Source of the DNA: a virus
Taxonomy: Duplodnaviria; Heunggongvirae; Uroviricota; Caudoviricetes
IMG/VR virus record: IMGVR_UViG_2541047680_000004
Length of the DNA stretch: 64,000 nucleotides
Direction: 5' to 3' (one strand)
Within the stretch, counting starts at the first letter, position 1. Every line of letters starts with the position of its first letter. The translations under genes were made by a program, and so were the position numbers. Shown one piece after another: positions 1-64,000 of this stretch. The notes under the pieces were generated by a model that saw only the letters and a list, made by a program, of their open reading frames with translations, did not search any database and was not told the origin of the DNA.

Positions 1-175
1 GCGGGCGTTCATGCTCAGAAACAAGGTTGGGACAAGCACTTCCAGGCTAACACAGTCAGAAATCGAAACGTACTCTCAACAGTTCGCTTAGGCATGGAAG
101 TTTTGCGGCATTCTGGCTACACAATAACAAGGGAAGACTTACTCGTGGCTGCAACCCTACTAGCTCAAAATTTAT

Positions 176-487
176 TCACACATGGTTACGCTTTGGGGAA
201 ATTATGAGGGGATCTCTCAGCGCACTACATGCCCCCATATAAGCGCCAATTTCGCTGGCATGATTTGACAACAAAGGTTCAGCTGCGAGCTGTTCTAATG
301 AAATGCCATGAACGGCTTGAGCTTTCGGATCTATGTTTCTGCGAGGGTTAAAACGCATCTCCAGACTATCAATATGTCTCTGTGTCTCCAGTTCATAGCG
401 GGTAATTGCGATTTCAATAATTTTATGACCAGCAAGGAAATCCAGTCCCGTAGACTCGATATCGATGCCTGCAACAATCGTTGTCAT
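176..487 (-). CDS. DEDD-family 3'-5' exonuclease-like domain protein (short, possibly truncated)
   Basis: N-terminal GIDIESTGL matches the Exo I motif of DnaQ/RNase T-like exonucleases; ORF stops after 103 aa with no Exo II/III; no continuation seen in other frames toward the window start. Confidence 0.35.
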   Translation of the reverse strand: MTTIVAGIDIESTGLDFLAGHKIIEIAITRYELETQRHIDSLEMRFNPRRNIDPKAQAVHGISLEQLAAEPLLSNHASEIGAYMGACSALRDPLIISPKRNHV

Positions 488-496
488 CAGAACTCC

Positions 497-916
497 TTAC
501 AACTTCTTAGCGCCCTTAAGTAGTGCGCTACGTACAAATTGAGCCGCTTTTTTCAAAGTTTCTTCACTGGTTTCACAGACAATCGGATCTTTCCACTTAC
601 CTGACGCAGTGTTGAGAATATTGATTTGGTTGCTATCCAGACAAACAGAGATATAAAGCACCGTGCCACCAGCCAGCATCAAATGCATAGGAAACAGAGG
701 CTTTTTACTGTCTTCACTGAACTGAGACATGGCGATGTTAATGGCTTCACCTACTTGTGCGCCAACAAGCCCCTGCGCAGTTTCGAATATGGCACGAATA
801 GCCAGGCGAGCCTCTCGATCGCTCATAAGCGACCGGGAATGTTCGTCCGCTACACGAATCAAAGCCTCTGTTGTTTTCCGATCCAGTTCATCTTCAAGCA
901 ACATTTCACTAAACAT
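497..916 (-). CDS. hypothetical protein
   Basis: 139-aa ORF co-oriented and tightly spaced with neighbours; no recognisable motif. Confidence 0.4.
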   Translation of the reverse strand: MFSEMLLEDELDRKTTEALIRVADEHSRSLMSDREARLAIRAIFETAQGLVGAQVGEAINIAMSQFSEDSKKPLFPMHLMLAGGTVLYISVCLDSNQINILNTASGKWKDPIVCETSEETLKKAAQFVRSALLKGAKKL

Positions 917-977
917 TTTTTATCCTTAACCCATTTTGAGAGTTTTATTGTCGCAATGTCGAAGAGGCGAACAATTT

Positions 978-1622
978 CTAATGAACGGTCACTCGGCCAC
1001 AGAACCGGTTTTCTATCTTTTCTACAGCGTTATCTAGCATTCTCATCACTGATCTGGCTCTTGCTTCAACCGTGCGATATCGGTTGGAAACGACGAAGGT
1101 TTGCAGATCCCCCCTTTGCGGATGCAGGTGAATTTTTGTCAGTTCCCCGCACATCAACGCATCAATACGAGCGACATACAGACGGTCTAATGATGCTCGT
1201 TGTGACCGCAAGTAATCTCGCTCTGAGAGAGCGACCCCCGGGCGTAGGCCAGCAATGGCGTTAAAGTTTGAAATAGCAGTTTTGTGGCAAAACTTTTCGA
1301 TATCGAGGGCTAACTCAATACATCGATCTTCATTGGTATGGCCGACCAAATCCAACGTGTAGGCCATAACATCAGCAGGTGTGCGATCGATAACAAAGCC
1401 TTCAACACCACGCGTAAGTAGCTCTATATGCTTTGCTATTTCCATTTGAATCTGAAGCCGCTCATATAGAGGCATAGACTCACCTACTCGAACACCGAGT
1501 CGGCTCATCAAACTTCCGACACCAGCATCCACGTAAGGGATTCCGTAATGTTTGTCGATATATTTTGCCAGGGTTGTTTTCCCACTGCCCTGAGCACCAG
1601 TGATCCCAATCCGGTAATCCAT
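978..1622 (-). CDS. P-loop NTPase, putative (deoxy)nucleotide kinase
   Basis: Walker A GITGAQGSGKTT at N-terminus; stop/start coupled with DHFR gene at 1622; sits in nucleotide-metabolism operon. Confidence 0.55.
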   Translation of the reverse strand: MDYRIGITGAQGSGKTTLAKYIDKHYGIPYVDAGVGSLMSRLGVRVGESMPLYERLQIQMEIAKHIELLTRGVEGFVIDRTPADVMAYTLDLVGHTNEDRCIELALDIEKFCHKTAISNFNAIAGLRPGVALSERDYLRSQRASLDRLYVARIDALMCGELTKIHLHPQRGDLQTFVVSNRYRTVEARARSVMRMLDNAVEKIENRFCGRVTVH

Positions 1623-2098
1623 TACGACCTTCTGTATACGATCTGCGAAAAGCCAGGCTCTTCCTCGCTGGCTCGTTGGGTAAAAACTGTTTCAACAGGC
1701 ACAAAGCCTAAATTACGCATCATGCTTGCCGGGAAGAATGCATCGGCGTTTGGCACATCAACGCCGATGTGGGAGAGCCAAATCTCTTCAACATGCGGCA
1801 TGAATAGCGAGTAAATTTGTTCCCCGCCAATCACCCACACAGGCTCTGGTAATCGCAACACATCATCCACACCAGCAGGGTAGAATCCATTTGGTACAAA
1901 GCCATGAGAGCGCGTCAAAACGAGGTTATGACGCTCTGGAAGAGGGCGTTTGAGACTTTCCATCGTTTTACGCCCCATAACGACAGTGGCGTTTTTGGTG
2001 AGTCTCTTAAATAGCTTCAGATCGGTAGAACAACGCCAGGGCAGTTCGTTCGCTATGCCGATCTCATAGTTACGGCCAACAGCAGCTATCATCTTCAT
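1622..2098 (-). CDS. folA: dihydrofolate reductase
   Basis: MIAAVGRNYEIGIANELPW ... VVMGRKT pattern typical of DHFR; 158 aa; ATGA overlap with upstream ORF. Confidence 0.85.
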   Translation of the reverse strand: MKMIAAVGRNYEIGIANELPWRCSTDLKLFKRLTKNATVVMGRKTMESLKRPLPERHNLVLTRSHGFVPNGFYPAGVDDVLRLPEPVWVIGGEQIYSLFMPHVEEIWLSHIGVDVPNADAFFPASMMRNLGFVPVETVFTQRASEEEPGFSQIVYRRS

Positions 2099-2556
2099 TT
2101 GCTCACCTCATAGATGACCGGTCTATGATGAGAGTCAGCTAAAGCGGCACGGAGTCGAGGATCGTGCACCAGCGCAGCGATAAGCAGATCGCCTTTATGC
2201 TCCGCTAATGTGCGCTTAATATGCTTCTCATAACTGGTGCCATTCGGTACGAGATGAAGCCAGTCGTAATCAACGCCAAAATCTTTCAGCCATCGTTTAG
2301 TGGGCGCTTCAAGAGTTTCAGAGCGGCTACTGATAAGCACCACTTCAGCCCCTGAGCGAGCAAAACCACGCAACATACGGCTGGTGGGGAAAATGAGTTC
2401 ATCACCGGCAATGAGCTGGCCTGCATCCGCGTCAGATACAGATTTACGATGGCTGGTATTTGCCAGCACACCTTCAATTTCGCATAAGACATACATACCT
2501 CTTGCCATATCACACCGCCACTGGAACCTTGATCCACGGTAGAGGGTCATAGCCAA
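2095..2556 (-). CDS. hypothetical protein in thyA-folA operon (start uncertain, possibly 2508)
   Basis: ORF overlaps thymidylate synthase 3' end by 46 nt if first Met is used; an internal Met at about 2508 would give a coupled start; no motif recognised. Confidence 0.4.
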   Translation of the reverse strand: MAMTLYRGSRFQWRCDMARGMYVLCEIEGVLANTSHRKSVSDADAGQLIAGDELIFPTSRMLRGFARSGAEVVLISSRSETLEAPTKRWLKDFGVDYDWLHLVPNGTSYEKHIKRTLAEHKGDLLIAALVHDPRLRAALADSHHRPVIYEVSK

Positions 2557-3640
2557 GAATCAGAATATCGTCCCATTTGAAATCATCCAGCTCAGACCAT
2601 TCATGAGGGAAAATAACGACCGGATCTGAATGCTCTGGAGCCTGTCGTTTCATTAGCTCACACACACCTTCCATGTGGTTGTTGTACAAATGCACGTCAA
2701 AGCCAAAATGTACAAATGCACCGGCCATGTGACCCGTAATCTTCGCGAGAAAATGAGTGAGAATGCCATAGCCAGCAATATTGAATGGCATACCAACAAA
2801 AGTGTCTACGCTACGCTGTACGAGGCAGGAGTTGAGGATGCGTTTGGGGATTCCAAGTTCATCCAGTTCAGTTTCAGTAACACTGCCGTCCATCTCCAGA
2901 TCGTATAGCATCTTGGTGTAGATAGACTCATAACCGAGGCGACTGTGTTGAAGACCAATGTCAGTTGCCATCGTTAAACGGGTTTCAAAATCAAGCTCAC
3001 GACTCCACAAAGAGAAGACAAAGTGGCAAGGTGGCAGTTTCATATCCTCAAGCTCGCCTACGTTCCATGCGTTAAGCATGATACGACGATCGGTGGGGTT
3101 CGTGCGCAGTGTATCGACAATACGCTGTAGCTGATCGATTTCACGGGACAGCACTACGCGATCTTCACTGATACCCAGGTATCCCTCGACTTTGTACCCG
3201 CGTTCACGGAAAGTATCGATCTTGCTCAGATATTCACTATGGCTCACGATGCGGGTATCTTCCCATCGACGCCACTGCTTACCGTAAACCGGCCCCAAAT
3301 CGCCATTCTCATCGGCCCATGCATCCCAAATCTTAACGCCGTTATCCTTGAGAAATTGGATGTTGCCCGTGCCTTTCAGATACCACTCAAGTTCGACAAG
3401 CAGTGGCTTAAGATTTACCGCCTTTCCAGAAATAAGCGGCACAGTCCCACCAGTAAGCATGTAGTAAGAGGGAACGTAGCAGGTGCTTAAAGTACCAGTG
3501 CCTGTGCGATCATCAGCCTGCACGCCGCTTTTAAGCACCGTCTCAATAACTTTTGCATACGATGCGTTTGTTACCTGACCGTTCGTATGCTCACGATTCA
3601 AAAGGAGTGACACAAAAACCTCACAAAGATAAGTAACCAC
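2510..3640 (-). CDS. thyA: thymidylate synthase (long form with insertion)
   Basis: DRTGTGT, YGKQWRRW and LPPCH (catalytic Cys) motifs; GTG start; 376 aa is longer than the roughly 264-aa bacterial enzyme. Confidence 0.85.
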   Translation of the reverse strand: MVTYLCEVFVSLLLNREHTNGQVTNASYAKVIETVLKSGVQADDRTGTGTLSTCYVPSYYMLTGGTVPLISGKAVNLKPLLVELEWYLKGTGNIQFLKDNGVKIWDAWADENGDLGPVYGKQWRRWEDTRIVSHSEYLSKIDTFRERGYKVEGYLGISEDRVVLSREIDQLQRIVDTLRTNPTDRRIMLNAWNVGELEDMKLPPCHFVFSLWSRELDFETRLTMATDIGLQHSRLGYESIYTKMLYDLEMDGSVTETELDELGIPKRILNSCLVQRSVDTFVGMPFNIAGYGILTHFLAKITGHMAGAFVHFGFDVHLYNNHMEGVCELMKRQAPEHSDPVVIFPHEWSELDDFKWDDILILGYDPLPWIKVPVAV

Positions 3641-3690
3641 TTATTCCTTAAGTGAGTTTACATTTATTGAGGGAACAAGGCCAGATAGAT

Positions 3691-3720
3691 AAAAAAATGG
3701 TGGCCATAGGCCACCAAAAA
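3691..3720 (-). terminator. rho-independent terminator-like hairpin (bidirectional appearance)
   Basis: tggtggcc-ata-ggccacca stem-loop flanked by A7 and A5 runs; lies just downstream of the 3785..4654 gene on the minus strand. Confidence 0.55.
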
Positions 3721-3784
3721 CGAATAGTTGTTTCAGAAATTTAACGCGCCAACGCAATATACACAGATAGATAACTACCTACAA

Positions 3785-4654
3785 TTATTTTTTGATCATT
3801 CCGTACATTGCTGAGGCTTTAGCTTGCTCAACAAAGGAGGATAAATCGACATCACTATAGGTTGGAGACTTCAGAATCTTTCCATCGGAAATTCGAAAAC
3901 CGATCATCTTATCGGTGCCATCAGCATGGCGAAATCCCAGGTCAGAAGAGTCGTATTTGCAGTTGGCCACAGCATGGCGACGCTCTTCGGCATCTGCAGG
4001 CCATAATTTTGTCATGTTGGACCGATGAATTTCGCCAACCAGCTCGACGACATTGATACCGAGGAAATCAGCCAGTCGATAGGTCATCATGCACGCCACA
4101 TAGATTTTGTTCATTACACGGCGCAGTTCCTGAATCAGCTCAGAATCCTTAACAGTCTTGTTCTCAAGTTTATCTGCCAGCTCTTCGAGCATACATGACG
4201 CCTCACGAGCTTCCTGAAATGGCATTGCCATATCATCGAAAACAGTGTTACCAGGCACAAAAATTGTCTGCATAAAGCGATCAATGCTCTGTTCCTGCGT
4301 GTAATAGGTCATGCCGGTAGAAATACCACCTTTGATGGCGACCATCGTACCAACACCAACGTATAAAAAGTCGGCCATTGCATCCAGCAGTTGCTCAATA
4401 TCCCCATTCATTGCGGCTGGAATACCTTCCACTACAGCTTCTTCATGAATCAGGCTTGCACGGAGACGAAGCAGCTCTGGTGTCGGCATAACGCGTCTCG
4501 GATGCTGGAAGAGTTCATGAAACTGATCGACCATCTTGTAAATACTTTCAGTAGCTACACCATGACCTTCATGCAACTCATATGGTTCTGGCTTAAATCC
4601 AATGAGTCGATCGGTGGCAAGTTTCAGGTGGTCAGTCAGTTTGGTAAAGTTCAT
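3785..4654 (-). CDS. putative all-alpha NTP pyrophosphohydrolase (MazG / dimeric dUTPase-like)
   Basis: Acidic EE..E...D-type motif region (HEEAVVEGIPAA ... DIEQLLDAMADFLYV) reminiscent of the MazG/HisE superfamily; context next to nrdAB/thyA. Confidence 0.4.
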   Translation of the reverse strand: MNFTKLTDHLKLATDRLIGFKPEPYELHEGHGVATESIYKMVDQFHELFQHPRRVMPTPELLRLRASLIHEEAVVEGIPAAMNGDIEQLLDAMADFLYVGVGTMVAIKGGISTGMTYYTQEQSIDRFMQTIFVPGNTVFDDMAMPFQEAREASCMLEELADKLENKTVKDSELIQELRRVMNKIYVACMMTYRLADFLGINVVELVGEIHRSNMTKLWPADAEERRHAVANCKYDSSDLGFRHADGTDKMIGFRISDGKILKSPTYSDVDLSSFVEQAKASAMYGMIKK

Positions 4655-4731
4655 GCTAGTTTTGTTCCTTCTTAATTCTTGTGATCCATTGTGGCCCAGC
4701 GTTGCCAGGCCACATAATGCTTTGTATCGGT

Positions 4732-5874
4732 TTACAGGTCTGCAAACTGGCTTAGAGAAGCCTTATCCACGGTAGAATCGATCTGACCTACCAGATATGT
4801 GCTTTGCTCTGCCTCTTGTGGTGCAATTTGCAGTGTGTCGGTTAACAACCACTTGTTCATCCAGACCAGCGGATCTGTGGTAACTTCTGGAAATAAAGCC
4901 TTCAGGCCAAGACGATTCATAGCCAGATTGGTGCGGTATTTTACATAGGTCTTCAGAATATCCGCGTTTAAACCAATCATCGAACCGTCTTTGAAGAGAT
5001 AGTCTGCCCAGTTCATTTCTTGTTCGGCGACTGATTTCATGGTGTCGTAAATGACGTTTTCTTCATCAGCAGCAATCTCTTTCCACAATAAACCTTCGCG
5101 ACCGGTACGCATGAAGCGGATCATGCGTTCAGTTCCTTCGCAATGCAGAGCTTCATCACGGGCAATAAAGCGCATAATTTTGGTGTTGCCCTCAAGCAAC
5201 TTCCGTTCGCCAAAGGCAAACGTACATGCAAAACTTACATAGAAACGGATCGCCTCAAGCGCATTAATGGACACCAACGTGCGGAAAAGCTGACGGTGCA
5301 AAGGGTATGGCTCCCAGCCATATTCATTTACGTACAGACGTTCAAACTCTTTCTCACCTAACGACTGGCGCTCGCAGGTCATCCCATAAAGCCTGTCATA
5401 TTCAGCAGAGATACTGATCGCTCGGTTGATGATTTCTTCATCCGTAACAATACCGTTAAAAACAATGCTCGGATCGTCCACCATGCCACGAATAATGTGG
5501 GTGTAGCTGCGGCTATGGATAGTCTCAGAGAAAGACCATGTTTCAACCCACGTTTCCAGTTCAGGAATAGAGATAAGCGGCAGCAGCGTTGCATTTGGGC
5601 TACGTCCCTGAACTGAATCGAGTAACGTTTGATAACGGAGATTGCTCAGAAAAATGTGACGTTCGTGGTCCCGCAGCTTCGTGTTGAAGTCGATACGATC
5701 GCTCGAAATATCAACTTCTTCCGGCCGCCAGAAGAAAGACAATTGACGTTCAATCAACTTTTCAAAATCACGGTATTTTTGCTGATCGTAACGTGCCACG
5801 TTGACAGATTGTCCGAGGAACATAGGCTCTTTGGTTGCATCATTAGCACCCAAACGGAACGTTGAATATGACAT
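4732..5874 (-). CDS. nrdB: ribonucleotide reductase small (beta) subunit
   Basis: [14 protein letters not shown] and EALHCEG iron-ligand/tyrosyl-radical region motifs; 380 aa; adjacent to nrdA. Confidence 0.9.
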
Positions 5875-5978
5875 GTGTTTTCCTTTTGCTTATTGATGTG
5901 TTTAAACAAGTTGTTATCTTATTTGTTTAAACAAGGTTTACAAATCAAAGAGAAGGTGGGGATATCCCCCACCATATG

Positions 5979-8294
5979 TCAGATTTTGCAGGCTCCGTCG
6001 CACTCATCTTCTGGCTCGACGGCTACAGCTTGCGTCAGTGGATTCTGCGGTTCGTCGTCATCACGCTTTCCTGCCCCATCTCTGGTGTTGTGGTAGTAAA
6101 GCGTTTTAACTCCCATCTTGTAGGCGAGAAGCAAATCTGACAGTAGCGTCATCATTGGGACTTTATCGCCTTCAAAGCGAGAAGGGTCATAGTTGGTATT
6201 GGCTGAAATAGCCTGGTCAAAGAACTTCTGGATGATCGCCACCTTTGTCAGATAGCCGCGGTTGTCCGGCATATCCCACAGGTATTCATACTGTTCCTTC
6301 AGTTTTTCAAACTCAGGCACGACCATCTTAACGATGCCGTCCTTAGAAGATTTCACCGACACCGGGCCACGAGGCGGTTCGATGCCGTTGGTGGAATTAG
6401 TGATCTGGCTGGAAGTCTCGCATGGCATTTGTGCCGTCAGTGTGGAGTTGCGAAGGCCGTATTTTGCAATACGTTCACGCAGTTCTTCCCACGGCATCTT
6501 TAACTCAAAGTTGGTTTCGCCACTTTCGTCTAATGAAGAACGGTAATGGTCGATCGGCAACTGACCAATTGCGTACTTGGTCTGCTCAAACCAGTCACAC
6601 TCACCTTTTGCTTCAGCAAGTCGGCAGCTGGCATCAAGAAGGTAATACTGGATAGCTTCGAACGTTTCATGCACCAGTTTATTGCCAGCGGTATCAGAAT
6701 AACGAACGCCATTCTTTGCCAGGTAATAAGCAAAGTTGGTTACACCAATTCCCAAGCTACGACGAGCTTTGGCAGGCACTGCGGCTGCCTCCATCGGATA
6801 GTCTTGATAATCCAGTAACGAATCCAGTGCAGCAACGGCATAGAACGCCACCTCTTTAAGAGACTCCAGTGAACGGATGGCTCCGAGGTTAAAAGCGGAT
6901 AAAGTGCATAGCGCGATCTCACCGTTCGGTTCGTCGGTAAATGCCAGTGGACGAGTGGGTAGAGTGATCTCCATGCACAGGTTTGACTGGCGGACAGGTG
7001 CAAGAGCAGGAATGAAAGCGCCATGCTCATTAATATGATCGACGTTCGCAATATAAATTCGGCCCGTGGACGCTCGTTCCTGCATCAGAGATGAGAACAG
7101 CTCAATGGCAGACACTGACTTCTTGCGAATTGAATCATCGGCTTCGTATTTATGGTACAGCTTTTCAAACAGATCCTGGTCTGTGAAGAAGGCTTCGTAC
7201 ATATCAGGCACATCATGCGGGCTGAACAGAGTGATGTTCTCGCTTCTGACGAGTCGACGGTACATTAGACGGTTACTCATGACGCCGTAATCAAGATGGC
7301 GAACGCGGTTTTCATCAATACCACGGTTATTTTTCACCACCAGCAGACTTTCAACTTCAAGATGCCAGATCGGGTAAAACGCTGTTGCTGCGCCACCACG
7401 AACACCACCTTGCGAACAAGATTTAACAGCCGTCTGGAAATGCTTCAGGAATGGAATAACTCCGGTATGGGTGGCTTCACCATTGCGGATCTCGCTGCCC
7501 AGCGCACGGATACGGCCAAAACCAATACCAATTCCAGCACGACGTGAAACGTAGTCGATAATTGCGGCTGAAGCTGCACTAATCCCTTTCAGACTATCGC
7601 CAGACTCAATCAGCACACAACTGGAGAACTGACGGGTTGGAGTACGGACGCCGGCCATGATTGGTGTGGGCAGAGACAGTTTGAACGTACTTGTAACGTC
7701 ATAGAAACCTTTGACCATCTCCATACGTGTTTTGCCAGCGCAGTCGTCTTCCCAATTCTGGAACAGACACATGCCTACCAGCATATAGATATGTTGCGGC
7801 CCCTCATGAATCTCACCAGTAACACGGTTTTGAACGAGGTATTTGCTTTGCAACTGCACCGTAGCTGCATAGCCAAAAAGATCGTCACGTTTCGGCTTAA
7901 TGTAATTGCCGAGTTCTTCGATCTCTTCAAACGAATAATGTGTCAGCAAATCCTTGTCATAAACGCCCTTGTTAACGTTCTTGACAATGTGTTGGTAGAA
8001 GTTCGGATAGTCGTAACGACCGAAGGCATCTTTGCGGATTTTAAAAATGTTCAGGCGGGCAGCCACCTGTGAGTAATTTGGTGCTTCTGGTGAGATCAAA
8101 TCAGCGGCAGATTTAACCAAAGCCTCATGCAACTGGCTGGTGGTAATCCCATCAAAAATGCTGGCCGCAGCTCCCATTGCTACAGCGGATGCGCTTACAC
8201 CACGAATGCCTTCTACGCCATACATTACGACGCGGTTGTATTTTTCTTCGGATAACGGCTCTGTTTGGCCGTTACGTTTTACGATGCTTATCAT
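5979..8294 (-). CDS. nrdA: ribonucleotide reductase large (alpha) subunit
   Basis: N-terminal ATP-cone (VKRNGQTEPL), SNLCMEI active-site motif, 771 aa. Confidence 0.92.
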   Translation of the reverse strand: MISIVKRNGQTEPLSEEKYNRVVMYGVEGIRGVSASAVAMGAAASIFDGITTSQLHEALVKSAADLISPEAPNYSQVAARLNIFKIRKDAFGRYDYPNFYQHIVKNVNKGVYDKDLLTHYSFEEIEELGNYIKPKRDDLFGYAATVQLQSKYLVQNRVTGEIHEGPQHIYMLVGMCLFQNWEDDCAGKTRMEMVKGFYDVTSTFKLSLPTPIMAGVRTPTRQFSSCVLIESGDSLKGISAASAAIIDYVSRRAGIGIGFGRIRALGSEIRNGEATHTGVIPFLKHFQTAVKSCSQGGVRGGAATAFYPIWHLEVESLLVVKNNRGIDENRVRHLDYGVMSNRLMYRRLVRSENITLFSPHDVPDMYEAFFTDQDLFEKLYHKYEADDSIRKKSVSAIELFSSLMQERASTGRIYIANVDHINEHGAFIPALAPVRQSNLCMEITLPTRPLAFTDEPNGEIALCTLSAFNLGAIRSLESLKEVAFYAVAALDSLLDYQDYPMEAAAVPAKARRSLGIGVTNFAYYLAKNGVRYSDTAGNKLVHETFEAIQYYLLDASCRLAEAKGECDWFEQTKYAIGQLPIDHYRSSLDESGETNFELKMPWEELRERIAKYGLRNSTLTAQMPCETSSQITNSTNGIEPPRGPVSVKSSKDGIVKMVVPEFEKLKEQYEYLWDMPDNRGYLTKVAIIQKFFDQAISANTNYDPSRFEGDKVPMMTLLSDLLLAYKMGVKTLYYHNTRDGAGKRDDDEPQNPLTQAVAVEPEDECDGACKI

Positions 8295-8311
8295 GTATCA
8301 CCAAATAAAGA

Positions 8312-8333
8312 GGGCCACTAAATATAGTGGCCC
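8312..8333 (-). terminator. terminator-like hairpin between resolvase gene and nrdA
   Basis: gggccacta-aata-tagtggccc 9-bp stem; downstream of the 8368..8937 gene on the minus strand. Confidence 0.45.
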
Positions 8334-8367
8334 ATGTTAATAGATAAGCACTTACCTATCAACGAGA

Positions 8368-8937
8368 TCAAATGAGAGACTTGAGAACATCGCGCACCTG
8401 GCGAAACTGATCTGTTTGCATACCGGTATGGATGGCAGCCACCGCATCAGCCAAATGTTCGTTTTTGTTCACGAGAACATCCTGTCCAGATTGCTTACGA
8501 CGCAGCCACGGTGCTTTAGGGTATTTTTTCGTAGCCCACTGGATAATCTCTTCTTTCGATGTAGTAAGTTTATTGCCGACAAAATGCTTGATTTCGTTTG
8601 GAGTAACCTGGATCAATGGCTTATCCACACACGCAAGTACACCGATACAAATACCGTAAGACGTCTGCGAACGAGAGTTTTGGCTCCCAACCGGTAGCTC
8701 ACAAAAAACCATATTTGCCTTATCAATGATTGGCTTCGCAACACGCCATATTTCACTGGCTCGGCGCAGATCGTCACTGTTCACACGAACGGTCTTTTTG
8801 TTACTCCCCGCTTTAGTCTCAACAAGAGTAAGGCCGTGAATCTCAAGTTCGTCCGTCTCAAGGTCTAAAGTGCCCACAGCAAGCCCAAAGTTGCTCATTG
8901 AGGGATCAACACCAACTACGCTGATTTTTTTACTCAT
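8368..8937 (-). CDS. RuvC-like Holliday junction resolvase
   Basis: N-terminal VVGVDPSMSNFGLAV and C-terminal EHLADAVAAIHTG resemble the RuvC/YqgF catalytic fold; follows sbcCD-like genes. Confidence 0.6.
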   Translation of the reverse strand: MSKKISVVGVDPSMSNFGLAVGTLDLETDELEIHGLTLVETKAGSNKKTVRVNSDDLRRASEIWRVAKPIIDKANMVFCELPVGSQNSRSQTSYGICIGVLACVDKPLIQVTPNEIKHFVGNKLTTSKEEIIQWATKKYPKAPWLRRKQSGQDVLVNKNEHLADAVAAIHTGMQTDQFRQVRDVLKSLI

Positions 8938-8946
8938 ATAGTCTCC

Positions 8947-9690
8947 TTACCATGTTCCCCATATAGGGTTTTCCAATAATCTCGCCTCCAACGAATTGGC
9001 TACTATTGCCGTTTGCAACGTTGGTTGGGGATAGTTTGCAAAGTCTGAATACTCATTTTCCTGCGTGACACGTTTATCTGCGGCATGTTTAACACCACTT
9101 GCTATGAAATGACGCATGATGCCCAACAGCCTCCGACTGTCTGCACTATCGTTTGCTAAAACATGAGGGAGCTGAAGTTCGATTTCTACCATTTCTCCAT
9201 ACTTACCAACAAACTGTAGTTTGTCCGCACTGTACTTTTTATCCCTCCTTTGGATAAGGAAACCAGTAAAAGCATCACCTGGCGATGCCAAACTATCCGC
9301 CCGCTTATTGGCAAGTCGAATAAGGTTCGTGAAAGCCATACAGAGATGCGCATCCATTGCCCCAAAGAACCCTTCGCTATTAATGTTAAGATCTTCAGTT
9401 TCATGGGTTGCGATAAACCCAGGTCCGACGTTGGGAAGATATCCCCCCTCAACAAAAGGATTAATCAAGATCGGCGCAATACATCCAGACGGCAGTGATT
9501 CCAAACTTTGCATCAATGGTGTCTCGGATATTAGACCAAGCAACGGGGCGAATTGTGCTTTGTCAATATTATTGCTGCCCCACAGAATACGTGGAGCCGC
9601 ACTATTGGAAGTATGCCCATTGATCAGTTTTATCGACTGCATCACTGCAAACACCTGCAAAAACTGCGAGCGGCTTAATTTAAACGACAT
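8947..9690 (-). CDS. hypothetical protein
   Basis: 247-aa ORF, start overlaps SbcC-like stop by 11 nt; no motif recognised. Confidence 0.4.
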   Translation of the reverse strand: MSFKLSRSQFLQVFAVMQSIKLINGHTSNSAAPRILWGSNNIDKAQFAPLLGLISETPLMQSLESLPSGCIAPILINPFVEGGYLPNVGPGFIATHETEDLNINSEGFFGAMDAHLCMAFTNLIRLANKRADSLASPGDAFTGFLIQRRDKKYSADKLQFVGKYGEMVEIELQLPHVLANDSADSRRLLGIMRHFIASGVKHAADKRVTQENEYSDFANYPQPTLQTAIVANSLEARLLENPIWGTW

Positions 9691-11596
9691 AGCTGCGCCC
9701 CTCTTTAACTTCCAGCGTAATAGTTTCGCGGAACCATGACTTCATCTCTTTATGGGAGATAATCAGCACAGTGCCCCGTTCGCGAGCTTTGGACTCCAGA
9801 ATACCCATGAGGCGTTCAAGACCGGCTGTATCGAGTGCATCGTCAATTTCGTCGCCGATAAACAAATCGATGTTTTTACTCGCCCGGTTACTAACCAGAT
9901 CCTGCAATGCCAAAGAACACGCAATGCGAACCTTCCGCTTCTCACCACCAGAGAGGGTCTGGAACGACTTACTTGAACCTTTCTTCTGCACACTAATGTT
10001 GAATTTGTCGCGATACTCACCTTTTTTAGTGACATCCATCGTCGACCACTCAGCAGTAATATTCCCGTCAGACAACGTATTGAGATACTCGGCTGTGCGT
10101 GTATTCAGGAAAGGCGTAACAGACGTCAAAATATGAGAACGCACCCCGGCAGGAGAGTAGACCTGACGAGCTTTTTCCAATAGCAACGTTTGTTCCTGAA
10201 TAGCCTTCAACTCATCTTTTAAGGACTTGAAGGTAGACTTACTGGATACCAGGTTATCTTCGTGTCTGGCGATAAGAGCAATAAACGGATTAATCTCTTT
10301 TGATATACGATCGACCTCAGTACGAGCACGAGTAACAAGAGACTCAATAGCAACAACCTCCTTCTCACGATGACGCAAAGATGAGAGTTGTTTAGTAAGT
10401 TCTTCAATCCGGGCAATGATAGCCGTTACATCAGGTGTCGTTTTAACAAGGGCAGACTCAATGCTTAACGCCTTCTCAAGATTCGTTTTGTGTTTAGCCA
10501 TTGCCTCTGCAAGTGTCTTCGCCTGACCAATTTCCTGACGTGCTTGTTCAATGAAATTCTCCTTCACCGTTGATAGATCTTTTTCGCAGTAGGCTTTGCC
10601 ACAAGTAGGGCATGGTGATCCTACTTTAGTACCAACCTCTTCTGCTTTGGTCTTAAAATTGCGCGCGCGGCTCATTGCATCAGCCTGACTATTTTCTGTA
10701 GCTTTGATGCTTGCCCGAATATCAGTTATCGCTCCACGCACTTTGAGCAACTTGGCGTCATGTTCTTCTTTTGAGGCTAACTTTTTGCGCTCACTTTCGA
10801 TTGCCTTCTCGGTATCACAGATCTGTTCGGGAAGAGTGCGGATCTCAAGTTCAACTTCTGTTAACTCAACTTCGGCACTTGCCAGCCCAGCCAGGGCATC
10901 GTCATAACGTTTAGAACGCTCTTGTTCCCATGATTCAGAGGAGGCTTTCGCGGACTCAATTTCTGACTGTGTTGCCTCAATGGTCGAGATTGTCGACTCC
11001 AATTTGGTTTTAACCACGTCCATACGTGCGGCAGCTGCGTTAGCTCGTTCACGAGCAATAGCGTAGGCGCGTGTCAGTCTGTCAACGCCAGCGGCTTCTT
11101 CTACGATGGTTTTGAGGTTTTTGTCGGACATTCCAGGTAGATCTGGCATAGCTTCTTGGCTTGCATAGATGGAAGCCATGAAAACCTCTTTAGATGCACC
11201 GATCAGACGTTCGACGAACTCTTGCGTCAGCGCATCTTTGCCTTTCGTCATATCGCCGTCTTCACCACGAACGATAAGCCGATTTTTGAACTCTTTGTGT
11301 TTACGGTGACGAATGATCGCATATCTCTTGCCTTCATCCTCGATGGTTACTGCAACACGACAGTTCTTTTCATGGTCGGTAGACAACACATCGTCCCCCT
11401 TCACACCATGAGCTGTTTCACCATAAAGACACCACATCAGGCTATTCATTAGAGTTGACTTTCCAGAGCCATTACTTGATGCGGAACTATCATCACTATT
11501 AACGCCCTGAATTAACACTAAACCACGCTGATCTAACTCGACCTCCGCGCTGGCGATAGCCATAAAATTCTCAACCTGGAGTTTTAAAAACTTCAT
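9680..11596 (-). CDS. SbcC/Rad50-like recombination ATPase
   Basis: N-terminal FMAIASAEVELD ... GVNSDDSSASSNGSGKST (Walker A), long central coiled coil with CPTCG zinc hook, C-terminal LSGGEKRKV signature and DE Walker B. Confidence 0.8.
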   Translation of the reverse strand: MKFLKLQVENFMAIASAEVELDQRGLVLIQGVNSDDSSASSNGSGKSTLMNSLMWCLYGETAHGVKGDDVLSTDHEKNCRVAVTIEDEGKRYAIIRHRKHKEFKNRLIVRGEDGDMTKGKDALTQEFVERLIGASKEVFMASIYASQEAMPDLPGMSDKNLKTIVEEAAGVDRLTRAYAIARERANAAAARMDVVKTKLESTISTIEATQSEIESAKASSESWEQERSKRYDDALAGLASAEVELTEVELEIRTLPEQICDTEKAIESERKKLASKEEHDAKLLKVRGAITDIRASIKATENSQADAMSRARNFKTKAEEVGTKVGSPCPTCGKAYCEKDLSTVKENFIEQARQEIGQAKTLAEAMAKHKTNLEKALSIESALVKTTPDVTAIIARIEELTKQLSSLRHREKEVVAIESLVTRARTEVDRISKEINPFIALIARHEDNLVSSKSTFKSLKDELKAIQEQTLLLEKARQVYSPAGVRSHILTSVTPFLNTRTAEYLNTLSDGNITAEWSTMDVTKKGEYRDKFNISVQKKGSSKSFQTLSGGEKRKVRIACSLALQDLVSNRASKNIDLFIGDEIDDALDTAGLERLMGILESKARERGTVLIISHKEMKSWFRETITLEVKEGRSYVV

Positions 11597-11825
11597 ATAA
11601 CACCTTTGATACCGTGTGTTAGCTTTTGACCTTCTTTCAATCTGAACTCCGTATGCGCCGGGAAGGATCTGCGCCTCAATACGCCTTTTCTGGTTAACCT
11701 TCCAAGATAAAACGCTACGGGATTTCCTTGTGGCGGGTAGGGCTTGTGAAACATCACCGTCTGGCCTCGTTCAAGTCTTTTCATCGTGATGGCAAAGTCT
11801 CGAAAGCTCCCATAACGACTTTGCC

Positions 11826-12941
11826 TCACACAGCCTCCGAACTCTCCGCTTCGGTGAGGATTTCCTGACACAAAATATCCAACTTGCTCAGATCAAATCC
11901 GCCGTCAGTATCGTGGACAATCTTGCAATAAGCAGATACCGACTCTCCCAGGCTATCGATTTTGCTGGTTTCCGTTGTGCTTGCTGTCCCTTCCATCATT
12001 GATGACTTACGGATGAAGTTGCACACAACACCTTTTGCACCCATTGTTTTGAGGATGTTCTGGTACTTAATGCCTTCTTCGTCGTTCTCGATTACGGCGC
12101 GGAAACGCACGTAGTTGCCGCGAATTTGGTCATCAGCAACATAATCTTCCAGGTTAATGAATTTAGGCGCACTGGTTTCGTAGTGACTGAAACTGCCGTC
12201 CGGGTTTACGATCATGTAACCAGCCAGAGATCCAACATCTCCCCAATTTTGATGGGTCAGTGCACCGACACTGATAACTCCAGGAATGACCTCTTTGTGG
12301 TTGTGGTAATGCCCACTAAGCACGAGACGAAAGCCGATATCCTTTAACTCCTGCGCATCGATACCGACGTCAGGCATTGTTGGAATGGCTTTGTTAATGG
12401 ATGTATGGATAACAACATCATGATTATCACCTTCTACGCTCTTACGTAATGCTTTCAGATCGCTGATAAGCTCTGCATGATTGTTACGCCAGCTAATCAG
12501 GTGGACAGTCACATCACCAATTTTTATTGAGTGTGGGCGCTTGCCACATACGATTACCACGCCGATAGAACTCAGCGATGCTGCTGCGTTGGCGCTATAT
12601 ACTGAATCGTTGGTTTCAAGATCGTGATTACCGGCCAGCATTACTACTGTCAGATCAAGCTCGTTGATAATCCACTTGTACGTTTCAGTTACGTAATGCA
12701 AAACAGAAGGGGACACAGTTCCTCGGACGTGAAATGTATCACCGGCAACCAACATGTACTTACAACCGGCCTTCTTCATGGCGATGGCTGCTTCTTTCGT
12801 TGCTTCCAACTGTATTTCAAGTCTGGAGTTAAGCCCCTCAGCGTTCGTCGTGGAGAACGCATCCCATTTGTGGTAGTGGCAGTCAGAAATGACGCCGTAT
12901 GGCAAAGTCATGTGTTTTTCCTTTGTGGTTATTTGATACAA
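11826..12941 (-). CDS. SbcD/Mre11-like nuclease (calcineurin-like phosphoesterase)
   Basis: Metallophosphatase motifs ISDCHYH, AGDTFH, GNHD and GHYH; upstream partner of the SbcC-like gene. Confidence 0.8.
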   Translation of the reverse strand: MYQITTKEKHMTLPYGVISDCHYHKWDAFSTTNAEGLNSRLEIQLEATKEAAIAMKKAGCKYMLVAGDTFHVRGTVSPSVLHYVTETYKWIINELDLTVVMLAGNHDLETNDSVYSANAAASLSSIGVVIVCGKRPHSIKIGDVTVHLISWRNNHAELISDLKALRKSVEGDNHDVVIHTSINKAIPTMPDVGIDAQELKDIGFRLVLSGHYHNHKEVIPGVISVGALTHQNWGDVGSLAGYMIVNPDGSFSHYETSAPKFINLEDYVADDQIRGNYVRFRAVIENDEEGIKYQNILKTMGAKGVVCNFIRKSSMMEGTASTTETSKIDSLGESVSAYCKIVHDTDGGFDLSKLDILCQEILTEAESSEAV

Positions 12942-13232
12942 ATCTTAAGCTTGCTCGAGAGGTGAGCAACCAAGACAGCACGGCACAGAAGAACATCAAC
13001 AGGCATAGTATTACAAAATAAATAGGTAAGTGAATACCTACCAAAATTGTTGAATGGATTGCTTACAAGGCGGCTAGAGTTTCATTGAAGTGCTTAGATG
13101 TATATGGTAGGCAAAAGTCTCATCGTTACATATGAATGAACTATCTCATGGGTCATGTATCATTTGATATTTTTATTATCAACAATTACTGTATAAGAGG
13201 AATTTTCCAAATTGAAAAAGGATTGATTATCA

Positions 13233-13490
13233 ATGGCTATTGATGAAAGAAATATTGTTGTTGGTGGATTGTACAAGACCCATACGAATCAAGAACGGGT
13301 CGTTCTAGAAATAAAAGATGATGAAGTGAAATACGCTCCTCGAGGTGGAAATGTAGAAAATAAATTTGACCATATGCAAAAAGCCAAATTGATCACATTT
13401 GCAGGAGCATGTTCAGAAAAAATTAAAGATTTACCCTCCGATGAATTTAATAAAATTCGACAACTATTTGTGGATAGAAAACTTATTTAA
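13233..13490 (+). CDS. hypothetical small protein (plus-strand moron-like)
   Basis: 85-aa ORF in AT-rich region, opposite strand to neighbours, followed by a terminator. Confidence 0.35.
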   Translation: MAIDERNIVVGGLYKTHTNQERVVLEIKDDEVKYAPRGGNVENKFDHMQKAKLITFAGACSEKIKDLPSDEFNKIRQLFVDRKLI

Positions 13491-13581
13491 ATAGTTGTAT
13501 TAGTTTTGAGGGTTTGTCTCTTAAAGGATTACCATTACTTGGATGAGTAAATTTTAAACAGGAAAAGTTCTAAAAGCCAAT

Positions 13582-13611
13582 GAGCGCCTATGTAACGAGC
13601 GCTCTTTTTTT
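13582..13611 (+). terminator. rho-independent terminator
   Basis: gagcgc ... gcgctc stem followed by T8 run. Confidence 0.5.
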
Positions 13612-13637
13612 GTTTGTGGATGGGCCTACTAAACCAT

Positions 13638-14291
13638 TTAAATCGTGTCGGAGGGCTTTTTACGCGCGTTACGCGCTGCGTTTATGCTTATGACGCCAGC
13701 TTTTGGACGTGGGTCAACAAGGTTAAGCTCTTCTTCACTGTGGTATTCGAGGTCGAACTCACGTTTTACATGTCTGATGTAGATTGCGGTGAGCAGGCTA
13801 TCTTTGGTTAGGAAGTGTCCGTAGGATTTGCGGATCACTTCTTCTACCTTCTCGATTTTCTCACCCCCCATACAGAGATGATTAAACCGGCTGTGTTTTC
13901 GCAACATTTCGTCTACTGGACCTGAGTAAACCTTGTCTACTTTCCCAAAACGGATGATTTTCCCTGTGTCTGCGGATACAAGGCAAATCAGCTTGTCTGG
14001 TGATAAACGATCTCGCCACGTCACACCTGAACGGAGTGTGTTGAAGTAGGGGGCATCCAATCCGATGATCGGTTTACGAAATGCGAGCAATGGAACGTAC
14101 CTGATGCAACTGTTTAAATGAAAATTCACACCAGCCTTATCAAGTTTAATTCTGGTTTCGTAGATCGGGCACTTCGCCGCTATACCGCAGATGTCACAAA
14201 GCAACTTCTGCTTATTCAGGTTGGAATTTGATTCGATAGTGTAGGAGCCGTCTTCAAGACGACGAACCCAGCGCGTGCGTTTTAGATCCAT
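13638..14291 (-). CDS. hypothetical protein
   Basis: 217-aa ORF with several Cys/His residues; no confident family assignment. Confidence 0.4.
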   Translation of the reverse strand: MDLKRTRWVRRLEDGSYTIESNSNLNKQKLLCDICGIAAKCPIYETRIKLDKAGVNFHLNSCIRYVPLLAFRKPIIGLDAPYFNTLRSGVTWRDRLSPDKLICLVSADTGKIIRFGKVDKVYSGPVDEMLRKHSRFNHLCMGGEKIEKVEEVIRKSYGHFLTKDSLLTAIYIRHVKREFDLEYHSEEELNLVDPRPKAGVISINAARNARKKPSDTI

Positions 14292-14490
14292 ATGTCATTT
14301 TTCTGTGATTGTTAGCCGAGGCAACGATAACCCACCAGGTGCGCCGAAGGTAGTAAATGCCTGTTTTAATTATTCACATATCCACAGGATAGATCCTAAT
14401 AAAGAGATCCATAGATAGATCCTTGTATAGATCAAATAAGATCCCCGATCGCTGTAAGCCGCGCCACGACTGGTCTGAAGCCATGTTCAT

Positions 14491-14593
14491 GTATGCTACC
14501 AGCGGTAATTGATAGTCTGTCAACGGTTCGCCGTATGCTGCCAACTGTTTTTGGTATGCTGCCAGCGGCAAATCAAGTATGCTGTCAGCGGTT
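14491..14593 (+). repeat. iteron cluster I (4 direct copies of a 16-bp repeat, consensus RTATGCTRYCAGCGGT)
   Basis: Copies at about 14491, 14533 (degenerate), 14554 and 14578; core GCTGNCAGC is itself palindromic. Confidence 0.8.
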
Positions 14594-14612
14594 GAATGAC
14601 AAAGGTGTCCAC

Positions 14613-15707
14613 ATGTCCACAAAAAATAAAAAAGGTAAAAATAACAAAGAAGTAGAAGATAATCTCGACAACTTTGAAGAAGGTTCCCTTGAATTGTACA
14701 CAGGGGAACTTGTCCCTAATAGCAACAATACAGTCCAACCAATTGCGTTGATGCGGCTGGGGTTGTTCGTGCCCACGCTCAAGGGGACAAAATACAGCAA
14801 GCGTAACAAGCCAAATGAGATCGATGCTTCAAAGGAGCTTGTTCAGCTCGAAGTAGCCCGTTCTGAAGGTTATTCCGATATCAAGATAACCGGTCCTCGT
14901 CTCGACATGGATCATGATTTCAAAACGTGGGTGGGCGTTGTGCGTTCGCTGGCAGAATACGGCGAACCTAACGGTCGTGTCGAGTTAAGCATCACGAAAT
15001 TTGCGAAGTTTTGTGGCTATCCATCGTCACAGATCCGCAAAACACTCCGCGACCGGCTTACAAACAGTCTTTTGAAGATCATGCGTACAACTCTGTCTTT
15101 TCAGAGAACGTATGAAGAAAAGAACGTCGACGGCTCTAACAAGATCTCGCTTCTGATGGTGCACCTCATCAATAGCGTGGACTACAACGAGCAGAAAGAT
15201 ACGGTGGTGTTCTATGCAGAACCGAAGCTGGCCGAACTATATCGCTTTGACCATAAGGTTCTTTTGCAGTTAAAGGTTATCAATAAGCTACCACGCAAAG
15301 AAACAGCACAGGCTCTGTACACCTTCATCGAAAGTCTTCCAACCAAGCCTGCGCCGGTATCGCTTGCTCGATTACGTGCGCGACTCAATTTGAGTAGCAG
15401 GAATGTCAGCTCGCAGAATCAGACTATACGTAACGGCTTAAAAGCTCTCCAAGATTTGGGCTATCTCGAATACAGCGAGATTAAGCGAGGGCGGTCGATC
15501 TATATCCAGATTCACAGCCGCAATCCAAAACTCAAAGTCGCACCGCCAAAACCTGAAGACATCGAACCCAAAAAACCAGATGAGAAAGCTGGGGAAATTG
15601 ATGCCAAACAGAACATTATCAACAAGATAACCGAACTTTCGCAGAATTTGACGCCTGAAAATATCAAGATGATTGAGATCCTTTCCAATAGTCTCAAACT
15701 GCTTTGA
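14613..15707 (+). CDS. putative iteron-associated DNA-binding / replication-initiator-like protein
   Basis: Plus-strand ORF (ATG at 14613; the ORF-track start 14493 lies inside the iterons) flanked on both sides by the 16-bp direct repeats; basic N-terminus; family not confirmed. Confidence 0.4.
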   Translation: MSTKNKKGKNNKEVEDNLDNFEEGSLELYTGELVPNSNNTVQPIALMRLGLFVPTLKGTKYSKRNKPNEIDASKELVQLEVARSEGYSDIKITGPRLDMDHDFKTWVGVVRSLAEYGEPNGRVELSITKFAKFCGYPSSQIRKTLRDRLTNSLLKIMRTTLSFQRTYEEKNVDGSNKISLLMVHLINSVDYNEQKDTVVFYAEPKLAELYRFDHKVLLQLKVINKLPRKETAQALYTFIESLPTKPAPVSLARLRARLNLSSRNVSSQNQTIRNGLKALQDLGYLEYSEIKRGRSIYIQIHSRNPKLKVAPPKPEDIEPKKPDEKAGEIDAKQNIINKITELSQNLTPENIKMIEILSNSLKLL

Positions 15708-15824
15708 TATGCTGTCAGCGGTGAAATGTATGCTATCAGCGGCTATTTTTCTGAAAAGTATGCTGTGAACGGTTAAAGATATGCTACCAGCGGTATAGTG
15801 AGATAAACGTATGCTGTGAGCGGT
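15708..15824 (+). repeat. iteron cluster II (5 direct copies, 21/30-bp spacing)
   Basis: Copies at about 15708, 15728, 15758, 15779 and 15809, same orientation as cluster I. Confidence 0.8.
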
Positions 15825-15984
15825 AAATCATCTATCACCACTCAATGCTCTGGCATACCTCCCCAGTGGTTACTAACCTCGAAGAGTGCATTCCATATAG
15901 GTTTGCGCTCACTAACATTCTATTGCCGTTGCGCTGATTGCTTGTAGTGAAAGGCATTTATTGCCTGCTGCTCCCTGATAGAAC

Positions 15985-16239
15985 GTATGCTGTCAGCGGT
16001 GTTTTATTGAGGAATTTTTGTTTGGATATGCTATCAGCGGTAATTAATGGTATATGTCAGACCTTCGTATGCTGCCAGCGGTAATTTTGTTCTGGTTATA
16101 ACCATACCGGTACACATTATTCATGCAATGTCTTAAGTATGCTGTCAGCGGTAAAAAATCGAGTAAAGTATGCTGTGAGCGGTGAGATAAACTCTCGATA
16201 TGCTATCAGCGGTAATTGATTGTGTATGCTGTCAGCGGT
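15985..16239 (+). repeat. iteron cluster III (7 direct copies)
   Basis: Copies at about 15985, 16026, 16067, 16137, 16168, 16198 and 16224, spaced 26 to 70 bp. Confidence 0.8.
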
Positions 16240-16255
16240 GACGACTATGAAATAT

Positions 16256-16277
16256 GACTGCGGCACGTGCCGCAGTC
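16256..16277 (-). terminator. perfect 22-bp palindrome, terminator-like
   Basis: gactgcggcac/gtgccgcagtc; directly downstream of the minus-strand gene ending at 16287. Confidence 0.45.
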
Positions 16278-16286
16278 AGTTTGCAT

Positions 16287-16499
16287 TTAGTGTATTTTCT
16301 TTAACAGACCCCAAAGTGTTCCGGCTTTTGTAGTCAGTTTTCCTGTTTCTGGATCGTACATACGCCATTCACGCCGCTGGTGGACGATATACCCATCTTC
16401 ACGTTCCAGACGCTCAAGAATGCCAGGCTGCTTGAAACCCTTAGCACGCCAGTAGCCGCTTGTTTTCTCGATTTCCAGACCTGCCAGTGTTAATGCCAT
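16287..16499 (-). CDS. hypothetical protein
   Basis: 70-aa ORF, start coupled to the stop of the upstream gene. Confidence 0.35.
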   Translation of the reverse strand: MALTLAGLEIEKTSGYWRAKGFKQPGILERLEREDGYIVHQRREWRMYDPETGKLTTKAGTLWGLLKKIH

Positions 16500-16834
16500 T
16501 ATCCAACCTCCTTGCAGTCATCGAAAAGGTAGCTTTGCTGAGAAGCGTGAACGCCATAGAAGCCCTTGTATTTGTTGTATACGAAGTGGTCTTCTCCGAC
16601 GCCGGTTAATTTGCCATTACGGTTTGTGAGATATGGGGATGACAATACTCGATCGTCACGCACTACATAGAACTGGTCGCCGCTGTCTACGACCATCGCG
16701 CCATATGGTGCTTTTATGACGTCGGTAAAAGCGCCATTCTTAATGTCGGCTACAGACATTTCACACTGATAAACAGTGGTGTCGGCCACAACGATCGAAG
16801 AAAGGAACAACAAAGCGAATGGGATGGCCTTCAT
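16499..16834 (-). CDS. secreted hypothetical protein (signal peptide)
   Basis: N-terminal MKAIPFALLFLSSIVVA looks like a Sec signal peptide. Confidence 0.45.
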   Translation of the reverse strand: MKAIPFALLFLSSIVVADTTVYQCEMSVADIKNGAFTDVIKAPYGAMVVDSGDQFYVVRDDRVLSSPYLTNRNGKLTGVGEDHFVYNKYKGFYGVHASQQSYLFDDCKEVG

Positions 16835-17010
16835 GCTGCCACCTCTTTGATTACATCAAATGCTGAATTAAATACGAGCACGATAGCCAAAGCGTTTATG
16901 ACTACTTCGTTCACCGGGGAAAATACTTTACGAATGACACCAGTGAAAATGCAGTCGATGACAAAAGCTATTGACACGATGAGTAACAAGTATTCAATAA
17001 AAATCTTCAT
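16831..17010 (-). CDS. small hydrophobic membrane protein (below ORF-track size cutoff)
   Basis: Manual translation gives a 57-aa hydrophobic peptide (MKIFIEYLLLIVSIAFVIDCIF ...); its TGA overlaps the ATG of the 16499..16834 gene. Confidence 0.3.
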   Translation of the reverse strand: MKIFIEYLLLIVSIAFVIDCIFTGVIRKVFSPVNEVVINALAIVLVFNSAFDVIKEVAA

Positions 17011-17049
17011 GATAGGTAGATACTAACTTATATAAATTTTACTGTAAAC

Positions 17050-17325
17050 TCACTCAAAAGTGCTGATGCTTAAAATACGCTCAAGATGTGCGGCATCTTC
17101 ATCACTGATTTGTTGAGTCTCTTCTACGTACCAACAGTTGCCGTTATGCCAACAAACACCATCATCATCAACCATCACTGAATCAGCGTCATGACCTGTA
17201 TATTCAACGAGAATGTGCTGGATCAGCGCGTCAGTTTCTTCGTCGTTAAGGCCATCGGCTTTGACCATAAAAAGCGGAAACACGTCATAGACAGTGCTGG
17301 TAACGATTCGAACTAAAACTCTCAT
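17050..17325 (-). CDS. hypothetical acidic protein
   Basis: 91-aa ORF preceded by the conserved translation-initiation sequence (finding at 12942-12975). Confidence 0.4.
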   Translation of the reverse strand: MRVLVRIVTSTVYDVFPLFMVKADGLNDEETDALIQHILVEYTGHDADSVMVDDDGVCWHNGNCWYVEETQQISDEDAAHLERILSISTFE

Positions 17326-17380
17326 GTGTTTTTCCTTTTGTGGTTAGTGTTTACTTATTTTGTTAGTTATGAATAGGCGA

Positions 17381-17806
17381 TCAATCTTCTTGTTTAGGGA
17401 AAAACTGTTCAATAACTCTGTCAACGGCTGTGTCTATATGGAGTAGATGCCACACAACCATATCTTTGCTTCCCATGCCTTGTGTGAATATCACGTCATA
17501 CTTACGCCATGCGCAGTGGAACCAATATGCTGAGTCATCAATTGGTAAATCCTCTCCCGCCTCTTTGAAGTATTTCAGCAGCATTGCCTGCTCTGCCGTT
17601 GGCGTTGGACCTATTTCCTGAGCGTACATACGGATGAATCGCTGCCAGTCTGTCTCGTCGGGGGTTGGATCTGGTGGGGTCATTTCTGCGATAGCGTTTC
17701 GTAGCTGATGCGCCCAATCAGGTTCAGGAAAGCCTTTTGCTACTTCATCATCAATAACATCCAGAGCCACGTTTGCGGCATCGTAGAGTTTCTTAATAGC
17801 TGCCAT
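17381..17806 (-). CDS. hypothetical protein
   Basis: 141-aa ORF; palindromic motif B immediately upstream. Confidence 0.4.
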   Translation of the reverse strand: MAAIKKLYDAANVALDVIDDEVAKGFPEPDWAHQLRNAIAEMTPPDPTPDETDWQRFIRMYAQEIGPTPTAEQAMLLKYFKEAGEDLPIDDSAYWFHCAWRKYDVIFTQGMGSKDMVVWHLLHIDTAVDRVIEQFFPKQED

Positions 17807-17856
17807 GTTTTCTTATCCTTTTAAACAAATTGTTTTCTTAATAAGATAATTGCGAT

Positions 17857-17890
17857 AAAAAAGGCGTCCAACTGGACGCCTGAACTTTTT
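17857..17890 (-). terminator. rho-independent terminator (bidirectional hairpin)
   Basis: ggcgtcc-aact-ggacgcc stem-loop with A6 upstream and T5 downstream on the plus strand. Confidence 0.6.
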
Positions 17891-17897
17891 AGGGGAG

Positions 17898-18728
17898 TTA
17901 TTTCACTGTAATGAAAGGAGTGTTAGCCCCTTGAGTCATGTACTGCGGTAACTGGCCATTCCATTTATTGATGGCTTCCAGTTCCATAACGTTCGGGTTT
18001 TGACGCAGAGCTTCACCGCGCAGACGAATGGCGTCTGCTTCTGCTTGCGCACGAGCACGGATAGCATCAGCTTCACCATTAGCCTGTTCACGTAGCATAT
18101 TCGCCTCAGCTTTACGTTGTTCAACTTCCTGCTGACGTTGCAGAGTACGCTGGTTAGCCGTTACTTTGGCGTTAATAGATTCAATGACAGTTTTTGGGTA
18201 ATCAGGCTTTCCAACCCATGACAGGCTCAGTACCTCAATACCAACCGGAGACATCTCTTTCTGAATATCTTTCAGTGCGTTGTCCAGCAATTGTGCCTTA
18301 CCACCGTCGATAAATGAGTCAGTGGTCATACGGCTGGCCAAACGGTTTAGAGAGTCGGCAATTTTCTGACGCAGATCTGATTCGGTGATATCGTCTACGC
18401 CTTTGCGATAGGTCTGGAACACCGTCGTTACCTTGTCACGATTAACCAGATACGCAACGCCAATTTTGTGACCAATAGCAGTACCGTCACTCATCTGGAA
18501 TGTGAACGGCTCGTCGTAGGTCTTCATTTGTTTGAAGGTCGGGAATACGTAAAGTTCGGTGTTAAGACCTGTCCATTGGCGACCAACGCCAACCACTTCA
18601 CCAATCCCTTTGTCTTCACCTAATTTGTTTACTTTGATGCCAACGTATCCAGGCTCCACGCGATCGCAGCCAGTAAGACCCATTGTGCAAATAGCCGCCA
18701 GAGCAACTGCAAGTAAACCTTTCTTCAT
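17898..18728 (-). CDS. SPFH/band-7 (stomatin/prohibitin-like) lipoprotein
   Basis: Lipobox LTGC after signal peptide; central band-7-like region; C-terminal Ala/Glu/Arg/Gln-rich coiled coil typical of HflK/C-like proteins. Confidence 0.65.
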   Translation of the reverse strand: MKKGLLAVALAAICTMGLTGCDRVEPGYVGIKVNKLGEDKGIGEVVGVGRQWTGLNTELYVFPTFKQMKTYDEPFTFQMSDGTAIGHKIGVAYLVNRDKVTTVFQTYRKGVDDITESDLRQKIADSLNRLASRMTTDSFIDGGKAQLLDNALKDIQKEMSPVGIEVLSLSWVGKPDYPKTVIESINAKVTANQRTLQRQQEVEQRKAEANMLREQANGEADAIRARAQAEADAIRLRGEALRQNPNVMELEAINKWNGQLPQYMTQGANTPFITVK

Positions 18729-18731
18729 TAC

Positions 18732-18932
18732 TTATTTCCCCTTTGCTTTGATTAATGAGTTGATAAACTTACGACCAGCAATAAGACCGATTACAGGAGC
18801 ACCAAAACCAACGATAACTCCAAACATGACGGCTAAATCACTCTTGGTAGAAATCAGCGACGGAACCAGTAAACCGTAGATGAGAGCCACTGAAAGGCCT
18901 GTGGCTACTGCCAATAGATAGATTTTGAGCAT
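18732..18932 (-). CDS. small membrane protein (possible NfeD-like partner of the SPFH protein)
   Basis: 66-aa ORF with two hydrophobic helices, ends 4 nt before the SPFH gene start. Confidence 0.45.
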   Translation of the reverse strand: MLKIYLLAVATGLSVALIYGLLVPSLISTKSDLAVMFGVIVGFGAPVIGLIAGRKFINSLIKAKGK

Positions 18933-18994
18933 GTGTTTTCCTATGTGGTTGTTATGCGAAAATAATAAGTAAGCACTTATATATTTTCAAGAGA

Positions 18995-19020
18995 TAAAAA
19001 AGGCGTCCTGTGGACGCCTT
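18995..19020 (-). terminator. rho-independent terminator
   Basis: ggcgtcc-tgt-ggacgcc hairpin followed on the minus strand by a T-run; downstream of the recA-like gene. Confidence 0.6.
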
Positions 19021-19024
19021 GTGT

Positions 19025-20098
19025 TTACTCTTCTACTGACTCGGTGGGGTTGTCTTTTGCTCTTCGGTCGTCGATTGCCTGCAAAGCCGCAATGATTTCA
19101 GCCAGTGGCTTCTCCCGATACATCTCGACGATCTGCGATTTGGTGTATTTCTTGTCACCAATTTCAACTCGCCCGCTGGCGTTCTTTGGCAGGTATCCTT
19201 CTTCCAGCATGTACTCGACGAGCGATTCGATAACGTCGAGGCCACGAGTAGGATCGAAGTAGAATTTCCAGGTGCATTTGCCATACGGTGGTGCAACTTT
19301 GTTTTTGATGCATTCTGCGCCTACGTCCTGGCCGATCTTCTCTTTACCATCCTTCATCACCGATGCACCAAGACGGATACGTACAGAAGCGTAGAACTTC
19401 GGTGAATCTCCACCTGGCGACGTAGTAGGGTCGCCAAACATTACACCGATTTTTGTGCGAACCTGATTCAAGAAGATGATGCAGGCGTTGTATTTGCGTG
19501 CCCACAAAGCCAGAGTAGGGAAGTTCGCACTTGTCGCACGAGCCAGTGCCGTATTGTCGTTCATGTTTAGCTGATCTTTGTCTTTGGCAGTGCCTTCAGC
19601 CATCTTTTCGAACTTCTCGGCTTTGGTGTTCGGAACCATAGACGCAAGTGAGTCAGCCACGATACAGATAGGTGCTGATTCAGGGATAAGCTCTTCATCA
19701 CGTACCAATTTAAGTATTGTGCCGATCAACTCTACAGAGTCTTCGAAGGTGTCAGGCTGCTTGTATACCCACTGACCGTCATCCTCATCTGCGTTCAGGC
19801 CATTGGCTACAGCCAGGCCAACGTCAAAACTGTTTTCATGATCGAGGAATACCGCCAGACCATCTTGTTTTTGAGCGGAGATCATCGCTGCTGTCGCAAG
19901 GAACGTTTTCCCTGCACTTGGAGGACCGAATACTTCGACGATACGACCACATGGGAAGCCGCCATCGTAACGACCGGAAATAGCTTTGTTTAACGGTGGA
20001 AAGCCTGTATCAATCCAATGAGTTACTTTCTGAATTTCGTCGTTGCTACCGATTTTCTTTTTCAGAGCAAGTGCCAGTGCGGATTTTCCTTTTGCCAT
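19025..20098 (-). CDS. RecA-like recombinase
   Basis: GRIVEVFGPPSAGKTFLA (Walker A), ICIVADSLASM (Walker B region) and FLNQVRTKIGVMFGDPTTSPGG match the RecA core closely; 357 aa. Confidence 0.8.
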   Translation of the reverse strand: MAKGKSALALALKKKIGSNDEIQKVTHWIDTGFPPLNKAISGRYDGGFPCGRIVEVFGPPSAGKTFLATAAMISAQKQDGLAVFLDHENSFDVGLAVANGLNADEDDGQWVYKQPDTFEDSVELIGTILKLVRDEELIPESAPICIVADSLASMVPNTKAEKFEKMAEGTAKDKDQLNMNDNTALARATSANFPTLALWARKYNACIIFLNQVRTKIGVMFGDPTTSPGGDSPKFYASVRIRLGASVMKDGKEKIGQDVGAECIKNKVAPPYGKCTWKFYFDPTRGLDVIESLVEYMLEEGYLPKNASGRVEIGDKKYTKSQIVEMYREKPLAEIIAALQAIDDRRAKDNPTESVEE

Positions 20099-20100
20099 GA

Positions 20101-20373
20101 TCAGGCTCCTTTTGTTTCGTTGATTCGTTTTAAAGCGGCGGATTCGTCGAATACAATCGCATCGTGATTAAGGAGTCTGGATACACGAGCGAGGATTTTT
20201 ACGACCTGCTCGCTGACTAATCCAAACTCGCGATCTGTCGCTTTCATTCCGGCAGCGCCCAGAATTGACGGCAGTGCGATGACAGCGTACTCACCGTGAT
20301 AAAAGACAATCTCTTTTGCCAGTTGGGTGGGGGTGGTTGTAGCGCCATTAATAATCGATTTAAGCATTAGCAA
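20101..20373 (-). CDS. hypothetical protein
   Basis: 90-aa ORF between recombinase and flap endonuclease genes. Confidence 0.35.
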   Translation of the reverse strand: MLMLKSIINGATTTPTQLAKEIVFYHGEYAVIALPSILGAAGMKATDREFGLVSEQVVKILARVSRLLNHDAIVFDESAALKRINETKGA

Positions 20374-21362
20374 TACCTTTCGAATGGAAGAACAAACACT
20401 TCAAGGTCTTCAAGGAACGAACGGAAATTCAGCTCGTAGCACAGTTGCTCGAATGCTTTCACGTCACGATTGCCTTTGATTGTTTCGATTTCGGTAGGCG
20501 GAAACTTCGTCTCAATCAGGTTCATTAGCGTGATGTTTCTCTTGAACGCTTCGAGCATTCGACAGCCTGTTTTCTCGTTGAAGGCATTCTTCGCTAGTTT
20601 GTTGAAGGCGGTCTTATGGCGTCCTTTGTCAACCACGATTGAGCCGTCGTTGATGCCGCGTACCATCGTTGCGACACTTCCCCATTCATGCAGCAGCTCT
20701 TTCGCACCGCCAGCACCAATGCCACCAACACCGCTAATGTTGTCCGATTTATCGCCTTGTAATGCTTTTGCTTCCAAAAATGCGCGAGGAGTAGCGAATC
20801 CTGTCAGCTCCGCAAATTGCTCAAAATTAACCTGCTTGTTTTTGGCGTCTTCGCGCAGGCTTACCCAGCTTACGTTTTCGCGAACTAACTGAAGCCAGTC
20901 GCTATCGCCTGTTAACAGATAGATGTGTTCAACGGTTGGCTGCGCTGCCATGCGGGATACCAGCAGCCCGGCCAGATCATCCGCTTCTGCATCTTTTGCA
21001 ATGAGTTGGGTAACTCCAAGCGCGGTCATCATTTTGAGGATGTATGGCTTCTGGATAGCAAAGCCTTCCTTCATCTTTTTCATATCAGGATCGTCGTCGC
21101 GATTTGCTTTGTAGTCCGGGTAAAAGTCGCGACGCTTGTCACTAAATCCATCCCAAAGAATCATAGGTCGGGCATGGAGGATGGAGGCATAACGACGGAC
21201 GTTCTTAACAAAGCCGAAAGCAGCCTGTACTTCCATTTCGCCGTTGTGCAATTTGTCAGATTGTTGGTGGTAATAACCCAGGCTATTGCCATCTACGAAG
21301 AGATAATTCACCGGTACATTCCTTCCAAAAAGTAAGGCGTCCGTAGACGCCTTACTGGTCAC
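20367..21362 (-). CDS. flap endonuclease / 5'-3' exonuclease
   Basis: VDGNSLGYY N-terminus, GDKSDNISGVGGIGAGGA helix-hairpin-helix region; 331 aa. Confidence 0.85.
   Translation of the reverse strand: MTSKASTDALLFGRNVPVNYLFVDGNSLGYYHQQSDKLHNGEMEVQAAFGFVKNVRRYASILHARPMILWDGFSDKRRDFYPDYKANRDDDPDMKKMKEGFAIQKPYILKMMTALGVTQLIAKDAEADDLAGLLVSRMAAQPTVEHIYLLTGDSDWLQLVRENVSWVSLREDAKNKQVNFEQFAELTGFATPRAFLEAKALQGDKSDNISGVGGIGAGGAKELLHEWGSVATMVRGINDGSIVVDKGRHKTAFNKLAKNAFNEKTGCRMLEAFKRNITLMNLIETKFPPTEIETIKGNRDVKAFEQLCYELNFRSFLEDLEVFVLPFERYC
21331..21356 (-). terminator. terminator-like hairpin
   Basis: 11-bp stem agtaaggcgtc/gacgccttact with cgta loop, T-run on the minus strand; overlaps the annotated 5' end of the flap endonuclease ORF. 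Confidence 0.45.
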
Positions 21363-21371
21363 GTAATGGGA

Positions 21372-22400
21372 TTACAGAGAGTCCAGCTCTCTCAGTAGGT
21401 CATCCAGACCTTCATCTTCCGTCGCAGATGCGGTTGCTACAGATGTCGCTGCGACTGCTTCAGACTCTTTGACTGATACGGCAACGGCAGCGGAACTTGC
21501 CTCTGGTTTAAATTCAGTTTCAACGGCACGGAGGATTTCTTCATCAACCAGACTGGTTGGTTCAGAAGCCGGTGTGTGCGCGGTTGCTACAGCCGTCGCT
21601 CCTTCTGTATGACCAGTGACAGAGCCAAATCCAGGTAGTGCCGCAGCCGATGTTTTCGCGGTTGAGGAAATTGCTGGTGCAGATGCTGCGGCAGTTGGTG
21701 CAGCGATGCCAATCAGACGACCCATAGTGCGAACTGTCGACAGAAGACGAGTTTCATCAGCCTGATTTGCGTATGCGATCAGATCATGCTGGGTGTTCCA
21801 GAATTTATCTTCGATATCGCCTTTGTAGACTTTACGCTTAGGCGAGACGTCATATTTGGTATCGCGACCAGAGCCAGTACGTTTAATCAGGAATGCGTAG
21901 CCTTCCTCTTTGCTCAGTGGATTGCCGATATCATCAGCGATGTCTTCGGTGATTGCTTTGCAGATATCATCGAATACAGTAGACGGCAGCTCGATTAACT
22001 GGCATTTCTCAGCATCTGCGAAATCCTCACGAGCAGAAAGAATGCCGTTGACCAGGTAGCGAGGAGTGGCACGCATTTGACCGATGCGTTCTTCCATTGC
22101 TTTGTTACCCTTGTGACGAGCGCGACCTTCCATCACCATTTCGCATAGCTGACAAGCGCGACCGTGAGTATGTTGCTCACAAATATAAGCGTTGGTTGCT
22201 TCTTTACCTTCCTCGTTCTGATACTTAACGTAGTGCATACCGAAAGTCTGGAAGAACTTACCGTTTGGGTCGTCTTTATTCGGGAAGATGCGGATATAGT
22301 TGACGCCGTCTTTTAAGCGAGTCAGATCAACGTTGTTACCACGTTTGGCGGCAATGTCTTCACGAGTTTTGTTAAGCAAATCAAGTAATGTCTTAGACAT
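21372..22400 (-). CDS. single-stranded DNA-binding protein (T4 gp32-like)
   Basis: IRIFPNKDDPNGKFF ... CEQHTHGRACQLC resembles the gp32 Zn-binding OB-fold region; Ala/Ser-rich linker and acidic C-terminal tail DEGLDDLLRELDSL. Confidence 0.55.
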   Translation of the reverse strand: MSKTLLDLLNKTREDIAAKRGNNVDLTRLKDGVNYIRIFPNKDDPNGKFFQTFGMHYVKYQNEEGKEATNAYICEQHTHGRACQLCEMVMEGRARHKGNKAMEERIGQMRATPRYLVNGILSAREDFADAEKCQLIELPSTVFDDICKAITEDIADDIGNPLSKEEGYAFLIKRTGSGRDTKYDVSPKRKVYKGDIEDKFWNTQHDLIAYANQADETRLLSTVRTMGRLIGIAAPTAAASAPAISSTAKTSAAALPGFGSVTGHTEGATAVATAHTPASEPTSLVDEEILRAVETEFKPEASSAAVAVSVKESEAVAATSVATASATEDEGLDDLLRELDSL

Positions 22401-22517
22401 GTGTTTCTCCTTGTTGTGATTTGGCCGATGGCGCTATGCGCGTTGGGCTTTCGTTCATTCGTGGCTCTTTCGAGCTGTTAAATGATAGATCAGTACTTAC
22501 TTATTATCTATCAAAAA

Positions 22518-22973
22518 TCAACGGGGAGTAATAAAGCGTTCAGAGCCTAATCGCTCTAATTCAACGATGGCCATCTTTGACGCCTGAACGATCATGTCTC
22601 GGCGATGCGAAAAGGCGGCGACAGCATGTTTGTATATGTCTGCGATGTGCCGTGCTTCATCCAACTTCTGCCGTTTAGACAGATACTGTGGGTTTGTTTT
22701 AACCTTAGCGTCCAGTACAGATTCGTTGAACTTAATGCCGTTCATACTCAAGTTCTTACGCTCTGTGTCGTATAGCTTTGCTTCAACAGCTTCAAGGTTA
22801 AGTTTTGCTTCTGCGACACTTCTTTCTGCATGGGCGAGTTTTGAGCCATATTCCATCAACAGGCGGGGTTGTCTACGCCAGACTTCTTCCAGATTGTCTC
22901 GGTCAAACTCGAGATCAGACATTATTTTCTCGTAAATATCGGCGATCATGCACATTTCCTTATCACTTATCAT
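22518..22973 (-). CDS. hypothetical protein
   Basis: 151-aa ORF, predicted helical; no motif recognised. Confidence 0.4.
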   Translation of the reverse strand: MISDKEMCMIADIYEKIMSDLEFDRDNLEEVWRRQPRLLMEYGSKLAHAERSVAEAKLNLEAVEAKLYDTERKNLSMNGIKFNESVLDAKVKTNPQYLSKRQKLDEARHIADIYKHAVAAFSHRRDMIVQASKMAIVELERLGSERFITPR

Positions 22974-23044
22974 TTTGTATTGATTATATCATTGTAATGA
23001 TGAGGCAATGAGCTTGAAGATAGGGGGGGGTGAGGGGATAAGGG

Positions 23045-23069
23045 AAAACATGGCCTTTATGGCCATGTT
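23045..23069 (-). terminator. rho-independent terminator
   Basis: aaacatggcc-ttta-tggccatgttt hairpin immediately downstream of the polymerase gene. Confidence 0.55.
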
Positions 23070-23076
23070 TATTGGA

Positions 23077-26000
23077 TCACGTCTTAATAGTTTCTGCTAC
23101 GTCGGCTAATATCGCTTCTAGTCGTTCTCCCTCTTCAGGTCTGAAGTAAAGAATGTTGGGGTTAAACCCGTAAAAGACAGTAACGTCAAGGTCTGGAAGA
23201 TACTCCTTCCTGCCGACCAAATCGGATGGCTTGTTTTTGTTGTTAAACAATGCCGTTGCCCGGCTGCCACACGTCAGCACATAGGTCGGACGCACCAGAT
23301 TGATCTCTTCACGTATAAAGTCGGTGAACTGGCCGATCTCGTCTTTGGTGTAGTCTTTTTCTTTGTCTTTAACCTTCTTGCAAACGCCTGTGACATAGAG
23401 ATCGCCCATGCGTAAATCTCCAGCCGTCAATAGCTTGGCCTTAAAGTCGTCGTATCCGTTCTCCATAAAGTAACCGGTTCGAGCATCATTGCCGTTCGCA
23501 TTGTCCAGAATGATCATGATTTTCGGCTTAATACCAATGCTGGGGCGGATTAGTTCATCACCTAAGCCCATTTCAGCCGCCATCCGCGTCATGAGTACGT
23601 TAATTTCAGCCGAACGTTTGGGGTTCATCTCAAACGGACGTGAGGCTTTAACTGCGTCTATGACAAGATTTCCCATCAATTCAGCCTGGTCGCGTAGGCG
23701 CTCTGGAGCAGTTGCTGGCAGACTACCTGGCTCGATGGATGCAAACGCCCCTACTTTTTGCAGCGATTCGCGCACTCGACTATTACAGGCACGTTTCTCG
23801 ACAGCTTCTTCGAATTGCGCCAGTGACTCGAATTTGCCGCCAACTTTTTCTCGCGCTCTCATGATGGCTTGGCAGCCATTCTCAGAACACCCCTTCACAG
23901 CAGAGAATGGCGCATACAGCACCTGGCTGCCATCTTCAAGCGTGCGGATCTCGATTCGGTTAGATGACACGTTAACGTCTGGTGGCAATACGCGAATGCC
24001 ATAGGTCAGCGCATCTTTAACCAGCCCCTGGTGTTTATCTTCGCCAAGAATAGTGAGAGCAGCAGCGAAAAACTCTGCGGGATAATGAGTTTTCAACCAC
24101 ATAGATTGATAACTGATTAAGGAGTAAGCAACAGAGTGTGATTTGTTGAACTGGTAGGCACCATTTTTTTCGAATGCGGTCCAGATCTCCTTCGCTTTCA
24201 TCTCTGATAGCCCTGGATGTGACGCTGTAACGCGTACTGCGTTTATAGGTAGTTTTGCGCCGTGCTCAAGTGCCTCTTCGACAGTTTTCAGAGTTCCGTC
24301 TTCGCATTTAAAATGTTCCGCACGGTGAATGCGCTGTGTAGTGCCATCTTCCAGCTCAACGTCTATCCAGCCAGCTTGAGCCTGAACGATGAACTTCTCG
24401 CCCATGCTCTTCATTTTTTCCATGTTCTTCTTACCGATTGCGGAACGCACAGCGTCAGCTTCAGCCATTGTGAAGCCGGCAAGCAATCGAGTCGCGTTCA
24501 TCGTCTGTTCCTGATAGAGAATCACGCCATTTGTTTCCGCGGTAAGTTCATCAAGAACGGGGTGTAATGATTCCGGCGTCATAAAGCCTTTGGCGACAGA
24601 AACATAGTCATCCAACATGCCTGATTGAATTGGCCCTGGCCGGAAGAGCGCAGTCGTAGCGACGACCGTTTTAAAGCTCATTGGCTCAATTCCACCACCT
24701 AAATCTTTAAGCAGCTTGCGCATTGGGCCTGATTCAAGCTGGAAAACACCTTGAGTATACCCAGCAGCAAAACCATCCAGCACCTTGCGATCTTCAAGAG
24801 AAATGGCATCAAGATTGATATCTTCACCTGTGTTCTCTTTTATGTAGCGTTTTGCACTATCGAGCAAATCGAGAGTTGCCAGGCCAAGCACGTCCAGCTT
24901 AATTAGGCCCATAGCCTCGCAGTAACGCTTGTCAAATGCGATACAACGCGCGTCACCACGGCGCTCAACCGGTGTACGTTCTGTCAGAGGAACACCTGCT
25001 ACGATCATCCCTGCCGCATGTCTACCAAAGCCACGCATAAGGCTTTGTAACTTGCAGGCTGCATTGAATGCATCAGGATATTTTGTTGCGTATTTGTCGA
25101 GACTTGCCAGTTGTTCGCGCAGCTCTTCCAATGGAAGGCTATCATCCTCGACGTTCTTCAGTTCTTTTGATACCGCCATATCTGCGGACTCCACACCATA
25201 AATACGAGCGGTATCACGTAGTGCAGAGGCTGCGCCCAGGTAGGTGAAGTTCGGAATGCCTGCAACGTAATCTTCGCCGTAGCGTTCATTCAGATACTCG
25301 ATCACTTCATGGCGACGTGCCTGGCTGAAGTCCAAATCCGCATCCGGCAAGTCGAGACGCTCAGGGTTGATGAAACGTTCAAACAGAAGACCGTGACGGA
25401 TTGGGTCGACGTTGGTTATGCCTATGCACCATGCCACCAGAGATCCAGCGGAGGAACCACGACCAGGCCCGACAGGAATGCCAGTTTCACGGCTGTGATT
25501 CATCAGATCGCGTACCATCAGGAAGTAACCACAAAATCCCAGGCGAGTCAGCGTGTCCATTTCGTACTTTAGCCGCTCAACATAAACCCTGTTCTCAGAA
25601 GCAGGTGGTGTGTAGCCAAACTCTTTTGTGGTAAGACGTTTACGCAGCCCTGCAACAGCCAGTTTCATAAGCGTTGCAGGCTCGTCGTCTGCCATCTTTG
25701 GCAGTGCTGGCGGCAATTCATGCCAGCGCCATGTGCAGGCATCGATAATGGTATCCTGCGTTGTTGAGGCCATTGCAGCTGTTACCGGCACATCCATGCG
25801 AACGGAGAAGGCTTTAAGCGCCTCAAGGAGATGGCGGCGACCATTGACGGCGTTATCTCGCTGGTGGGGGATACGCAGACGATGCGGCTGGTCGATTTTG
25901 ATGTTGTTCGTAACCATGTGCGCAATGTCTTTAATGTCTGCATCGTCGATCGATTCGTAATAAGCGGGATAGAACGCCACTGGCTCTATTTTCAATGCGC

Positions 26001-26595
26001 TGGCGACTTTCATCGCCCGGACGTTAATCTGGTCGTAGAATGGGGTAGGGTGCGGATAAACCACACTATAGAAGTTGTCTTTTCCACCCGCTGTAATCAG
26101 TGTGCTTATGATTTTTGCAAAATCGTTGCGTTGGAACACGCTACCGATGTCGGAAGTAAGCAGGATGATGTTGCCTTTGGCATATGTAGAAACCAACTGT
26201 TCGAGCGAGAGACGCGGTACAAAGTAGAACTGTTCTCGTGTGTTGGCCGCCGTCATTAGTTCGCAGATGTCGCGATATCCTTTCTCATTTTTAATTAGAG
26301 CGGTAAACGAGTAGTTACGTCCTCGCTCTAATGATTCCATACATCCCTTAGATTCTTTAGCAAGTTTAGCCCGGTGCTCGTATGTGGGATCATCAACGAT
26401 ATTTAGTTTCACACCACAAATAACCGCCATGTCGTCACCAGCGGCACGTTGTAGTGGAATAACACTCGCAATATTCATGCTATCTGCTGAAATTACAGCG
26501 GTGTAGCCAGCTTCTCTGGCAATCTTCACCGCGTTTTCTGCTTTTAAAGCCGACTCCCCAAGTGAGAAGTCAGTTCGAACCATCAGTGCCTTCAT
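23077..26595 (-). CDS. dnaE: DNA polymerase III alpha-like replicative polymerase (DnaE family)
   Basis: N-terminal PHP-like region and the GPGRGSSAGSLVAWCIGITNVDP ... LLFERFINPER signature of DnaE-family polymerases; 1172 aa. Confidence 0.85.
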   Translation of the reverse strand: MKALMVRTDFSLGESALKAENAVKIAREAGYTAVISADSMNIASVIPLQRAAGDDMAVICGVKLNIVDDPTYEHRAKLAKESKGCMESLERGRNYSFTALIKNEKGYRDICELMTAANTREQFYFVPRLSLEQLVSTYAKGNIILLTSDIGSVFQRNDFAKIISTLITAGGKDNFYSVVYPHPTPFYDQINVRAMKVASALKIEPVAFYPAYYESIDDADIKDIAHMVTNNIKIDQPHRLRIPHQRDNAVNGRRHLLEALKAFSVRMDVPVTAAMASTTQDTIIDACTWRWHELPPALPKMADDEPATLMKLAVAGLRKRLTTKEFGYTPPASENRVYVERLKYEMDTLTRLGFCGYFLMVRDLMNHSRETGIPVGPGRGSSAGSLVAWCIGITNVDPIRHGLLFERFINPERLDLPDADLDFSQARRHEVIEYLNERYGEDYVAGIPNFTYLGAASALRDTARIYGVESADMAVSKELKNVEDDSLPLEELREQLASLDKYATKYPDAFNAACKLQSLMRGFGRHAAGMIVAGVPLTERTPVERRGDARCIAFDKRYCEAMGLIKLDVLGLATLDLLDSAKRYIKENTGEDINLDAISLEDRKVLDGFAAGYTQGVFQLESGPMRKLLKDLGGGIEPMSFKTVVATTALFRPGPIQSGMLDDYVSVAKGFMTPESLHPVLDELTAETNGVILYQEQTMNATRLLAGFTMAEADAVRSAIGKKNMEKMKSMGEKFIVQAQAGWIDVELEDGTTQRIHRAEHFKCEDGTLKTVEEALEHGAKLPINAVRVTASHPGLSEMKAKEIWTAFEKNGAYQFNKSHSVAYSLISYQSMWLKTHYPAEFFAAALTILGEDKHQGLVKDALTYGIRVLPPDVNVSSNRIEIRTLEDGSQVLYAPFSAVKGCSENGCQAIMRAREKVGGKFESLAQFEEAVEKRACNSRVRESLQKVGAFASIEPGSLPATAPERLRDQAELMGNLVIDAVKASRPFEMNPKRSAEINVLMTRMAAEMGLGDELIRPSIGIKPKIMIILDNANGNDARTGYFMENGYDDFKAKLLTAGDLRMGDLYVTGVCKKVKDKEKDYTKDEIGQFTDFIREEINLVRPTYVLTCGSRATALFNNKNKPSDLVGRKEYLPDLDVTVFYGFNPNILYFRPEEGERLEAILADVAETIKT

Positions 26596-26776
26596 GTGTT
26601 TTTACCTTTCTGGTTTTTTTTGATTTTGTCATTTGGGAAGCCTACGAACTTCCCATGCATCGAAATCGCAACTTCTTTTGCTGATTGGTGACAATCAGGC
26701 TTGTCTGGACACACCAGACAAGCCTGACCAGTTTCAGAAGCAGCGATAAGAGAGCCGAAACATCCTTTACGCACGA

Positions 26777-28012
26777 TCAACCAAATATTTTTTGAACAAC
26801 TTCACGAGCCGCTTGTGCAGAAGCTGAAGGGAGTTTGTTAATGAAAGAACGCTCAATACCTGTCACAAAGTCGCCTCGCATCATTCCAATCTTGGCCGAC
26901 AACAAAAGTTCACGAGGGCCAATTGGCTGACTGATAAGGTGTTCTTCGTATCCATCGCGAACGATACCGGCAAACTTAACCATCTTTTCTGCGTATTCAT
27001 CCACGATACCGGCATTTATCAACATGTTGATCTCTGCCTCTTTGCTCATGTATTTCACATTCGAAACGATGCCAAAACGCGAAAAGTTCGCGGCGTTCTG
27101 GATGTTTGTACCCTGGTACAAGCCGGTTTCATCACCAGATCCGTTCGTGTTGCCAGTGCCAATGAAAGCAAACCGTTCATGCGGAGTAATGCGACGCCAT
27201 TCTGGAGTTGCCTCTTTGATGACCAACGCTTCACCTTCCAGCACTGGCTGATACACGCCAAGAATTTGTGGAAACGCAAAGTCGTATTCATCCGCGAGGT
27301 AAACCCAGCCATGCTTCATTGCGAGCGCAAGCAAGCCAGGTTCGAAATACGTAGAGCCATCACGCGCCAGAATTTGCCCCGTAACATGTGCCTCTTCCAT
27401 TGATGCTGTATGTTGGGCACGGATCAACGGACGATTGAGCAAAGCACATAGCTGTGTAGGCAATGACGATTTGCCTGTTCCTGCATGACCCCACAAATAG
27501 CCAGGTATGCCAAGTTCAAGCATCATGAAAATATCTTTGATCAGTTCGAAGTCGCCATATACGTAGCCTTTCTTCACTTCGGGAACGAACTCTGGATACG
27601 GCGTATTGACGTTGACGCTAACCATGAGCGGCGTCCCACGTTTTGTTCCGAGTTCTTCCACCGTTACGTTTAGCAGTTCGTGAGCTGCGACCAGATCTGT
27701 CTTGTACTCAACTGTGCCTGTGTAGCCAGGGCTACTGGTCAAGCCAGAAGATTTGGCCATTTCGCTTTTTTGCTCGGCACGTTTAGCTTGAATTGCATCA
27801 AGTGCCTTTTTCGATAGCGTTGGTTCATCTGGAAACTGCGTTGTGTACATTTTCAGTACGGTGTCAGGATCGGCATCTTTTACTGACTCAGGAATGCCCT
27901 CGCAATTACCATTGGCTACATGGGACTTAAAATAGTGAAATGATTTGCCGCACCACTTGCAAACAAGGTAATCAGAAGGATTTTTTTCATTTTGCAGTGC
28001 AGTAGTCGTCAT
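26777..28012 (-). CDS. CobS/MoxR-like AAA+ ATPase
   Basis: Walker A GHAGTGKSS, Walker B VYLADEYD; N-terminal Cys/His cluster; followed upstream by a vWA-domain partner. Confidence 0.65.
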   Translation of the reverse strand: MTTTALQNEKNPSDYLVCKWCGKSFHYFKSHVANGNCEGIPESVKDADPDTVLKMYTTQFPDEPTLSKKALDAIQAKRAEQKSEMAKSSGLTSSPGYTGTVEYKTDLVAAHELLNVTVEELGTKRGTPLMVSVNVNTPYPEFVPEVKKGYVYGDFELIKDIFMMLELGIPGYLWGHAGTGKSSLPTQLCALLNRPLIRAQHTASMEEAHVTGQILARDGSTYFEPGLLALAMKHGWVYLADEYDFAFPQILGVYQPVLEGEALVIKEATPEWRRITPHERFAFIGTGNTNGSGDETGLYQGTNIQNAANFSRFGIVSNVKYMSKEAEINMLINAGIVDEYAEKMVKFAGIVRDGYEEHLISQPIGPRELLLSAKIGMMRGDFVTGIERSFINKLPSASAQAAREVVQKIFG

Positions 28013-28107
28013 GCGTTTTTCCTTTGTTCTCTAATGAGCGTTCAACTTCTTATATAAATATATCATTATCTATCGTAAGTGGTTACTTATCGTTGAGGCT
28101 GTTTTGT

Positions 28108-30216
28108 TCACTTTAAAATGATACGAGATAGTTCAGTAACTACAGATGAACCAAGACTATCAACGCTCGTTACCAGGGCATGATTTGAGTAAAATCTTTC
28201 CGGTGCGTCAGTCATGATGCCAATTGCCATCAAATCAATATCAGTCTGCGTTTCAATTTGCTTCGCAACTGAACGCAAATGAGCGTCAAAACCTCTCCCA
28301 ACAGCCCACGGCGCGCCATCACTCAGAACAAGCATGATCTTCCTGTCCTCCAAGCGACCGGAAAATAACGATGCAAGGCTGGCTATGCTTTCACCATCCA
28401 CGTTATTAAGAAGTGGGAATGTGTAGCCTACGCACCCCATACGTGAGCGAACTTCGCGAGAATTTACCTTTTCATTCCAATTTTTGATGATAGGTAGCAT
28501 TAAAGATTCAAAGCGAGAGAACTCATACTTGACAGCCTTAAGTTCTCCTGCCGCCATATGACTACCAAATGTAGTGAAGCCGGTGATAATGTTGGGAACA
28601 TTTATTCGATCAAGGGCATCTGCGATGGTATATGCACTTGCAAGAGCCAATTGTATCGTTATACCACTCATTGAACCTGATAAATCAATCACTTGTTGAA
28701 CACAGGCGTTAACGGCTTTAGATTCTTCTTTTTTACGAAACACGCGATCATCATTCATTGCTAATCTGTAGATACTAGAACCATGAATGCGCCCCCGACG
28801 CTGGCCCGGTATAAACTGAACTCTGTTTCTGCTTGCTATTGCTCGCTCCAGGTCTTTTGCCAGCGTCGACGAAACACCTGACGAAAGATGCTTTTCAATA
28901 TATTTGTCGAAGAGCTGGTTGCCTTCAGGAACGATGCGATAGCGGCTGATTGGATATCCTCCTAAATCAATATCGGAGAATGTTTTAATAAGCCGTTTGA
29001 TATGGGCTTCTGCCTGATCAATCGAGCCGATGAAGTCGTATGAGCGATTGTATGGCCTGTATTCGCTTTTCGAGCTTTCTGTTAACTCGCTTTTAATCGT
29101 TTCGGATAGAGCATCTTCTGTCATGCCTCCGACTTCATCTTCTATGCTATCCAGCTCCTCTAAAGCCTCTTCCAGACTCATTTTTGACGGAGTTGGAATA
29201 TCTGAAGAGCCGTCTTCTGTCGTTTTTCTTTTTTCGTGGTCAGCGATAAATGATTCTGACACCGCGTTATCAGAAGCATCAGAATCTGATACCTCTTTAT
29301 CATTTTCTGTATCATCGAATATTGTTTCTGATGATTCAGAATTATCTGAATCATCACTGTCGTTATTATCATGTTTGTGCTTACTGTGTGATTCTGATTT
29401 GATAGATTTGTGATTATCTAACGCTGAGGGTGTCTCATGATCTTCGTTGTCTTCATTGTTTTCTCCAGAGGCATCCGTCTGGTCAGCGTCTGAAGGATCG
29501 GAAGTTTTTCCCGGAGCTGACTCCTTACCTTTGCTTTCACTTTCAGTGTCTTTGAGGATCTTAGCTATGGTCGCAGCCACCTTTACACAATCCTCGGTGC
29601 AAGACATGTTACGCACGGCCACATCGATACCATGTTCTTTTAATAATGAAATTGGTTTCTCAATGACAGGCCAATATTCATCCATGAAATCTACGAACGG
29701 TGCTTGGCCATCCCAGGCTCTTACAACCGGACAGAGAAAGAAGTTTAGAAAAAGCGCGCGCTGATCTTTGCCACAATAAGCAATAGCCTCTGAAGCCTTT
29801 GGTTTAAAGACTTTTTCGATTATAAGGCGCTGAGTTGCCATCAGATTACGTCTTGTTCCGTTAAAGACCTGACCCATTTTTCGCTCGATGAACACGTCTT
29901 CTAAGGCATTCCATAGCGACCAGGAAGGAACGCGTCCTTTTTCTCTCATTTTGTTGGACACACGAATATCGGTAAACAAAATGTGAGCAACCTCATGATC
30001 GAGAAATCCGCGCACAGCATTCATCAATGCCGGTGTTGCGTTATCCGGGATTGATGGGATGTTTACGAGAATTGGCTCTCCATCATCGTTATAGCGTACA
30101 TAAGCGTCGTCCCCTCGTTCTGCAACAGGGATGTTTTTACCTGAAAGGAGAGCGACTACTCGTTTTACACTGTCACGGAAGTCCTGAACCTCTTTGATAG
30201 AACGTTTTTTAGACAT
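28108..30216 (-). CDS. CobT-like von Willebrand factor A domain protein
   Basis: Central highly acidic Ser/Asp/Glu-rich low-complexity region and C-terminal vWA domain with MIDAS motif DLSGSMSG. Confidence 0.65.
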   Translation of the reverse strand: MSKKRSIKEVQDFRDSVKRVVALLSGKNIPVAERGDDAYVRYNDDGEPILVNIPSIPDNATPALMNAVRGFLDHEVAHILFTDIRVSNKMREKGRVPSWSLWNALEDVFIERKMGQVFNGTRRNLMATQRLIIEKVFKPKASEAIAYCGKDQRALFLNFFLCPVVRAWDGQAPFVDFMDEYWPVIEKPISLLKEHGIDVAVRNMSCTEDCVKVAATIAKILKDTESESKGKESAPGKTSDPSDADQTDASGENNEDNEDHETPSALDNHKSIKSESHSKHKHDNNDSDDSDNSESSETIFDDTENDKEVSDSDASDNAVSESFIADHEKRKTTEDGSSDIPTPSKMSLEEALEELDSIEDEVGGMTEDALSETIKSELTESSKSEYRPYNRSYDFIGSIDQAEAHIKRLIKTFSDIDLGGYPISRYRIVPEGNQLFDKYIEKHLSSGVSSTLAKDLERAIASRNRVQFIPGQRRGRIHGSSIYRLAMNDDRVFRKKEESKAVNACVQQVIDLSGSMSGITIQLALASAYTIADALDRINVPNIITGFTTFGSHMAAGELKAVKYEFSRFESLMLPIIKNWNEKVNSREVRSRMGCVGYTFPLLNNVDGESIASLASLFSGRLEDRKIMLVLSDGAPWAVGRGFDAHLRSVAKQIETQTDIDLMAIGIMTDAPERFYSNHALVTSVDSLGSSVVTELSRIILK

Positions 30217-30314
30217 GGCTAATCCTTTGTTATGAAAACAAATTATTTACTAGTGTGTTTAATGTAGCACTGCGCGAACAGGGAACTAAGCCATTCGCGC
30301 AGGGAGAAGAGGGG

Positions 30315-30527
30315 TTAACAGATTCTGACGGCTAAAGACCCGGAGCCGGTATTGAGAAGCGTGAAGCGTTTGTTGTTAAGTTCGAATATAAAGCCAGTTG
30401 TGTCATTCACACCAACCTGAATCTGCTCATTCGGTAGATCGGTGAGGATGTCAGCTACACACTCATCAGCTAATTTCTGTACGTGTCCGATCTCAAGAGC
30501 GATTAGGCTGGAAATAGTGGTGTTCAT
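30315..30527 (-). CDS. hypothetical protein
   Basis: 70-aa ORF upstream of the CobT-like gene. Confidence 0.3.
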   Translation of the reverse strand: MNTTISSLIALEIGHVQKLADECVADILTDLPNEQIQVGVNDTTGFIFELNNKRFTLLNTGSGSLAVRIC

Positions 30528-30778
30528 TCAATCAATCCATTCTAACTTATACTATGGTAAGGAATACTACTAAAATTTGTATCAATACTGAATACATTCA
30601 TATCATATGCAAGTTAATTTTCTTACCTATTTTGGGCTAGTTTTTCTCCGTGCAATGGCCTTTAACCGGTCTTTTAAGTGCCTATCGAAAAAAATGATAA
30701 TAGCTTTACAACCCTAACCTTTGATGTAATATCGGTAAGCACTTACCAGAGAGAATTGAACGCGCAAAGGTTGTAACC

Positions 30779-31165
30779 ATGTCTGATAACAAGATTGAAT
30801 TTATAGAAAGTCGCTACGCTGCTTTTATCGCAGGGTTGATTGAATCCTCACCTATGAGCCAGTCCCAGATAGCCAAAACAATTGGGTATAAAAACGCCAA
30901 CAACCTTTCTTTAATTAAAAGCGGCAAAATTCCTTTGCCTATCGATAAGGTTCGTCCGCTGGCGCTGGCACTGGGTATTGAGCCAAGTCGTCTTATGATG
31001 ATGGTGCTGGAAGAACGCCAACCCGAACTCGCAGCATTTTTATACAAAGAAGGCACTGCTCCTCTTAACGAGGACGAAAAACAGGTTCTTGCTGCATATA
31101 ACGAGCGATTCGGTAAAGAGAAAGGCGCATCACAAAAGGTTGTTGAGGCCATAAAGTCTCTATGA
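30779..31165 (+). CDS. helix-turn-helix transcriptional regulator (XRE/Cro-CI-like)
   Basis: SQSQIAKTIGYKNANNLSLIKSGK HTH motif; plus-strand gene with palindromic motif A (ggtaagcacttacc) about 40 nt upstream. Confidence 0.6.
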   Translation: MSDNKIEFIESRYAAFIAGLIESSPMSQSQIAKTIGYKNANNLSLIKSGKIPLPIDKVRPLALALGIEPSRLMMMVLEERQPELAAFLYKEGTAPLNEDEKQVLAAYNERFGKEKGASQKVVEAIKSL

Positions 31166-32263
31166 AAAATTTACACGAATAAGCTCTGTTGATAGACGAT
31201 CTCCCTTAAATTTGTGGTCAATTTCGTCTAAATCCGGTTGCTCTACGATTGATGCGATGTACGTCGAGAAACTTTCTAAGGCGTCTCGCATCTCGTCCAT
31301 ATAATCGTGCCGGTCGTAGACCCGATCTATCCCCTCAAGACTGTGGTTCATGATTTTACGTGATACCTCCTGGCTTATGCCTAATGCTGGGAAGTAACTA
31401 CGCGCAGTACGGCGCAAATCTCGGGGTGTAAATGGCTCAAGCTCCATCAGTTCTGGTCGTTCCAGAATACGACGTAATGCCTGGGCTATTGCCACTTTAG
31501 ACATAGGAAGGTCTTTCCCGATTTTTTTATTCGAAGGCACGAGCCACTGGCTGTCTTTACCGTATTCGAACAACTCTTCAATGCATGTGCGCATTAATGT
31601 GCTTAAAGGCAGCGAATGCTCACGTGCTGACTTGTTTCTCTTGCCTTGATTCCAAACCCCACGCTTAAGATTGAACTCACTTTTTTTAGCCCGCAGTACT
31701 TCGTCAGGTCGTCTTGCTGATACAAGACACAGTCTGGCCGCCCATTTTGTACCAGCGCACACATTGAAGTAGTCCCATATATTCCAGAACACCCATACCT
31801 CTGCGTCAGTCAGCTTCCGCTCGCGGGGCGTGGGCTTTGCGCCACCGGCAACTTTGTTAAGTGACATATCGTTTAACGGTGACACGTCTATCATCCCCTG
31901 GAAGGCGCACCAGCTAAGGAACTGCTTCATCAGAGAGAAAACGCGGCGGCCCATAACAATTTTGCCATCCAGTATTAGTGGGTTGACCAGTTGGTTCACC
32001 ATGAACCTATTAATGTCACTTACTTTTACATCGGCAATGTGCGGCAAAACATGTATCAAAATACAATGAACAGCGATCTCTGGCCGACGTCTGGTTATCA
32101 GCAGAGATAAGCGAGTGAATAACAGGAATGCGTCCGAGAATCTCATGTCATTGCTGACCTGGGAGATCATAACGGCCTGCATTTGAGATGCTCTTTCGAG
32201 ATACTCTATCGCCTCTTTTGAGGTGTTCTCCGCAGCGCGTGCTCTGTCAAAGCTATTTTTCAT
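31160..32263 (-). CDS. tyrosine site-specific recombinase (integrase/Cre/Xer family)
   Basis: C-terminal catalytic signature: R..PDEVLR, HSLP, PRDLRRTARSY (box II), IMNHS, VYDRHDY (nucleophile Tyr). Confidence 0.75.
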   Translation of the reverse strand: MKNSFDRARAAENTSKEAIEYLERASQMQAVMISQVSNDMRFSDAFLLFTRLSLLITRRRPEIAVHCILIHVLPHIADVKVSDINRFMVNQLVNPLILDGKIVMGRRVFSLMKQFLSWCAFQGMIDVSPLNDMSLNKVAGGAKPTPRERKLTDAEVWVFWNIWDYFNVCAGTKWAARLCLVSARRPDEVLRAKKSEFNLKRGVWNQGKRNKSAREHSLPLSTLMRTCIEELFEYGKDSQWLVPSNKKIGKDLPMSKVAIAQALRRILERPELMELEPFTPRDLRRTARSYFPALGISQEVSRKIMNHSLEGIDRVYDRHDYMDEMRDALESFSTYIASIVEQPDLDEIDHKFKGDRLSTELIRVNFS

Positions 32264-32361
32264 ATGACAATCACCGAGTTACGCCGATGCACTGTATAAG
32301 TAAACAGTATATTAGGCATAGATTCTTATAGGATCAAGAGTAAAAGTAACTCATTTTCAGC

Positions 32362-32396
32362 AATGATTCCATACATAGTAGGTATGGAATCATTTT
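32362..32396. promoter_or_regulatory. lox/dif-like candidate recombination site: 13-bp inverted arms with 7-bp spacer
   Basis: aatgattccatac-atagtag-gtatggaatcatt, perfect inverted repeat about 100 bp upstream of the tyrosine recombinase gene. Confidence 0.5.
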
Positions 32397-32473
32397 GACG
32401 TTGTTTTTTGAATTTTAAGGGAAATGGGAGTGAGTTTGGTGGGAATAAAAACGGCTCCTGTGAGCCGTTAAAA

Positions 32474-32719
32474 TCAGAGGGTGCTGACGTATGCAGCCAG
32501 TTCTGTGTATCCGCCAATCGGCTGGCCTTCGATCAGCACCTGGGGGATAGTCTCTACCGGTTTACCAACAATTTCACTTAGTTTTTCCTTGTCGATACCG
32601 GCAGTGGTGATGTCGATGTACTCATAATCACCGTAGCCATGTCCCTTTAGTTGCTTCGCTAGCTCGACCGCACGTTTGCAGTATGAGCAGTTATCTCGTC
32701 CGTAGATAGTGATCGTCAT
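32474..32719 (-). CDS. glutaredoxin / NrdH-like redoxin
   Basis: MTITIYGRDNCSYCKRA with CxxC active site near the N-terminus and thioredoxin-fold length; start taken at the internal Met with GAGG RBS. Confidence 0.7.
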   Translation of the reverse strand: MTITIYGRDNCSYCKRAVELAKQLKGHGYGDYEYIDITTAGIDKEKLSEIVGKPVETIPQVLIEGQPIGGYTELAAYVSTL

Positions 32720-32893
32720 TGTTACCTCATAGAATTGATATGCAACTTTACTCACAAAGAAGATAGGTATGTGCATACTTATCTTTGCAGTCTGCATTAT
32801 AAAGCTATTAAAGCCTCGATCAATCTATTAATTAAGGCATTGTTTGGTTAACATTACCCTAATATTTTATAGTTAGTAGAGTGAAATACATAC

Positions 32894-34156
32894 ATGCCTT
32901 TTTTAATTTTCATTATTATACTACTGCTCACCGTGATTTTTTGGGATTGGGTTGTTTTAAATGGTCAAATTGTTGGAACATTGGCTACAGCATTTGCTTT
33001 TATAGCAACAGCATGGAATGCCTACGAAGCGAGAAAAAGTGCAAAAGCAGCTTTTTCAGCCCTTCAATTAACAACAGAATCATTGTTCGAAATGCGAAAG
33101 AGTGCATTTAAACAATGGTTTGATTCCTTATTAAATCAACATGATGAGCTATGTCTTCTTGCAAAACAAATTATCGATAAACGCAAAATTAATTTAAACA
33201 GCGATGAGTTACATAGACTATATTACCCATTGGTAAAACAGCATGAGGTAATACAGTATGTGAAGCATATTATTAATATTTTTGAGTATGTGGATAGTTC
33301 ATTTTATATTGATGGGGAATGTCTAAAGGAAAAAAGAGCGTATGTGTCACAATTAATTTTCAAAATCCCACCTCAGATGAAGTTGATCATTGCTATCTTT
33401 GGATTAAAGATCGATTATTGTGAACATATTAATTCGGGAAAACTGTGTTGTTTATTAAATAAATATGATTTTTTCAATGATGAAATATTTTTTGATGATG
33501 CTTATTCAGATATGCCTTATCTGGATGCATTCATAAACCTTAGATTCAACAAAATATTCAAATCTCGAATGATAAATTATTTTGATAATATCATTAAAAG
33601 TTATTATGTTCCATCGGACGTTAAAAGGGACTGGATGTTTCGAGACCCAAAGCTCGTACCGTCGGTTCTTATGAATTATAAAACTCCTTGTTCTCCTATA
33701 ATTAATGATTACTTTGAGAAGTTGCCTTTACATGTAAGAAACTACTTTGAGGAACTACTTAAAACCGCGAATGATAGAGTTACTCATTTTGACGTTTACA
33801 TCCCACGCCTTATTGGTTGTTCAATCGTGCAACATTACGAAGATGTGCCTTCCGAAAAAAACAGGTTAAATGACAGGAATGATGTAATAGCTATGGCTGA
33901 AGATTACATCGAGAAAAGAAAATCTAATCAACTAGATTACATACTTGAAGATATATACTTCAAGAGTGACGAAGATATAATCCCAGGCCACCATTTGATT
34001 GTGGCATTTGATGACTATGAATTTAAATTATCACTCATTAAGATAAATGAGAATAAAGATAGCGATAATCTTTTAAATCGAATTTATACTGAATCCAGTA
34101 GCATGGTTAAAGAATATAAGCGCGAAATATTAAAACTGGGCGACTATGTAAAGTAA
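32894..34156 (+). CDS. AT-rich membrane-anchored hypothetical protein (candidate accessory/defence-type gene)
   Basis: 420-aa ORF on the opposite strand to its neighbours; two N-terminal hydrophobic helices; sequence visibly more AT-rich than flanking genes; own terminator downstream. Confidence 0.5.
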   Translation: MPFLIFIIILLLTVIFWDWVVLNGQIVGTLATAFAFIATAWNAYEARKSAKAAFSALQLTTESLFEMRKSAFKQWFDSLLNQHDELCLLAKQIIDKRKINLNSDELHRLYYPLVKQHEVIQYVKHIINIFEYVDSSFYIDGECLKEKRAYVSQLIFKIPPQMKLIIAIFGLKIDYCEHINSGKLCCLLNKYDFFNDEIFFDDAYSDMPYLDAFINLRFNKIFKSRMINYFDNIIKSYYVPSDVKRDWMFRDPKLVPSVLMNYKTPCSPIINDYFEKLPLHVRNYFEELLKTANDRVTHFDVYIPRLIGCSIVQHYEDVPSEKNRLNDRNDVIAMAEDYIEKRKSNQLDYILEDIYFKSDEDIIPGHHLIVAFDDYEFKLSLIKINENKDSDNLLNRIYTESSSMVKEYKREILKLGDYVK

Positions 34157-34174
34157 ATTGCACTGTTCAACAAA

Positions 34175-34200
34175 AAAGGGGCCGAAGCCCCTTTGAATTT
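34175..34200 (+). terminator. rho-independent terminator
   Basis: aaggggc-cgaa-gcccctt hairpin followed by tgaatttt. Confidence 0.55.
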
Positions 34201-34348
34201 TGCGCTGAAAAAAGTGTTGCTAGGATGTTAGCAAGCTATGGTTAAGAACGTCTGCCGTAATTATCTATCACAGCGTTGAGCGGTCTGGTTTATGTTAGCG
34301 GAGTCTTAATCGAGTTGATTAAAAGGCCAAACCGCTCAACGCTGTGTC

Positions 34349-34435
34349 TGGCGGAGAGTAATGGAATCGAACCATCATCGTTTGCACAATGGGACGGTTT
34401 TCAAGACCGCTTGAGCACCATGCTCCCTACTCTCC
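34349..34435 (-). tRNA. tRNA-Ser (anticodon UGA), long variable arm
   Basis: Manual fold of the reverse complement: acceptor ggagagt/actctcc, anticodon loop cuUGAaa, T-arm ggttcgattcc, encoded CCA; about 87 nt. Confidence 0.6.
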
Positions 34436-34755
34436 AGCTATTGTGATGGTCGGTGCTGAACTCCGACACAGGGTTGTAGCAAGCCCCGCAAAGCGCGCAC
34501 TACTGTAGTTGCGGCACATCAGCCTGTGCATTCATCACAATGGTAAGATCACTACCTTTCGACCAGTCATTGTGCACATGAACGACGATTAACCGTAATG
34601 ATATTATCGTTGTGTTGTGAAGCCAGATGCTTATCTTCTGGTTGCTTCAAAGAGCTGCACTTCCTCACAACGGTAAGAGCACTGGTCTGACTCTATCGAT
34701 TTACGGCCTTGTGGGTCAGTATCGCCGATTCGCCCAATGCTCTTACCTGTTGTGT

Positions 34756-34831
34756 TGGTGCCGGTTAACGGACTTGAACCGCTGGCCATTCGCTTACAAA
34801 ACGACTGCTCTACCAACTGAGCTAAACCGGC
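34756..34831 (-). tRNA. tRNA-Thr (anticodon UGU)
   Basis: Reverse complement gccggtttagctcagttggtagagc ... ttUGUaa ... ggttcaagtcc ... aaccggcacca; one mismatch at the top of the anticodon stem. Confidence 0.55.
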
Positions 34832-34835
34832 AATT

Positions 34836-34922
34836 TGGTGGGGAGTGATGGAGTCGAACCACCCGAGTCGCCATGACAGTAGATTTACAGTCTACACCGC
34901 TACCTCTACGGACTAACTCCCC
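34836..34922 (-). tRNA. tRNA-Tyr (anticodon GUA), long variable arm
   Basis: Reverse complement ggggagt ... actGUAaatc ... ggttcgactcc ... actccccacca. Confidence 0.6.
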
Positions 34923-34927
34923 TAAAT

Positions 34928-35002
34928 TGGCGATGGTGGGTGGATTCGAACCACCGACCAGTTGGTTAACAGCCAACTGCTCTACCGCTGAGCTACACCA
35001 TC
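34928..35002 (-). tRNA. tRNA-Asn (anticodon GUU)
   Basis: Reverse complement gatggtgtagctcagcggtagagc ... ctGUUaa ... ggttcgaatcc ... caccatcgcca. Confidence 0.65.
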
Positions 35003-35780
35003 AATTCAGCACTGCCAGTATTTATTACTCAACAGTGCCAATCGCGACGGTTTAGTTTCTGCCAGGAAACGCACCGCTACTTGCACTTTTCGTTAGTGCC
35101 AGACGCTTTCGACTTCGCTCAATAGTAGAAGGCAAAATCTTTAAGTAGATGATGTTTCTGAGGACAGCACCTACTTTGTAATTTATACAATGTGATGTAT
35201 GGAATCATTTGTTGTGAAAACAGGCACCAATGGCAACAGTGGTTAAACCTACACAACAATCCCGTCTTCACAACGTTGAGGCCACTACTCCGATTGAATG
35301 TTTGCCCAACATGTTACATATCAACGCTCGCCGGTATCTCTGTGAATAGAACCTTAGAATTGATAAAAATGTAATGGCCTCAACGTTGTGTGCTGGCTAA
35401 CCATACCAGCCGGGCTACGTCGCCGCTTTTTAACCCAGTATAAACGACATAATTGAACAAAATGACGTAACAGGATGGGCGGTCAGTGGCTAAGAATCCG
35501 GGAGTCATATGGAGTTGAAAATATACCAACCGCCCATTCTGTTACTTCATCGGAGGGAACATGAATGTTCCCTCCTGCGTTCTGCAATCACACTCGCTCA
35601 GTGTGTCCCATTTCGGTAACGAGGCTGGAAACTGACCTCGCTGGTGTTTGGCTTATTAGGCTACTGCCAGATAGACTTCTTCGTTTGCACTTGTATTTAA
35701 GTTCAAACAGTCGCGTCTCAACGAAAACAAAGTCATCTTATACACAAAAGATAAGTAAGTAAATACTTATCATTGTATTT

Positions 35781-36071
35781 TTATTCGGTTGTGACTTTTT
35801 TGATCAAGGCCACTCTACGACTAGGTGTTCTTGTGATGGTGGCAGTGAATCGTTTCGCCTGGATAGTAATGGTTTCGTTCTCCTTAAGTTGCCCGTAGCG
35901 AGTTTCCACCAGGGTGCCAAGACGCCACAGACCATCATCGATACGTTTATGACTAGCAAATTTAATCAGCAACAGTTTTACGACTAACTGACCTACGTAA
36001 AAGGCGAATGCGACTCCGGCCGCTAAGAAATAGGTGGCCAACCACCAGTCCCAAGAAGTTAAATTGCTCAT
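35781..36071 (-). CDS. small membrane-anchored hypothetical protein
   Basis: 96-aa ORF with N-terminal hydrophobic helix. Confidence 0.35.
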   Translation of the reverse strand: MSNLTSWDWWLATYFLAAGVAFAFYVGQLVVKLLLIKFASHKRIDDGLWRLGTLVETRYGQLKENETITIQAKRFTATITRTPSRRVALIKKVTTE

Positions 36072-36591
36072 TTTCTAACCTTTGTTTCATGAACTACCCG
36101 ATACACACGCTTTCCGATACACAGTGTTTTGGTTTTAAGTTCCTGCTTAATTAAATCACGACAGATGCCGAAGCCGATAAGGAAGCCACCCATAAAAGCT
36201 AATGAGATGTATGGAATCATTTTAACACTCCTGATTCTACTAATTGCTGTAGCAATACTTTCCCTTTATCAGTTAACTGGTAGTTGGCCGAACACTTCGT
36301 TTCAGAAACGTTTGCAACCAACCCTAACCGCTCTAACTTAGCTCGCGTTTTAGGCTTCCAGTACTCAGGGAACTCCGGCCACTTACTGATTTCATGAAGC
36401 GTTTCCTTCTCCCGTTTACTTAATACGATCATCCTTAATCTCCTTCACGGTGTTGGTTATTTCTACAATGCGATAAATGCGACCTCGTCTTTCTATAACA
36501 CCGTTTTTAATGTAGTCATTAATGCAACTGGACATCACCACAATACCGATGAAAAAACCAACTGCTAAAAATGCAATCATCCAGCCGAGCA

Positions 36592-37914
36592 TCATTCTTT
36601 ATCTCCGATTCGATCTTCTGTATCGCGTAAGCAACGCGGCCATTTCAGTCGTGGGTGGCGTAAGCTGCCATCCGGCGTTTTCTCGTGACAATGAACCTCG
36701 ACAATACGACCACGGTACTTCTCTTTGTTGTTCCAGATCTCGTCCAGATATTTATGCTTAATGCCGCTCGCACGAACAATCACACCGTTTTCAAGGCGAA
36801 TAACAATTTTTCCAAGCGTGTTGGCAAAACCAGAGTCCGGGTCGCCCGGCTCAAAGTCGATAATTTCACCATCTTCTGAATCTTCGTCTTTTAACTTCCA
36901 CCAGCTGCGGGTACGTTTAAACTCGTAAACAGAGTTCGGATCTTTGCCCATCTCCCCTTCTTCGTTATCGTCCAGGCGTTTCATGAAGCGTTCGATGAAA
37001 TCTTCGTGGCTATGGATGATATAGAACGGATGCAGGTGAATGTCTTGTGCGTAGCCTTCACTGCGATCGTTTTTAAACAACGCCACCAGCATAGCCAGGC
37101 GCTCTTTCAGCTTCATACCTGTCTTTGCATACTCTTTGGATTTAGCCTGTGCCCGCCATTCCGGTAGGAAGAAGTCGAAAACATGATAAATAGCGCCAAT
37201 TGCCTGCACGTTCTTTTTGCGCAATGCAGATACGGACTGGTTAAATGAACCGGCTGTTCCTTCACCATCGAAGAAGATGTGTTTGTGGCCTGAAAGTTTG
37301 CCTAATTCGAGCATTGCTGGCTTTAGGTGATCGAGAGACGTGATTGGATTACCAGTACGAGAAAGGAAGTTAACCTCTTCCTCGTCAACAATAACCTCGC
37401 AAATTACTCGCAAACCATCGAGCTTAAGACTGCCAATCATCGGCCATTTTGCTTTAGGATTTGGCTTGAAGGGGTATTTGTCGCCTTTTTCTTTATACGG
37501 TGACGCCAGCTGCACCTCGAATTTCGGAATGGGATTTTCAAAAACCTTGTTGCATAGGCTAATCCCAACACCTGCTTTCGGGTCTTTTAAGAGGAAACGA
37601 CGGAACACGTCCTGCCCATCGGCGCACATTGACGCCACGATAGACTCAACAGCTGCTATTGCTGCGTTCCCCGTTAGCTCGCGAGAGGCCAGCTTATTCA
37701 GTATATCAATGGCTTTTTCGTCACTTGGGACGGACTCACTAAGCGGCTCTGCCACTTTGTATTTCTTTACCCCAAAACGGATGAAAGGGTTGAGCATCAA
37801 TGAAACCATGCTTTGTTCAAAGTCATCCATGTTGGCCAATGCCTCTTTTTTTGCATTGGTTCCCATAGCTTTCATTTCGTCCAGCTTATGCTTAAGTGCG
37901 ATCAACTTTTTCAT
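36592..37914 (-). CDS. ATP-dependent DNA ligase
   Basis: Adenylation motif I KLDGLR, motif III FFDGEG, motif V WWKLK; 440 aa. Confidence 0.8.
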   Translation of the reverse strand: MKKLIALKHKLDEMKAMGTNAKKEALANMDDFEQSMVSLMLNPFIRFGVKKYKVAEPLSESVPSDEKAIDILNKLASRELTGNAAIAAVESIVASMCADGQDVFRRFLLKDPKAGVGISLCNKVFENPIPKFEVQLASPYKEKGDKYPFKPNPKAKWPMIGSLKLDGLRVICEVIVDEEEVNFLSRTGNPITSLDHLKPAMLELGKLSGHKHIFFDGEGTAGSFNQSVSALRKKNVQAIGAIYHVFDFFLPEWRAQAKSKEYAKTGMKLKERLAMLVALFKNDRSEGYAQDIHLHPFYIIHSHEDFIERFMKRLDDNEEGEMGKDPNSVYEFKRTRSWWKLKDEDSEDGEIIDFEPGDPDSGFANTLGKIVIRLENGVIVRASGIKHKYLDEIWNNKEKYRGRIVEVHCHEKTPDGSLRHPRLKWPRCLRDTEDRIGDKE

Positions 37915-38381
37915 TGTTGTTTTGCCTCCATATGTTGATCGATTTGCTCATGTGTTTCTTTTGTTGTTTCTTCAAGCAACGCCGCATACACGTCAGTGAT
38001 CGCTGTTTGTGATGTGGCGCTCTTCTTAACCATGCTATTAATCGTTACACTGTCACGTTTTCGTTTTATAGTTCTGGCTTGTTTATTCCGTTCTTCAACC
38101 TCCTTAATGAGTGCGGTCATATCTTCAAAATACAGAGATTCTCCTTTACGAATCTCTTCAACCATCATTTTTAACGCCTTGCATTTGCCTGCTTTAATAG
38201 CGGTTGCGCACGACTGGAAAGAAGTTCGAGGAAGACGGTTTTCTTTGAAGGCAAGAATGGTGTGCTGGCAAACGGAATAGCTGCAATATGCCGACTCACC
38301 GTTTATCTTTACTTCCTCACAACGAAGTGAATAACTGTTATTTCCTGAAATAGAAGGGATTTTTGACAAATCAGCTTTCAC
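37911..38381 (-). CDS. hypothetical protein
   Basis: 156-aa ORF with GTG start; palindromic motif A about 20 nt upstream. Confidence 0.4.
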   Translation of the reverse strand: MKADLSKIPSISGNNSYSLRCEEVKINGESAYCSYSVCQHTILAFKENRLPRTSFQSCATAIKAGKCKALKMMVEEIRKGESLYFEDMTALIKEVEERNKQARTIKRKRDSVTINSMVKKSATSQTAITDVYAALLEETTKETHEQIDQHMEAKQQ

Positions 38382-38448
38382 AATTACCGCCAGAAATAAT
38401 CTTGTGCTTACCTATCATTATTTGCGTAAAAAACGACACACAGAGAGC

Positions 38449-39225
38449 TTACCAACTTCCCCAGCTAATCATCTTGCGCTGATCGCTTTCTAAGCGATAA
38501 GGGGCAAGAAGCTCTGTGACATGATTGGTGGCGTATGATTTAGCCTCTTGCTTAATCATCGGTAATTCGTTAGCAATCCTGACCATCTTCCCAGCAAATT
38601 CCGCCATTACGCCATCACAAGCCTTCCCCGCATCAACAACGATATGCACAAGATCCAACTGGCTTTTGCACATATCCCAAAGAGACGCGTATTCACTCTC
38701 TCTGATTACATTTACGGCACTATTAGCCCCTTTATTAATCAAAACTTCCAACAGATTTTTCGGGGTAACGAAATCTGCTTTCAGAGATAATGTCTTTTCA
38801 CCACTTATCGAACGCAAGTACTCTTCGTAGTTATTCTTCATCAAACCGCTGCTGCGCATTGCTAGAACTGCTTCTTGAATGGCCGCTTCAATAGTTTCGT
38901 CGTTTGAAAGACAAAAAACGGTATTTGTGTAGATCACTCTGCCATCAAGCCATGCTCCAACCTGCACTTTAAGACTGAGCGGGTTTTCTTTGCTAATAAA
39001 AACAACTAATGCAGAACGCCGTGCACAAGAAGGTTCGCCCCATACGTGTAACTCAACTTTCAGATAAGGCAACCCTGGTAGCGGGATCTCGTCCATACGA
39101 GCAGCGATATGATTCATTGCTGTATTGACGACCTTTCCAATGATGTCTAGTCGACTGCCCTCGCTGATTTCTAAACCTGTTTTATCAATGATGTCACAGG
39201 CCAATTTCTGAATTTCGTCTTTCAT
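38449..39225 (-). CDS. hypothetical protein
   Basis: 258-aa ORF; no motif recognised. Confidence 0.4.
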   Translation of the reverse strand: MKDEIQKLACDIIDKTGLEISEGSRLDIIGKVVNTAMNHIAARMDEIPLPGLPYLKVELHVWGEPSCARRSALVVFISKENPLSLKVQVGAWLDGRVIYTNTVFCLSNDETIEAAIQEAVLAMRSSGLMKNNYEEYLRSISGEKTLSLKADFVTPKNLLEVLINKGANSAVNVIRESEYASLWDMCKSQLDLVHIVVDAGKACDGVMAEFAGKMVRIANELPMIKQEAKSYATNHVTELLAPYRLESDQRKMISWGSW

Positions 39226-39350
39226 ACCAACTCCTAGCTAACAGATGAAAGTATTCTTACAAAAAACTAAGTATGTATCTACTTATCATTTTAGGCGCAA
39301 TAGTTCCCTATACGAAGATGCCGGGCTTATAGTCTGCCCGGCATTCACCA

Positions 39351-39764
39351 TTAATGAGCTACAGCCTCACTGTTGCACATCTTTCTGTAGACCTGCTTAT
39401 AACGCTGTAAGTCATGAGGATCATTAGGTGCCAACGACTTCGATAGGATTTTGTATACCACCCCTTTCGAAAACATGCCCTTTGGCTTCATTTCGAGTTC
39501 AACAACATATGAGTGATAGCCCACGTATGCACCAAAGCCATTTTTGGCGTTCAATTCTCCGCACACAAAGCCTGTCACACTCCCATCGTCATGATCAGTC
39601 CTGACAAACTTATCTTTCCTAAACATCACCGACGTGGGATCTTTCATATCATCCGCAATTGCTTGTTGGCCCAGAGCAATAGCCTTCTCGTCTGTAGGCT
39701 TACACCCCACTAAAGCAAACAAAGACAATAAAGCTCCTGTTAAAATCAGCTTATTTTTGCTCAT
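39351..39764 (-). CDS. putative lipoprotein
   Basis: Signal peptide with lipobox LVGC (MSKNKLILTGALLSLFALVGC). Confidence 0.5.
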   Translation of the reverse strand: MSKNKLILTGALLSLFALVGCKPTDEKAIALGQQAIADDMKDPTSVMFRKDKFVRTDHDDGSVTGFVCGELNAKNGFGAYVGYHSYVVELEMKPKGMFSKGVVYKILSKSLAPNDPHDLQRYKQVYRKMCNSEAVAH

Positions 39765-39996
39765 GTTGGCTTCCCTTTATTTATATTTATCGCAGGTATT
39801 AGTTAATCAAAACACGAGCAGTGCCACAATAATTAAATGGCGTACTATTTCTTATGGTTATTAGTTTCCCAGTAACTTTACCGACCATAAACTAAATCAA
39901 CAAAGCTGACATATTAACTAAATTTAAGTACCCTTTTTCGCACACTTGACGCTTGCCGCGTCTAAACTGTTCATCCTATATCAACAGAAAAAAAAC

Positions 39997-41142
39997 ATGA
40001 AATACATAAAATCTTCATCGTTGCTGGCATTAACTTTGCTTTTTAACTCTGGATTCGTTAACGCAGACAATAAACAAACGCTGATAGAAGCCGCTACCGC
40101 AGGGGATACCGCAGCACAAAGTGAGTTAGGTACAAATTATTTTGATGGTGTCAATGGTTTTGATAAGGATGTAGTTGAGGCCAAGAAGTGGATTGATCTA
40201 GCTGCAGAAAAGGGAGATAAAGTAGCATATTATGCACTTGGAGTTATGTACACATTTGGCGAGGGTGTAGATAAAGACCTAAATAAAGCTGTTGAGTACT
40301 ACAAACTTGCGGGGGATGCTCGTGAAGGTAGAGCCTACAACAATCTTGGTGCTATTTATCAAAAGGGGATGCTTGGTAAAGTAGATCATGCACTCGCCAT
40401 TAAATACTTCAAACTAGCCTCTGATGCCGGGTATGTTAAAGCAACTTCAGTTCTTGGGGCGTATTACCAATATGGTAAAGGCGTTAAAAAGAATTATAAA
40501 AAGGCTTTTACTTATTACAAAAAGGCGGCAGACCAAGGCAGTTCAGAAGCTATGATAGGATTAGGAATACTATACGATGATGGGTTAGGCGTTAAACGCA
40601 ATGATGCAGAAGCAGTTAAGTGGTATAAAAAGGCAGCGGAACTTGGAAACGCCGACGCCATAACCAATCTTGGCATTATGTATGAGAATGGGGAAGGTGT
40701 AAAAAAGGACTATAAAAAAGCAGCCGACCTTTATCAGACTGCTTGCGATAAAGGAGAAAAAAGAGGCTGCGATTACATTGCAGAACTGAAAGAAAGCGGC
40801 AAATATCGAGCGCCGGCTTCCAAAGCCAAAACAAAATCCGCCACCCAGCGACTTATTGCTAAATCCATTGATAAGGGCGTTAACGCTACATTTACCTGGC
40901 AGGGTGATGATGCTACCTTCACCGCTAATGATGGCAAAGTTGACTGCACCTTCCTGAAGGATTTTTCAGAGAAAGGAGGCAATCTGGCTACCTCGTTTGT
41001 TTGCACCGATAACGTTCAAATCATCCTGAAGCAATTCAGAGATACCAAGAATGCCTACCTCGCGGTAATGACTGACAACTTCAATACAGAAGTTAAATCA
41101 TTTTCGGTCAATGTGTATGTGACTAATACTGGTTCAAACTAG
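39997..41142 (+). CDS. secreted Sel1-like repeat (TPR-like) protein
   Basis: Signal peptide MKYIKSSSLLALTLLFNSGFVNA followed by at least 7 Sel1-type repeats (A..YY.LG.MY..G.GV.KD...A..WY.KAA pattern); plus strand, opposite to neighbours. Confidence 0.7.
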   Translation: MKYIKSSSLLALTLLFNSGFVNADNKQTLIEAATAGDTAAQSELGTNYFDGVNGFDKDVVEAKKWIDLAAEKGDKVAYYALGVMYTFGEGVDKDLNKAVEYYKLAGDAREGRAYNNLGAIYQKGMLGKVDHALAIKYFKLASDAGYVKATSVLGAYYQYGKGVKKNYKKAFTYYKKAADQGSSEAMIGLGILYDDGLGVKRNDAEAVKWYKKAAELGNADAITNLGIMYENGEGVKKDYKKAADLYQTACDKGEKRGCDYIAELKESGKYRAPASKAKTKSATQRLIAKSIDKGVNATFTWQGDDATFTANDGKVDCTFLKDFSEKGGNLATSFVCTDNVQIILKQFRDTKNAYLAVMTDNFNTEVKSFSVNVYVTNTGSN

Positions 41143-42315
41143 TGCTGCAATGCCTTTCACCTTGCTTAAGAGTTCAAGCTGTCGTGAATAAGGTTTTGCG
41201 CAATAGTAGGCTTTGATAATCTGCCCCGGTGTCGCATCGCCGGGGTCGAGTCCTTCCTCGCCCAAACACGCAACTTTGACATTAAGACCAATACTTGTGA
41301 GTCGCCTGGCTGCGGCCATAGTGTTGCGTATAGCTTGCTTTTCACTATCCCACATCATGATCACATTACGTAATCCACGCGCCTTGAGCGTCAGGAACGC
41401 GCCCAGCTGATCTTCTGCATCCTGAGTGGTGTTGCCAGATAGATGCATCCCGAACGTTCCTATTGGTTCCACGTAATCACGTAATGTTTCTTCGTCAAAA
41501 ATAGCTCGTTTAACTCCCATAACATCGAACGCCCCCTCACAGACAACTACAGTCTGTTTGCCAACTGCATTATGGCCGTTGTAGAGAAACTTACCTGAAG
41601 CTGGAAGCTGCATAGGAAAGAGGTAGCGGCGGTCTGCTGTACCGGTAATGTCTCGTCCCTGAAATGTCTTCATTACCCCATCCAGATCGTAAACCGGTAT
41701 CAGTACTCGCATATCGAATATCTGTCCTTTTACCTGATCTGTATACGGATCTACATAAGCGTGCTTGCCTTCGACGCAGTATCGTAGGTCAAAATACTTT
41801 GCCATTTCAGGCGATATGTTTCGTTCAACCAGATAGTCTGGAAGACGGCCATCTATAGGAAGTTCGTAATGACGAGGGAGTGCAAGTGGTCCCTCTAACT
41901 CGACTGTGCTTGTAAGCACTATCTCTTCTTTCTTTGGTGCCCACCCCTGGGAAAGAAGAGCGTTCTGCACATATTCCTCGAACTGTCGTCGTGATTTACC
42001 GCTGTAGTACTTGAGGAAGACCAGCTTATTGAACTGAATCTCTTCGGGATGATCACCAGCGAAGCATTTGCCGACGCCACTGGTCAGATTGAAATATACC
42101 TTCCAGTTGGAGCTGCCGCATACCGGACACTCCTTGATATTCACTTCACGACCGCGAGCACTCACGCCTCCACGTCGATAAACGATACCTTCAGTGTCCA
42201 ACCATTGTTCAAAATCTAATTCGGTAATTAGCTCTTTCAGCTCGCTCACGATAATTCCACTTTTAACAGGCAATATTGTGACCAACCTAAATGTTGATAT
42301 AACATAAAGGCTCAT
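41134..42315 (-). CDS. DNA primase (zinc-ribbon + TOPRIM)
   Basis: CPVCGSSNW ... C zinc ribbon and TOPRIM VVVCEGAFDVMG; start placed at the Met preceded by the conserved RBS (ORF track extends to 42387). Confidence 0.7.
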   Translation of the reverse strand: MSLYVISTFRLVTILPVKSGIIVSELKELITELDFEQWLDTEGIVYRRGGVSARGREVNIKECPVCGSSNWKVYFNLTSGVGKCFAGDHPEEIQFNKLVFLKYYSGKSRRQFEEYVQNALLSQGWAPKKEEIVLTSTVELEGPLALPRHYELPIDGRLPDYLVERNISPEMAKYFDLRYCVEGKHAYVDPYTDQVKGQIFDMRVLIPVYDLDGVMKTFQGRDITGTADRRYLFPMQLPASGKFLYNGHNAVGKQTVVVCEGAFDVMGVKRAIFDEETLRDYVEPIGTFGMHLSGNTTQDAEDQLGAFLTLKARGLRNVIMMWDSEKQAIRNTMAAARRLTSIGLNVKVACLGEEGLDPGDATPGQIIKAYYCAKPYSRQLELLSKVKGIAALV

Positions 42316-42396
42316 GTGTTTTTCTTTTGTGGTTTGGCAAAAGAAAAGTTGTTTCACCAATGAATCAAGCGTGGAGGTGTTCTCCACGCTTATTTT

Positions 42397-43737
42397 TTAG
42401 GTAACGTCTAAGATCCGCTCAATGAAGCGCATTTGTTCGAGGTTTTGTTTAACACGAATGCTGATCCCTCCCTGCTGGTTACGTGAACCAGCAAAGTAGA
42501 GACGAGCCTCTCCTTTCGCTTCTTCTTCTTCGGTTTTGTTGATCGTTATTACCAGGTCAGCAATACGTACTTTTTCGATGTTGTCGGCGGCGTGCATCAT
42601 TGTGGCAACTTCTGACGCGCCACCTTCACGGTTTGTCTGCGATGCCGTGATTCCAGCAACGTTATGTTTGTCATAAAGAGCACGTAAATCGGTGTAGATA
42701 CTACGAATGTTGGCGCGATCATCACGAAGGTCATAACTGGCACGCATCAAATCTGCGTAGTCGACAACAAGCATGTCAGGCACCATGCCATTGGCTTTCA
42801 TACTGTTAAGCATACGGTCCAGATCTGCCGGTGACATACTTCCTGACGGACGCTCAACCACCCACAAACTACCAATCCCCTTCGTGGCTCCCAACTCTGC
42901 CAACTTACGATGAACCTCATCGCGCCGTTCCACCAGCTTGGACATTTCTGTCTCCGACAATCTTGCATCAAAACGGTCGGATAAAATGGTGGTGTGAACC
43001 TCCAGCGAAAGATACAGAACATTGTAGCCAGCAAGCGTTGCATTTATGGAAAATTCACCCATTGCGGTCGATTTACCGGATTTAGCGAACCCCATGAAGA
43101 GCACCATTTCACGCTTCGCCCAGCCTTTTTGGTACAGCAACCTATCGAGCAGAGGGAGTCCAGTTGTAATGCTGTTTGGCACATACTCCTCTGAAGCCTC
43201 ATATTCACGCGCTTTCAATCGCTCACTTGCGGAGGTGTAGTAGTCATAGATTCCGGTCGCTTCGTTCGATCCAATCTGCTGAACCTTGGCCATGATTGCC
43301 ATCGCCCCCTGAAAGTCGCCTTTCTCTTTCAGTTCAGCAGCCTTAATCAGAGCATCATCAAACGCTACACTTTTTGCGAAGGTTGATACCTGGTCAACCA
43401 TGTACGAGGTATCGGACAATTTTTCTGCAAGAATGCGCTTAAACGCAGCAACAACATCGGCGAATAGTTCCTCACGGATAGTCTTATCGCGTTTCGCACG
43501 CTTAAGCATATCCAGAATTGCAGATGAAGAGGGCGCGCTCTTGTACATACGGTAATAGCCCGAAACCATATTAACCAATATGGCATTGGCCGCATTGGCA
43601 AATTGGCTAGGCACAACCAGATCTCCCGCACGAGTAAGAAACTCGTGATCACGACAAAAATATGCCGTCAGTCTGTTCTGGAAATCTTCATCAAACTCTT
43701 CGGACAGCCCGCGTCCTGTATGGCAAAGTTCTGTCAT
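42397..43737 (-). CDS. DnaB-like replicative helicase
   Basis: RecA-like C-terminal domain with Walker A LFMGFAKSGKST and Walker B MLVVDYADLM; 446 aa. Confidence 0.8.
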   Translation of the reverse strand: MTELCHTGRGLSEEFDEDFQNRLTAYFCRDHEFLTRAGDLVVPSQFANAANAILVNMVSGYYRMYKSAPSSSAILDMLKRAKRDKTIREELFADVVAAFKRILAEKLSDTSYMVDQVSTFAKSVAFDDALIKAAELKEKGDFQGAMAIMAKVQQIGSNEATGIYDYYTSASERLKAREYEASEEYVPNSITTGLPLLDRLLYQKGWAKREMVLFMGFAKSGKSTAMGEFSINATLAGYNVLYLSLEVHTTILSDRFDARLSETEMSKLVERRDEVHRKLAELGATKGIGSLWVVERPSGSMSPADLDRMLNSMKANGMVPDMLVVDYADLMRASYDLRDDRANIRSIYTDLRALYDKHNVAGITASQTNREGGASEVATMMHAADNIEKVRIADLVITINKTEEEEAKGEARLYFAGSRNQQGGISIRVKQNLEQMRFIERILDVT

Positions 43738-43780
43738 GTGCTTTCCTTTGTTTTTTAAACAAATTGTTTTCTAGTATTAG

Positions 43781-44530
43781 TTAATTAGATAGGGGATCAA
43801 TAAACCGCCGTGCTTCTTCCAGTTCTTCTGGAAAGTGGGCGGAAATAAGGCGCTCTGGAACGATTTCCATTAGCCAGATAGCGGAGAAAATTGCGCGTAT
43901 GCGCTTGCTGCGAGGGATGGTGCGCAAACGCTCCAGAATCCACTCAAAATAGCTTTCCTGAATCGGGTTGAACTGCATGTCTCCCATATGCTTAAAGCTA
44001 ACAAGAGAGTCATCCAGACGGGTTGTTGCGCGTCTGGCTAATTTCTCTTCGAATATCTCAACCAGCTCTGGCTGCCACAAATGCTGTGGGCGCGGCAGCT
44101 TGTCCCACAGCCGTCGTGCAGCTGCGGAAAGAACGGTGGAGATAAAGTAGTCGTATGAGCAGCAATAGCGGTCAGCAAACTGGCGTGCTTTCCATAGAGA
44201 CGTTTTATTGGCAGTCGACAACTCCTGATAAGGCAGGCGTTTTAACCCGGTGGTGAACGGAGCTGTTTCAAAGTGTTCGCGACCGTGCGTCAGCATGATA
44301 TTTGAGTACTGACGTTTGTATGCCTCCGTAAACAGACAGGTGGCCATAAGAGGATGCATGTCTCGGTAATCAAACCACTTCGTCTCGAAGAGTTCAGCCT
44401 CGTCTTTACAGCGCGACAAACCAATGTTTTCAGCGACCCACTTGTCCATAACAGCGGTATTCCACTCTGTCATGAAGTCGTACTGGTCGTTGTCGATGGT
44501 ATCGAAAAAGATTTGGCTCATGTGGCTCAC
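43781..44530 (-). CDS. hypothetical protein
   Basis: 249-aa ORF; motif A immediately upstream. Confidence 0.4.
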   Translation of the reverse strand: MSHMSQIFFDTIDNDQYDFMTEWNTAVMDKWVAENIGLSRCKDEAELFETKWFDYRDMHPLMATCLFTEAYKRQYSNIMLTHGREHFETAPFTTGLKRLPYQELSTANKTSLWKARQFADRYCCSYDYFISTVLSAAARRLWDKLPRPQHLWQPELVEIFEEKLARRATTRLDDSLVSFKHMGDMQFNPIQESYFEWILERLRTIPRSKRIRAIFSAIWLMEIVPERLISAHFPEELEEARRFIDPLSN

Positions 44531-44795
44531 CTGGTAGGTAGTTACTTACTTATCACGATGGACGGATGATAGCGACTGGTGTCAGTTTTTGGAAGTGAAA
44601 ACGGAAGGGAGTTGTTCTGGTGGTGTCTTTTAAAAGACCTGCTTCCGTATATATTTAATAAGTTACTTATTATTTATATACAGAAACAGGCTCCTAATGG
44701 ATACCAAGAACAACATAATTTGACTCCAACTCCAGATGCTATGTCATTGACAGATTTATCAAGGGAGATCATGTTAGAATTAGTGTTTTAGCCTC

Positions 44796-45869
44796 GTGGA
44801 TATTGTCACCATGCGCATGAATAGACTTCCAGGATATGGCCTTCCCGAACTGGCTTTTTGGCCTCAGCCTAAATATGAACGGAATAAATGGTCGATGTTC
44901 TGTCTGAAACTCCGTAATGATGGAACCCTTGCTTGGTATCGGCGATATGTTGATCGTGGTATGCCAAACCACGCTGTTGATGACGACTACGATAACTATC
45001 CTGAAGCAAGAAAAGCGGCATTAGAGCTGAATAAAAACGTGAGCTTTGACATTGAAAAACTTCCTCTATCTATGTTTCAAAAGAAGTCATTGCGTTTGAA
45101 AGTTGACAAAGCACTCAAAGCCAAATCACGTCTCATGGATGAAGAGTATATAATGCTCAACGAAGCAATTAAGGCACACGCCAACGATCCGCGAGTGACA
45201 TTAAATGAGTTAATAATTAACCCAGATTACGAAACTTTGCGTCAACCCCTTTTTGACGTGCTAAGCGAGATGCCTTACTTACATTTTGTTTTTCTTCCCA
45301 AATTCCAAGTTTCACTTCAACTCGTTGCTCCTAACACTTGGGAATGTTCATATAACAACAAAGCTAAGACAGCGAAGATCTGCTACCAAGAACGCATAGC
45401 CAGAGGTTTTGGTTTATCAGGTGCTGCACATTGGGGAAAAACAAAAGCGACTATTCGCTCAATGCTTCTGCCGCGTGCTAACCGGTTACTGCAACTCGCC
45501 AGCGTAAAAAGAATGCTGGATGAAGCTCTCAGGAATGGGCAAAAGGTACTGGTTGTTGGCAACTTTGTTTTCTGGTTTGAGGACAAAAATCAGGTAGGTT
45601 GGAGTGTTAAAGTTGCTAGCGAAAGCGAAACCACCTCAAGAGGCAATACGCTCTGGAAAGAAGGAACTATCATTTCAAAAAATCACGGTCGAATTGTCGT
45701 GCTGCCGTATACAAAAGAAAACGGTAAACATGTAAAAGGTTATACCAAGAATGCCCCTAACGACGGCAATGCAATTCCTAGACATAAGGATGAGTATGTT
45801 GAGTTGCCCTTTGAAATTTTGGATGGTGACTTGATGTTCAGTCTGTTCGGTGAGCTTAACTACGAATAG
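44796..45869 (+). CDS. hypothetical protein (plus-strand insert)
   Basis: 357-aa ORF on the opposite strand to the surrounding replication and partition genes. Confidence 0.45.
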   Translation: MDIVTMRMNRLPGYGLPELAFWPQPKYERNKWSMFCLKLRNDGTLAWYRRYVDRGMPNHAVDDDYDNYPEARKAALELNKNVSFDIEKLPLSMFQKKSLRLKVDKALKAKSRLMDEEYIMLNEAIKAHANDPRVTLNELIINPDYETLRQPLFDVLSEMPYLHFVFLPKFQVSLQLVAPNTWECSYNNKAKTAKICYQERIARGFGLSGAAHWGKTKATIRSMLLPRANRLLQLASVKRMLDEALRNGQKVLVVGNFVFWFEDKNQVGWSVKVASESETTSRGNTLWKEGTIISKNHGRIVVLPYTKENGKHVKGYTKNAPNDGNAIPRHKDEYVELPFEILDGDLMFSLFGELNYE

Positions 45870-45929
45870 CTTTCATAGAACGAAATATTTCTAAGGCTGT
45901 CCAATGCAGACCAGCCTTAGAGATTTATA

Positions 45930-46289
45930 TCAACCTTTCTTCATTAACTCGCGTTTAATTTCATCGGTACGCATCGTGACATCGGCAGCAGTGATCGCCT
46001 CGTTCAGCTTCACGATGTCCTCGATTTCCTGCGGTGTCTTCTCCGCAAGATGGAAAATAGCAGCACGAATCACATCAGAGCGGGTGAATTTCTCGAAGCG
46101 AGGGATGAACTTCATCATCTCCAGCAGTTCGAAGTATTCGTCTTCCAGTGACATTGTGCGGCTTTTAATTTTCTCTTTGCCACGAGTCGGGCGTCCCTGT
46201 GGTCTGACTGGTTGGCGCAAAGGAGTTGTGTTCTTAGCCGGTGCATCAGGCTCTTTGCGCTTTGCTAGGTCACCCATTTTCATGGACAT
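45930..46289 (-). CDS. small partition-associated DNA-binding protein (ParB/ParG-like candidate)
   Basis: 119-aa basic protein translationally coupled (ATGA-type overlap at 46289) to the ParA-like gene; arrangement typical of type Ib partition loci. Confidence 0.45.
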   Translation of the reverse strand: MSMKMGDLAKRKEPDAPAKNTTPLRQPVRPQGRPTRGKEKIKSRTMSLEDEYFELLEMMKFIPRFEKFTRSDVIRAAIFHLAEKTPQEIEDIVKLNEAITAADVTMRTDEIKRELMKKG

Positions 46290-46957
46290 TATTCTTCTTC
46301 CTCCAGACTCAACAGATAATCTACAAATTCTTCAAACTCGGCTTCCGCCTTTTTGTCGCGCTCGCTACCGGTCATTTCAAAGATAGAACGACCAGACTCT
46401 TCCGCATCATCATAGACGTTGCGGTTATATAGATTGACTGGCGCAGACTCGATGCCAAACGTCTCAACAATCTCTTTAGCCGCCAGAATGCGAGACACTT
46501 GTGATGGCAAAGCCGGGCACTGGTTCATGACCGCGCGGACCTTCACTTTATCGTTTACATTACGAACATTGTCGATAATAGGATCGATGTCACGCAGAGA
46601 TTTCAAATCACGACGCTTAGGACGAAGCGGGATAATGATAACGTCGGCCATCAGCATCGCTTGTCGCTGAATTTCGGAGTCAAAGCCACCAGCATCTACC
46701 ACTACATACTCAGCTCTACCCTGAAGCGATTTTAGGTGCTTAATGATGTCATCCTGAACGTATGCAAAAGGAATCAGCTCAAGGTCTTCGTTCTGTCGAC
46801 GGTCTTCACACCAGCTCGTTGTCGTGCGCTGAATATCTATATCGGTGATATAAACCTTCTTCTTCTTTTTGACTTTCAGGCAAACGGCAATTTGCTGGGC
46901 TACGGTGGATTTGCCTGGCCCGCCCTTTGTGCCGCCAACCACAAAGATCTTGGTCAT
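46289..46957 (-). CDS. parA: ParA/Soj-family partition ATPase
   Basis: Deviant Walker A KIFVVGGTKGGPGKST at N-terminus; 222 aa (small ParA class). Confidence 0.8.
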   Translation of the reverse strand: MTKIFVVGGTKGGPGKSTVAQQIAVCLKVKKKKKVYITDIDIQRTTTSWCEDRRQNEDLELIPFAYVQDDIIKHLKSLQGRAEYVVVDAGGFDSEIQRQAMLMADVIIIPLRPKRRDLKSLRDIDPIIDNVRNVNDKVKVRAVMNQCPALPSQVSRILAAKEIVETFGIESAPVNLYNRNVYDDAEESGRSIFEMTGSERDKKAEAEFEEFVDYLLSLEEEE

Positions 46958-47087
46958 TGGAGAGTTCCCTTTGCGTATATAATTATCGTCTGAAACAACT
47001 TGTTTTCTTATATGTGATATAGCCTAAATGCCTACGGCTGTGGTGTAAAGGTTTAATGATAGGTACATAGGTGGGCTTAATAACAAA

Positions 47088-47107
47088 AAACCCGCCGTAG
47101 CGGGTTT
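47088..47107 (-). terminator. rho-independent terminator (bidirectional hairpin)
   Basis: aaacccgc-cgta-gcgggttt with A6 upstream and T-rich downstream. Confidence 0.6.
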
Positions 47108-47879
47108 ATTGATTCATAGATCGTTTACTCAGAATGTTCACTATATGAGTACAAGCACCTGGGGTGAGATTGATTTTATTAGTCCCCCACTCTTCACGTC
47201 TTCGCATCTGGCCTCCGTCAGACTTACCGATATCCCACGGAATAAAACCACTTACGCCACAGGCATCCTCACCCAATTCCTCTATAAAATTTTCGTTCTT
47301 CGTATCGTAAATTTCGACCAGTCCATGTTTGCGCATACTCACAGCCCAAAGAGTTGCGCCTTTTATCGTCTGTAACGTATCGCAAACCAAGTACTGATAC
47401 TTATCTACGAGATAAAGGTAAGCAAAACTTGCGATGCCTAATCCCATATAATCAGCATGAGTAAAAACCCCTCTAATCTGCTTGGCGCTGACTTTTACTC
47501 CAGATTTATCCTTGATTGGAAACTCGCAGTAGGCCACGCGGAAGACTGTTTGGACTGGCTGCCCCACATGCAACTTGTAGGATTCAATTTCTGCTCCTAT
47601 CTCAAGAGGTGTGTAACCAGCACGTTTGAGTCGCTTAACTTCCTGCTCTTGGTAATCAGGATCACATGACTCAAGACACTCGCCAACAATACAGCGTTCA
47701 TAGGCCGAATCAACAAGCTCGTATTCGGTAAATCGAATTAGATCGAAACCTCGGGAGATAAAATAGAACTCACCGAGAGCGATAATTCTCGTCGCTCTCG
47801 GCATTTCAGACAAGACCTTGCTGTAGTCTTCTATTTCAGGGATTAATCTGTTCGCCTGACCAATTAGAGATGGTGCCAT
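47106..47879 (-). CDS. hypothetical protein
   Basis: 257-aa ORF; no motif recognised. Confidence 0.4.
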   Translation of the reverse strand: MAPSLIGQANRLIPEIEDYSKVLSEMPRATRIIALGEFYFISRGFDLIRFTEYELVDSAYERCIVGECLESCDPDYQEQEVKRLKRAGYTPLEIGAEIESYKLHVGQPVQTVFRVAYCEFPIKDKSGVKVSAKQIRGVFTHADYMGLGIASFAYLYLVDKYQYLVCDTLQTIKGATLWAVSMRKHGLVEIYDTKNENFIEELGEDACGVSGFIPWDIGKSDGGQMRRREEWGTNKINLTPGACTHIVNILSKRSMNQ

Positions 47880-48283
47880 GAAGTATTCTGTGCCGTTGAT
47901 GGTTCCATATCATCGATTTTACAGAATTTCTTCATAAAAGACTCTACAACTTGTTTGATTCGTGAAGAAATATCACGATCTAAACACTTCAAGTCAGGAT
48001 ATTGTTCAGCAACATCTAAAACAAAAGAGGTTCGTTTACCGTTAGCGACAACCTCGGCCAACGGTTTAACCAGTGACGTAGAATTAGAGACCTTTTCGGC
48101 ACGCGCCACATCGCTCTTAAAAGTGACGATGAAGTGCTGGCGGTTAGCTGATTCACGGCACAACATACGTCGCACTTCTACTGCGTCTTCACTGTTGTGA
48201 ATACGCATAGGAAAGCTGTCGATAACCGCAGTATTGGTGCGGATCGTCTGCATAGAACGCGTATTGTCATGATAATTTAGCAT
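47864..48283 (-). CDS. hypothetical protein
   Basis: 139-aa ORF overlapping the downstream gene start. Confidence 0.35.
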   Translation of the reverse strand: MLNYHDNTRSMQTIRTNTAVIDSFPMRIHNSEDAVEVRRMLCRESANRQHFIVTFKSDVARAEKVSNSTSLVKPLAEVVANGKRTSFVLDVAEQYPDLKCLDRDISSRIKQVVESFMKKFCKIDDMEPSTAQNTSWHHL

Positions 48284-48492
48284 ATATCCACCTTAGCCGT
48301 TAACACAAGTGTCATTGCGGCACCCCTCTCGGGGTTGAAGGCTACGAGAATGCGTAGCCTGTATGTGCCCACTTACGTGGATGCCTAATAAATCTACATC
48401 AAATTACTAAATGATTCAACATGAGCTTGAGTGAACAGGCGTGTATATGAGTGAAGATGCCATCTTTAGGATAAAAGGTAAACTGAGATCAA

Positions 48493-48729
48493 TCATCGAC
48501 TCAGTTCAGGTGCCCCCCACTCACACAGCCTTTCACCTATCGTATTGTGGATAAGCAACTGTCGCTCCGTTTCCTCAGTCATAAAATCCTCTCTACTCAC
48601 ATAGATAGGATTTGCAGCATCGCAGAATAGCACGCCTGGAGCCTGCGTCTTAATCACGCACCCATTTATCAAACAGCTCGCGATGAACACCAGAGGCATC
48701 TTTTTGCCGCACTTCATTAACCGTTTCAT
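48493..48729 (-). CDS. o-spanin-like outer-membrane lipoprotein (Rz1-like), overlapping the i-spanin gene
   Basis: Internal start gives MKRLMKCGKKMPLVFIASCLINGC with lipobox; begins inside the 3' end of the upstream Rz-like ORF in another frame. Confidence 0.45.
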   Translation of the reverse strand: MKRLMKCGKKMPLVFIASCLINGCVIKTQAPGVLFCDAANPIYVSREDFMTEETERQLLIHNTIGERLCEWGAPELSR

Positions 48730-48901
48730 TTTTGACATCCACTGTGCTTTGAAGTCGTTTTCTGTCTTCCTGTTTTGCCTTCTCTTCCATTGCTCGTCGC
48801 GCCGCATTCCCGCCCATCGTGTAAGCGCCGACCAGAACGAAAAGAACGGCAGCCAGCGTAATCAAAGCAACTTTTAGCTTTGTCATCAGGCTGCCTAGCA
48901 T
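48650..48901 (-). CDS. i-spanin-like protein (Rz-like)
   Basis: N-terminal TM helix then charged helical periplasmic region; directly downstream of the putative endolysin. Confidence 0.4.
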   Translation of the reverse strand: MLGSLMTKLKVALITLAAVLFVLVGAYTMGGNAARRAMEEKAKQEDRKRLQSTVDVKNETVNEVRQKDASGVHRELFDKWVRD

Positions 48902-48902
48902 A

Positions 48903-49622
48903 TTAGACCATCCCTTTCTGGTGTTTTCTTACCTGCGACCAGGCAATGAATCCTGCCACAACAATAGTGGCAATACCGAAGATGATGCGTACTGTATCCC
49001 CGCTAGAGATATGACCTTGTGCTTTATCCATAGCAGCGGAAACCTGTGGCATAACATCGGCCAGCTGTGCCAGACCAATACCTGCTGTAACAGTTGCGCC
49101 TGCGGTTTCTTTAGTTACAGGAACAGCCTTCACGGTTTTCACCGGCTTAACGACGCCAGCTCGACGCAGACCTTCCTCAATAACTTCTGCCGCATACCAG
49201 GTGTTCAGCGTTTTTAGCGGACCTCGCCCATTCTCATGGCGAATGATTGCCTCAACCAAAGGTCGAAGGATGTCGTAATCATGCAGATCGATGATCATGT
49301 CTGCGGTTACACCAACGGCTTTAGACACCTCATTAATGTAGGCGTCAGTGTTGTTTTCATTCGGCGGTGCCCAACGTTCAATAACTTCACGAATGGTATC
49401 GATACTTGAGCCGTCTTTTGCGCGACGTTTGTCGTGGTAGGTAATTAGAGTCACCGCCAGCGCACGAATCCCCCAAACAGGGTCTTTAAACGTGCAAAAG
49501 CGCGGTTCGTCTGGATTCGCAACCAGACCTTGCCACGGTGATCCTTTATCAAGATTACCGGGGTTATTATTACGAATGCCTCTCGGAGTCTTCATCCTTG
49601 ATCTCCTGTTATTGCAGTCCAT
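48903..49622 (-). CDS. putative lysis protein / peptidoglycan hydrolase with C-terminal membrane anchor
   Basis: Position between holin-like and spanin-like genes; conserved N-terminal GIRNNNPGNL motif; C-terminal hydrophobic helix; catalytic class not established. Confidence 0.3.
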   Translation of the reverse strand: MDCNNRRSRMKTPRGIRNNNPGNLDKGSPWQGLVANPDEPRFCTFKDPVWGIRALAVTLITYHDKRRAKDGSSIDTIREVIERWAPPNENNTDAYINEVSKAVGVTADMIIDLHDYDILRPLVEAIIRHENGRGPLKTLNTWYAAEVIEEGLRRAGVVKPVKTVKAVPVTKETAGATVTAGIGLAQLADVMPQVSAAMDKAQGHISSGDTVRIIFGIATIVVAGFIAWSQVRKHQKGMV

Positions 49623-49944
49623 TTTTTACGCCATACGCGGCTAACCCCAAAAGCAGTGCAGTAATAATGAACGACGTTATTTTAGAAACAATGCCGCCAA
49701 AGAACCCACTGGAGATGGAATCTAACCGGTTAAGGAGTTTGTCCAGATTGGAGTGTTGAATACTATGTTGCGCCGGGGTCATATCACCAAAGTAGGTTTT
49801 CAGCTGATCATTGACCTCTTGGCCAATTTCTTCACGTAGCTCTTTACCTAATTTACCAACAACCTCCCGAGCAACGATCGCGGCAATACGCTCAACTTGC
49901 TCTGTTGTAACGCCCGCCATCTCGTTCGACATATTTTCCTCCAT
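49609..49944 (-). CDS. holin-like small membrane protein
   Basis: 111-aa protein with C-terminal TM segment, first gene of the putative lysis cassette. Confidence 0.35.
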   Translation of the reverse strand: MEENMSNEMAGVTTEQVERIAAIVAREVVGKLGKELREEIGQEVNDQLKTYFGDMTPAQHSIQHSNLDKLLNRLDSISSGFFGGIVSKITSFIITALLLGLAAYGVKNGLQ

Positions 49945-50013
49945 GAAAAGTCAAATCGGGATGGCGGATTTATATCACATTTCACCCTTTTGTTGTAGGT
50001 GTGTGCTTACCTA

Positions 50014-50244
50014 TCATTCAGCATTGCAACGGACTGATGAGAAAGCACCTACTCCAACCCATCGCCAGTTATAGATGCTACCCGCTTTGTATAAGGTATA
50101 GTCGTTCACTTTTTTAACAGCATATATGGGTATGACTGTCTCCTGTCCACCAATGATAGCCTCACCATAACATATAGGTGTCGGCAATTTCTGGCAGCCA
50201 GTAAGAGAGAGAACAACAGCTATTGTTAGAAATAATCTTTTCAT
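50014..50244 (-). CDS. small lipoprotein (Llp-like superinfection-exclusion candidate)
   Basis: 76-aa precursor with lipobox LTGC; sits immediately downstream of the tail-fibre genes, as phage T5 llp sits beside its receptor-binding gene. Confidence 0.45.
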   Translation of the reverse strand: MKRLFLTIAVVLSLTGCQKLPTPICYGEAIIGGQETVIPIYAVKKVNDYTLYKAGSIYNWRWVGVGAFSSVRCNAE

Positions 50245-50254
50245 CGTTTACTCA

Positions 50255-50863
50255 TCAGTTATACAGATTTCTATTTATTACCGGTACTCTGCCATTTACA
50301 CTAAAACTATGGCCGCCATTAAGTTGGTTTACGAATATAGAGCTAACAGTATTTCCATATGCCGCATATCCATAAACCATTGTCATGGCCCCGCCCGGTA
50401 CTGGAACCGCGAACACATTTGCATATGTTGGGATTATCGCTGGCGGGTAATCAAAAACATGCCCTCCAGAACTGTTCCACTCCGTATTATTAAGAAAGGT
50501 AAATGAAAGTGGGATATTTGCCGTATTATAGATCTCCTCTCCTCGCGCATTGAAAAAACTCATGCCCCAAGTTTCTTTTTTGGCTATACCTTTCGAAAAT
50601 ACGTATATCGTGGCACTAGAGTCGCTACCCTGACCTCCGAAACTGTAAATCACCTGGTTGTTACGCACTATTCTGTTGGCTATTAATGAAACAGCTTTCG
50701 AATAGGCAACAAAAATCATCGGTGAACGATCTGGAGATATTTGGGTGTTAAACTCTGTCCCGCCGGACAAAGAAACAACCTGCTTTCTCTGAAAAACGAT
50801 AGGAGACAAAGAAGGAGACATCCAGACCTTCCCGTCAGATCGATATATCTTGCTTCCGTACAT
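50255..50863 (-). CDS. tail-fibre-associated hypothetical protein
   Basis: 202-aa Gly/Ser/Asn-rich ORF coupled (TAATG) to the upstream 84-aa ORF, downstream of the L-shaped fibre gene. Confidence 0.4.
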   Translation of the reverse strand: MYGSKIYRSDGKVWMSPSLSPIVFQRKQVVSLSGGTEFNTQISPDRSPMIFVAYSKAVSLIANRIVRNNQVIYSFGGQGSDSSATIYVFSKGIAKKETWGMSFFNARGEEIYNTANIPLSFTFLNNTEWNSSGGHVFDYPPAIIPTYANVFAVPVPGGAMTMVYGYAAYGNTVSSIFVNQLNGGHSFSVNGRVPVINRNLYN

Positions 50864-51117
50864 TATTTTTGAAAAACCAATATGTTTAAATTACCACTAG
50901 CTCCAGACCACGAAATGGTATTTCCAGAAACCGTAAGACTTGTGTATTTTCCATTGGTTACGTCCATTATGTAATAGTCGATTCCCAATCCCGCCTCAAC
51001 CTCATATGTTCTACTTCCTGAACCAGAGGGAGTAAAATAATCGAGGTAATAAACAGGGGCCAACGCATCGACCATCTCCTGTCTTGATGGCGACCAAACC
51101 TGTGCACCATAGCTCAT
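50863..51117 (-). CDS. hypothetical protein
   Basis: 84-aa ORF between the fibre gene and the 50255..50863 gene. Confidence 0.35.
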   Translation of the reverse strand: MSYGAQVWSPSRQEMVDALAPVYYLDYFTPSGSGSRTYEVEAGLGIDYYIMDVTNGKYTSLTVSGNTISWSGASGNLNILVFQK

Positions 51118-51177
51118 AAATATATCCTTATACTTTTAAGCAGGGGCTGGTTTAGTTCCAGCCCCGATTGAAGTTGT

Positions 51178-54100
51178 TTATTCTTTAGGTGAATTTAACT
51201 TCGTTTCAAGCTCCTCAACCCTTTTGGTCAATTGCTGAATATGATGAATGAGTGGTACAACCAAACGCTCATACATCACTCCTTCAGCGACCATACCATT
51301 TGAGGAAATATCTCCTGGAGAATCATTATTTGTTGGTTCACGCCAATGGACATATTGCGGGGCAATCTCACCAACCTCTTCAGCAATAAGGCCGTAATAC
51401 CCCCAATCCTTTCGGTCACCTCGACAAATTGAACGATACCAAACAGGTCTTAATGACAAAAGTTCATCAGCATATCGATCTTGTAATGTTTCAATATCCT
51501 TTTTATAGCGCCTTGAAGATGTTGAACGCCAAACTGTATTGATACCTGGGTTTGGATCAATGTACATATTGGCACCGCTAGTAGTTGTGCCAATATCCCA
51601 TATAGCAAACCCTCCACTACCGCCTGATTTGACAACCAGTGTTTCAGCAATAATATCCAGGTTGCCACTATAGCCTGTCAGTGATGATCTGCTTGCATAG
51701 GAACTTAGAAGGTTTGTTACCTCTGTTTTCGTATAAGCATTAAGGTTAGCCGCAGTCAAAGTAATATCGGCAGAGCCATCAAACGCCACACCAGCAATTT
51801 TCCTTGCTGTCTGCAATTTTGTGGCTGTTGCGGCATTACCAGTAGTATTCTGATTACCGGTTGTATTCACACCAGGGATTGAATCCTTAGCGGTATATAC
51901 CTGCGCCCACGCTGACCATGCCGCATCAGTGGTATCTCTTCTGGAGCGAATGAAAACCGGCGCATGTGCACCGCTCGTACCACTCCAGCCAATAAGCAAC
52001 TCGCCCTCACCAGCAGCACTCGCACCTTTCATGTGCAATACGTTGCCATACGTGGTCGGGTAGCTATTGTTGTACGCCTCGTACATTTGAATGCCAGCAG
52101 TACCTTGAGTAGAACCGCTTAAAGCCGTAACTCGACCACGAGAAACCAATGTATTAATATTGATATCACCTGAACCATCAAACTTAACACCATTGATGTT
52201 TCTCGCTGTTTGCAACTTCGTAGCTGTTGAAGCATTGCCATTCAAGCTACCATTTACGCCACCAGTAACATTTAGTCCATTACCAATAGACACAACACCG
52301 CTGCTATTATTAATTATAATCGGTCGCAAACTGTTCCATGAACCTAACGTATCTCCTGATGCTGTTAGCATGAAATATGTGCTGCCGCCGTCATTACGGA
52401 TAAAGAACCCGTAGTTACCGTAAGCAATGCGGAAACCATTTGCATATTTTGAAACGATCTCACCAGAAGACGTCAACCCTCCAGATAATGTGCCACCTGA
52501 AAGCGGTAATGCTCCTACATCAGAAGCTGTTGGTTTGTTTCTAGTGTTATAAGAACGACGCCAGCCTGGCGCATAATCACTCCCATTGTACACATAAATA
52601 AATTCCGCATTATTAACACCACCATGACCTGATGTTGTTGCCGTTGTAACACGAATAGTGTAGTGGCTTGTTGCCTTATTACTAAACACCTCAATCACGG
52701 AACCAGATAGATCGATCCTACCGCAACCAGTGTCGTCTATATAATTATTGTTGGCGTAAGTCCATGAGCACCGTGCGATCCAATGTTTGTTTGTAAATGC
52801 CCCCTGATTGTTTAGCCAAGTTATAAATTGAGCAGTCGTAAATGCCGTTCCGTTACCACTATTTAACCATCCAGCGGCAGCGGTTGGTGCGTTTATATCA
52901 GCCGGCTGAGGCATAAATCCAGTCGTGTAAACCTGCTCCCAACCACTTTCAAAACCATAGCCATCTCTTGAGGAACGGTAGAACAGACCACCATTTTTAT
53001 AGTGAGCTTTAATTTGAAGCGTACGGCAACTACCTACACCGGTATAAAAGTTGGCAAGAATATAACTGGCGCCTGTTCTAGTTACATTGTAAGCACCAGA
53101 TTCAGCATTCCACGGCACGCCACCATCAGCATCCGCATATGACCCTGTTGCCCTTCTTGCGAAAGCGGCAACATGCGCAGCGGTTAAAGTGATATCAGTA
53201 GAACCATCAAATGGAACACCGGATATTTTTCTTGCAGTCTGAAGTTTTGTAGCAGTTGCAGCATTACCAGTGGTGTTCTGATTACCCGTAGTGTTTACAC
53301 CTGGAAGGTTGATATTTGCAGAACCGTCGAAACCAACTCCACCGATAGATCTTGCCGTCTGCAATTTCGTTGCTGTACTTGCATTACCATTTAATGTTCC
53401 GGTGATCCCACCAGTAACAGACAACGGACCTGAAACTGTTCCTCCGGTTGTTGGCAGTGCTCCAATATCTAACGGCGTCGGTTTCTGATGTGTGCTATAC
53501 ATCGTATAAACAACACCATCGGTAACGCTGGAAGGCTTACTCGCTGAATATGTTGGCGATGTATAAACAGAAACTGACGCATTTGCAGTACAATCCCAAT
53601 GGATATTTACACTCGTCGCATAATTGCCAATTTCAACGTAAATATCATATGTATCGCCGGATGTGTTGATCCAGGCGAAATTCGTTAATCCGACAGCTGT
53701 ACGCTTCCACAAAGCACCTGTAATCCCTTTGGGGTTTCCATTGCCTGCTCGTAGAACCAGTTCTGAAATGCCTGCCTGATGTGGGGAGCCGACGTTGTAA
53801 CCAGCGCCACCAATCAATGCGATGTAAACGATGGAACTCGCTTGTGGCATTGTAACAGTAGCCAGTTTGAACCACCCGGCCCCGCCAGAGAAAGACATCG
53901 TTATTGAATTTAAAGTACCAATATCTTTCGGCGTTAATGTGATATCCGCAGTCAGTGCTTTCCCGTTAATTTTTCGGTTAGATGGCACCCTGCTGTTCGC
54001 ATTGTCATTGACTACTTTAACTGCTTTTGGCGTTGCGGCCAGCGATTCACTGGTGCTGTCGACAGCACTGCTAAGTTTCACAACACCTTTAGTTGTAAGG

Positions 54101-55476
54101 CTTGCGTCTTCCATCGCAACTGCACCGGCAATCTCTTCAGCACGATCAGCAGCAGCTTCCGCACGGGTCGCAGCGGATTCAGCAGCAGTTTTGCTCTGAG
54201 ATGCTGCCGTCGCACTGCCTGCCGCCTCTGTTGCTTTCGTGGATGCCGTCGTGGCGCTGCCCTTCGCTGCTGACGCCTGTCTGGTCGCCTCATCTTTTGA
54301 AGCAGACGCAGATGATGCCGATGACGCTGCCGAACTGGCGGACGATGCGGCTGCCGTTTTTGAGGATTCTGCACGGGTTTCCGACGCTTTCGCGTTCGTT
54401 TCGGATGTCTTCGCTGCGGAAGCAGACCTCGCTGCTGCGCTGGCCTGTTCAGTGGCTTCGCCAGCCTTCGTTGTGGCTGTTGAAGCAGATGATGCGGCAC
54501 TTTCTGCCGATTTTCCGGCGGCGGTGGCACTGGCTGAGGCCTGCCCGGCACTTGTTGACGCGGCACTGGCAGACGACGCAGCCGCTGTTTTTGAGCCTGC
54601 CGCAGCCGAGGCGCTCTGTCCCGCTGCCGTTTCAGAAGACCTGGCGTTCGTCTCGGACGTTTTTGCCGCCTTCGCGGAATTTCCTGCCGCCGTTGCCGAG
54701 GAAGCGGCATTACTGGCGCTCGAGGCTGCGCTCGTTTCTGATGATTTCGCTGCCTCTTTTGAGGCCGCCGCATCCCGGGCTGAGGTGGCAGCTTCTGACG
54801 CCTTCGTGGTCGCGGTGGATGCAGAAGTGGCTGCAGATTTTTGTGACGCTGCAGCATTCGTTTCAGACGTTTTCGCGGCACCGGCACTGGTGGCCGCCGC
54901 GCTTTTTGAGGACTCTGCAGCGGATGCACTTTGAGACGCTTGAGAGGCTTTTTCTCCAGCGGTATTGGCGCTTTCTGCTGCTGCGGCAGCACTGGCCGCC
55001 GCCTCACGAGCTTTGTCGCCAGCAGCATCAATCGCGTCAGTGTTATTTTTATACCACTCAACGTTTTCGTTGTGCTCGTTGACGATCTGCATTAGCGGCT
55101 TAACGGTCACTTCTGTACCGTCTTCACGCTCGATTGTCACCTCATCCAGAGCAGTCAACCAACTGCGCATGGACTTGGAATCAGCCGACATACGCGACAT
55201 TAGTGCTGTAAAGCGCGCGCTAAACTGTGTTAAGTCGCCTTCATAGGTCGTAATGATTCGGCACGGAACTTCAGACTGAGTTTCGCCGGTATAGGGTTCT
55301 GAGAGAACAATGTTCGTATCACTGGTTACGCGCTTGATCTCATACAGCTTATTGTCGGGGCCAATGACGATCATCCCCGGCAACACACCATTAGCTGTTA
55401 CGTTCCAGGCTGTCCCTGCCCCAACCAGAGTATTGCTGCCCTGTGTAAATGTGATAGTACCTTCCCTGTACCACAT
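51178..55476 (-). CDS. long tail fibre with C-terminal intramolecular-chaperone (peptidase S74-like) domain
   Basis: 1432 aa; Ala/Ser/Thr-rich stalk; triplicated GNASTATKLQTAR ... FDGS modules; C-terminal SRRYKKDIETL ... chaperone/autoproteolysis-like domain as in T5 pb1-type fibres. Confidence 0.75.
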   Translation of the reverse strand: MWYREGTITFTQGSNTLVGAGTAWNVTANGVLPGMIVIGPDNKLYEIKRVTSDTNIVLSEPYTGETQSEVPCRIITTYEGDLTQFSARFTALMSRMSADSKSMRSWLTALDEVTIEREDGTEVTVKPLMQIVNEHNENVEWYKNNTDAIDAAGDKAREAAASAAAAAESANTAGEKASQASQSASAAESSKSAAATSAGAAKTSETNAAASQKSAATSASTATTKASEAATSARDAAASKEAAKSSETSAASSASNAASSATAAGNSAKAAKTSETNARSSETAAGQSASAAAGSKTAAASSASAASTSAGQASASATAAGKSAESAASSASTATTKAGEATEQASAAARSASAAKTSETNAKASETRAESSKTAAASSASSAASSASSASASKDEATRQASAAKGSATTASTKATEAAGSATAASQSKTAAESAATRAEAAADRAEEIAGAVAMEDASLTTKGVVKLSSAVDSTSESLAATPKAVKVVNDNANSRVPSNRKINGKALTADITLTPKDIGTLNSITMSFSGGAGWFKLATVTMPQASSIVYIALIGGAGYNVGSPHQAGISELVLRAGNGNPKGITGALWKRTAVGLTNFAWINTSGDTYDIYVEIGNYATSVNIHWDCTANASVSVYTSPTYSASKPSSVTDGVVYTMYSTHQKPTPLDIGALPTTGGTVSGPLSVTGGITGTLNGNASTATKLQTARSIGGVGFDGSANINLPGVNTTGNQNTTGNAATATKLQTARKISGVPFDGSTDITLTAAHVAAFARRATGSYADADGGVPWNAESGAYNVTRTGASYILANFYTGVGSCRTLQIKAHYKNGGLFYRSSRDGYGFESGWEQVYTTGFMPQPADINAPTAAAGWLNSGNGTAFTTAQFITWLNNQGAFTNKHWIARCSWTYANNNYIDDTGCGRIDLSGSVIEVFSNKATSHYTIRVTTATTSGHGGVNNAEFIYVYNGSDYAPGWRRSYNTRNKPTASDVGALPLSGGTLSGGLTSSGEIVSKYANGFRIAYGNYGFFIRNDGGSTYFMLTASGDTLGSWNSLRPIIINNSSGVVSIGNGLNVTGGVNGSLNGNASTATKLQTARNINGVKFDGSGDININTLVSRGRVTALSGSTQGTAGIQMYEAYNNSYPTTYGNVLHMKGASAAGEGELLIGWSGTSGAHAPVFIRSRRDTTDAAWSAWAQVYTAKDSIPGVNTTGNQNTTGNAATATKLQTARKIAGVAFDGSADITLTAANLNAYTKTEVTNLLSSYASRSSLTGYSGNLDIIAETLVVKSGGSGGFAIWDIGTTTSGANMYIDPNPGINTVWRSTSSRRYKKDIETLQDRYADELLSLRPVWYRSICRGDRKDWGYYGLIAEEVGEIAPQYVHWREPTNNDSPGDISSNGMVAEGVMYERLVVPLIHHIQQLTKRVEELETKLNSPKE

Positions 55477-55567
55477 GTTGAATATGCTCCTTGATTTGGT
55501 GGGCTATCCTTGCCCCCATTAAGTGTGTACCTACTTATTTTTACCGATATAAATATTTTTTTCTACA

Positions 55568-58500
55568 TTACAGAAGGCCAATTCTTACTCGTAGGACGTT
55601 GTTATCGTCATAAACGTCAATCCGCTGACCATTTATGACCAGTCGCCCATTACCCCCGCTATTACCGTTGATCTCAAGCGTTCCATTTTTGCCGAACCGC
55701 CATCCAGATCTACCGCTAACAAAATTGGTAGATTGCAGATCGCCTACTTTTGCATTGGTGATTGTGCCATCCTTGATATACGCACCATTCATATAGGCGA
55801 TACTGTTTTCGATAACAAATGGCGTGGTGATCTTCCCGTTAACAGAGTTGACCAAACCAAACCTGTCAGCCTGCACCAAAAACTGAGAAAGGCCAGTGGT
55901 GTCGATACCAAGCGCAATACCAGCAACATACTTCTGCCCTCCGCTCGTTGAAGTTTCCATTTTCAACGTCCACGCGGTTGACACTTTTTTGTTGGTATCA
56001 GCAATAGCTGTTGCCTGCTGTTGAATTGTCGCGGTATTTCCATCCACCTCTGCTTTCAGAGTATCGATTCGCCCACTCAGAGCATTATCTGCCTGCGTTC
56101 TCGCTGTCGTTTCAGTTGTTACCGCCGCGGAAATGTTGGCTGCCGTTTGAGACTCTAAGTTTGTGATTTGAGTCGCCAATGCAGCATCTTGCTCTGTACG
56201 CGTTTTCGTTTCGGTTGCTACAGCCGCTTTAATATCCTCTTTGTATTGAGAGGTCAGCTTGGTGATCTGAGACGACAACGCCGAGTCAGCATCAGTTCGA
56301 GCCTGCGTTTCAACTGCAACGGCCGCACTAATATCTTTCGCTGTCTGTGCTTTTAAACTTGAAACCTCTTTTGTTAAAGCGGTATCACCATCAGCACGAG
56401 CCGTTGTTTCTCTGGCAAGAGATGCCTCGAGATCATTAGCTTTTGCTGTAAGAGACGAAATCTGAGTGGACAATGCACTATCGGCATCAGTCCTTGCCTT
56501 TGTCTCTACAGCAACCGCTGCGGCAATATCAGTTCCGGTTTGTGCTCGCAGGCTGTTAATTTCTCGTGAGAGCGCCTGGTCAGCACTTGCTCTGGCCTCC
56601 TGCTCCTGAGTGATGGCAGCGGATATATCACCGTCAACCTTTGACTGAAGCTGGTTTATTAGTTTGGCTAACGCAGAGTCCCCGCTTGCTCGGGCCTCCT
56701 GCTCACTACGTATTGCAGCAGAAATATCATCATCAACCTTTGCCTGAAGTTGGGTGATCTGGCTTGCCAGAGCCGAATCTTCCGTTGCTCGGGCTTCTTG
56801 CTCTTCCTTAATAGCTGCGACGATATCGTTGCTTACTTTCGACTCAAGCTGAGTGATCTGTGTCGTCAGAGCTTCATCGGCAGATGTGCGAGCCTCCTGC
56901 TCTGTACTAATCGCCGCGCTGATATCTCCTTCAAACTTAGATTGCAGCTGAGTGACACGCTTTGCCAACGCTTCATCGCCATCGGCACGAGCGGTGGACT
57001 CTTCCAGAATACTGGCCTTAATGTCTTCGCCAATTTCTACGCGAATTTCCTCAACCTTCGTGGCCATTGCAGACATATCATCAGCAAAGGTTTTCTGTGT
57101 TGTTGCGATCTTCGCGTTATTGACCATCTGCTTGTGCTGGTCTTCATCTTGACGAAGAGCCAGGTCAATATTTGTTTTGGCTAACGCCTCAATGTTCGTA
57201 GTCAGTTCTGCACTGGCACGATCGACCTCTGCAACCGTCTTTTTCATTTCTTCAACGGCAGCGGAGCTTTCCTCTACCGTTGACTGCAACACTTCCAGTT
57301 GTTTAGCGTTTGCAGCATCGCCTTCAACACGAGCCTCGCTTTCCTTAGCAATAAGAGCCGCCGCTTCATCTCTTGCAGCCTTTATTGCCTCGACTGTATT
57401 AGCGAGAGCTTTATCGTGTTCAGATACGGTGTTTTCGATTTCAACAATTGCAGCATCAGTGGCATCAATTTTTTCAAACGCTTCATTGACCTTGTCGATC
57501 GTTGCCGAAACCTCACCTTTAAGCTCGGTTTGTGCGTTCTCCAAAGCATCGCTACGCTCGTTGAATTTTATTTCAAAACCCGCGAGGTTATCGCTGAACT
57601 GCTTATCTAATTCAGCTATATCTTCCTTAACGTCGTTTACCGACCCCTCCAAAGATTCGACGCTCTGGTTGATATGCTCATTTAACTCGTCAACTGCTTC
57701 TTGAGAGGCTTTGCTGTTGATGTCCTCAAGCAGAGCCTGACCAAGCTCGGAAGATGTAATTTTGCCAGCCAGGAACGACAGTACATCGCGAGTTGTCGCC
57801 TCTGTACCCAAGTTTGAGTTCGGAGGGCTTAACATACCTCGCTTGTTCGATGCTCGAACCCAGTAATACCACGTTTCGCTATCCCCAAGACCAGCATGTG
57901 TAAAGGTGGTGCTTGCAGACTCTGCGATCAGTTTCGCCGTATCCAGATTGTTGGTCTGGGATGCGTAAACATTAATGTGATCAAGGTCTACCGAATCTGG
58001 ATTAACCCAATTCAGTATCACATTACGATAGTCTCCAACGGCCGTTAATGACGTTGGGGCATCCGGCGGTGTCATTGTGCCCAACACCTGATAAACGGTA
58101 CTGATAATCTCTGTTTTTTTACCGTTGAATGAAACCGCATACAGTTGGAAGTCGTAGCGTCCATTCTCCGCGACATTAACGATTTCGTATTGCTCTTCGG
58201 TTACACGCGCCGATTGCCAGTTCGATACATTGTTTTCATCAGAACGTCGCCAACTGATCCAATACTCTGGAGATTTTCCTTCCCATGTTGCAGTCAGTTT
58301 TACTGACAGGTTGCCCGGGCTTGAGAGATAAGTCCCTTCAGTGATTTGCAGATTAGATGGCTTGGAGTAAGTTGGGTCCAATACCGTCGTATTCTGCGGG
58401 ATCAGCGTTGCACCATTGTCGATTGCCTCATATTTAGACGGATTGTTCTCAACAGCGGTGATGTCAAAGCTACCCGGCGTTTCCCCCTGCGCGATGTTAA

Positions 58501-60298
58501 CGATGCGAACGCGCATAGGTTCGAGATCTGGTTCTGTAATTGTCCAGACACCGTTCAAAACAGGCGTTTCCGCTGACGACAGGGCTTTTGAAAACGTAAC
58601 CTTTGTTATGTTTTCGCCAGTTTCAAGAACATCGCGTTCAACGATTTTGCCTTCCTGATTCAATATCCGAATAAAGCTGCCGCTTTTAGCTAACGACACA
58701 GGCGCATCGAGAGTGATGCTGTTTTTGGTAAACTCCACAATTCGACCGGAGTTACGTTTACCTGCACGATATTTGTTCTGAATCAGAACGGTTTCACCGG
58801 GCATCAGAAATGAGGCGTCTAAGCCGGCAGTAAATGTAATTACATCCGACTCCATTCTGGCGGTATACAAAAGCCACAAACCAACTCGGTGAGCCTGGCC
58901 TCGGCTTGTACATCCAAATGCTACGACTTCTGTTTTACGCTCACCATAACGGCGCATTGCGTCCTGATCTTCAACGTACTCGATGTTTTGCTTATAACCG
59001 TCCTCCTTGTTGTTGTAGGTTACGAGCGCAACGGATGGGCGATCTTTACGCGCAGAACCTTTATAGGTAAACAGTCCATCTTTGACGTTGGAGTTGGTAA
59101 ACATCATTACCGGATCTGATGGGCTATCCTGCATGATGTTAACCATGCCACCAGCCCAAAACACCATGCCGCGGAATGCACCGGCAATATCCTGAATTAA
59201 TCGGTATGCGTCTTGTCGACTGGTGATCTGCGTATTGATTGCAAAGCGTTTCTCTTTACCCCCAAAGCCATCATCGACCTCTTCGTCACAATATCGACCA
59301 ATCTGGTAGAGCTGGCCGAGGTCAATCATGGATTCCGACACAAATTGCCCAAGACCATACCGAGTATTGGTAAGCAAATCGTAGAGAATCCACGCAGGGT
59401 TTGAAGAAGACAACAGCTTAAAAGTACCGTCCCATACGCCGACATAAGTATTGGTGTATTCGTTGTAGTTTGACGGTACTCGGATTTTGATACCGCGCAC
59501 CAAATACGAACGGGAAGGCATTGTGCTACCAAACTGCTCTGAATTGACCTTCAAGCCAACAAGAGCAGAGTTAGGGTAGTTCATTGGCGTGTCGACAATC
59601 TCACCGATGGAATCAACCCATGTGTCGTTGTAGAGGTACTGGCTACTATTATCATCTGTAAGACGAATCACCCTAACCTTGTATGCACGACCAGGCTTAG
59701 GCAGTTTCAGCTCATAGCTACGGTAATACACGCCGGTTTTCTTTGCCGTTAGCGTGATATCAACGCTTTTCTCACCTTCTGCCACTACATCAGAAAATGT
59801 TGCGTCTGCGTTGGCGATCTGGAATTTGTACTTCACCGTAGTGCCATTTGTATCGCCAGAGCTTTTATCAACGCTACGTAAAGAGGGGAATTTCATGATG
59901 ACACGAACGCGATCAGCTTCATCGTTATCGATTGAAACCGTAACGTCGTGTGTTTTTTTAAGCTGAATATTTACGGACTTAGGCGTTTCGACAAAATCAA
60001 AACCAGCCATTGGCGTCTGATCTTGTGAGCCGTCACGAAAATCCCATGTAATACCGCTGAAGTTGGAAGAGCCATCTTCATTCAAGATCGGTAAATCGTC
60101 GATGAAGATCGACTTTGCGCCATTTACCAGGCCACCGATAACCCCCTCGCCAAGAAGGTCGAGGATGGCTGCCATAGCACGAGAATTGACAGTATCATCA
60201 GCTTCAACCGGGGTACGGCTGGAGCTTTTACTTTTCTTGCCACCAGCACCGGCAATAAGAAGCGGTAATTTTTTCTTCTTGAACTGTTCCATGTCCAA
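55568..60298 (-). CDS. lambda J-like central tail fibre / tail tip protein with C-terminal coiled-coil repeat array
   Basis: N-terminal and central regions align in motif order with lambda gpJ (SRSYLVRGIKIRVPSNYN, WDGTF, FGCTSRGQAHRVGLWLL, fibronectin-like segment); about 12 tandem 29-aa repeats in the C-terminal third. Confidence 0.8.
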   Translation of the reverse strand: MDMEQFKKKKLPLLIAGAGGKKSKSSSRTPVEADDTVNSRAMAAILDLLGEGVIGGLVNGAKSIFIDDLPILNEDGSSNFSGITWDFRDGSQDQTPMAGFDFVETPKSVNIQLKKTHDVTVSIDNDEADRVRVIMKFPSLRSVDKSSGDTNGTTVKYKFQIANADATFSDVVAEGEKSVDITLTAKKTGVYYRSYELKLPKPGRAYKVRVIRLTDDNSSQYLYNDTWVDSIGEIVDTPMNYPNSALVGLKVNSEQFGSTMPSRSYLVRGIKIRVPSNYNEYTNTYVGVWDGTFKLLSSSNPAWILYDLLTNTRYGLGQFVSESMIDLGQLYQIGRYCDEEVDDGFGGKEKRFAINTQITSRQDAYRLIQDIAGAFRGMVFWAGGMVNIMQDSPSDPVMMFTNSNVKDGLFTYKGSARKDRPSVALVTYNNKEDGYKQNIEYVEDQDAMRRYGERKTEVVAFGCTSRGQAHRVGLWLLYTARMESDVITFTAGLDASFLMPGETVLIQNKYRAGKRNSGRIVEFTKNSITLDAPVSLAKSGSFIRILNQEGKIVERDVLETGENITKVTFSKALSSAETPVLNGVWTITEPDLEPMRVRIVNIAQGETPGSFDITAVENNPSKYEAIDNGATLIPQNTTVLDPTYSKPSNLQITEGTYLSSPGNLSVKLTATWEGKSPEYWISWRRSDENNVSNWQSARVTEEQYEIVNVAENGRYDFQLYAVSFNGKKTEIISTVYQVLGTMTPPDAPTSLTAVGDYRNVILNWVNPDSVDLDHINVYASQTNNLDTAKLIAESASTTFTHAGLGDSETWYYWVRASNKRGMLSPPNSNLGTEATTRDVLSFLAGKITSSELGQALLEDINSKASQEAVDELNEHINQSVESLEGSVNDVKEDIAELDKQFSDNLAGFEIKFNERSDALENAQTELKGEVSATIDKVNEAFEKIDATDAAIVEIENTVSEHDKALANTVEAIKAARDEAAALIAKESEARVEGDAANAKQLEVLQSTVEESSAAVEEMKKTVAEVDRASAELTTNIEALAKTNIDLALRQDEDQHKQMVNNAKIATTQKTFADDMSAMATKVEEIRVEIGEDIKASILEESTARADGDEALAKRVTQLQSKFEGDISAAISTEQEARTSADEALTTQITQLESKVSNDIVAAIKEEQEARATEDSALASQITQLQAKVDDDISAAIRSEQEARASGDSALAKLINQLQSKVDGDISAAITQEQEARASADQALSREINSLRAQTGTDIAAAVAVETKARTDADSALSTQISSLTAKANDLEASLARETTARADGDTALTKEVSSLKAQTAKDISAAVAVETQARTDADSALSSQITKLTSQYKEDIKAAVATETKTRTEQDAALATQITNLESQTAANISAAVTTETTARTQADNALSGRIDTLKAEVDGNTATIQQQATAIADTNKKVSTAWTLKMETSTSGGQKYVAGIALGIDTTGLSQFLVQADRFGLVNSVNGKITTPFVIENSIAYMNGAYIKDGTITNAKVGDLQSTNFVSGRSGWRFGKNGTLEINGNSGGNGRLVINGQRIDVYDDNNVLRVRIGLL
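56000..57300 (-). repeat. tandem repeat array of roughly 87 bp inside the J-like gene
   Basis: Repeating DNA units encoding ...DISAAI.(E/T)EQEARA(S/T)(A/G)D.AL...I..L..K... ; boundaries approximate. Confidence 0.6.
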
Positions 60299-60309
60299 AA
60301 AATCCTTGA

Positions 60310-60900
60310 TTACATAAGCTGGTCGATGGTGATAGAAGAACTCACGACCTGTGAGCCAACTAAAATTTCCTCGCCATAGATAAGCTGTACAGGGTTCCCC
60401 TGGTTTGTTGTGTTTTGAGGTCCATCAAAGTAATAAGAGTTCGAGTTATCCGCCTGCCTCACACTTTCGTTAGTGGCTTGCGGAGATATGATTTGCGCTA
60501 TACCGCCCATCATCAGTGACAAACCGAGAGGCGCAAGAGCGGGCACCCATATCGAGGCAACCATTAATACTGCTCCAACAACCGTCTGAAACCATCCAAA
60601 AGCAGATCCACCACTTCCTCGCGGAACAGGGGTAATGCGGATTTTTGCAATATTGTCAGACTGCCCCATCATCTGATATTCACTCTCGTCCACAGACCAC
60701 TTGTGGCCCTGTTTATTGGTGATCTGGATGTGGTATCTGTCATAGGTTTTGATATTGCGCTTCATCCATGCTTTAAACCCAGGCTTGTTGGCCTCAATTA
60801 AATCCAGAGCCTGTTTTGTATTACGCACCTTTAGATGCCAGTGGCGGCCAAAATGTTTGGCCATAGGGCCGCCAAGCTGCACATGAACTAACTCAGACAC
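60310..60900 (-). CDS. tail assembly protein (lambda gpI-like)
   Basis: 196-aa protein with hydrophobic stretch, positioned between K-like and J-like genes as in lambda. Confidence 0.55.
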   Translation of the reverse strand: MSELVHVQLGGPMAKHFGRHWHLKVRNTKQALDLIEANKPGFKAWMKRNIKTYDRYHIQITNKQGHKWSVDESEYQMMGQSDNIAKIRITPVPRGSGGSAFGWFQTVVGAVLMVASIWVPALAPLGLSLMMGGIAQIISPQATNESVRQADNSNSYYFDGPQNTTNQGNPVQLIYGEEILVGSQVVSSSITIDQLM

Positions 60901-61712
60901 GTCTCATCTCCCTTGAGCAAGTCTCTGTGACGCAAGTGATGCGTCGTATGTTTCTGATACATCCCGCCGTAATAAGCACGACAACTAAGGCGGTCGATCT
61001 GGTGATGAAGAATCATTCCATCGCCGATATAAACCGCACAGTGGTCAGGCATTTTTCCGTATTGGATAAAGAAGACGTCCCCACGTTGAGGTTCTGTTCC
61101 GGGCGCAAGCCGTACCAATCCTTCGTTTCGGTAGTTCTGATCGAGAATGTCGTTATCGCCGGTGTACCACGATGGAATATGCAGGTGTGCGTTCGGGTTT
61201 AGTTCGACGTTAAACTCACGCTTCAAATAGTCCCGACACAACATCCAGCAATCAAATACGCCAAATACATACGGTCTGCCCAGGTATGGCATTTCGAAAC
61301 CATCAGGTGTGATCACATTCATCTCGCTAAAATGGAAAGGGGCATCTCCCTCAACATTCTTGCGAATAGCCAGAATCATCCACGGAACTTCCGTCGCTTC
61401 GCAGCCTGCACGATCGGCATAAGATGCTTCTGCTGATTCATCAGTATGTGAATGCCAGATTGCGATAACATCACCCGCATCCTCTGCCGCCATAATGTCG
61501 TCAACGTGCATTACAAAAGTGTTCTGCGGGTTCTCCGAAACATTCCGCGCTTCCATAAAGCGATATTTGTCGCCATTAGTTCTAACCAGAAAGCCACACG
61601 CTTCATTAGGGTAGCGATTTATGGCGCAGAGATAGATTTGCTGCATAACGTCAGAGCCAAGCTCAGGGATTGCTTTATTACCCATACCGCGTAGCTCCAA
61701 TAAATCCGCCAA
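60888..61712 (-). CDS. tail assembly protein (lambda gpK-like; MPN/JAMM + NlpC/P60)
   Basis: JAMM-like HSHTD motif and C-terminal NlpC/P60-like Cys/His region; 274 aa. Confidence 0.7.
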   Translation of the reverse strand: MADLLELRGMGNKAIPELGSDVMQQIYLCAINRYPNEACGFLVRTNGDKYRFMEARNVSENPQNTFVMHVDDIMAAEDAGDVIAIWHSHTDESAEASYADRAGCEATEVPWMILAIRKNVEGDAPFHFSEMNVITPDGFEMPYLGRPYVFGVFDCWMLCRDYLKREFNVELNPNAHLHIPSWYTGDNDILDQNYRNEGLVRLAPGTEPQRGDVFFIQYGKMPDHCAVYIGDGMILHHQIDRLSCRAYYGGMYQKHTTHHLRHRDLLKGDETCLS

Positions 61713-62409
61713 AATGGATCACACCGTCGGCAAAATAATTCCGACGCGCATTACAGGCGTCATAACGTTTTGTGCAGTAATCCGCACCAGACATAGACGT
61801 CTGCTGGTTATTTTTGTCGAAATATGGACCGGTATAGCCGCATTCTGGCCCTCGGTATTTCCACGGGCAGGTGTTTTTAATGATCTGACGATACGGCAGT
61901 TGCACCCCCATCAAATCGAACACACTGGACAATTCAAACTCGACAACCTGATGAGTTTCGAGAGTTTTCTGTTCGATAAACCACATTTCATCCGGGAAAT
62001 GTTGGTTTGGATCTGCTGTTGGGTTGCCGTCTTTAAAATTAACGGCATCGAGGAAGCGAGCCAGCGTCATCTTGCGAATAATGCGGCAGCCAACAAGATC
62101 GTCGTTCGCCTGAACTTCCGCAGAGACGGTTCCGGCAAAGTTCGATACCTGAATTTTTGGACGTGGCAACGTTCCCTGGCCAGTTTTGTCAAAGCCTGAT
62201 GCTTTGATTGGCCACGGCTCGTATGTCACTCCTTGCCAGACGACCGGTTGCATCAGTTCGTTTGTTCCGGCGTGGAAGAATAGCTTCCCCCCTGAAGTTG
62301 TGTTCGACATATCCAGTACGAACAACTCAATGAGTGCAGAGGGAGATAAGCTCTGAATATCAGCTTTAATTCCCATTGTTTCATCCTTGAAATAAGTAGG
62401 CGCTAACAT
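61678..62409 (-). CDS. minor tail protein (lambda gpL-like)
   Basis: 243 aa with C-terminal Cys cluster (CPWKYRGPECGY ... C ... C) like the gpL iron-sulfur region; synteny M-L-K-I-J. Confidence 0.65.
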   Translation of the reverse strand: MLAPTYFKDETMGIKADIQSLSPSALIELFVLDMSNTTSGGKLFFHAGTNELMQPVVWQGVTYEPWPIKASGFDKTGQGTLPRPKIQVSNFAGTVSAEVQANDDLVGCRIIRKMTLARFLDAVNFKDGNPTADPNQHFPDEMWFIEQKTLETHQVVEFELSSVFDLMGVQLPYRQIIKNTCPWKYRGPECGYTGPYFDKNNQQTSMSGADYCTKRYDACNARRNYFADGVIHFGGFIGATRYG

Positions 62410-62458
62410 CCTGTCAGCGCCACAATGATAGTAAATTAGTACTTACTTATCCAGATAC

Positions 62459-62794
62459 TTAAGCCTCAAATACTTGTCTGAATGTAGCAGTTAAGACACA
62501 GTACCCCTGATATCGCTTGACCGTATGACTGTCACATACAACTACAATCTGCTTGCCTCTTGGATTAACCCAATAGAACGATTCAACACCTGATCGCTCA
62601 GTCAGGAAGTCATCGATTGCATTAATTTCGTTGTATGATCTGGTAAAGGTTAACGACCATTCTTCTTTAATACGATTAAGACCTTGAGCCTGTCGCTGCT
62701 CGTAGTCATCACCAAAATTAAGTACCGTTACATTCGGTTTTACGCTCTTTTCAGATTCGTAATCTGGATACCAATTAAACGTTTGTCTTTCCAT
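62459..62794 (-). CDS. minor tail protein (lambda gpM-like)
   Basis: 111 aa; FGDDYEQR and SFYW segments parallel lambda gpM (FGDGYSQR ... SFLW); immediately downstream of tape-measure gene. Confidence 0.65.
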   Translation of the reverse strand: MERQTFNWYPDYESEKSVKPNVTVLNFGDDYEQRQAQGLNRIKEEWSLTFTRSYNEINAIDDFLTERSGVESFYWVNPRGKQIVVVCDSHTVKRYQGYCVLTATFRQVFEA

Positions 62795-62836
62795 CTCACA
62801 TCCTTGTGAGACTGCCCCGGTCGGGGCAGTCGATAG

Positions 62837-64000
62837 TTAGTTACGTTGAGTGTTTGGGTTGAGTGATCCGCCAGGGCGTTTCTCTTGAGCGATAGTCTCA
62901 AGCGCGATTGCTTTCATCCGTTGAGCGGCATTGTTCCATATGCTTTCTGTATCGCCGGATTCTGTCGTGCTACCGTCACTATGGACGTTGATCTCAATTG
63001 ATACAGGAGAAAGAACATTTCCGCCTCCACTCATACCATCGGTACTGAGCGTTACAGGGATTGTTCGGCCATCAGGCAATGGAACATACGCCTCATTCAT
63101 AGAACCTTCCCCAAACAACGCTAATTGAGGCGAGTTAGCAATACCGCCTTTCTGGTATGCCCCGAGCGGGATCACGCCGTCTTTTCCGAATATTCCTCCA
63201 TTTGCAAACTTCGGGATTGCAGGAATGCCTTTAGTTCCGTCAGCCACACTGCTGGTTGCGGTTTTAGCAGAGCTTGATGTCACGCTGTCGAAACCACCGC
63301 CAGCCCAAGCTGAAACAAGACCAGATGCAACCGTTGCTCCAAAACTCAACCACTTATTACCAGAGCCGGAAGCATTAGCTCCAAGCATTGCAAACGCGGC
63401 AGACAGCGCGCCGGTAACAGAGCTGAGGTTCTGCATCGAGAAGATGGAGTCCTTCACGGCTTTTGTCTCGGCATCTTTGGCTTCAGTGCTATCAAATAGC
63501 CCTGATACCCAGCTACCAATCGCATTTGTTGCAGTGCCAATTGCGCTGGTGGTCTGCTGTGTTGTTTGCCCCAATCCAGTTACCGAACTGGACGTCTCCT
63601 TCGTGGCTTCTCCTACCGACTTGTCGCCGTTAACAGTGTTGCCCATTCGTACCCCTTGATTGGCAACGGCGGAAGCAACCCCGGTCAGCAAATTACCACT
63701 CTGTGAACTACCAGCTGCGGTGGTTCCCATCCCCAACATGTTCATTAGAGGCAGCGTGATTTGCGACTTCACGACCATATTGGTGATATCTTTCAAAATG
63801 GACTGAGATAGGCTGGAGAAGCTCATCTTCCCGTTAATAACGAAATCAGTCAGGACATCAGTTAAGCCACTAAACAAATCAGTCCAGGTGCTTTCGATCT
63901 GCTCTGCCAAGTTTTCGTATTCCAGTGCCAACTTCTGCGTCGCAGTCCCCGTCTCTTTAATAAGCGCGGTATTGCCAGCAGCAATCAGTTGATTGATTTT
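62837..64000 (-). CDS. tail tape-measure protein, C-terminal part (gene continues beyond window end)
   Basis: Open frame runs to the window edge; Gly/Ser/Ala/Thr-rich sequence typical of tape-measure C-terminal regions; upstream of M/L/K/I/J-like genes. Confidence 0.6.
   Translation of the reverse strand, partial: KINQLIAAGNTALIKETGTATQKLALEYENLAEQIESTWTDLFSGLTDVLTDFVINGKMSFSSLSQSILKDITNMVVKSQITLPLMNMLGMGTTAAGSSQSGNLLTGVASAVANQGVRMGNTVNGDKSVGEATKETSSSVTGLGQTTQQTTSAIGTATNAIGSWVSGLFDSTEAKDAETKAVKDSIFSMQNLSSVTGALSAAFAMLGANASGSGNKWLSFGATVASGLVSAWAGGGFDSVTSSSAKTATSSVADGTKGIPAIPKFANGGIFGKDGVIPLGAYQKGGIANSPQLALFGEGSMNEAYVPLPDGRTIPVTLSTDGMSGGGNVLSPVSIEINVHSDGSTTESGDTESIWNNAAQRMKAIALETIAQEKRPGGSLNPNTQRN

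Follow-up and report, generated by a model that had tools for sequence, protein, structure and literature searches.

What is the function of the region at 30779-36230 of the window, the 64,000-nucleotide stretch of phage DNA analyzed here? An HTH gene, a tyrosine recombinase gene, a glutaredoxin gene, an AT-rich ORF and a set of tRNA genes lie there side by side, and the initial annotation read them as a single lysogeny island. All of these features are present at the positions given, and the strand bias is broken twice as had been described, by the + strand HTH gene and AT-rich ORF within a - strand run. We asked what element carries the region, which of its genes belong together and what the recombinase acts on.

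The element and the genes of the region

Many E. coli plasmids of ~110 kb, which are SSU5-supergroup phage-plasmids, are 98-99% identical to the window in nucleotide sequence, and phage Cyrano is 98.3% identical. The window thus belongs to a phage-plasmid of E. coli, of the pSLy3/Cyrano type within the SSU5 supergroup, in agreement with the SSU5-type assignment of the initial annotation; the phage-plasmid nature of the element was already known. The predicted replication and partition loci were also found elsewhere in the window: a Rep3-type initiator gene (14493-15707) with at least 13 iterons (GTATGCTGTCAGCGGT) and a ParA-type ATPase gene (46289-46957). The window contains two large ORFs (1432 aa and 1576 aa), and a near-identical plasmid is annotated with terminase, portal, capsid and tape-measure genes. 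Cyrano is maintained as a plasmid at 5.5 copies, is induced 39-fold by ciprofloxacin and makes siphovirus particles (PMC9928086). SSU5-type elements are known in the literature solely as plasmids (PMC9600943).

Over the region, the E. coli pSLy3 group (Cyrano/pLF82, pECOH89, p09EL50) is 98-99% identical to the window at the nucleotide level and has the same gene order, cobS-cobT-70aa ORF-HTH-recombinase-site-grxA-tRNAs-ligase. The 70-aa ORF (30315..30527, - strand; PHROG 2627) is divergent from the HTH gene, opens the leftward run (cobT, cobS, dnaE) and is part of a module missing from phage SSU5, which by sequence comparison lacks the entire stretch 30315-34926. The window differs from Cyrano in cargo: its slot next to the site is empty, and it carries the AT-rich orphan gene and tRNA-Tyr as a fourth tRNA gene, whereas in Cyrano CYRAN_43 and a Gp49-family gene are found instead. 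The single lysogeny island did not survive these comparisons. The HTH and recombinase genes are conserved core genes of the supergroup and no insertion, and grxA goes with nrdAB. The region is a composite, in which regulation, maintenance and cargo of the phage-plasmid are probably combined.

The grxA gene (32474..32719, - strand) encodes a GrxA-family glutaredoxin (NCBIfam NF008401, 106 bits against a cut-off of 84) and is a nucleotide-metabolism gene, the partner of the element's nrdAB. The grxA promoter spans 32796-32823, and 32766-32779 is an operator-like palindrome. The AT-rich orphan gene (32894..34156, + strand) encodes a 420-aa protein with a hydrophobic N-terminus. The composition change noted earlier is real in this ORF (GC 0.324 in 33001-34000; most of the window's other 1-kb bins are at roughly 0.42-0.50) and is confined to it. 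In relatives, the same slot (cargo slot 2) is filled by a Gp49-family gene, a different orphan gene or a transposon of the Tn3 family. The tRNA cluster Asn-Tyr-Thr-Ser (34349..35002, - strand) comprises tRNA-Asn(GUU) at 34928-35002, tRNA-Tyr(GUA) at 34836-34922, tRNA-Thr(UGU) at 34756-34831 and tRNA-Ser(UGA) at 34349-34435; Tyr is missing from Cyrano, and Asn is the only one present in SSU5. We favor the view that the AT-rich gene is variable cargo and that the tRNAs are a variable set.

The HTH gene and a dispersed palindrome

The HTH gene (30779..31165, + strand) encodes an XRE-type protein of 128 aa without a peptidase (autocleavage) domain. Its Pfam HTH_19 match (E 0.0015) falls under the cut-off, and a profile search assigns it to PHROG 8, 'transcriptional regulator' (E 1.5e-11). 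It is the orthologue of CYRAN_45, whose transcript in the lysogen is 10-fold above the prophage background (PMC9928086). A promoter scan identified TTTACA-16-TAATAT followed by a palindrome (30705..30747, + strand). This perfect palindrome, GGTAAGCACTTACC, lies at 30734-30747, directly 3' of the promoter and 32 bp upstream of the gene's own start, and is a candidate operator. The palindrome block is kept in pMT1, pHCM2 and Enterobacter (first base A, not G) and also in p09EL50 and Klebsiella (GGTAAGTACTTACC) elements.

The motif recurs in the window, with 13 matches against 3.7 expected (0/100 shuffles reached 13). Seven of the 11 distinct sites are intergenic, compared with an intergenic share of 8.5% of the window (P ~7.5e-6). 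Six of these seven precede the start of a leftward gene by 17-84 bp and the seventh is the HTH gene's own; in all, similar palindromes precede at least seven other genes in the window. Most likely the HTH gene encodes the prophage repressor with GGTAAGCACTTACC as its predicted operator, and the protein would bind there and at the similar palindromes before several early and nucleotide-metabolism operons. The palindrome regulon could also belong to another regulator. From the operator-like palindrome shared with other promoters, the transcription in Cyrano lysogens and the absence of the HTH gene from SSU5 we infer that the region may act as the lysis-lysogeny switch.

The recombinase, its candidate site and the cargo boundary

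The tyrosine recombinase gene (31160..32263, - strand; Pfam Phage_integrase, E 4.6e-10) is convergent with the HTH gene and overlaps it by 6 bp. The protein belongs to the lambda/P4 lineage and has core-binding and catalytic domains; domain and structure comparison found no arm-binding domain, and this domain (PF13356) is restricted to the next-nearest homologues (26-34% identity). An AlphaFold model (pLDDT 87) was closest to lambda Int residues 75-356. R185, K211, R284, H307 and Y316 are kept throughout the recombinase family (45-99% identity), while the first catalytic histidine is arginine (R281) in the whole family. Judging by the sequence, we assume that the enzyme is active. Of 5,426 complete E. 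coli genomes, 251 carry the gene, at 254 places altogether; every one of the 254 copies is on a plasmid and none on a chromosome. One plasmid with an IS inside the recombinase promoter still persists, so the gene is non-essential for maintenance.

Upstream of the gene we found a candidate core recombination site of 13-7-13 architecture (32362..32394). Its arms (AATGATTCCATAC / GTATGGAATCATT) are perfect 13-bp inverted repeats around the asymmetric 7-bp spacer ATAGTAG, ~100 bp upstream of the recombinase gene and 25-57 bp upstream of its -35. Repeated 14-mers had been noted before, and they are real: GTATGGAATCATTT is exact at 32382, 35197 and 36209 (+) and has one mismatch at 32361 (-) and 26329 (-), five matches against 0.71 expected in the window (0/100 shuffles reached 5). 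They are not generic repeats, as two of the five (32361 and 32382) are the arms of the palindrome 32362-32394, which the initial annotation had missed.

The inverted repeat accompanies the recombinase across Enterobacterales: in 57 of 58 species loci it precedes the homologue by 43-151 bp; the remaining locus is truncated by the locus end. Homologues of 56-86% identity have ATGATTCCATAC arms. Homologues of 45-52% identity, found on Pantoea, Rahnella and Erwinia megaplasmids with no adjacent HTH homologue, have ATGACTCCAGAC arms, in which the same two positions are altered in both arms. In SSU5-group elements whose flanks are just 71-75% identical, the arms are identical and the 7-bp spacer is variable. 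This association and co-variation show that the site belongs to the recombinase, and catalysis at the 13-7-13 site is what we infer from the sequences. The candidate target site of this recombinase was previously undescribed. The complete sequence of a near-identical plasmid contains a single full site, and a search of 185,579 species genomes found no free target site without an adjacent recombinase gene in Enterobacterales. The spacer is present in either orientation relative to the recombinase gene, which is beyond what conservative recombination can produce.

The recombinase promoter (32290..32337, - strand) has its -35, TTGATC, at 32337-32332 and its -10, TAATAT, at 32314-32309. As read from the sequence, a LexA box, CACTGTATAAGTAAACAGTA (32290-32309), overlaps the -10 and the start site between the inverted repeat and the gene; the window contains no other near-consensus LexA box. 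It is kept upstream of the recombinase in relatives: strict CTGT-N8-ACAG was present in all five phage-plasmid loci fetched, and among species loci it was present in 3 of 7 that bear the HTH gene and in none of 50 that do not. Within the recombinase family, the HTH gene is itself restricted to phage-plasmid members. LexA thus probably controls this promoter in phage-plasmids, the box being absent in plasmid-only relatives, and DNA damage should raise its expression. In the near-identical plasmid, a second LexA box precedes an S24-peptidase gene, outside the window.

The site also marks a boundary of relatedness. Homology to Cyrano, PhiR41_1, CMS-2020a and many plasmids ends at 32394-32396; the alignment of pMT1 with pHCM2 starts at the same base, the outer edge of the repeat; and pRM9975-1 and an Enterobacter element share 75.5% identity on the side of the recombinase and 90.6% on the opposite side, where the 90.6% block opens with the base that follows the arm. 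In every comparison, the outermost base of the distal arm is where cargo starts, and the sequence beyond is unrelated, which supports the accessory-gene hotspot proposed earlier. Cargo slot 1 (32395..32473) is nearly empty in the window (sole content, the grxA terminator at 32450-32469). In relatives it holds 0.9 kb to >6 kb, and cargo beyond the site includes the Yersinia pestis caf1 operon. In Cyrano, the slot 1 gene CYRAN_43 is the top-transcribed prophage gene, 723-fold above background (PMC9928086). The sharp boundary could partly reflect selection for an intact site.

Three solo arms (26331, 35197 and 36209) are extra to the full site. The copy at 35197..35210 (+) lies in a 22-mer, AATGNGATGTATGGAATCATTT, in common with 36201-36222, and the copy at 36209..36222 (+) overlaps the start codon of a 50-aa ORF (36068-36220; MIPYI...).

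Proposed role, alternatives and known systems

Our preferred explanation, which we hold to be more likely than not, is a lox-like resolution/exchange site with a LexA-boxed recombinase, a candidate repressor and cargo. The recombinase, having lost its arm-binding domain, would act on the single simple site upstream of its own gene. Its most likely job would be to convert plasmid multimers to monomers, as Cre/loxP does for P1, because each replicon carries a single site and no copy is chromosomal; it may also circularize incoming DNA. Recombination at the site between co-resident relatives, followed by a homologous crossover at another place, would exchange all the DNA to one side of the site, so that variable cargo would always start at the last base of the distal arm. 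Several observations count against this explanation: SOS induction has no obvious need in a resolution system, a pure resolution role leaves the three solo arms over, the spacer occurs in both orientations, arginine replaces the first catalytic histidine, and a plasmid with an IS in the recombinase promoter persists.

There are several other possibilities. The HTH protein may be a mere local regulator of the recombinase or nearby cargo, with the true switch elsewhere and the region serving maintenance and cargo. We regard this as the most serious competitor, though doubtful: the missing autocleavage domain, the sub-threshold Pfam matches, the LexA-boxed S24-peptidase gene and the sequence-based nature of the palindrome-HTH link all suit it, whereas the best palindrome is at the HTH gene's own promoter and kept across the supergroup, and the gene is transcribed in Cyrano lysogens (PMC9928086), limited to phage-plasmid members of the family and missing from SSU5, known as a free phage. 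Unlikely, in our estimate, is an SOS-controlled cargo-acquisition platform resembling intI/attI, in which foreign DNA with a full or half copy of the arm would be joined to the element at the site and the diverse cargoes would have come in this way. The exact cargo edge, the integron-like LexA box, the strong transcription of CYRAN_43 in the slot and the non-random solo arms would fit, as would a solo arm that PhiR41_1 carries towards the distal end of its 6.4-kb fimbrial cargo, within DNA that is unrelated apart from the arm. Yet no cargo was flanked by two sites, and the 20 kb of pMT1 cargo beyond the site contained no solo arm. Two of the solo arms, at 36209 and 26331, are located within conserved genes and are retained in SSU5, itself without the recombinase, and the spacers beside solo arms (ATGTGAT, ATGAGAT) do not match that of the site. 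Regional cargo such as ISEcp1 (35691-35695) and a Tn3-family element came by ordinary transposition, and exchange between two site-bearing relatives accounts for the boundary without capture.

The two remaining alternatives concern the recombinase itself. It would be very surprising if the inverted repeat were a transcriptional operator only (e.g. for autoregulation). Its position just upstream of the -35 and the arginine in place of the catalytic histidine would allow this, but two 13-bp inverted arms around an asymmetric 7-bp spacer are built like a core site of tyrosine recombinases, the nucleophilic tyrosine is kept along with the other catalytic residues, and relatedness steps exactly at the site. 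Least probable of all, and remotely so, is a classical lysogeny module in which the recombinase integrates and excises the phage chromosomally under a CI-like HTH repressor. The annotation 'site-specific integrase', the P4-type prophage integrases as nearest relatives outside the family, the predicted SOS control and the adjoining HTH gene speak for it. Against it stand the exclusively plasmid-borne E. coli copies and the absence of recombinase-free sites from the Enterobacterales searched, both of which also speak against a chromosomal integrase. Further, neither an arm-binding domain nor arm-type sites are found, same-site homologues lie on megaplasmids where the fetched flanks hold only metabolic, transport and regulatory genes, and the literature knows such elements as plasmids only.

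The resolution/exchange system that we propose resembles several known systems in part. Rci of the R64 shufflon is a lambda-family recombinase without arm binding, and its sfx sites keep one arm only, which resembles the solo arm copies here; unlike in the shufflon, no relative showed inversions between copies and the spacers mismatch. Integrons share with this element LexA at the recombinase promoter (integron recombinase promoters are LexA-controlled; control is predicted here) and variable genes from a site adjoining the recombinase gene. The element differs in having no attC-type sites or cassette array, its cargo includes whole operons and IS elements, and the recombinase is no nearer to IntI than other tyrosine recombinases are (Foldseek E 2e-4 for the integron integrase 2a3v). 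With lambda Int and P4 integrases, its nearest outgroup by sequence, the recombinase shares the core-binding and catalytic fold, and lambda core sites have a 7-bp overlap region, as long as the spacer here. It differs from them in lacking the N-terminal PF13356, in the arginine substitution, in its perfect-palindrome site without arm-type sites and in never being found integrated. The operators of the P1 C1 repressor are dispersed over the genome, and here too a single candidate repressor gene goes with at least 8 similar operator-like sites before separate operons; the motif here is a palindrome and the operators are candidates. The recombinase has no sequence match in the PDB, hence no sequence kinship to Cre (Foldseek ~E 1e-2, 11% identity), the loxP spacer is 8 bp rather than 7 bp, and the LexA box and the predicted function are further differences. 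What the recombinase shares with P1 Cre/loxP is the arrangement: a low-copy phage-plasmid with one recombinase gene beside one inverted repeat with 13-bp arms and an asymmetric spacer, and no accessory arm sites.

The phage-plasmid and its composite region

The window element is a phage-plasmid of the SSU5 supergroup and falls in the pSLy3 group, the published placement of such E. coli elements (PMC7969092, PMC12977533). Over 7 kb, the region under study shares 98-99% nucleotide identity with many ~110-kb E. coli plasmids, its identity to Escherichia phage Cyrano is 98.3%, and pTW10722_119 matches the window collinearly over 10.5 kb at 98.7%. Elsewhere in the window we found a Rep3 initiator with at least 13 flanking iterons and a ParA-type ATPase, both reported in the initial annotation when it inferred a phage-plasmid, and that inference was correct. 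A near-identical plasmid, a relative of the element, has annotated genes for terminase, portal, capsid and tape measure. For near-identical relatives the phage-plasmid nature is already established: Cyrano is a plasmid of ~5.5 copies per cell that is induced 39-fold by ciprofloxacin and gives siphovirus particles imaged by EM (PMC9928086).

The initial annotation described the stretch 30779-36230 as a lysogeny-like island. Every feature that it listed is present: an XRE-type HTH gene (30779-31165, +), a tyrosine recombinase gene (31160-32263, -), a GrxA-family glutaredoxin gene (32474-32719, -), an AT-rich ORF (32894-34156, +) and four tRNAs. The stretch is instead a composite, as the HTH and recombinase genes are found across relatives, so it is not an island.

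The remaining features have separate associations. The usual electron donor of class Ia ribonucleotide reductase is grxA and the element encodes nrdAB; therefore, we placed grxA with the nucleotide-metabolism genes. The AT-rich ORF (420 aa, DNA GC 0.324) is an orphan. It belongs to only seven protein clusters, all named ones being from E. coli, it has no family match in Pfam or NCBIfam, and its AlphaFold model (pLDDT 60, pTM 0.37) was too poor for use. PADLOC was run on the region proteins and on the cargo proteins of relatives and gave nothing convincing, its sole match being a weak partial PtuB for this ORF. The tRNAs (Ser, Thr, Tyr and Asn, all on the - strand) were the only matches to pass in an Rfam scan of 29500-37500, in which weak tmRNA-like matches fell far below threshold. 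P1, P7 and D6, phages that are phage-plasmids of another group, have a tRNA-Thr/Asn region with 82-85% identity to the tRNA stretch 34327-35007. Two long hairpins with 20-bp stems and a common stem motif, CACARCGTTGAG, bracket the tRNA cluster at 34269-34346 and 35269-35390 (folding z-scores on the - strand of -9.6 and -5.8, respectively), and the second is conserved in SSU5.

A 33-bp site paired with the recombinase

Two of the repeats seen in the initial annotation form a perfect palindrome, AATGATTCCATAC-ATAGTAG-GTATGGAATCATT, at 32362-32394, ~100 bp upstream of the recombinase start codon. The repeated 14-mer reported there, GTATGGAATCATTT, is real, with 5 matches (at most two mismatches) versus 0.71 expected and none of 100 shuffles reaching 5. 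In pMT1 of Yersinia pestis, pHCM2 of Salmonella Typhi, and Klebsiella and Enterobacter elements, the same 12-13-bp arms and 7-bp spacer lie upstream of the recombinase; the site flanks are only 71-75% identical to the window and the spacers differ. A near-identical 119.8-kb plasmid holds exactly one full site. We also considered that the inverted repeat codes for a small peptide (MIPY...), which was rejected since the reading frame is not kept between lineages.

A scan for the site pattern in one genome per species (185,579 species) returned 69 loci, 58 of them in Enterobacterales. In 57 of these 58, the distance between the site and a recombinase homologue is 43-151 bp; the remaining locus is cut by its end, and a homologue is encoded on the same contig. 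The other 11 matches, from outside Enterobacterales, show different arm combinations without a homologue and appear to be chance occurrences. Arms of the type ATGATTCCATAC accompany recombinase homologues of 56-86% identity, while arms of the type ATGACTCCAGAC, with the same two positions changed in both arms, accompany homologues of 45-52% identity. The latter homologues reside on Pantoea, Rahnella and Erwinia megaplasmids with no HTH homologue beside them, and three fetched megaplasmid flanks contain only metabolic, transport and regulatory genes. Thus, the co-variation of arm and enzyme and the occurrence of distant homologues without the HTH link the repeat with the recombinase rather than with the HTH gene. 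Two natural arm specificities with matching enzymes are possible orthogonal lox-like tools.

Between lineages, and in both arm clades, the 7-bp spacer is found in exact reverse-complement forms (CTATTAA and TTAATAG). Oriented by the recombinase gene, it reads CTACTAT in the window and ATAGTAG in PhiR41_1. Spacer positions compared were 32375-32381 in the window, 11372-11378 in fetched locus L011, and those of loci L014-L082. Ordinary conservative recombination cannot flip the spacer relative to the gene; a simple site lacking fixed accessory sequences would at least allow either orientation.

At 80% or more protein identity, the recombinase is found in 786 plasmid records (592 of them at 80-90%), including Yersinia pestis pMT1, Salmonella Typhi pHCM2, and Klebsiella and Enterobacter elements. 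In the fetched phage-plasmid loci the HTH gene lies convergent beside it, with cobT-cobS beyond. The family is a tight clade that extends from 99% down to ~44% identity, followed by a gap and then by P4-type integrases at 26-34%. The arm-binding domain PF13356 is present only in that outgroup and is missing from the window recombinase. The AlphaFold model (pLDDT 87.4) has a two-domain fold, core-binding and catalytic, in which the N-terminal 60 residues are helical; the best structural match in the PDB is lambda Int 75-356, with a TM-score of up to 0.73 (target-normalised). A PDB sequence search gave no usable match and none to Cre, and Foldseek aligned the model to Cre at E ~1e-2 and 11% identity. 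Catalytic residues R185, K211, R284, H307 and Y316 are conserved in the family. At the position of the first catalytic His, >90% of 60 aligned sequences (99% down to 24% identity) have Arg (R281, codon 31421-31423), a caveat for the predicted recombinase activity. Five relatives (loci L003, L004, L005, L006 and L007, at 4607-4618) contain a one-mismatch arm copy, GTATGGAATCAA, inside the recombinase gene at codons VWNQ; the window gene has no internal copy within one mismatch. The recombinase gene is probably not essential for maintenance, since ISKox3 is inserted in its promoter and LexA box in an otherwise intact plasmid (L084, NZ_CP061531.1, 3713-4933; window ~32296).

Cargo at the site and the proposed role of the recombinase

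The window ceases to align with Cyrano, PhiR41_1, CMS-2020a and many plasmids at 32394-32396, where the distal arm ends, and the alignment of pMT1 and pHCM2 begins at the same base. Beyond this edge the elements differ. The window has only the grxA terminator there, Cyrano has CYRAN_43, which is highly expressed, and p09EL50 has a NanS-p-like esterase. Several E. coli, Klebsiella and Enterobacter elements carry a YafO toxin module, and PhiR41_1 carries an AraC regulator with a chaperone-usher fimbrial operon. In pMT1 (L090, NZ_CP009971.1, 844-13425), the caf1 F1-capsule operon is followed by two IS elements and then by phospholipase D (murine toxin), so that plague capsule and toxin genes adjoin the same site in the Yersinia relative. 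Upstream of grxA is another variable slot, occupied in the window by the AT-rich ORF and in other elements by a Gp49-family gene, a different orphan gene or a Tn3-family transposon. Several related plasmids have ISEcp1-blaCTX-M at window 35691-35695 (L013 7695-10665), where the flanking alignments overlap by 5 bp, suggestive of a target duplication; these phage-plasmids thus carry ESBL genes, blaCTX-M being one, within the flagged region. The variable cargo in both slots, together with ISEcp1-blaCTX-M, therefore confirms the accessory-gene hotspot proposed in the initial annotation, which is also known in kind.

The simplest explanation for the cargo boundary is an exchange between the sites of two co-resident relatives, in which the second crossover would occur by homologous recombination. 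Relatedness between plasmid pRM9975-1 and an Enterobacter element changes at the site: identity is 75.5% on the side of the recombinase and 90.6% on the other, the latter from the first base past the arm. Capture of cargo in the manner of an integron would also place variable genes next to a recombination site, but it is the weaker account because none of the cargo has a site on both sides and pMT1 is free of solo arms (lone copies of one arm) over 20 kb. If the site drives exchange between elements, this would explain the movement of virulence and resistance cargo among these plasmids.

Solo arms with a shared extension, ATGATTCCATACATC, are present at 26331-26345 (-), 35194-35210 (+) and 36206-36222 (+), with the arm copies at 26331, 35197 and 36209. 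The copy at 36209 forms the start-codon region of a conserved 50-aa ORF and that at 26331 lies inside dnaE. SSU5, which has no recombinase, keeps two solo arms exactly and the equivalent of 35197 with one mismatch; PhiR41_1 has a further solo arm in unrelated cargo (L011 17265-17281). A general rule in which cargo is bounded by a full site and a solo arm was rejected, given the 20 kb of pMT1 free of solo arms and the two solo arms inside conserved genes common to SSU5. Large plasmids (183-231 kb) were considered as fusions made at the site, and the one inspected, of 218 kb, had an ordinary Tn3-family transposon insertion instead.

SSU5-supergroup phage-plasmids occur in ~4.6% of complete E. 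coli genomes (251/5,426), in which the gene and site occupy 254 places, all on plasmids and none chromosomal. No site without an adjacent recombinase gene was found in Enterobacterales in the 185,579-species scan. Chromosomal integration was rejected on these two results. The field view is that phage-plasmids are without integrases (PMC11652158, PMC12977533), and the "integrase" here is best seen as a lox-like simple-site recombinase. We favor multimer resolution as its role, an inference by analogy, because the arrangement of site and gene is that of P1 Cre/loxP; circularization of incoming DNA would be a possible added role.

Predicted SOS control, the candidate repressor and known systems

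A candidate LexA box, CACTGTATAAGTAAACAGTA, lies at 32290-32309, one mismatch from consensus, and is predicted to overlap the -10 element of a TTGATC-17-TAATAT promoter facing the recombinase gene. A single such match is not significant alone (89 of 100 shuffles give at least one within two mismatches). The case for SOS control comes instead from the uniqueness of the box, its conservation in phage-plasmid loci and its absence where there is no HTH gene. The window holds no other such box, and the strict motif is present at this position in 5/5 fetched phage-plasmid loci and 3/7 HTH-bearing species loci, compared with 0/50 loci without the HTH. The only other good LexA box in a whole relative plasmid (L086, NZ_CP035843.1, 15681-15700) is a perfect one, TACTGTATGTGTATACAGTA, located outside the window just upstream of an S24-family peptidase gene.

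The HTH protein (128 aa) has HTH matches only and no S24 autocleavage domain; the S24 gene, with its own LexA box, is elsewhere in the near-identical relative. The HTH promoter, TTTACA-16-TAATAT, is directly followed by a perfect palindrome, GGTAAGCACTTACC (30734-30747), and this block is conserved in pMT1, pHCM2, p09EL50, and Enterobacter and Klebsiella elements. A divergent 70-aa ORF is separated by a conserved 250-bp intergenic region, in which we saw this one perfect palindrome at the HTH promoter and no tandem operators; PDB sequence searches with the HTH protein and the 70-aa ORF gave no usable match. Similar palindromes (consensus ~ATAGGTAAGTGCTTACCTAT) lie at 8343-8356 upstream of nrdA, at 13025-13038, 17342-17355 and 18968-18981, at 28074-28087 upstream of cobS, at 32766-32779 in the grxA promoter, and at 49998-50011. 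The window contains 13 matches versus 3.7 expected, a number reached in 0 of 100 shuffles. Seven of the 11 distinct sites are intergenic, against 8.5% of the window (P ~7.5e-6); the count is eight with the real grxA start. Six of the seven are 17-84 bp upstream of a leftward gene start, and the seventh is 32 bp upstream of the HTH start. The palindrome family looks like a dispersed operator or promoter set, for which the HTH protein is a candidate repressor and the palindromes its putative operators. The HTH orthologue CYRAN_45 is transcribed in lysogens 10-fold above the prophage background (PMC9928086).

In the initial annotation, island genes conserved and essential for lytic growth in all relatives would have counted against its reading. 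Phage SSU5, which is known as a free phage and used in lytic cocktails, is without the module: window 30315-34926 is absent at SSU5 8414-8650 (L089, NC_018843), where cobT is directly followed by tRNA-Asn, so that the 70-aa ORF, HTH, recombinase, site, grxA, cargo and three tRNAs are missing. A protein search with the HTH found ten phage records, none of them SSU5. One is only a weak partial match; the other nine (four from E. coli, five from Klebsiella) hold the protein in full length, and most of these sequences were recorded from bacterial strains. These comparisons go the other way: the module absent from SSU5 is dispensable for lytic growth and seems to accompany the plasmid state. The proposal that the region contains the switch is plausible.

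The recombinase gene and the HTH gene converge in every case, with a 6-bp overlap in the window, and the only terminator-like hairpin after them (30923-30939) is weak. We speculate that SOS-induced transcription could therefore continue antisense across the HTH gene into the leftward operon. Taken jointly, the recombinase and its 33-bp site would be an SOS-triggered exchange platform of phage-plasmids and enterobacterial megaplasmids, with the LexA-controlled promoter as the induction trigger, a reading that we regard as unlikely. Such a platform would shift whole cargo segments between site-bearing replicons or capture single-arm DNA, and might be the route by which cargoes such as the Yersinia pestis F1 capsule (caf1) locus reached the site; in phage-plasmids, transcription from the promoter would cross the convergent repressor gene in antisense and reach the leftward early operon. 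The analysis yields testable parts: the 33-bp site, the LexA box and a 14-bp candidate operator with mapped targets.

Our literature search did not find the site, its LexA control or an SSU5-type switch mechanism described; what it did find is general, namely that the SSU5 supergroup has tyrosine recombinases among its persistent genes and that phage-plasmids may resolve dimers with recombinases. An S24 autocleavage domain, expected of the repressor in a CI/Cro-type immunity region, is not present in the HTH protein of the window. The integron resemblance lies in a LexA-controlled integrase promoter, here a predicted LexA box, but there is no attC-flanked cassette array, and the cargo includes operons and IS elements that are not flanked by repeat sites. 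The heterobivalent integrases of lambda and P4 type have an N-terminal arm-binding domain and arm-type sites in attP, neither of which goes with the window recombinase. In arrangement the pair resembles P1 Cre/loxP, with a single simple site beside the recombinase on a low-copy replicon and two inverted arms around an asymmetric spacer (13-7-13 here). The recombinase has no sequence homology to the Cre family and is not a member, although it may work alike. Recombinase and site are new as a characterized pair but of a known kind.

What the first reader, a model, noticed from the sequence alone, without database searches (positions are those of the whole stretch)
32362..32396. lox/dif-like core site (13-bp inverted arms, 7-bp spacer) beside the tyrosine recombinase, with extra half-sites 2.8 and 3.8 kb away
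aatgattccatac-atagtag-gtatggaatcatt is a perfect 13+7+13 inverted repeat about 100 bp upstream of the tyrosine recombinase gene (31160..32263); this is the canonical geometry of tyrosine-recombinase core sites such as loxP, FRT and dif. The right-arm sequence GTATGGAATCATTT recurs as direct single copies at about 35194-35210 and 36206-36223. On the minus strand each copy reads AAATGATTCCATAC, i.e. it includes an ATG opening a short ORF beginning MIPY. Together with the iterons and the ParA gene this looks like a Cre/lox- or Xer/dif-like dimer-resolution or cyclisation module.
Basis: partly seen in the sequence, partly recalled or inferred. Interest (0 to 1): 0.8.

Follow-up and report, generated by a model that had tools for sequence, protein, structure and literature searches.

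The report
Recombinase target site with outlying half-sites
The 33-bp palindrome is very probably the DNA target of the neighbouring tyrosine recombinase of an SSU5/pSLy3-type phage-plasmid (an undescribed lox-like pair that most likely keeps the plasmid monomeric), and it comes with conserved solitary half-sites, some hidden inside genes, whose job is unknown.

Summary
AATGATTCCATAC-ATAGTAG-GTATGGAATCATT lies at 32362-32394, 99 bp upstream of a tyrosine recombinase gene.

The window is an E. coli SSU5/pSLy3-type phage-plasmid, 97% identical to phage Cyrano. Across about 230 related loci the recombinase gene almost always carries an inverted pair with a 7-bp spacer just upstream. This also holds on non-phage plasmids and Pantoea or Rahnella megaplasmids that share no other gene with the window. 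The arms co-vary with the recombinase clade: GTATGGAATCAT(T), GTATGGAATCAC or GTCTGGAGTCA, with intermediates. In 5,426 complete E. coli genomes the site occurs only on plasmids, essentially once each.

My best reading is a self-contained recombinase/core-site pair of lambda/P4 ancestry without an arm-binding domain, working like Cre/loxP in multimer resolution. It is not a Cre or Xer family member.

The solitary sites are 16-mers (GATGTATGGAATCATT) kept at orthologous places, including synonymous codon positions of the DNA polymerase gene. All 227 examined point away from the palindrome. No natural recombinant junction between them was found, so their function is unexplained. No experiment or paper on the pair was found.

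The parts
32362..32394 (.). Core site P: left arm 32362-32374, 7-bp spacer ATAGTAG 32375-32381, right arm 32382-32394
   Evidence: (I15). Conserved next to int in about 230 loci. Arms are invariant within a clade; the spacer varies or flips.
31160..32263 (-). Tyrosine recombinase (Int, 367 aa)
   Evidence: Pfam Phage_integrase 4.6e-10. R185, K211, R281xxR284, H307 and Y316 are invariant in 24 homologues. The AF2 model and Foldseek give lambda Int and Tn1549 Int as best matches.
32290..32337 (-). Putative int promoter (-35 TTGATC 32337-32332, -10 TAATAT 32314-32309) overlapped by a LexA box, TACTGTTTACTTATACAGTG, at 32309-32290
   Evidence: Read from the sequence. It is the only CTGT-N8-ACAG in the window. 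The hexamers and box are conserved, with variable inner bases, in the >=82% clades and the Klebsiella clade. The promoter scores 8/12, below the scanner's threshold.
32404..32416 (+). Semi-conserved A/T block (TTTTTTGAATTTT) on the int-distal side, 9 nt from the arm
   Evidence: The alignment of 65 distinct flanks shows AGAwTTyAAAAAAy-like blocks 8-9 nt from the arm, although the flanks otherwise differ. Role unknown (accessory site or cargo promoter).
26330..26345 (-). Solitary site S1 (GATGTATGGAATCATT) inside the PolIII-alpha gene, codons for G-C-M-E-S-L
   Evidence: Present in all 33 type-A loci that hold this gene part (19 distinct sequences), with synonymous positions invariant. Absent in 5 type-B loci, where the peptide loop differs.
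35194..35209 (+). Solitary site S2, in a conserved non-coding stretch 190 nt upstream of tRNA-Asn
   Evidence: In the Klebsiella clade it co-varies with the arms, both reading ...ATCAC.
36206..36221 (+). Solitary site S3, over the stop/start overlap (ATGA) of a 71-aa ORF and a 50-aa membrane ORF on the minus strand
31645..31660 (-). Degenerate relic of site S0 inside int (GGGGTTTGGAATCAAG, codons G-V-W-N-Q-G)
   Evidence: In the 82-90% clades the same place reads (G/A)ATGTATGGAATCAAGG, a perfect 12-mer, at +724 from P and pointing outward. In this window it has 3 mismatches to the 13-mer.
30779..31165 (+). HTH regulator gene (128 aa), convergent with int and overlapping it by 6 bp
   Evidence: It is the homologue of CYRAN_45, called the putative master repressor and expressed in lysogens (PMC9928086). 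The position is conserved in L087, L088, L091 and L159.
32450..32469 (-). Intrinsic terminator of the glutaredoxin unit, which separates that unit from P and int

Best explanation
The 33-bp palindrome (P) is the core recombination site of the adjacent tyrosine recombinase. One Int monomer binds each 13-bp arm, and strand exchange would occur across the 7-bp spacer.

Int and P form a self-contained two-part module carried by phage-plasmids and by ordinary large plasmids of Enterobacterales. Its most likely job is to recombine two identical copies of P. That would convert plasmid multimers into monomers, and possibly circularise terminally redundant phage DNA, as Cre/loxP does for P1. Binding at P probably also feeds back on the divergent promoters that flank it.

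Shown: the anatomy, the conservation, the co-variation, the plasmid-only distribution and the intact catalytic residues. Inferred: binding, recombination and the resolution role.

The solitary 16-mers S1-S3 (plus S0 in sister clades) are most simply extra Int monomer-binding sites under DNA-level selection. They are not ordinary recombination partners. I cannot assign their role. My leading guess is non-catalytic, polar binding that acts on transcription or replication moving out from the P region.
For: (1) Linkage.
- The palindrome with any spacer was found in 80 viral contigs (the cap). It always lies 96-100 bp, or 44-45 bp, upstream of an Int homologue of 58.7-99.7% identity.
- In one-genome-per-species contigs, 67 of 68 loci have the inverted pair with a 7-bp spacer upstream of int.
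- These include an Erwinia plasmid and Pantoea and Rahnella megaplasmids that lack the phage genes and the HTH regulator.

(2) Co-variation.
- Arms read GTATGGAATCAT(T) with Int >=56% identical to the window.
- They read GTATGGAATCAC in a Klebsiella clade (58%).
- They read GTCTGGAGTCA with Int at 44-53%.
- Asymmetric intermediates occur (GTATGGAGTCA with GTCTGG(A/C)GTCA).

(3) The spacer is always 7 bp and keeps a polarity, TTnnTAG, in either orientation relative to int. This is more constraint than a passive operator spacer would need.

(4) Int has all catalytic residues. It has a core-binding plus catalytic fold closest to lambda Int and Tn1549 Int, whose crossover region is also 7 bp (established knowledge).

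(5) Distribution.
- In E. coli it occurs in 214 of 5,426 genomes, at 215 places, all on plasmids and none chromosomal.
- The complete Cyrano genome has exactly one P.
- Spacers differ between close E. coli lineages. This suits self-by-self recombination and argues against a fixed chromosomal attB.

(6) Solitary sites.
- They carry the same 13-mer as the arms.
- S2 co-varies with the arms in Klebsiella.
- Synonymous positions are invariant.
- 227 of 227 point outward.
Against: - No binding or recombination experiment exists for this protein, and none was found in the literature.
- No natural dimer, cointegrate or other product of recombination at P was seen.
- The break of homology at the arm edge may simply be the end of a conserved module. 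The next ~30 bp are semi-conserved.
- Spacer flipping is not evidence of recombinase action. A palindrome inside the CobT gene shows the same flip.
- A LexA-controlled int promoter is not what one expects of a housekeeping resolvase.
- Palindromic co-variation is also what a hairpin would show.
- The solitary sites are not explained by the resolution model.
Confidence: 0.68

Rival explanations
1. P is only a regulatory operator. Int, or another dimeric protein, binds it to control the divergent int and cargo promoters, and no recombination takes place there.
For: - P lies between divergent transcription units. The gene on its far side in Cyrano (CYRAN_43) is expressed 723-fold above background in lysogens.
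- In the 59% clade and in Chimaeribacter, the int-proximal arm overlaps the -35 position of a TATGCT -10.
- Conserved arms with a variable spacer fit any dimeric binder.
Against: - The site stays with a catalytically intact recombinase gene even where both neighbouring genes are unrelated.
- In the >=82% clades P is centred near -80 of the int promoter, which is not a repressing position.
- Spacer length and polarity are conserved over Int divergence down to 44%.
- A separate and more operator-like palindrome family sits at promoters.
- Regulation and recombination are not exclusive; res sites of Tn3 do both (established knowledge).
Confidence: 0.12
2. P is an attP: Int integrates the phage-plasmid into a chromosomal attB.
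For: - Int descends from the P4/lambda integrase lineage. The nearest outside relatives carry the Arm-DNA-bind_3 domain at 26-34% identity. The best fold match is lambda Int.
- The 7-bp crossover matches that lineage.
- SOS control of int recalls excision control.
Against: - There are 0 chromosomal copies in 5,426 complete E. coli genomes.
- All loci hold an intact two-armed P.
- No arm-binding domain was found by Pfam, and the model's N-terminus is all-helical.
- No arm-type sites or excisionase were found.
- Spacers differ between close lineages in one host species.
Confidence: 0.05
3. P works like an integron attI or a cassette-exchange site. Circles carrying a one-armed site integrate at P. 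This would leave a regenerated palindrome next to int and an outward-pointing solitary site at the far end of the insert. S2, S3 and perhaps S1 would be such scars.
For: - The outward orientation of all solitary sites is exactly what such an insertion predicts (geometry worked out).
- The stretch between P and S2 is the hypervariable cargo region. It holds glutaredoxin, a 420-aa ORF and tRNAs here, a fimbrial-like cluster in PhiR41_1, and toxin-antitoxin and colicin genes in Xenorhabdus.
- Rci/sfx shows that one-armed sites can be substrates (established knowledge).
Against: - S1 lies in frame inside an essential-looking gene, and int itself would then be 'cargo'.
- S1-S3 are ancient and orthologous, with conserved flanks.
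- New cargo carries no new solitary site.
- The right-hand homology boundary falls in the tRNA genes, about 270 bp short of S2.
- The 7 bases next to the solitary arms (..GAT) do not match P's spacer.
- No P x S or S x S junction occurs in 190-218 plasmids.
Confidence: 0.08
4. P is a transcribed hairpin, either a terminator or an RNA element. The solitary copies would be its antisense targets.
For: - It is a strong predicted stem-loop on either strand: -19.1 and -18.2 kcal/mol, z-scores -5.5 and -6.0.
- A short T run follows on the plus strand.
- S3 covers a start codon.
Against: - A proper terminator already precedes P, and P lies between divergent promoters.
- The stem is A+T-rich, and there is no U tract on the gene strand.
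- Only three arm sequences exist over very deep divergence, so the constraint is on sequence rather than on pairing.
- Asymmetric intermediates break the pairing.
- The solitary sites lie on different strands relative to their genes.
Confidence: 0.03

Closest known systems
Cre/loxP of phage-plasmid P1 (and Cre-type pairs Dre/rox, Vika/vox, Panto/pox, YR series)
   Same: - A single recombinase gene sits next to a single perfect 13-bp inverted repeat on a plasmid prophage.
- No accessory arm sites are needed.
- The expected role is multimer resolution or cyclisation.
- Predicted gene-adjacent lox-like sites of this kind were active in 8 of 17 tested cases (PMC10250229).
   Different: - The spacer is 7 bp, not 8.
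- The protein is not Cre-type. There is no sequence hit to Cre, and Foldseek gives E about 1e-2 for Cre against 1e-6 for lambda Int.
- int carries a LexA box.
- The conserved solitary half-sites have no counterpart in P1.
Lambda/P4-type integrases (heterobivalent) with attP
   Same: - Best structural match.
- The nearest sequence relatives outside the family are P4-type.
- The crossover region is 7 bp.
   Different: - No arm-binding domain.
- The core is perfectly symmetric.
- No chromosomal attB or integrated form was found.
- The extra sites have the core-arm sequence, not a separate arm-type sequence, and lie 0.7-6 kb away.
Plasmid-encoded tyrosine-recombinase resolution systems (F ResD/rfsF; TnpI/IRS of Tn4430)
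   Same: - The recombinase gene directly adjoins its site.
- There is one site per replicon.
- The IRS also combines an inverted core with extra single recombinase-binding motifs (established knowledge).
   Different: - TnpI accessory motifs lie within about 100 bp on one side of the core. Here the solitary sites lie on both sides, kilobases away, and partly inside coding sequence.
- No sequence relationship was tested or claimed.
Rci/sfx shufflon
   Same: Sites in which only one arm is conserved, next to a conserved inner segment (established knowledge). The solitary 16-mers look like this: 13-bp arm plus GAT.
   Different: - No inversion isomers were found in natural plasmids.
- The sites are not clustered at the end of a gene.
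- A full palindrome also exists.
Tus/Ter fork trap around dif
   Same: Asymmetric sites lie in two opposed groups on either side of a resolution site (227 of 227 outward).
   Different: - No similarity to the Ter core.
- No Tus-like gene was looked for.
- The cumulative GC skew of the complete relative shows no turn at P.
- This is an analogy of layout only.

Membership tests
Tyrosine recombinase superfamily (Int) | Catalytic R-K-H/R-x-x-R-H/W-Y set and the two-domain clamp fold | tested here: met
   R185, K211, R281xxR284, H307 and Y316 are invariant in 24 sequences. Pfam PF00589 hit. The fold matches lambda Int, Tn1549 Int and Xer.
Simple recombinase/core-site pair (works like Cre/loxP) | Two inverted recombinase-binding arms around a 6-8 bp crossover spacer, next to the gene, with arms co-varying with the protein | tested here: met
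   13+7+13 layout. 67 of 68 distant loci carry it. There are three arm types plus intermediates that follow Int clades.
Simple recombinase/core-site pair (works like Cre/loxP) | Recombinase binds and recombines two copies of the site | not testable with these tools
   No experiment is available. No paper contains the site sequence.
Cre family proper | Cre-type protein sequence or fold, and a 13-8-13 lox site | tested here: not met
   phmmer against all PDB chains gave no hit. Cre ranks 35th and lower with E >= 1.4e-2. The spacer is 7 bp in all loci.
Xer/dif (and cer/psi-type plasmid sites) | Host XerC and XerD arms of 11 bp with different sequences, and a 6-8 bp spacer | tested here: not met
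   By inspection against the dif consensus known from the literature, the arms are identical to each other and unlike GGTGCGCATAA or TTATGTTAAAT. The site also travels with its own recombinase.
Lambda/P4-type integrase with attP | N-terminal arm-binding domain and arm-type sites | tested here: not met
   No PF13356 or other arm-domain hit. The model's residues 1-57 are all helical. The extra sites carry the core-arm sequence.
Lambda/P4-type integrase with attP | Integrated prophage state and a chromosomal attB | tested here: not met
   215 places, all on plasmids, in 5,426 complete E. coli genomes.
Plasmid multimer-resolution system | One site per replicon, on extrachromosomal replicons, next to the recombinase gene | tested here: met
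   One P in the 108,379-bp Cyrano genome. The median is 1 place per genome. Found on phage-plasmids and plasmids only.
Plasmid multimer-resolution system | Loss of the site or the gene raises multimers and lowers stability | not testable with these tools
   Needs genetics.
Shufflon / invertible or excisable segments between the solitary sites | Alternative junctions in natural isolates | tested here: not met
   No record covers >=80% of the chimeric junction queries S1xS3, S2xS3, PxS2 or PxS3. No mixed flanks were seen in 80 loci.
Integron | IntI-type integrase, attC-bounded cassettes | tested here: not met
   NCBIfam and Pfam give only generic integrase hits. No further sites occur inside the cargo.
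Polar fork or transcription barrier array (Tus/Ter-like) | Opposed groups of asymmetric sites around a terminus | tested here: inconclusive
   The orientation rule is met, 227 of 227, but there are only 4 independent site classes, so chance is about 1/16. GC skew shows no terminus at P.

The most novel reading that the evidence does not exclude
The solitary 16-mers are a functional, polar array of single recombinase-binding sites. They are planted on both sides of the core site, even inside the polymerase and recombinase genes. Through them an SOS-inducible tyrosine recombinase would act without recombining, for example as an orientation-dependent block or swivel for transcription or replication leaving the P region. 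This would tie plasmid resolution to the lysis-lysogeny switch. It would be a use of a tyrosine recombinase with no described precedent.
Probability: 0.15. Interest if true: 0.8.

Novelty: new variant of a known kind. Interest (0 to 1): 0.55.

Why it matters
1. It assigns a concrete target and a testable role to the 'integrase' that is part of the persistent gene set of the largest phage-plasmid supergroup (SSU5/pSLy3/pKpn/pMT1). These elements are plasmids and never appear integrated.

2. It defines an undescribed, widespread recombinase/target family with a 7-bp spacer. Three natural specificities differ by one or two base pairs per arm, and natural intermediates exist. This makes a compact system for studying how recombinase and target co-evolve, and a possible source of tools orthogonal to Cre, Flp and Dre.

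3. The solitary half-sites are kept invariant through synonymous positions of a polymerase gene and are all oriented away from the core. This is a clean case of DNA-level selection with no known explanation.

4. The LexA box on int, and int running head-on into the putative repressor gene, suggest how these phage-plasmids may sense DNA damage.

Tried and rejected
- Master-repressor operator network (P1 C1-like). Rejected. The complete relative has only five copies, all within 9.2 kb. The site follows int into plasmids that lack the HTH gene. A different palindrome family sits at promoters.
- Dispersed centromere sites as in N15. Rejected for the same reason of clustering. parA is 13.9 kb away.
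- Promoter element. No consistent -10 or -35 spacing next to S1-S3 across clades.
- Common coding function (MIPY peptide). Rejected. S1 is in sense within polIII and codes GCMESL. S2's ORF is not conserved.
- Protein-level explanation of S1. Rejected. The peptide lies in a loop that differs in relatives without the site, and synonymous positions are frozen.
- Inversion or deletion between sites. Four chimeric-junction searches were negative.
- Spacer flip as a trace of recombination. Rejected after finding the same flip in a coding palindrome of CobT.
- Homology break at the arm edge as a recombination junction. Downgraded, because the next ~30 bp are diverged but homologous.
- Replication terminus. 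GC skew is monotonic.
- Rfam. Only tRNAs reach threshold nearby.
- Literature. No paper holds the site sequences or describes an SSU5-type resolution system.
- The second hit in plasmid NZ_CP061531 is an ISKox3 insertion, not a second site.
Tandem Repeats Finder found nothing near the site, and Cyrano's repA has no DNA match in the window.

Full report
**What is there.**
The window reads AATGATTCCATAC-ATAGTAG-GTATGGAATCATT at 32362-32394. This is a perfect 13+7+13 inverted repeat, 99 bp upstream of the ATG of a 367-aa ORF on the minus strand (31160-32263).

It also recurs at 26330-26342 (-).
- The three solitary copies share a longer 16-mer, GATGTATGGAATCATT.
- These numbers exceed chance: 6 matches with up to 2 mismatches against 2.09 expected, with no shuffle reaching 6, and 5 matches against 0.68 for the 16-mer.
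- A 13/7/13 palindrome did not occur in 30 shuffles. The window holds one other, a G+C-rich hairpin at 26695-26727.

**Where the window comes from.**
The region is 97% identical to Escherichia phage Cyrano (the plasmid pLF82 of E. coli LF82) and close to PhiR41_1 and CMS-2020a. These are SSU5/pSLy3-type phage-plasmids of about 108 kb.

- The ORF next to the palindrome is annotated as an integrase.
- It is followed, convergently and with a 6-bp overlap, by a 128-aa HTH gene. The LF82 study lists that gene as the putative master repressor, expressed in lysogens (PMC9928086).
- On either side lie lytic replication genes: ligase, primase and helicase on one side, and CobT, CobS and PolIII-alpha on the other.

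**The protein.**
Int hits Pfam Phage_integrase.

- In an alignment of 24 homologues down to 43% identity, the catalytic residues R185, K211, R281-x-x-R284, H307 and Y316 are invariant.
- No solved structure matches by sequence.
- An AlphaFold model (mean pLDDT 83.5) is closest to lambda Int bound to its core site, to Tn1549 Int and to Xer proteins (E about 1e-6 to 1e-4). Cre appears only at E about 1e-2.
- The nearest relatives outside the family are P4-type integrases that carry the Arm-DNA-bind_3 domain (26-34% identity). This protein has no such domain by Pfam, and its first 57 residues are predicted to be helical.
- So it is a lambda/P4-lineage recombinase reduced to the core-binding and catalytic parts.

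**The palindrome belongs to the recombinase.**
- A scan of viral contigs for the two arms with any 7-base spacer returned 80 loci, which is the cap. In every locus that holds an Int homologue (79 of 80; in L054 the site lies 52 nt from the end of the fetched stretch), the site lies 96-100 bp, or 44-45 bp in a 59% clade, upstream of it. Int identity ranges from 58.7 to 99.7%.
- More distant homologues (44-53%) were fetched from genomes of Xenorhabdus, Providencia, Photorhabdus, Morganella, Hafnia, Ewingella, Rahnella, Erwinia and Pantoea. They carry the same layout with different arms: TGACTCCAGAC-N7-GTCTGGAGTCA.
- Of 68 such loci, 67 have the pair. The exception holds only a fragment of the gene.
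- Several of these replicons are not phages at all. They include an Erwinia plasmid full of metabolic genes and Pantoea megaplasmids such as pPANA1 and pC3_1. Int and the palindrome are the only things they share with the window.
- A Klebsiella clade (58%) has GTATGGAATCAC arms.
- A few loci have asymmetric intermediates, GTATGGAGTCA facing GTCTGG(A/C)GTCA.

Three arm types therefore follow the recombinase clades, and the spacer length never changes. This is the signature of a recombinase and its cognate core site. It excludes the phage repressor as the reader of the site.

**The spacer.**
- It differs between lineages: ATAGTAG here, and TTAATAG, CTTACAA, TTACATA, CTAAAGA and others elsewhere.
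- Over the whole family it keeps the form TTnnTAG, in either orientation relative to int.
- Two pairs of loci with identical flanks differ only by an inverted spacer: L002 versus L038, and L040 versus its clade.
- I do not take this flip as a trace of recombination. A 12-4-12 palindrome inside the CobT gene (29329-29356) shows the same flip, ATTA versus TAAT, among relatives. It therefore looks like a general template-switch mutation of perfect palindromes.

**What the module probably does.**
- In 5,426 complete E. coli genomes the int-proximal region with P occurs in 214 genomes at 215 places, all on plasmids and none on a chromosome.
- The one record with two places has an IS inserted between int and its promoter.
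- The complete Cyrano genome has one P. All loci examined have an intact two-armed site.
- Spacers differ between close E. coli lineages. This is harmless if P only ever meets a copy of itself, but awkward if it had to match a chromosomal attB.

Together this points to self-by-self recombination on a plasmid. That means multimer resolution, and possibly cyclisation of terminally redundant DNA after infection, as Cre/loxP does in P1. It works like Cre/loxP, but it is not a member of the Cre family, because the protein and the spacer length differ. It is not Xer/dif either, because it has its own recombinase and identical arms unlike dif. None of this has been tested, and I found no paper containing the site sequence or describing such a system. 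A study of Cre-type enzymes found that gene-adjacent lox-like predictions were active in 8 of 17 cases (PMC10250229), which gives a rough prior.

**Regulatory setting.**
- On the minus strand, TTGATC (32337-32332), 17 nt and TAATAT (32314-32309) form a plausible promoter. It scores 8/12, below the scanner's threshold.
- It is overlapped by TACTGTTTACTTATACAGTG, a canonical LexA box and the only CTGT-N8-ACAG in the window.
- The hexamers and the box are conserved, with variable inner bases, in all clades with Int >=82% and in the Klebsiella clade.
- In the 59% clade and in Chimaeribacter, int starts 44 bp from P. A TATGCT -10 lies 13 nt from the arm, so the arm covers the -35 position. There, binding at P would repress int.
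- A terminator (32469-32450) closes the upstream glutaredoxin unit.
- P thus sits between divergent units. In Cyrano, the gene on its far side is the most highly expressed gene of the prophage (723-fold over background).
- An A/T block 8-9 nt beyond the int-distal arm is semi-conserved, although the flanks otherwise differ.
- The homology between the window and three relatives ends exactly at 32394-32396. I read this as the end of the conserved backbone and the start of a hypervariable cargo region, not as proof of a crossover.

**The solitary sites.**
In the complete relative, the five copies of the 13-mer lie within 9.2 kb, and there is no other copy in 108 kb. The sites occupy orthologous places in lineages whose Int differs by up to 41%.

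- *S1* lies in the PolIII-alpha gene and codes G-C-M-E-S-L.
  - All 33 type-A loci that include this part of the gene (19 distinct sequences) have TGTATGGAATCATT unchanged, including the third positions of the Cys, Glu and Ser codons. Neighbouring codons vary freely.
  - Five type-B loci lack the site and have a different peptide in what is evidently a variable loop.
  - This is selection on the DNA, not on the protein.
- *S2* lies in a conserved non-coding stretch upstream of the tRNA genes. In Klebsiella it reads ...ATCAC, like the arms there.
- *S3* covers the ATGA stop/start overlap of two small genes.
- *S0*, a fourth site, is inside int itself (codons D/N-V-W-N-Q). It is perfect in the 82-90% clades and degenerate in this window at 31645-31660.
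- In 77 loci with 10 kb on each side, all 227 solitary sites point away from P. These are only four independent site classes, so the orientation rule alone has a chance probability of about 1/16.
- The type-B phage-plasmids and Chimaeribacter have no solitary sites.

**What the solitary sites are not.**
- They have no second arm (inspection).
- The seven bases next to them (..GAT) do not resemble P's spacer.
- Searches with chimeric junctions found no S1xS3 inversion, S2xS3 deletion, PxS2 deletion or PxS3 deletion in about 190 PLSDB plasmids or 218 E. coli plasmids.
- No mixed flanks occur in 80 loci.
- They do not share a coding or promoter context.
- The GC skew of the relative shows no turn at P.

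The outward orientation is what insertion of one-armed circles at P would leave behind. It is also the layout of a Ter-like trap, and it matches the direction of the divergent transcription leaving P. None of these is supported beyond geometry. I regard them as Int monomer sites of unknown role, and this is the truly unexplained part of the finding.

**Verdict.**
The reading as a recombinase core site is well supported by comparative evidence. The Xer/dif label and the link with ParA and iterons are not supported, since parA is 13.9 kb away. The half-sites are real and selected, but they are not demonstrable recombination partners. The pair is a new, widespread variant of the simple tyrosine-recombinase/target kind.

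Noticed in passing
window 32290-32309 (minus strand), with int 31160-32263 and the HTH gene 30779-31165: A canonical LexA box overlaps the -10/start region of the int promoter. It is conserved, with variable inner bases, across clades. int runs convergently into the putative repressor gene with a 6-bp overlap. SOS-induced int transcription could therefore be antisense to the repressor and continue into CobT, CobS and PolIII. This may be the damage sensor of these phage-plasmids.
   Followed up: partly
window 32761-32784, 35749-35772, 39265-39288: A second palindrome family, AGATAAGTA-N6-TACTTATCT, occurs at three intergenic places (3 matches against 0.01 expected). The first lies next to a TTGATC-16-TATAAT promoter. 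These are good candidates for the operators of the phage repressor.
   Followed up: partly
window 29329-29356 (inside CobT, minus-strand gene 28108-30216): A perfect 12-4-12 palindrome, TGATGATTCAGA-ATTA-TCTGAATCATCA, lies in an acidic D/S/E-rich coding stretch. Relatives carry either ATTA or TAAT in the centre, so the loop has been inverted in place.
   Followed up: partly
window 35210-35400 and 34269-34346: The stretch around S2, up to tRNA-Asn, is a conserved non-coding region. It holds long stems (CACAACGTTGAGGCC... 35269-35288 with 35371-35390, and a similar pair at 34269-34288 with 34327-34346) and a conserved block, GTCTGGCACTAACGTAAAGTGCAAGT. No Rfam family matches. It may be an unannotated structured RNA.
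   Followed up: no
window 32395-34926; L002 10891-16766; L087 3686-9666: The stretch between P and the tRNA/S2 region is hypervariable cargo. Here it holds glutaredoxin plus a 420-aa ORF (phrog_18168) that is absent from Cyrano. PhiR41_1 has a fimbrial-like cluster with a GadW-like regulator. Xenorhabdus has a colicin/pyocin DNase with immunity gene and toxin-antitoxin pairs. The Klebsiella clade has an Acb2/Tad1-like anti-defence gene.
   Followed up: partly
L095, L096, L159, L197-L237 at +722 to +726 from P (inside int); window 31645-31660: An extra outward-pointing site, S0 ((G/A)ATGTATGGAATCAAGG), lies inside the recombinase gene, over the invariant W-N-Q-G motif. It is perfect in the 82-90% and Klebsiella clades and decayed in the 99% E. 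coli clade.
   Followed up: partly
L090, L123, L129, L130 and other Pantoea, Rahnella and Erwinia loci: The same recombinase family, with its type-B site, sits on non-phage plasmids and 250-700 kb megaplasmids (LPP-1 type). The module has therefore moved between phage-plasmids and ordinary plasmids.
   Followed up: partly
L087 14481-16802: The CobS-like AAA_5 gene of the Xenorhabdus relative is 773 aa and has a LAGLIDADG_3 hit. This suggests an intein or homing endonuclease insertion.
   Followed up: no
window 26695-26727: A G+C-rich perfect hairpin (14-bp stem, 5-nt loop) lies between the CobS and PolIII-alpha genes. It is likely a terminator or attenuator inside the replication operon.
   Followed up: no
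L238 (NZ_CP061531.1) 2713-3933: In one natural E. coli plasmid, an ISKox3 element is inserted between the int start codon and its LexA-box promoter, uncoupling int from P.
   Followed up: yes

What the first reader, a model, noticed from the sequence alone, without database searches (positions are those of the whole stretch)
32894..34156. AT-rich, membrane-anchored 420-aa ORF on the opposite strand beside the tRNA cluster: compositional outlier and candidate defence/exclusion gene
This ORF is transcribed against the flow of all its neighbours, has its own terminator hairpin, and is conspicuously AT-rich (protein rich in Ile/Asn/Lys/Tyr/Phe/Asp) compared with the flanking glutaredoxin and tRNA genes, suggesting recent horizontal acquisition. 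It has two N-terminal transmembrane helices followed by a roughly 370-aa soluble domain with no motif I can place. It lies between two copies of the GTATGGAATCATTT element (32382 and 35194) together with the tRNAs, a location typical of accessory-gene hotspots. Standalone membrane-anchored proteins of this style are common among abortive-infection and superinfection-exclusion effectors.
Basis: partly seen in the sequence, partly recalled or inferred. Interest (0 to 1): 0.7.

Follow-up and report, generated by a model that had tools for sequence, protein, structure and literature searches.

The report
Divergent AbiC/AbiP-like gene on phage-plasmid
The AT-rich opposite-strand gene is real and is a very divergent, membrane-anchored relative of the lactococcal AbiC/AbiP abortive-infection proteins, sitting in a swap-prone cargo slot of an SSU5-like E. 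coli phage-plasmid, so it is a credible but untested anti-phage gene of a known and poorly understood kind.

Summary
A 420-aa ORF lies at 32894..34156 (+) and all its immediate neighbours are on the minus strand. Its GC is 0.320 against 0.459 for the window, the lowest 1263-bp stretch in 64 kb (z = -4.3). It has two N-terminal hydrophobic helices.

The window is an SSU5-like E. coli phage-plasmid. The protein itself has no hit at Pfam's threshold and no PADLOC AbiC or AbiP hit. However, 16 of 28 homologues found by an exhaustive HMMER search carry Pfam putAbiC (PF16872), and some match PADLOC AbiC or AbiP. A profile-profile comparison of its close family with the putAbiC-positive set gives 99.95% probability (E = 1e-37).

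The gene sits in a 1.44-kb variable cassette (32732-34170). Near-identical backbones carry, in the same slot and orientation, alleles 30-55% identical, an unrelated gene, or nothing. All sampled alleles are AT-rich, so low GC is a family trait and not proof of recent entry.

The hairpin is backbone: it terminates the tRNA array. The 13-bp motif is a dispersed, conserved backbone element, not a cassette boundary.

The fold (pLDDT 85.7) matches nothing solved. The defence function is inferred, not shown. This is a new, divergent member of a known kind, of moderate interest.

The parts
32732..34170 (+). Variable cassette: a 162-bp upstream region, the ORF, and 14 bp after the stop codon. It is replaced as a block among relatives.
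   Evidence: blastn of window 31000-36500 against seven related loci. Backbone homology ends at 32719-32731 and resumes at 34168-34173 in every relative.
32894..34156 (+). 420-aa AbiC/AbiP-like (putAbiC superfamily) membrane-anchored protein gene.
   Evidence: ORF. phrog_18168 (function unknown) at E = 4.5e-215. hhalign against the putAbiC-positive set gives 99.95%. dN/dS is 0.34 and 0.21 against two alleles.
32897..33022 (+). Residues 2-43: two N-terminal hydrophobic helices forming the membrane anchor.
   Evidence: Hydropathy of 2.83 and 1.73. AlphaFold helices 2-22 and 24 onward. A K/R-rich segment follows TM2, so the positive-inside rule places the C-terminal domain in the cytoplasm (inference).
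32963..33142 (+). Residues 24-83: TM2, the juxtamembrane helix (ATAWNAYEARKSAKAA) and the LLNQH motif. This is the most conserved part of the family.
   Evidence: The window protein is 43-68% identical to 26 of the 27 other sequences here, and 19% to P0043. 25 of the 42 columns conserved at >=75% fall in residues 24-83 (27 of 42 within residues 17-83).
33242..33487 (+). Residues about 117-198: the region aligned to Pfam putAbiC (PF16872), containing invariant Y122, F193 and F194.
   Evidence: P0007 residues 131-212, P0014 residues 132-207 and P0011 residues 122-200 hit PF16872. These stretches align to window residues about 117-198 in A2.
33488..34153 (+). Residues 199-420: hypervariable C-terminal half, mostly helical with a small beta element. 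Proposed specificity or sensor part.
   Evidence: 11-25% identity to all homologues except the 53% allele. Modelled with pLDDT mostly 82-96.
34175..34194 (.). G+C-rich hairpin between the convergent ORF and tRNA-Ser. A backbone element that probably acts as a bidirectional terminator.
   Evidence: Conserved in relatives with other cargo or an empty slot.
32796..32823 (-). Promoter-like site (TTGATC-16-TATAAT, 10/12) facing grxA, in the divergent intergenic region that lies inside the cassette.
   Evidence: No plus-strand site upstream of the ORF reached the scan threshold. By eye, TTGGTT-18-TATAGT at about 32846-32875 matches 8/12.

Best explanation
The ORF encodes a standalone, inner-membrane-anchored protein of the putAbiC / AbiC-AbiP group. 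It is carried as exchangeable cargo by an SSU5-like phage-plasmid, and it most likely acts as a prophage-encoded abortive-infection-type defence against other phages.

Shown here:
- The gene is real and under purifying selection.
- It is homologous to putAbiC-domain proteins.
- It has two N-terminal hydrophobic helices and an all-alpha body.
- TM2, the juxtamembrane helix and the putAbiC core are conserved, while the C-terminal half is hypervariable.
- It sits in a slot where alleles are swapped between near-identical backbones.

Inferred from what is published for AbiP and AbiC:
- The protein is made in the lysogen from a promoter inside the cassette and sits inert in the membrane with its large domain in the cytoplasm.
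- A late product of an infecting phage engages the variable C-terminal half. For AbiP the trigger is the major tail protein.
- The conserved N-terminal and putAbiC module then blocks late phage gene expression or maturation. This could work by non-specific RNA/ssDNA binding, as in AbiP, or by membrane perturbation.
- The infected cell yields few phage, and sibling cells carrying the phage-plasmid are spared.
For: Homology:
- phmmer against 1.84 billion representative proteins gave 41 hits.
- 16 of 28 aligned homologues hit PF16872, best E = 1.4e-11. P0026, P0039, P0043, P0028 and P0044 score 32-37.5 bits against a cut-off of 22. In the closer clade, P0014 scores 22.0, P0011 19.2 and P0007 18.
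- Four homologues hit PADLOC AbiC (best E = 1.3e-6). PADLOC AbiP was hit by two at E <= 0.01 (best 1.1e-4) and by a third, P0044, at 0.011.
- hhalign of the close family against the putAbiC-positive set gives 99.95% probability, E = 1.1e-37, over 289 columns.
- Reciprocal tblastn of the putAbiC protein P0036 hits the same slot of SSU5-like plasmids, and also Pantoea genes that PGAP names 'putative phage abortive infection protein'.

Architecture: two TM helices as in AbiC (review PMC13064643).

Population pattern typical of defence cargo:
- 40 of the 246 complete E. coli genomes that carry the backbone ligase have this allele.
- 138 PLSDB plasmids carry some allele, and 101 of them are below 60% identity.
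- The integrase is 99% identical where the alleles are 37-54% identical.
- The slot is alternatively empty or holds an unrelated gene.

Selection: dN/dS is 0.34, against 0.05 for the integrase.

Conservation gradient.

Literature: AbiP needs its TM anchor and its nucleic-acid binding, and is triggered by a phage major tail protein. AbiC lowers major capsid protein production.
Against: - The window protein itself has no PF16872 hit at E <= 1 and no PADLOC AbiC or AbiP hit. Membership rests on transitive and profile-level homology.
- No experiment on any enterobacterial member was found in the held literature. A large survey of SSU5 phage-plasmids using DefenseFinder mentions no abortive-infection gene other than AbiH in the passages my term search displayed (12 of 15 hits); I did not search that paper for AbiC or AbiP by name.
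- The mechanism of AbiC and AbiP is itself unresolved, and the two differ from each other.
- The residues invariant across the family are all aromatic, so no catalytic site can be named.
- Expression in the lysogen is not shown, and no plus-strand promoter reached the scan threshold.
Confidence: 0.6

Rival explanations
1. Superinfection-exclusion protein. The membrane-anchored protein blocks DNA entry, or an early envelope step, of incoming phages including related phage-plasmids, without killing the cell.
For: It is N-terminally membrane-anchored. It is prophage-borne cargo on the opposite strand in a variable slot. Allele diversity would suit exclusion specificities.
Against: Its homologues are AbiC/AbiP-type proteins, which act after DNA entry according to the literature. 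By the positive-inside rule the 375-aa domain is cytoplasmic, not periplasmic (sequence). No Sie family was hit in PHROGs or Pfam.
Confidence: 0.12
2. A cargo gene unrelated to phage defence, for example a membrane protein that changes host physiology or serves the phage-plasmid's own lysogeny, lysis or maintenance. In that case the AbiC/AbiP homology reflects only a shared scaffold.
For: No function has been shown for any enterobacterial member. The fold has no known relative. No catalytic residues are conserved. The neighbouring cargo is heterogeneous: grxA, phoH, gp49-family, YafO toxin and colicin immunity genes.
Against: The gene is dispensable. It is absent from Cyrano and from most backbones. 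Extreme allele divergence at a fixed slot, with a conserved N-terminal module and a hypervariable C-terminal half, is what an arms-race gene looks like. The only characterised relatives are anti-phage proteins.
Confidence: 0.2
3. A toxin-like addiction or post-segregational killing factor that stabilises the plasmid prophage.
For: The adjacent variable slot in relatives carries a YafO-family toxin. Membrane-anchored proteins can be toxic.
Against: There is no partner or antitoxin ORF in the cassette. Most backbones lack the gene yet are maintained. AbiP is not toxic without its phage trigger.
Confidence: 0.05
4. A chance ORF in AT-rich non-coding DNA.
For: The stretch is AT-rich, has a weak ribosome-binding site, and no promoter reached the scan threshold.
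Against: Full-length homologues down to about 20% identity exist across genera, with a conserved start (MP...), conserved length and conserved motifs. dN/dS is 0.21-0.34. The AlphaFold model is confident, with pLDDT 85.7.
Confidence: 0.01

Closest known systems
Lactococcus lactis AbiC (Prf; Durmaz et al. 1992) and Pfam putAbiC (PF16872)
   Same: It is a single-gene system on a mobile element. It has two N-terminal transmembrane helices followed by a helical cytoplasmic body. The putAbiC core (window residues about 117-198) is homologous at profile level.
   Different: The window protein falls below the Pfam and PADLOC thresholds. It is about 420 aa, against 306 positions in the PADLOC AbiC profile. 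It carries a roughly 220-aa hypervariable C-terminal half. R134 and H138, which are invariant in the putAbiC-positive set (A3), are K124 and N128 here. The host is a Gram-negative phage-plasmid, not a lactococcal plasmid. No phenotype is known.
Lactococcus lactis AbiP (Domingues et al. 2004, 2008; Mosterd et al. 2025)
   Same: Relatives of the window protein hit the PADLOC AbiP profile. It is membrane-anchored. A 2026 review groups AbiC and AbiP together as 'AbiC/P'. AbiP gives the only mechanistic template: RNA/ssDNA binding, a requirement for the TM anchor, and triggering by the phage major tail protein.
   Different: AbiP has one TM helix and is much shorter (profile of 223 positions). Nucleic-acid binding was not testable here. 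The window protein itself has no direct AbiP hit.
Enterobacterial 'putative phage abortive infection protein' genes annotated by PGAP (for example Pantoea agglomerans WP_161569778.1)
   Same: They are detectable by tblastn from the window protein (24% identity, E = 8e-8). They share the TM and juxtamembrane motif, the putAbiC core and the length.
   Different: They lie on other plasmid types in other contexts, they pass the putAbiC threshold, and they are not in the SSU5 slot.
Abi_C / AbiJ C-terminal HEPN domain (for example S. aureus SadR)
   Same: Only the name is similar.
   Different: This is an unrelated family. It is defined by an Rx4-6H RNase motif, which the window protein lacks.

Membership tests
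putAbiC / AbiC-AbiP group | Sequence homology to putAbiC-domain proteins | tested here: met
   phmmer E-values of 3e-17 to 3e-5 to proteins that score 32-37.5 bits on PF16872, where the cut-off is 22. hhalign of A1 against A3 gives 99.95%, E = 1.1e-37, over 289 columns. Reciprocal tblastn agrees.
putAbiC / AbiC-AbiP group | The protein itself reaches Pfam PF16872's gathering score | tested here: not met
   No PF16872 hit at E <= 1 for the window protein. Its nearest clade scores 18-22 bits. It is therefore filed as a divergent subfamily of the superfamily, not as a threshold-passing Pfam member.
putAbiC / AbiC-AbiP group | Direct match to the PADLOC AbiC or AbiP profiles | tested here: not met
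   None for the window protein. Among its 28 aligned homologues, 4 hit AbiC (best 1.3e-6). AbiP was hit by 2 at E <= 0.01 and by a third at 0.011 (best 1.1e-4).
putAbiC / AbiC-AbiP group | N-terminal transmembrane anchor (two helices in AbiC, one in AbiP) | tested here: met
   Hydropathy peaks of 2.83 (residues 4-22) and 1.73 (residues 20-38). The AbiC/AbiP description comes from PMC13064643.
putAbiC / AbiC-AbiP group | Standalone single gene on a mobile element | tested here: met
   The cassette 32732-34170 holds only this ORF. All copies in E. coli are on plasmids.
putAbiC / AbiC-AbiP group | Extramembrane domain superposes on AbiC/AbiP models | not tested
putAbiC / AbiC-AbiP group | Abortive-infection phenotype: reduced plating efficiency or burst size after normal adsorption and injection | not testable with these tools
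   This needs expression and phage challenge.
AbiP | Sequence-independent RNA/ssDNA binding by the soluble domain | not testable with these tools
   This is a biochemical property. The soluble domain is not markedly basic: K+R is 52 and D+E is 58.
HEPN-type Abi proteins (Abi_C/AbiJ, AbiD/F, AbiV) | Conserved Rx4-6H motif in a helical domain | tested here: not met
   There is no Rx4-6H anywhere in the protein, and no HEPN family in Pfam or PADLOC.
Septu PtuB | Match to the PtuB profile with HNH nuclease motifs, and an adjacent PtuA ATPase | tested here: not met
   There is a single weak hit (E = 9e-4, 16.9 bits) over the TM and juxtamembrane helix, in only 1 of 28 family members. No H-x2-3-H pair, used here as a crude proxy for HNH motifs, is present, and there is no ATPase neighbour.
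P-loop NTPase defence proteins | Walker A motif | tested here: not met
   No GxxxxGK[ST] motif.

The most novel reading that the evidence does not exclude
SSU5-like phage-plasmids of Escherichia, Klebsiella, Enterobacter, Salmonella and Citrobacter keep a dedicated cargo slot just past the 3' end of their tRNA array, next to the array's terminator. Through this slot they exchange hyper-divergent alleles of an AbiC/AbiP-like membrane protein. The divergent allele tested here is not recognised by PADLOC, and a DefenseFinder survey of SSU5 phage-plasmids mentions no abortive-infection gene other than AbiH in the passages I viewed. In this reading a conserved TM2/juxtamembrane 'ATAWxAxEARxSAKAA' plus putAbiC module is the effector and the hypervariable C-terminal half is a phage-protein sensor. 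The alleles would then form a natural specificity library for a defence family whose mechanism has been open since 1992, and the first working AbiC/AbiP system in Gram-negative bacteria.
Probability: 0.45. Interest if true: 0.55.

Novelty: new member of a known kind. Interest (0 to 1): 0.4.

Why it matters
AbiC and AbiP are among the oldest known abortive-infection genes, yet their fold matches nothing solved and their mode of action is unresolved. An enterobacterial clade would give that question a genetically tractable system. It has many natural alleles in an otherwise near-identical backbone, and it lives in E. coli, where large phage panels exist. Allele swaps and escape mutants could show which part senses and which part acts.

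The clade also shows a blind spot. The window protein gets no PADLOC AbiC or AbiP hit and no Pfam putAbiC hit. About a fifth of the related plasmids in PLSDB carry some allele. These phage-plasmids occur in clinical Enterobacteriaceae, so their cargo may shape which phages, including therapeutic ones, can grow on their hosts.

If expression shows no phenotype, the gene is simply one more conserved hypothetical cargo gene.

Tried and rejected
- Direct family scans of the window protein gave only noise. In Pfam the sole hit was ATP-synt_I at E = 0.34, NCBIfam gave nothing, and PADLOC gave only the PtuB hit treated next.
- The weak PADLOC PtuB hit covers the membrane and juxtamembrane helix, is unique to 1 of 28 members, and lacks the motif and the partner gene. 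I rejected it.
- A profile search of PDB sequences found nothing credible.
- The first AlphaFold run, with only 7 close sequences, was unusable (pLDDT 60.4). The run with 28 diverse sequences gave pLDDT 85.7.
- The 'AbiC' hits in a 2026 S. aureus paper concern the unrelated Abi_C/HEPN domain, so I discarded them.
- The word-indexed protein search found few relatives: 7, then 15 with the profile. The exhaustive HMMER search was what opened up the family.
- tblastn against 50,697 phage records found no homologue, even though a PHROG family matches. This is unexplained; the PHROG members are presumably records classed as plasmids or prophages.
- I tested the idea that the 13-bp repeats bound a mobile cassette and rejected it.
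- Rfam found nothing except the tRNAs around the gene.
- The alternative slot occupants have no Pfam or PADLOC hit.
- A literature search for the 13-bp motif gave only irrelevant hits.
Full report
1. What is there

Its immediate neighbours are all on the minus strand. They are a tyrosine recombinase (31160..32263), a GrxA-type glutaredoxin (32474..32719) and four tRNA genes: Ser, Thr, Tyr and Asn, at 34349-35002.

The gene is a strong compositional outlier. Its GC is 0.320 and its GC3 is 0.292, against 0.459 for the window. It is the lowest of all 1263-bp windows in the 64 kb (z = -4.28) and the lowest of 40 long ORFs.

Hydropathy gives a strong first helix (residues 4-22, mean 2.83) and a weaker second one (residues 20-38, mean 1.73). 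A K/R-rich stretch follows the second helix, so the positive-inside rule puts the remaining ~375 residues in the cytoplasm. That step is inference.

2. The genome

The window is an SSU5-like phage-plasmid of E. coli. The flanks are 95-98% identical to Escherichia phages Cyrano and CMS-2020a, and more distantly related to Salmonella phage SSU5. A 99.9%-identical copy of the gene lies on the E. coli plasmid p108_MLI108-3, whose annotation shows RepB, DnaE, primase, helicase, ligase and tail genes.

3. What the protein is

The protein on its own is invisible to curated libraries.
- Pfam gives only noise.
- NCBIfam gives nothing.
- PADLOC gives one weak PtuB hit over the membrane-proximal helix.
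- PHROGs gives an unannotated family, phrog_18168, at E = 4.5e-215.
- The word-indexed protein search found only seven clusters.

One of those clusters, P0007 (31% identical), gave a sub-threshold hit to Pfam putAbiC (PF16872): 18 bits, E = 0.004. An exhaustive phmmer search of 1.84 billion representative proteins then returned 41 relatives.

- Of 28 mostly full-length sequences that I aligned (A2), 16 hit putAbiC, best E = 1.4e-11.
- Five of the more distant relatives score 32-37.5 bits against a gathering score of 22. Members of the closer clade score 18-22 bits.
- Four hit the PADLOC AbiC profile (best 1.3e-6). The AbiP profile was hit by two at E <= 0.01 and by a third at 0.011.
- A profile-profile comparison of the window's close family (A1) with the putAbiC-positive set (A3) gives 99.95% probability, E = 1.1e-37, over 289 columns.
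- In reverse, tblastn with a canonical putAbiC protein (P0036) hits the same slot of SSU5-like plasmids. It also hits Pantoea genes that NCBI's pipeline names 'putative phage abortive infection protein'.

So the protein is a divergent member of the putAbiC / AbiC-AbiP group. It falls below the thresholds of the Pfam and PADLOC libraries I tested.

4. Architecture and fold

With the diverse alignment, AlphaFold gives a confident model (pLDDT 85.7, pTM 0.73). It has two N-terminal helices. The second runs on as a ~70-residue stalk into an all-alpha body, and there is a small beta element near residues 310-364.

Conservation is strongly graded along the protein.
- TM2 plus the juxtamembrane helix (ATAWNAYEARKSAKAA...) is 43-68% identical to all but one of the other 27 sequences (P0043, 19%).
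- The putAbiC core is intermediate.
- Residues 199-420 are only 11-25% identical to all but the 53% allele.
- Of the 42 columns conserved at >=75%, 27 lie within residues 17-83.
- The four invariant residues are all aromatic: Y122, F193, F194 and Y262.
- There is no Rx4-6H, Walker A or H-x2-3-H motif.

This argues against a nuclease or NTPase. It fits a binding or scaffold protein with a conserved membrane-proximal module and a diversifying distal part.

5. Population genetics of the locus

blastn against seven related loci places the variable block at window 32732-34170. Backbone homology stops just upstream of the grxA start and resumes at 34168-34173. The hairpin at 34175-34194 is therefore a backbone element. 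The consensus scan scores it as the minus-strand terminator of the tRNA array. It folds well on the plus strand too, so it probably serves both directions.

In the same slot and the same orientation I found the following.
- A 53%-identical allele in E. coli (L004).
- An allele about 30% identical by tblastn in E. coli (L007).
- 36-40% alleles in Klebsiella and Enterobacter (L005, L006).
- An unrelated 302-aa gene in pGD31-F25, whose ligase is 100% identical to the window's (L009).
- Nothing in phage Cyrano.

Where the alleles are 37-54% identical, the adjacent integrase is 99% identical. The alleles were therefore exchanged by recombination and did not diverge in place.

Every allele I sampled is AT-rich: 0.32-0.38, against 0.43-0.50 for its flanks. 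Low GC is thus a property of the family and not a sign of recent arrival.

Prevalence is as follows. Of 5,426 complete E. coli genomes, 246 carry the backbone ligase and 40 carry this allele, always on plasmids. In PLSDB, 138 plasmids carry some allele, and 101 of those are below 60% identity.

Against the E. albertii allele, dN/dS is 0.34 with dS 0.197. The integrase gives 0.05 with dS 0.065. The gene is a real coding sequence under relaxed or diversifying constraint.

6. How it most likely works

The only experimentally studied relatives are the lactococcal proteins.
- AbiC has two TM helices and lowers phage major capsid protein production.
- AbiP has one TM helix, binds RNA better than ssDNA without sequence preference, and needs both its anchor and its binding domain.
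- AbiP is not toxic alone. It becomes toxic when the phage major tail protein is expressed, and escape mutants map to that gene.

By analogy, I propose that this protein is made in the lysogen and sits inert in the inner membrane. A late product of an infecting phage would activate it through the variable C-terminal half. It would then block late phage development through the conserved N-terminal and putAbiC module.

Homology, architecture, the conservation gradient and the hotspot behaviour are shown here. Expression, trigger, target and phenotype are inferred. I put about 0.6 on an anti-phage role of this type. Homology to the family is close to certain.

The rivals are superinfection exclusion, a non-defence cargo function, an addiction toxin and a chance ORF. 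They are weighed in the rival-explanations section. The last is excluded by conservation and dN/dS.

The defence-candidate and hotspot readings are supported. The supporting arguments about recent acquisition, the gene's own terminator and flanking repeats are not.

GTATGGAATCATT occurs five times exactly in the window. Two copies form a perfect 13-7-13 palindrome at 32362-32394, about 100 bp upstream of the recombinase start. The layout of the palindrome plus two downstream single copies is conserved in all seven SSU5-like loci, including Klebsiella and Enterobacter. It is a backbone protein-binding element, possibly the recombinase's site, and not a cassette boundary.

8. Novelty and interest

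Prophage- and plasmid-borne Abi genes in variable slots are familiar, and the family is known, so a specialist would not be very surprised. What is new is a sizeable enterobacterial phage-plasmid clade of AbiC/AbiP-like proteins. The window protein is below the Pfam and PADLOC thresholds tested here. A recent DefenseFinder-based survey of SSU5 phage-plasmids mentions no abortive-infection gene other than AbiH in the passages I viewed. The clade also offers a natural allele series that could make the unresolved AbiC/AbiP mechanism testable in E. coli.

Verdict: a new, divergent member of a known kind, with interest about 0.4.

Noticed in passing
window 32362-32394; also 26330-26342, 35197-35209, 36209-36221: There is a perfect 13-7-13 palindrome, AATGATTCCATAC-ATAGTAG-GTATGGAATCATT, about 100 bp upstream of the tyrosine recombinase start (32263, minus strand). 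It resembles a lox/dif-type recombinase site. Three further exact single arms occur: one inside the dnaE-like ORF, one past the tRNA array on the side away from the cassette, and one overlapping the start codon of a 50-aa minus-strand gene. The layout is conserved in all seven SSU5-like loci examined, including Klebsiella and Enterobacter. No literature on it was found.
   Followed up: partly
window 32396-32492: A second variable slot lies between the palindrome and the 3' end of grxA. It is about 97 bp and empty here. In relatives it holds a YafO-family toxin plus a 202-aa gene, sometimes also a colicin-E1-type immunity gene, or the 184-aa CYRAN_43.
   Followed up: partly
L009 4665-5573 (plasmid pGD31-F25, the same slot as the window ORF): An unrelated 302-aa plus-strand gene occupies the slot in a plasmid whose ligase is 100% identical to the window's. 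It contains an RHTIVH (Rx4H) motif but has no Pfam or PADLOC hit. It may be another defence candidate.
   Followed up: partly
window 34349-35002: The tRNA array varies among close relatives. The window has Ser, Thr, Tyr and Asn. Cyrano and p108_MLI108-3 lack Tyr. The 320-bp spacer between tRNA-Ser and tRNA-Thr (34436-34755) has no Rfam match.
   Followed up: partly
window 39351-41142: A lipoprotein-like 137-aa gene (39351..39764, minus strand) and a signal-peptide-bearing Sel1-repeat protein (39997..41142, plus strand, GC 0.416) sit between the backbone 258-aa gene and the primase. Plasmid p108_MLI108-3 has only 75 bp between the corresponding genes.
   Followed up: no
window 13001-14000: This is the second most AT-rich kilobase of the window, at GC 0.380. 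I did not examine it.
   Followed up: no
window 32894-34156: The protein matches phrog_18168 almost end to end (E = 4.5e-215). Yet tblastn finds no homologue in 50,697 GenBank phage records. The PHROG members presumably come from records classed as plasmids or prophages.
   Followed up: no
L012-L014 (Klebsiella aerogenes plasmid contigs): A canonical putAbiC relative (P0043) lies on a Rep3/ParA plasmid. Three genes downstream, after an unannotated 612-aa gene and a tyrosine recombinase gene, is a STAND/AAA_16 ATPase gene, followed by umuDC-like genes. This looks like an accessory and defence-like neighbourhood.
   Followed up: no
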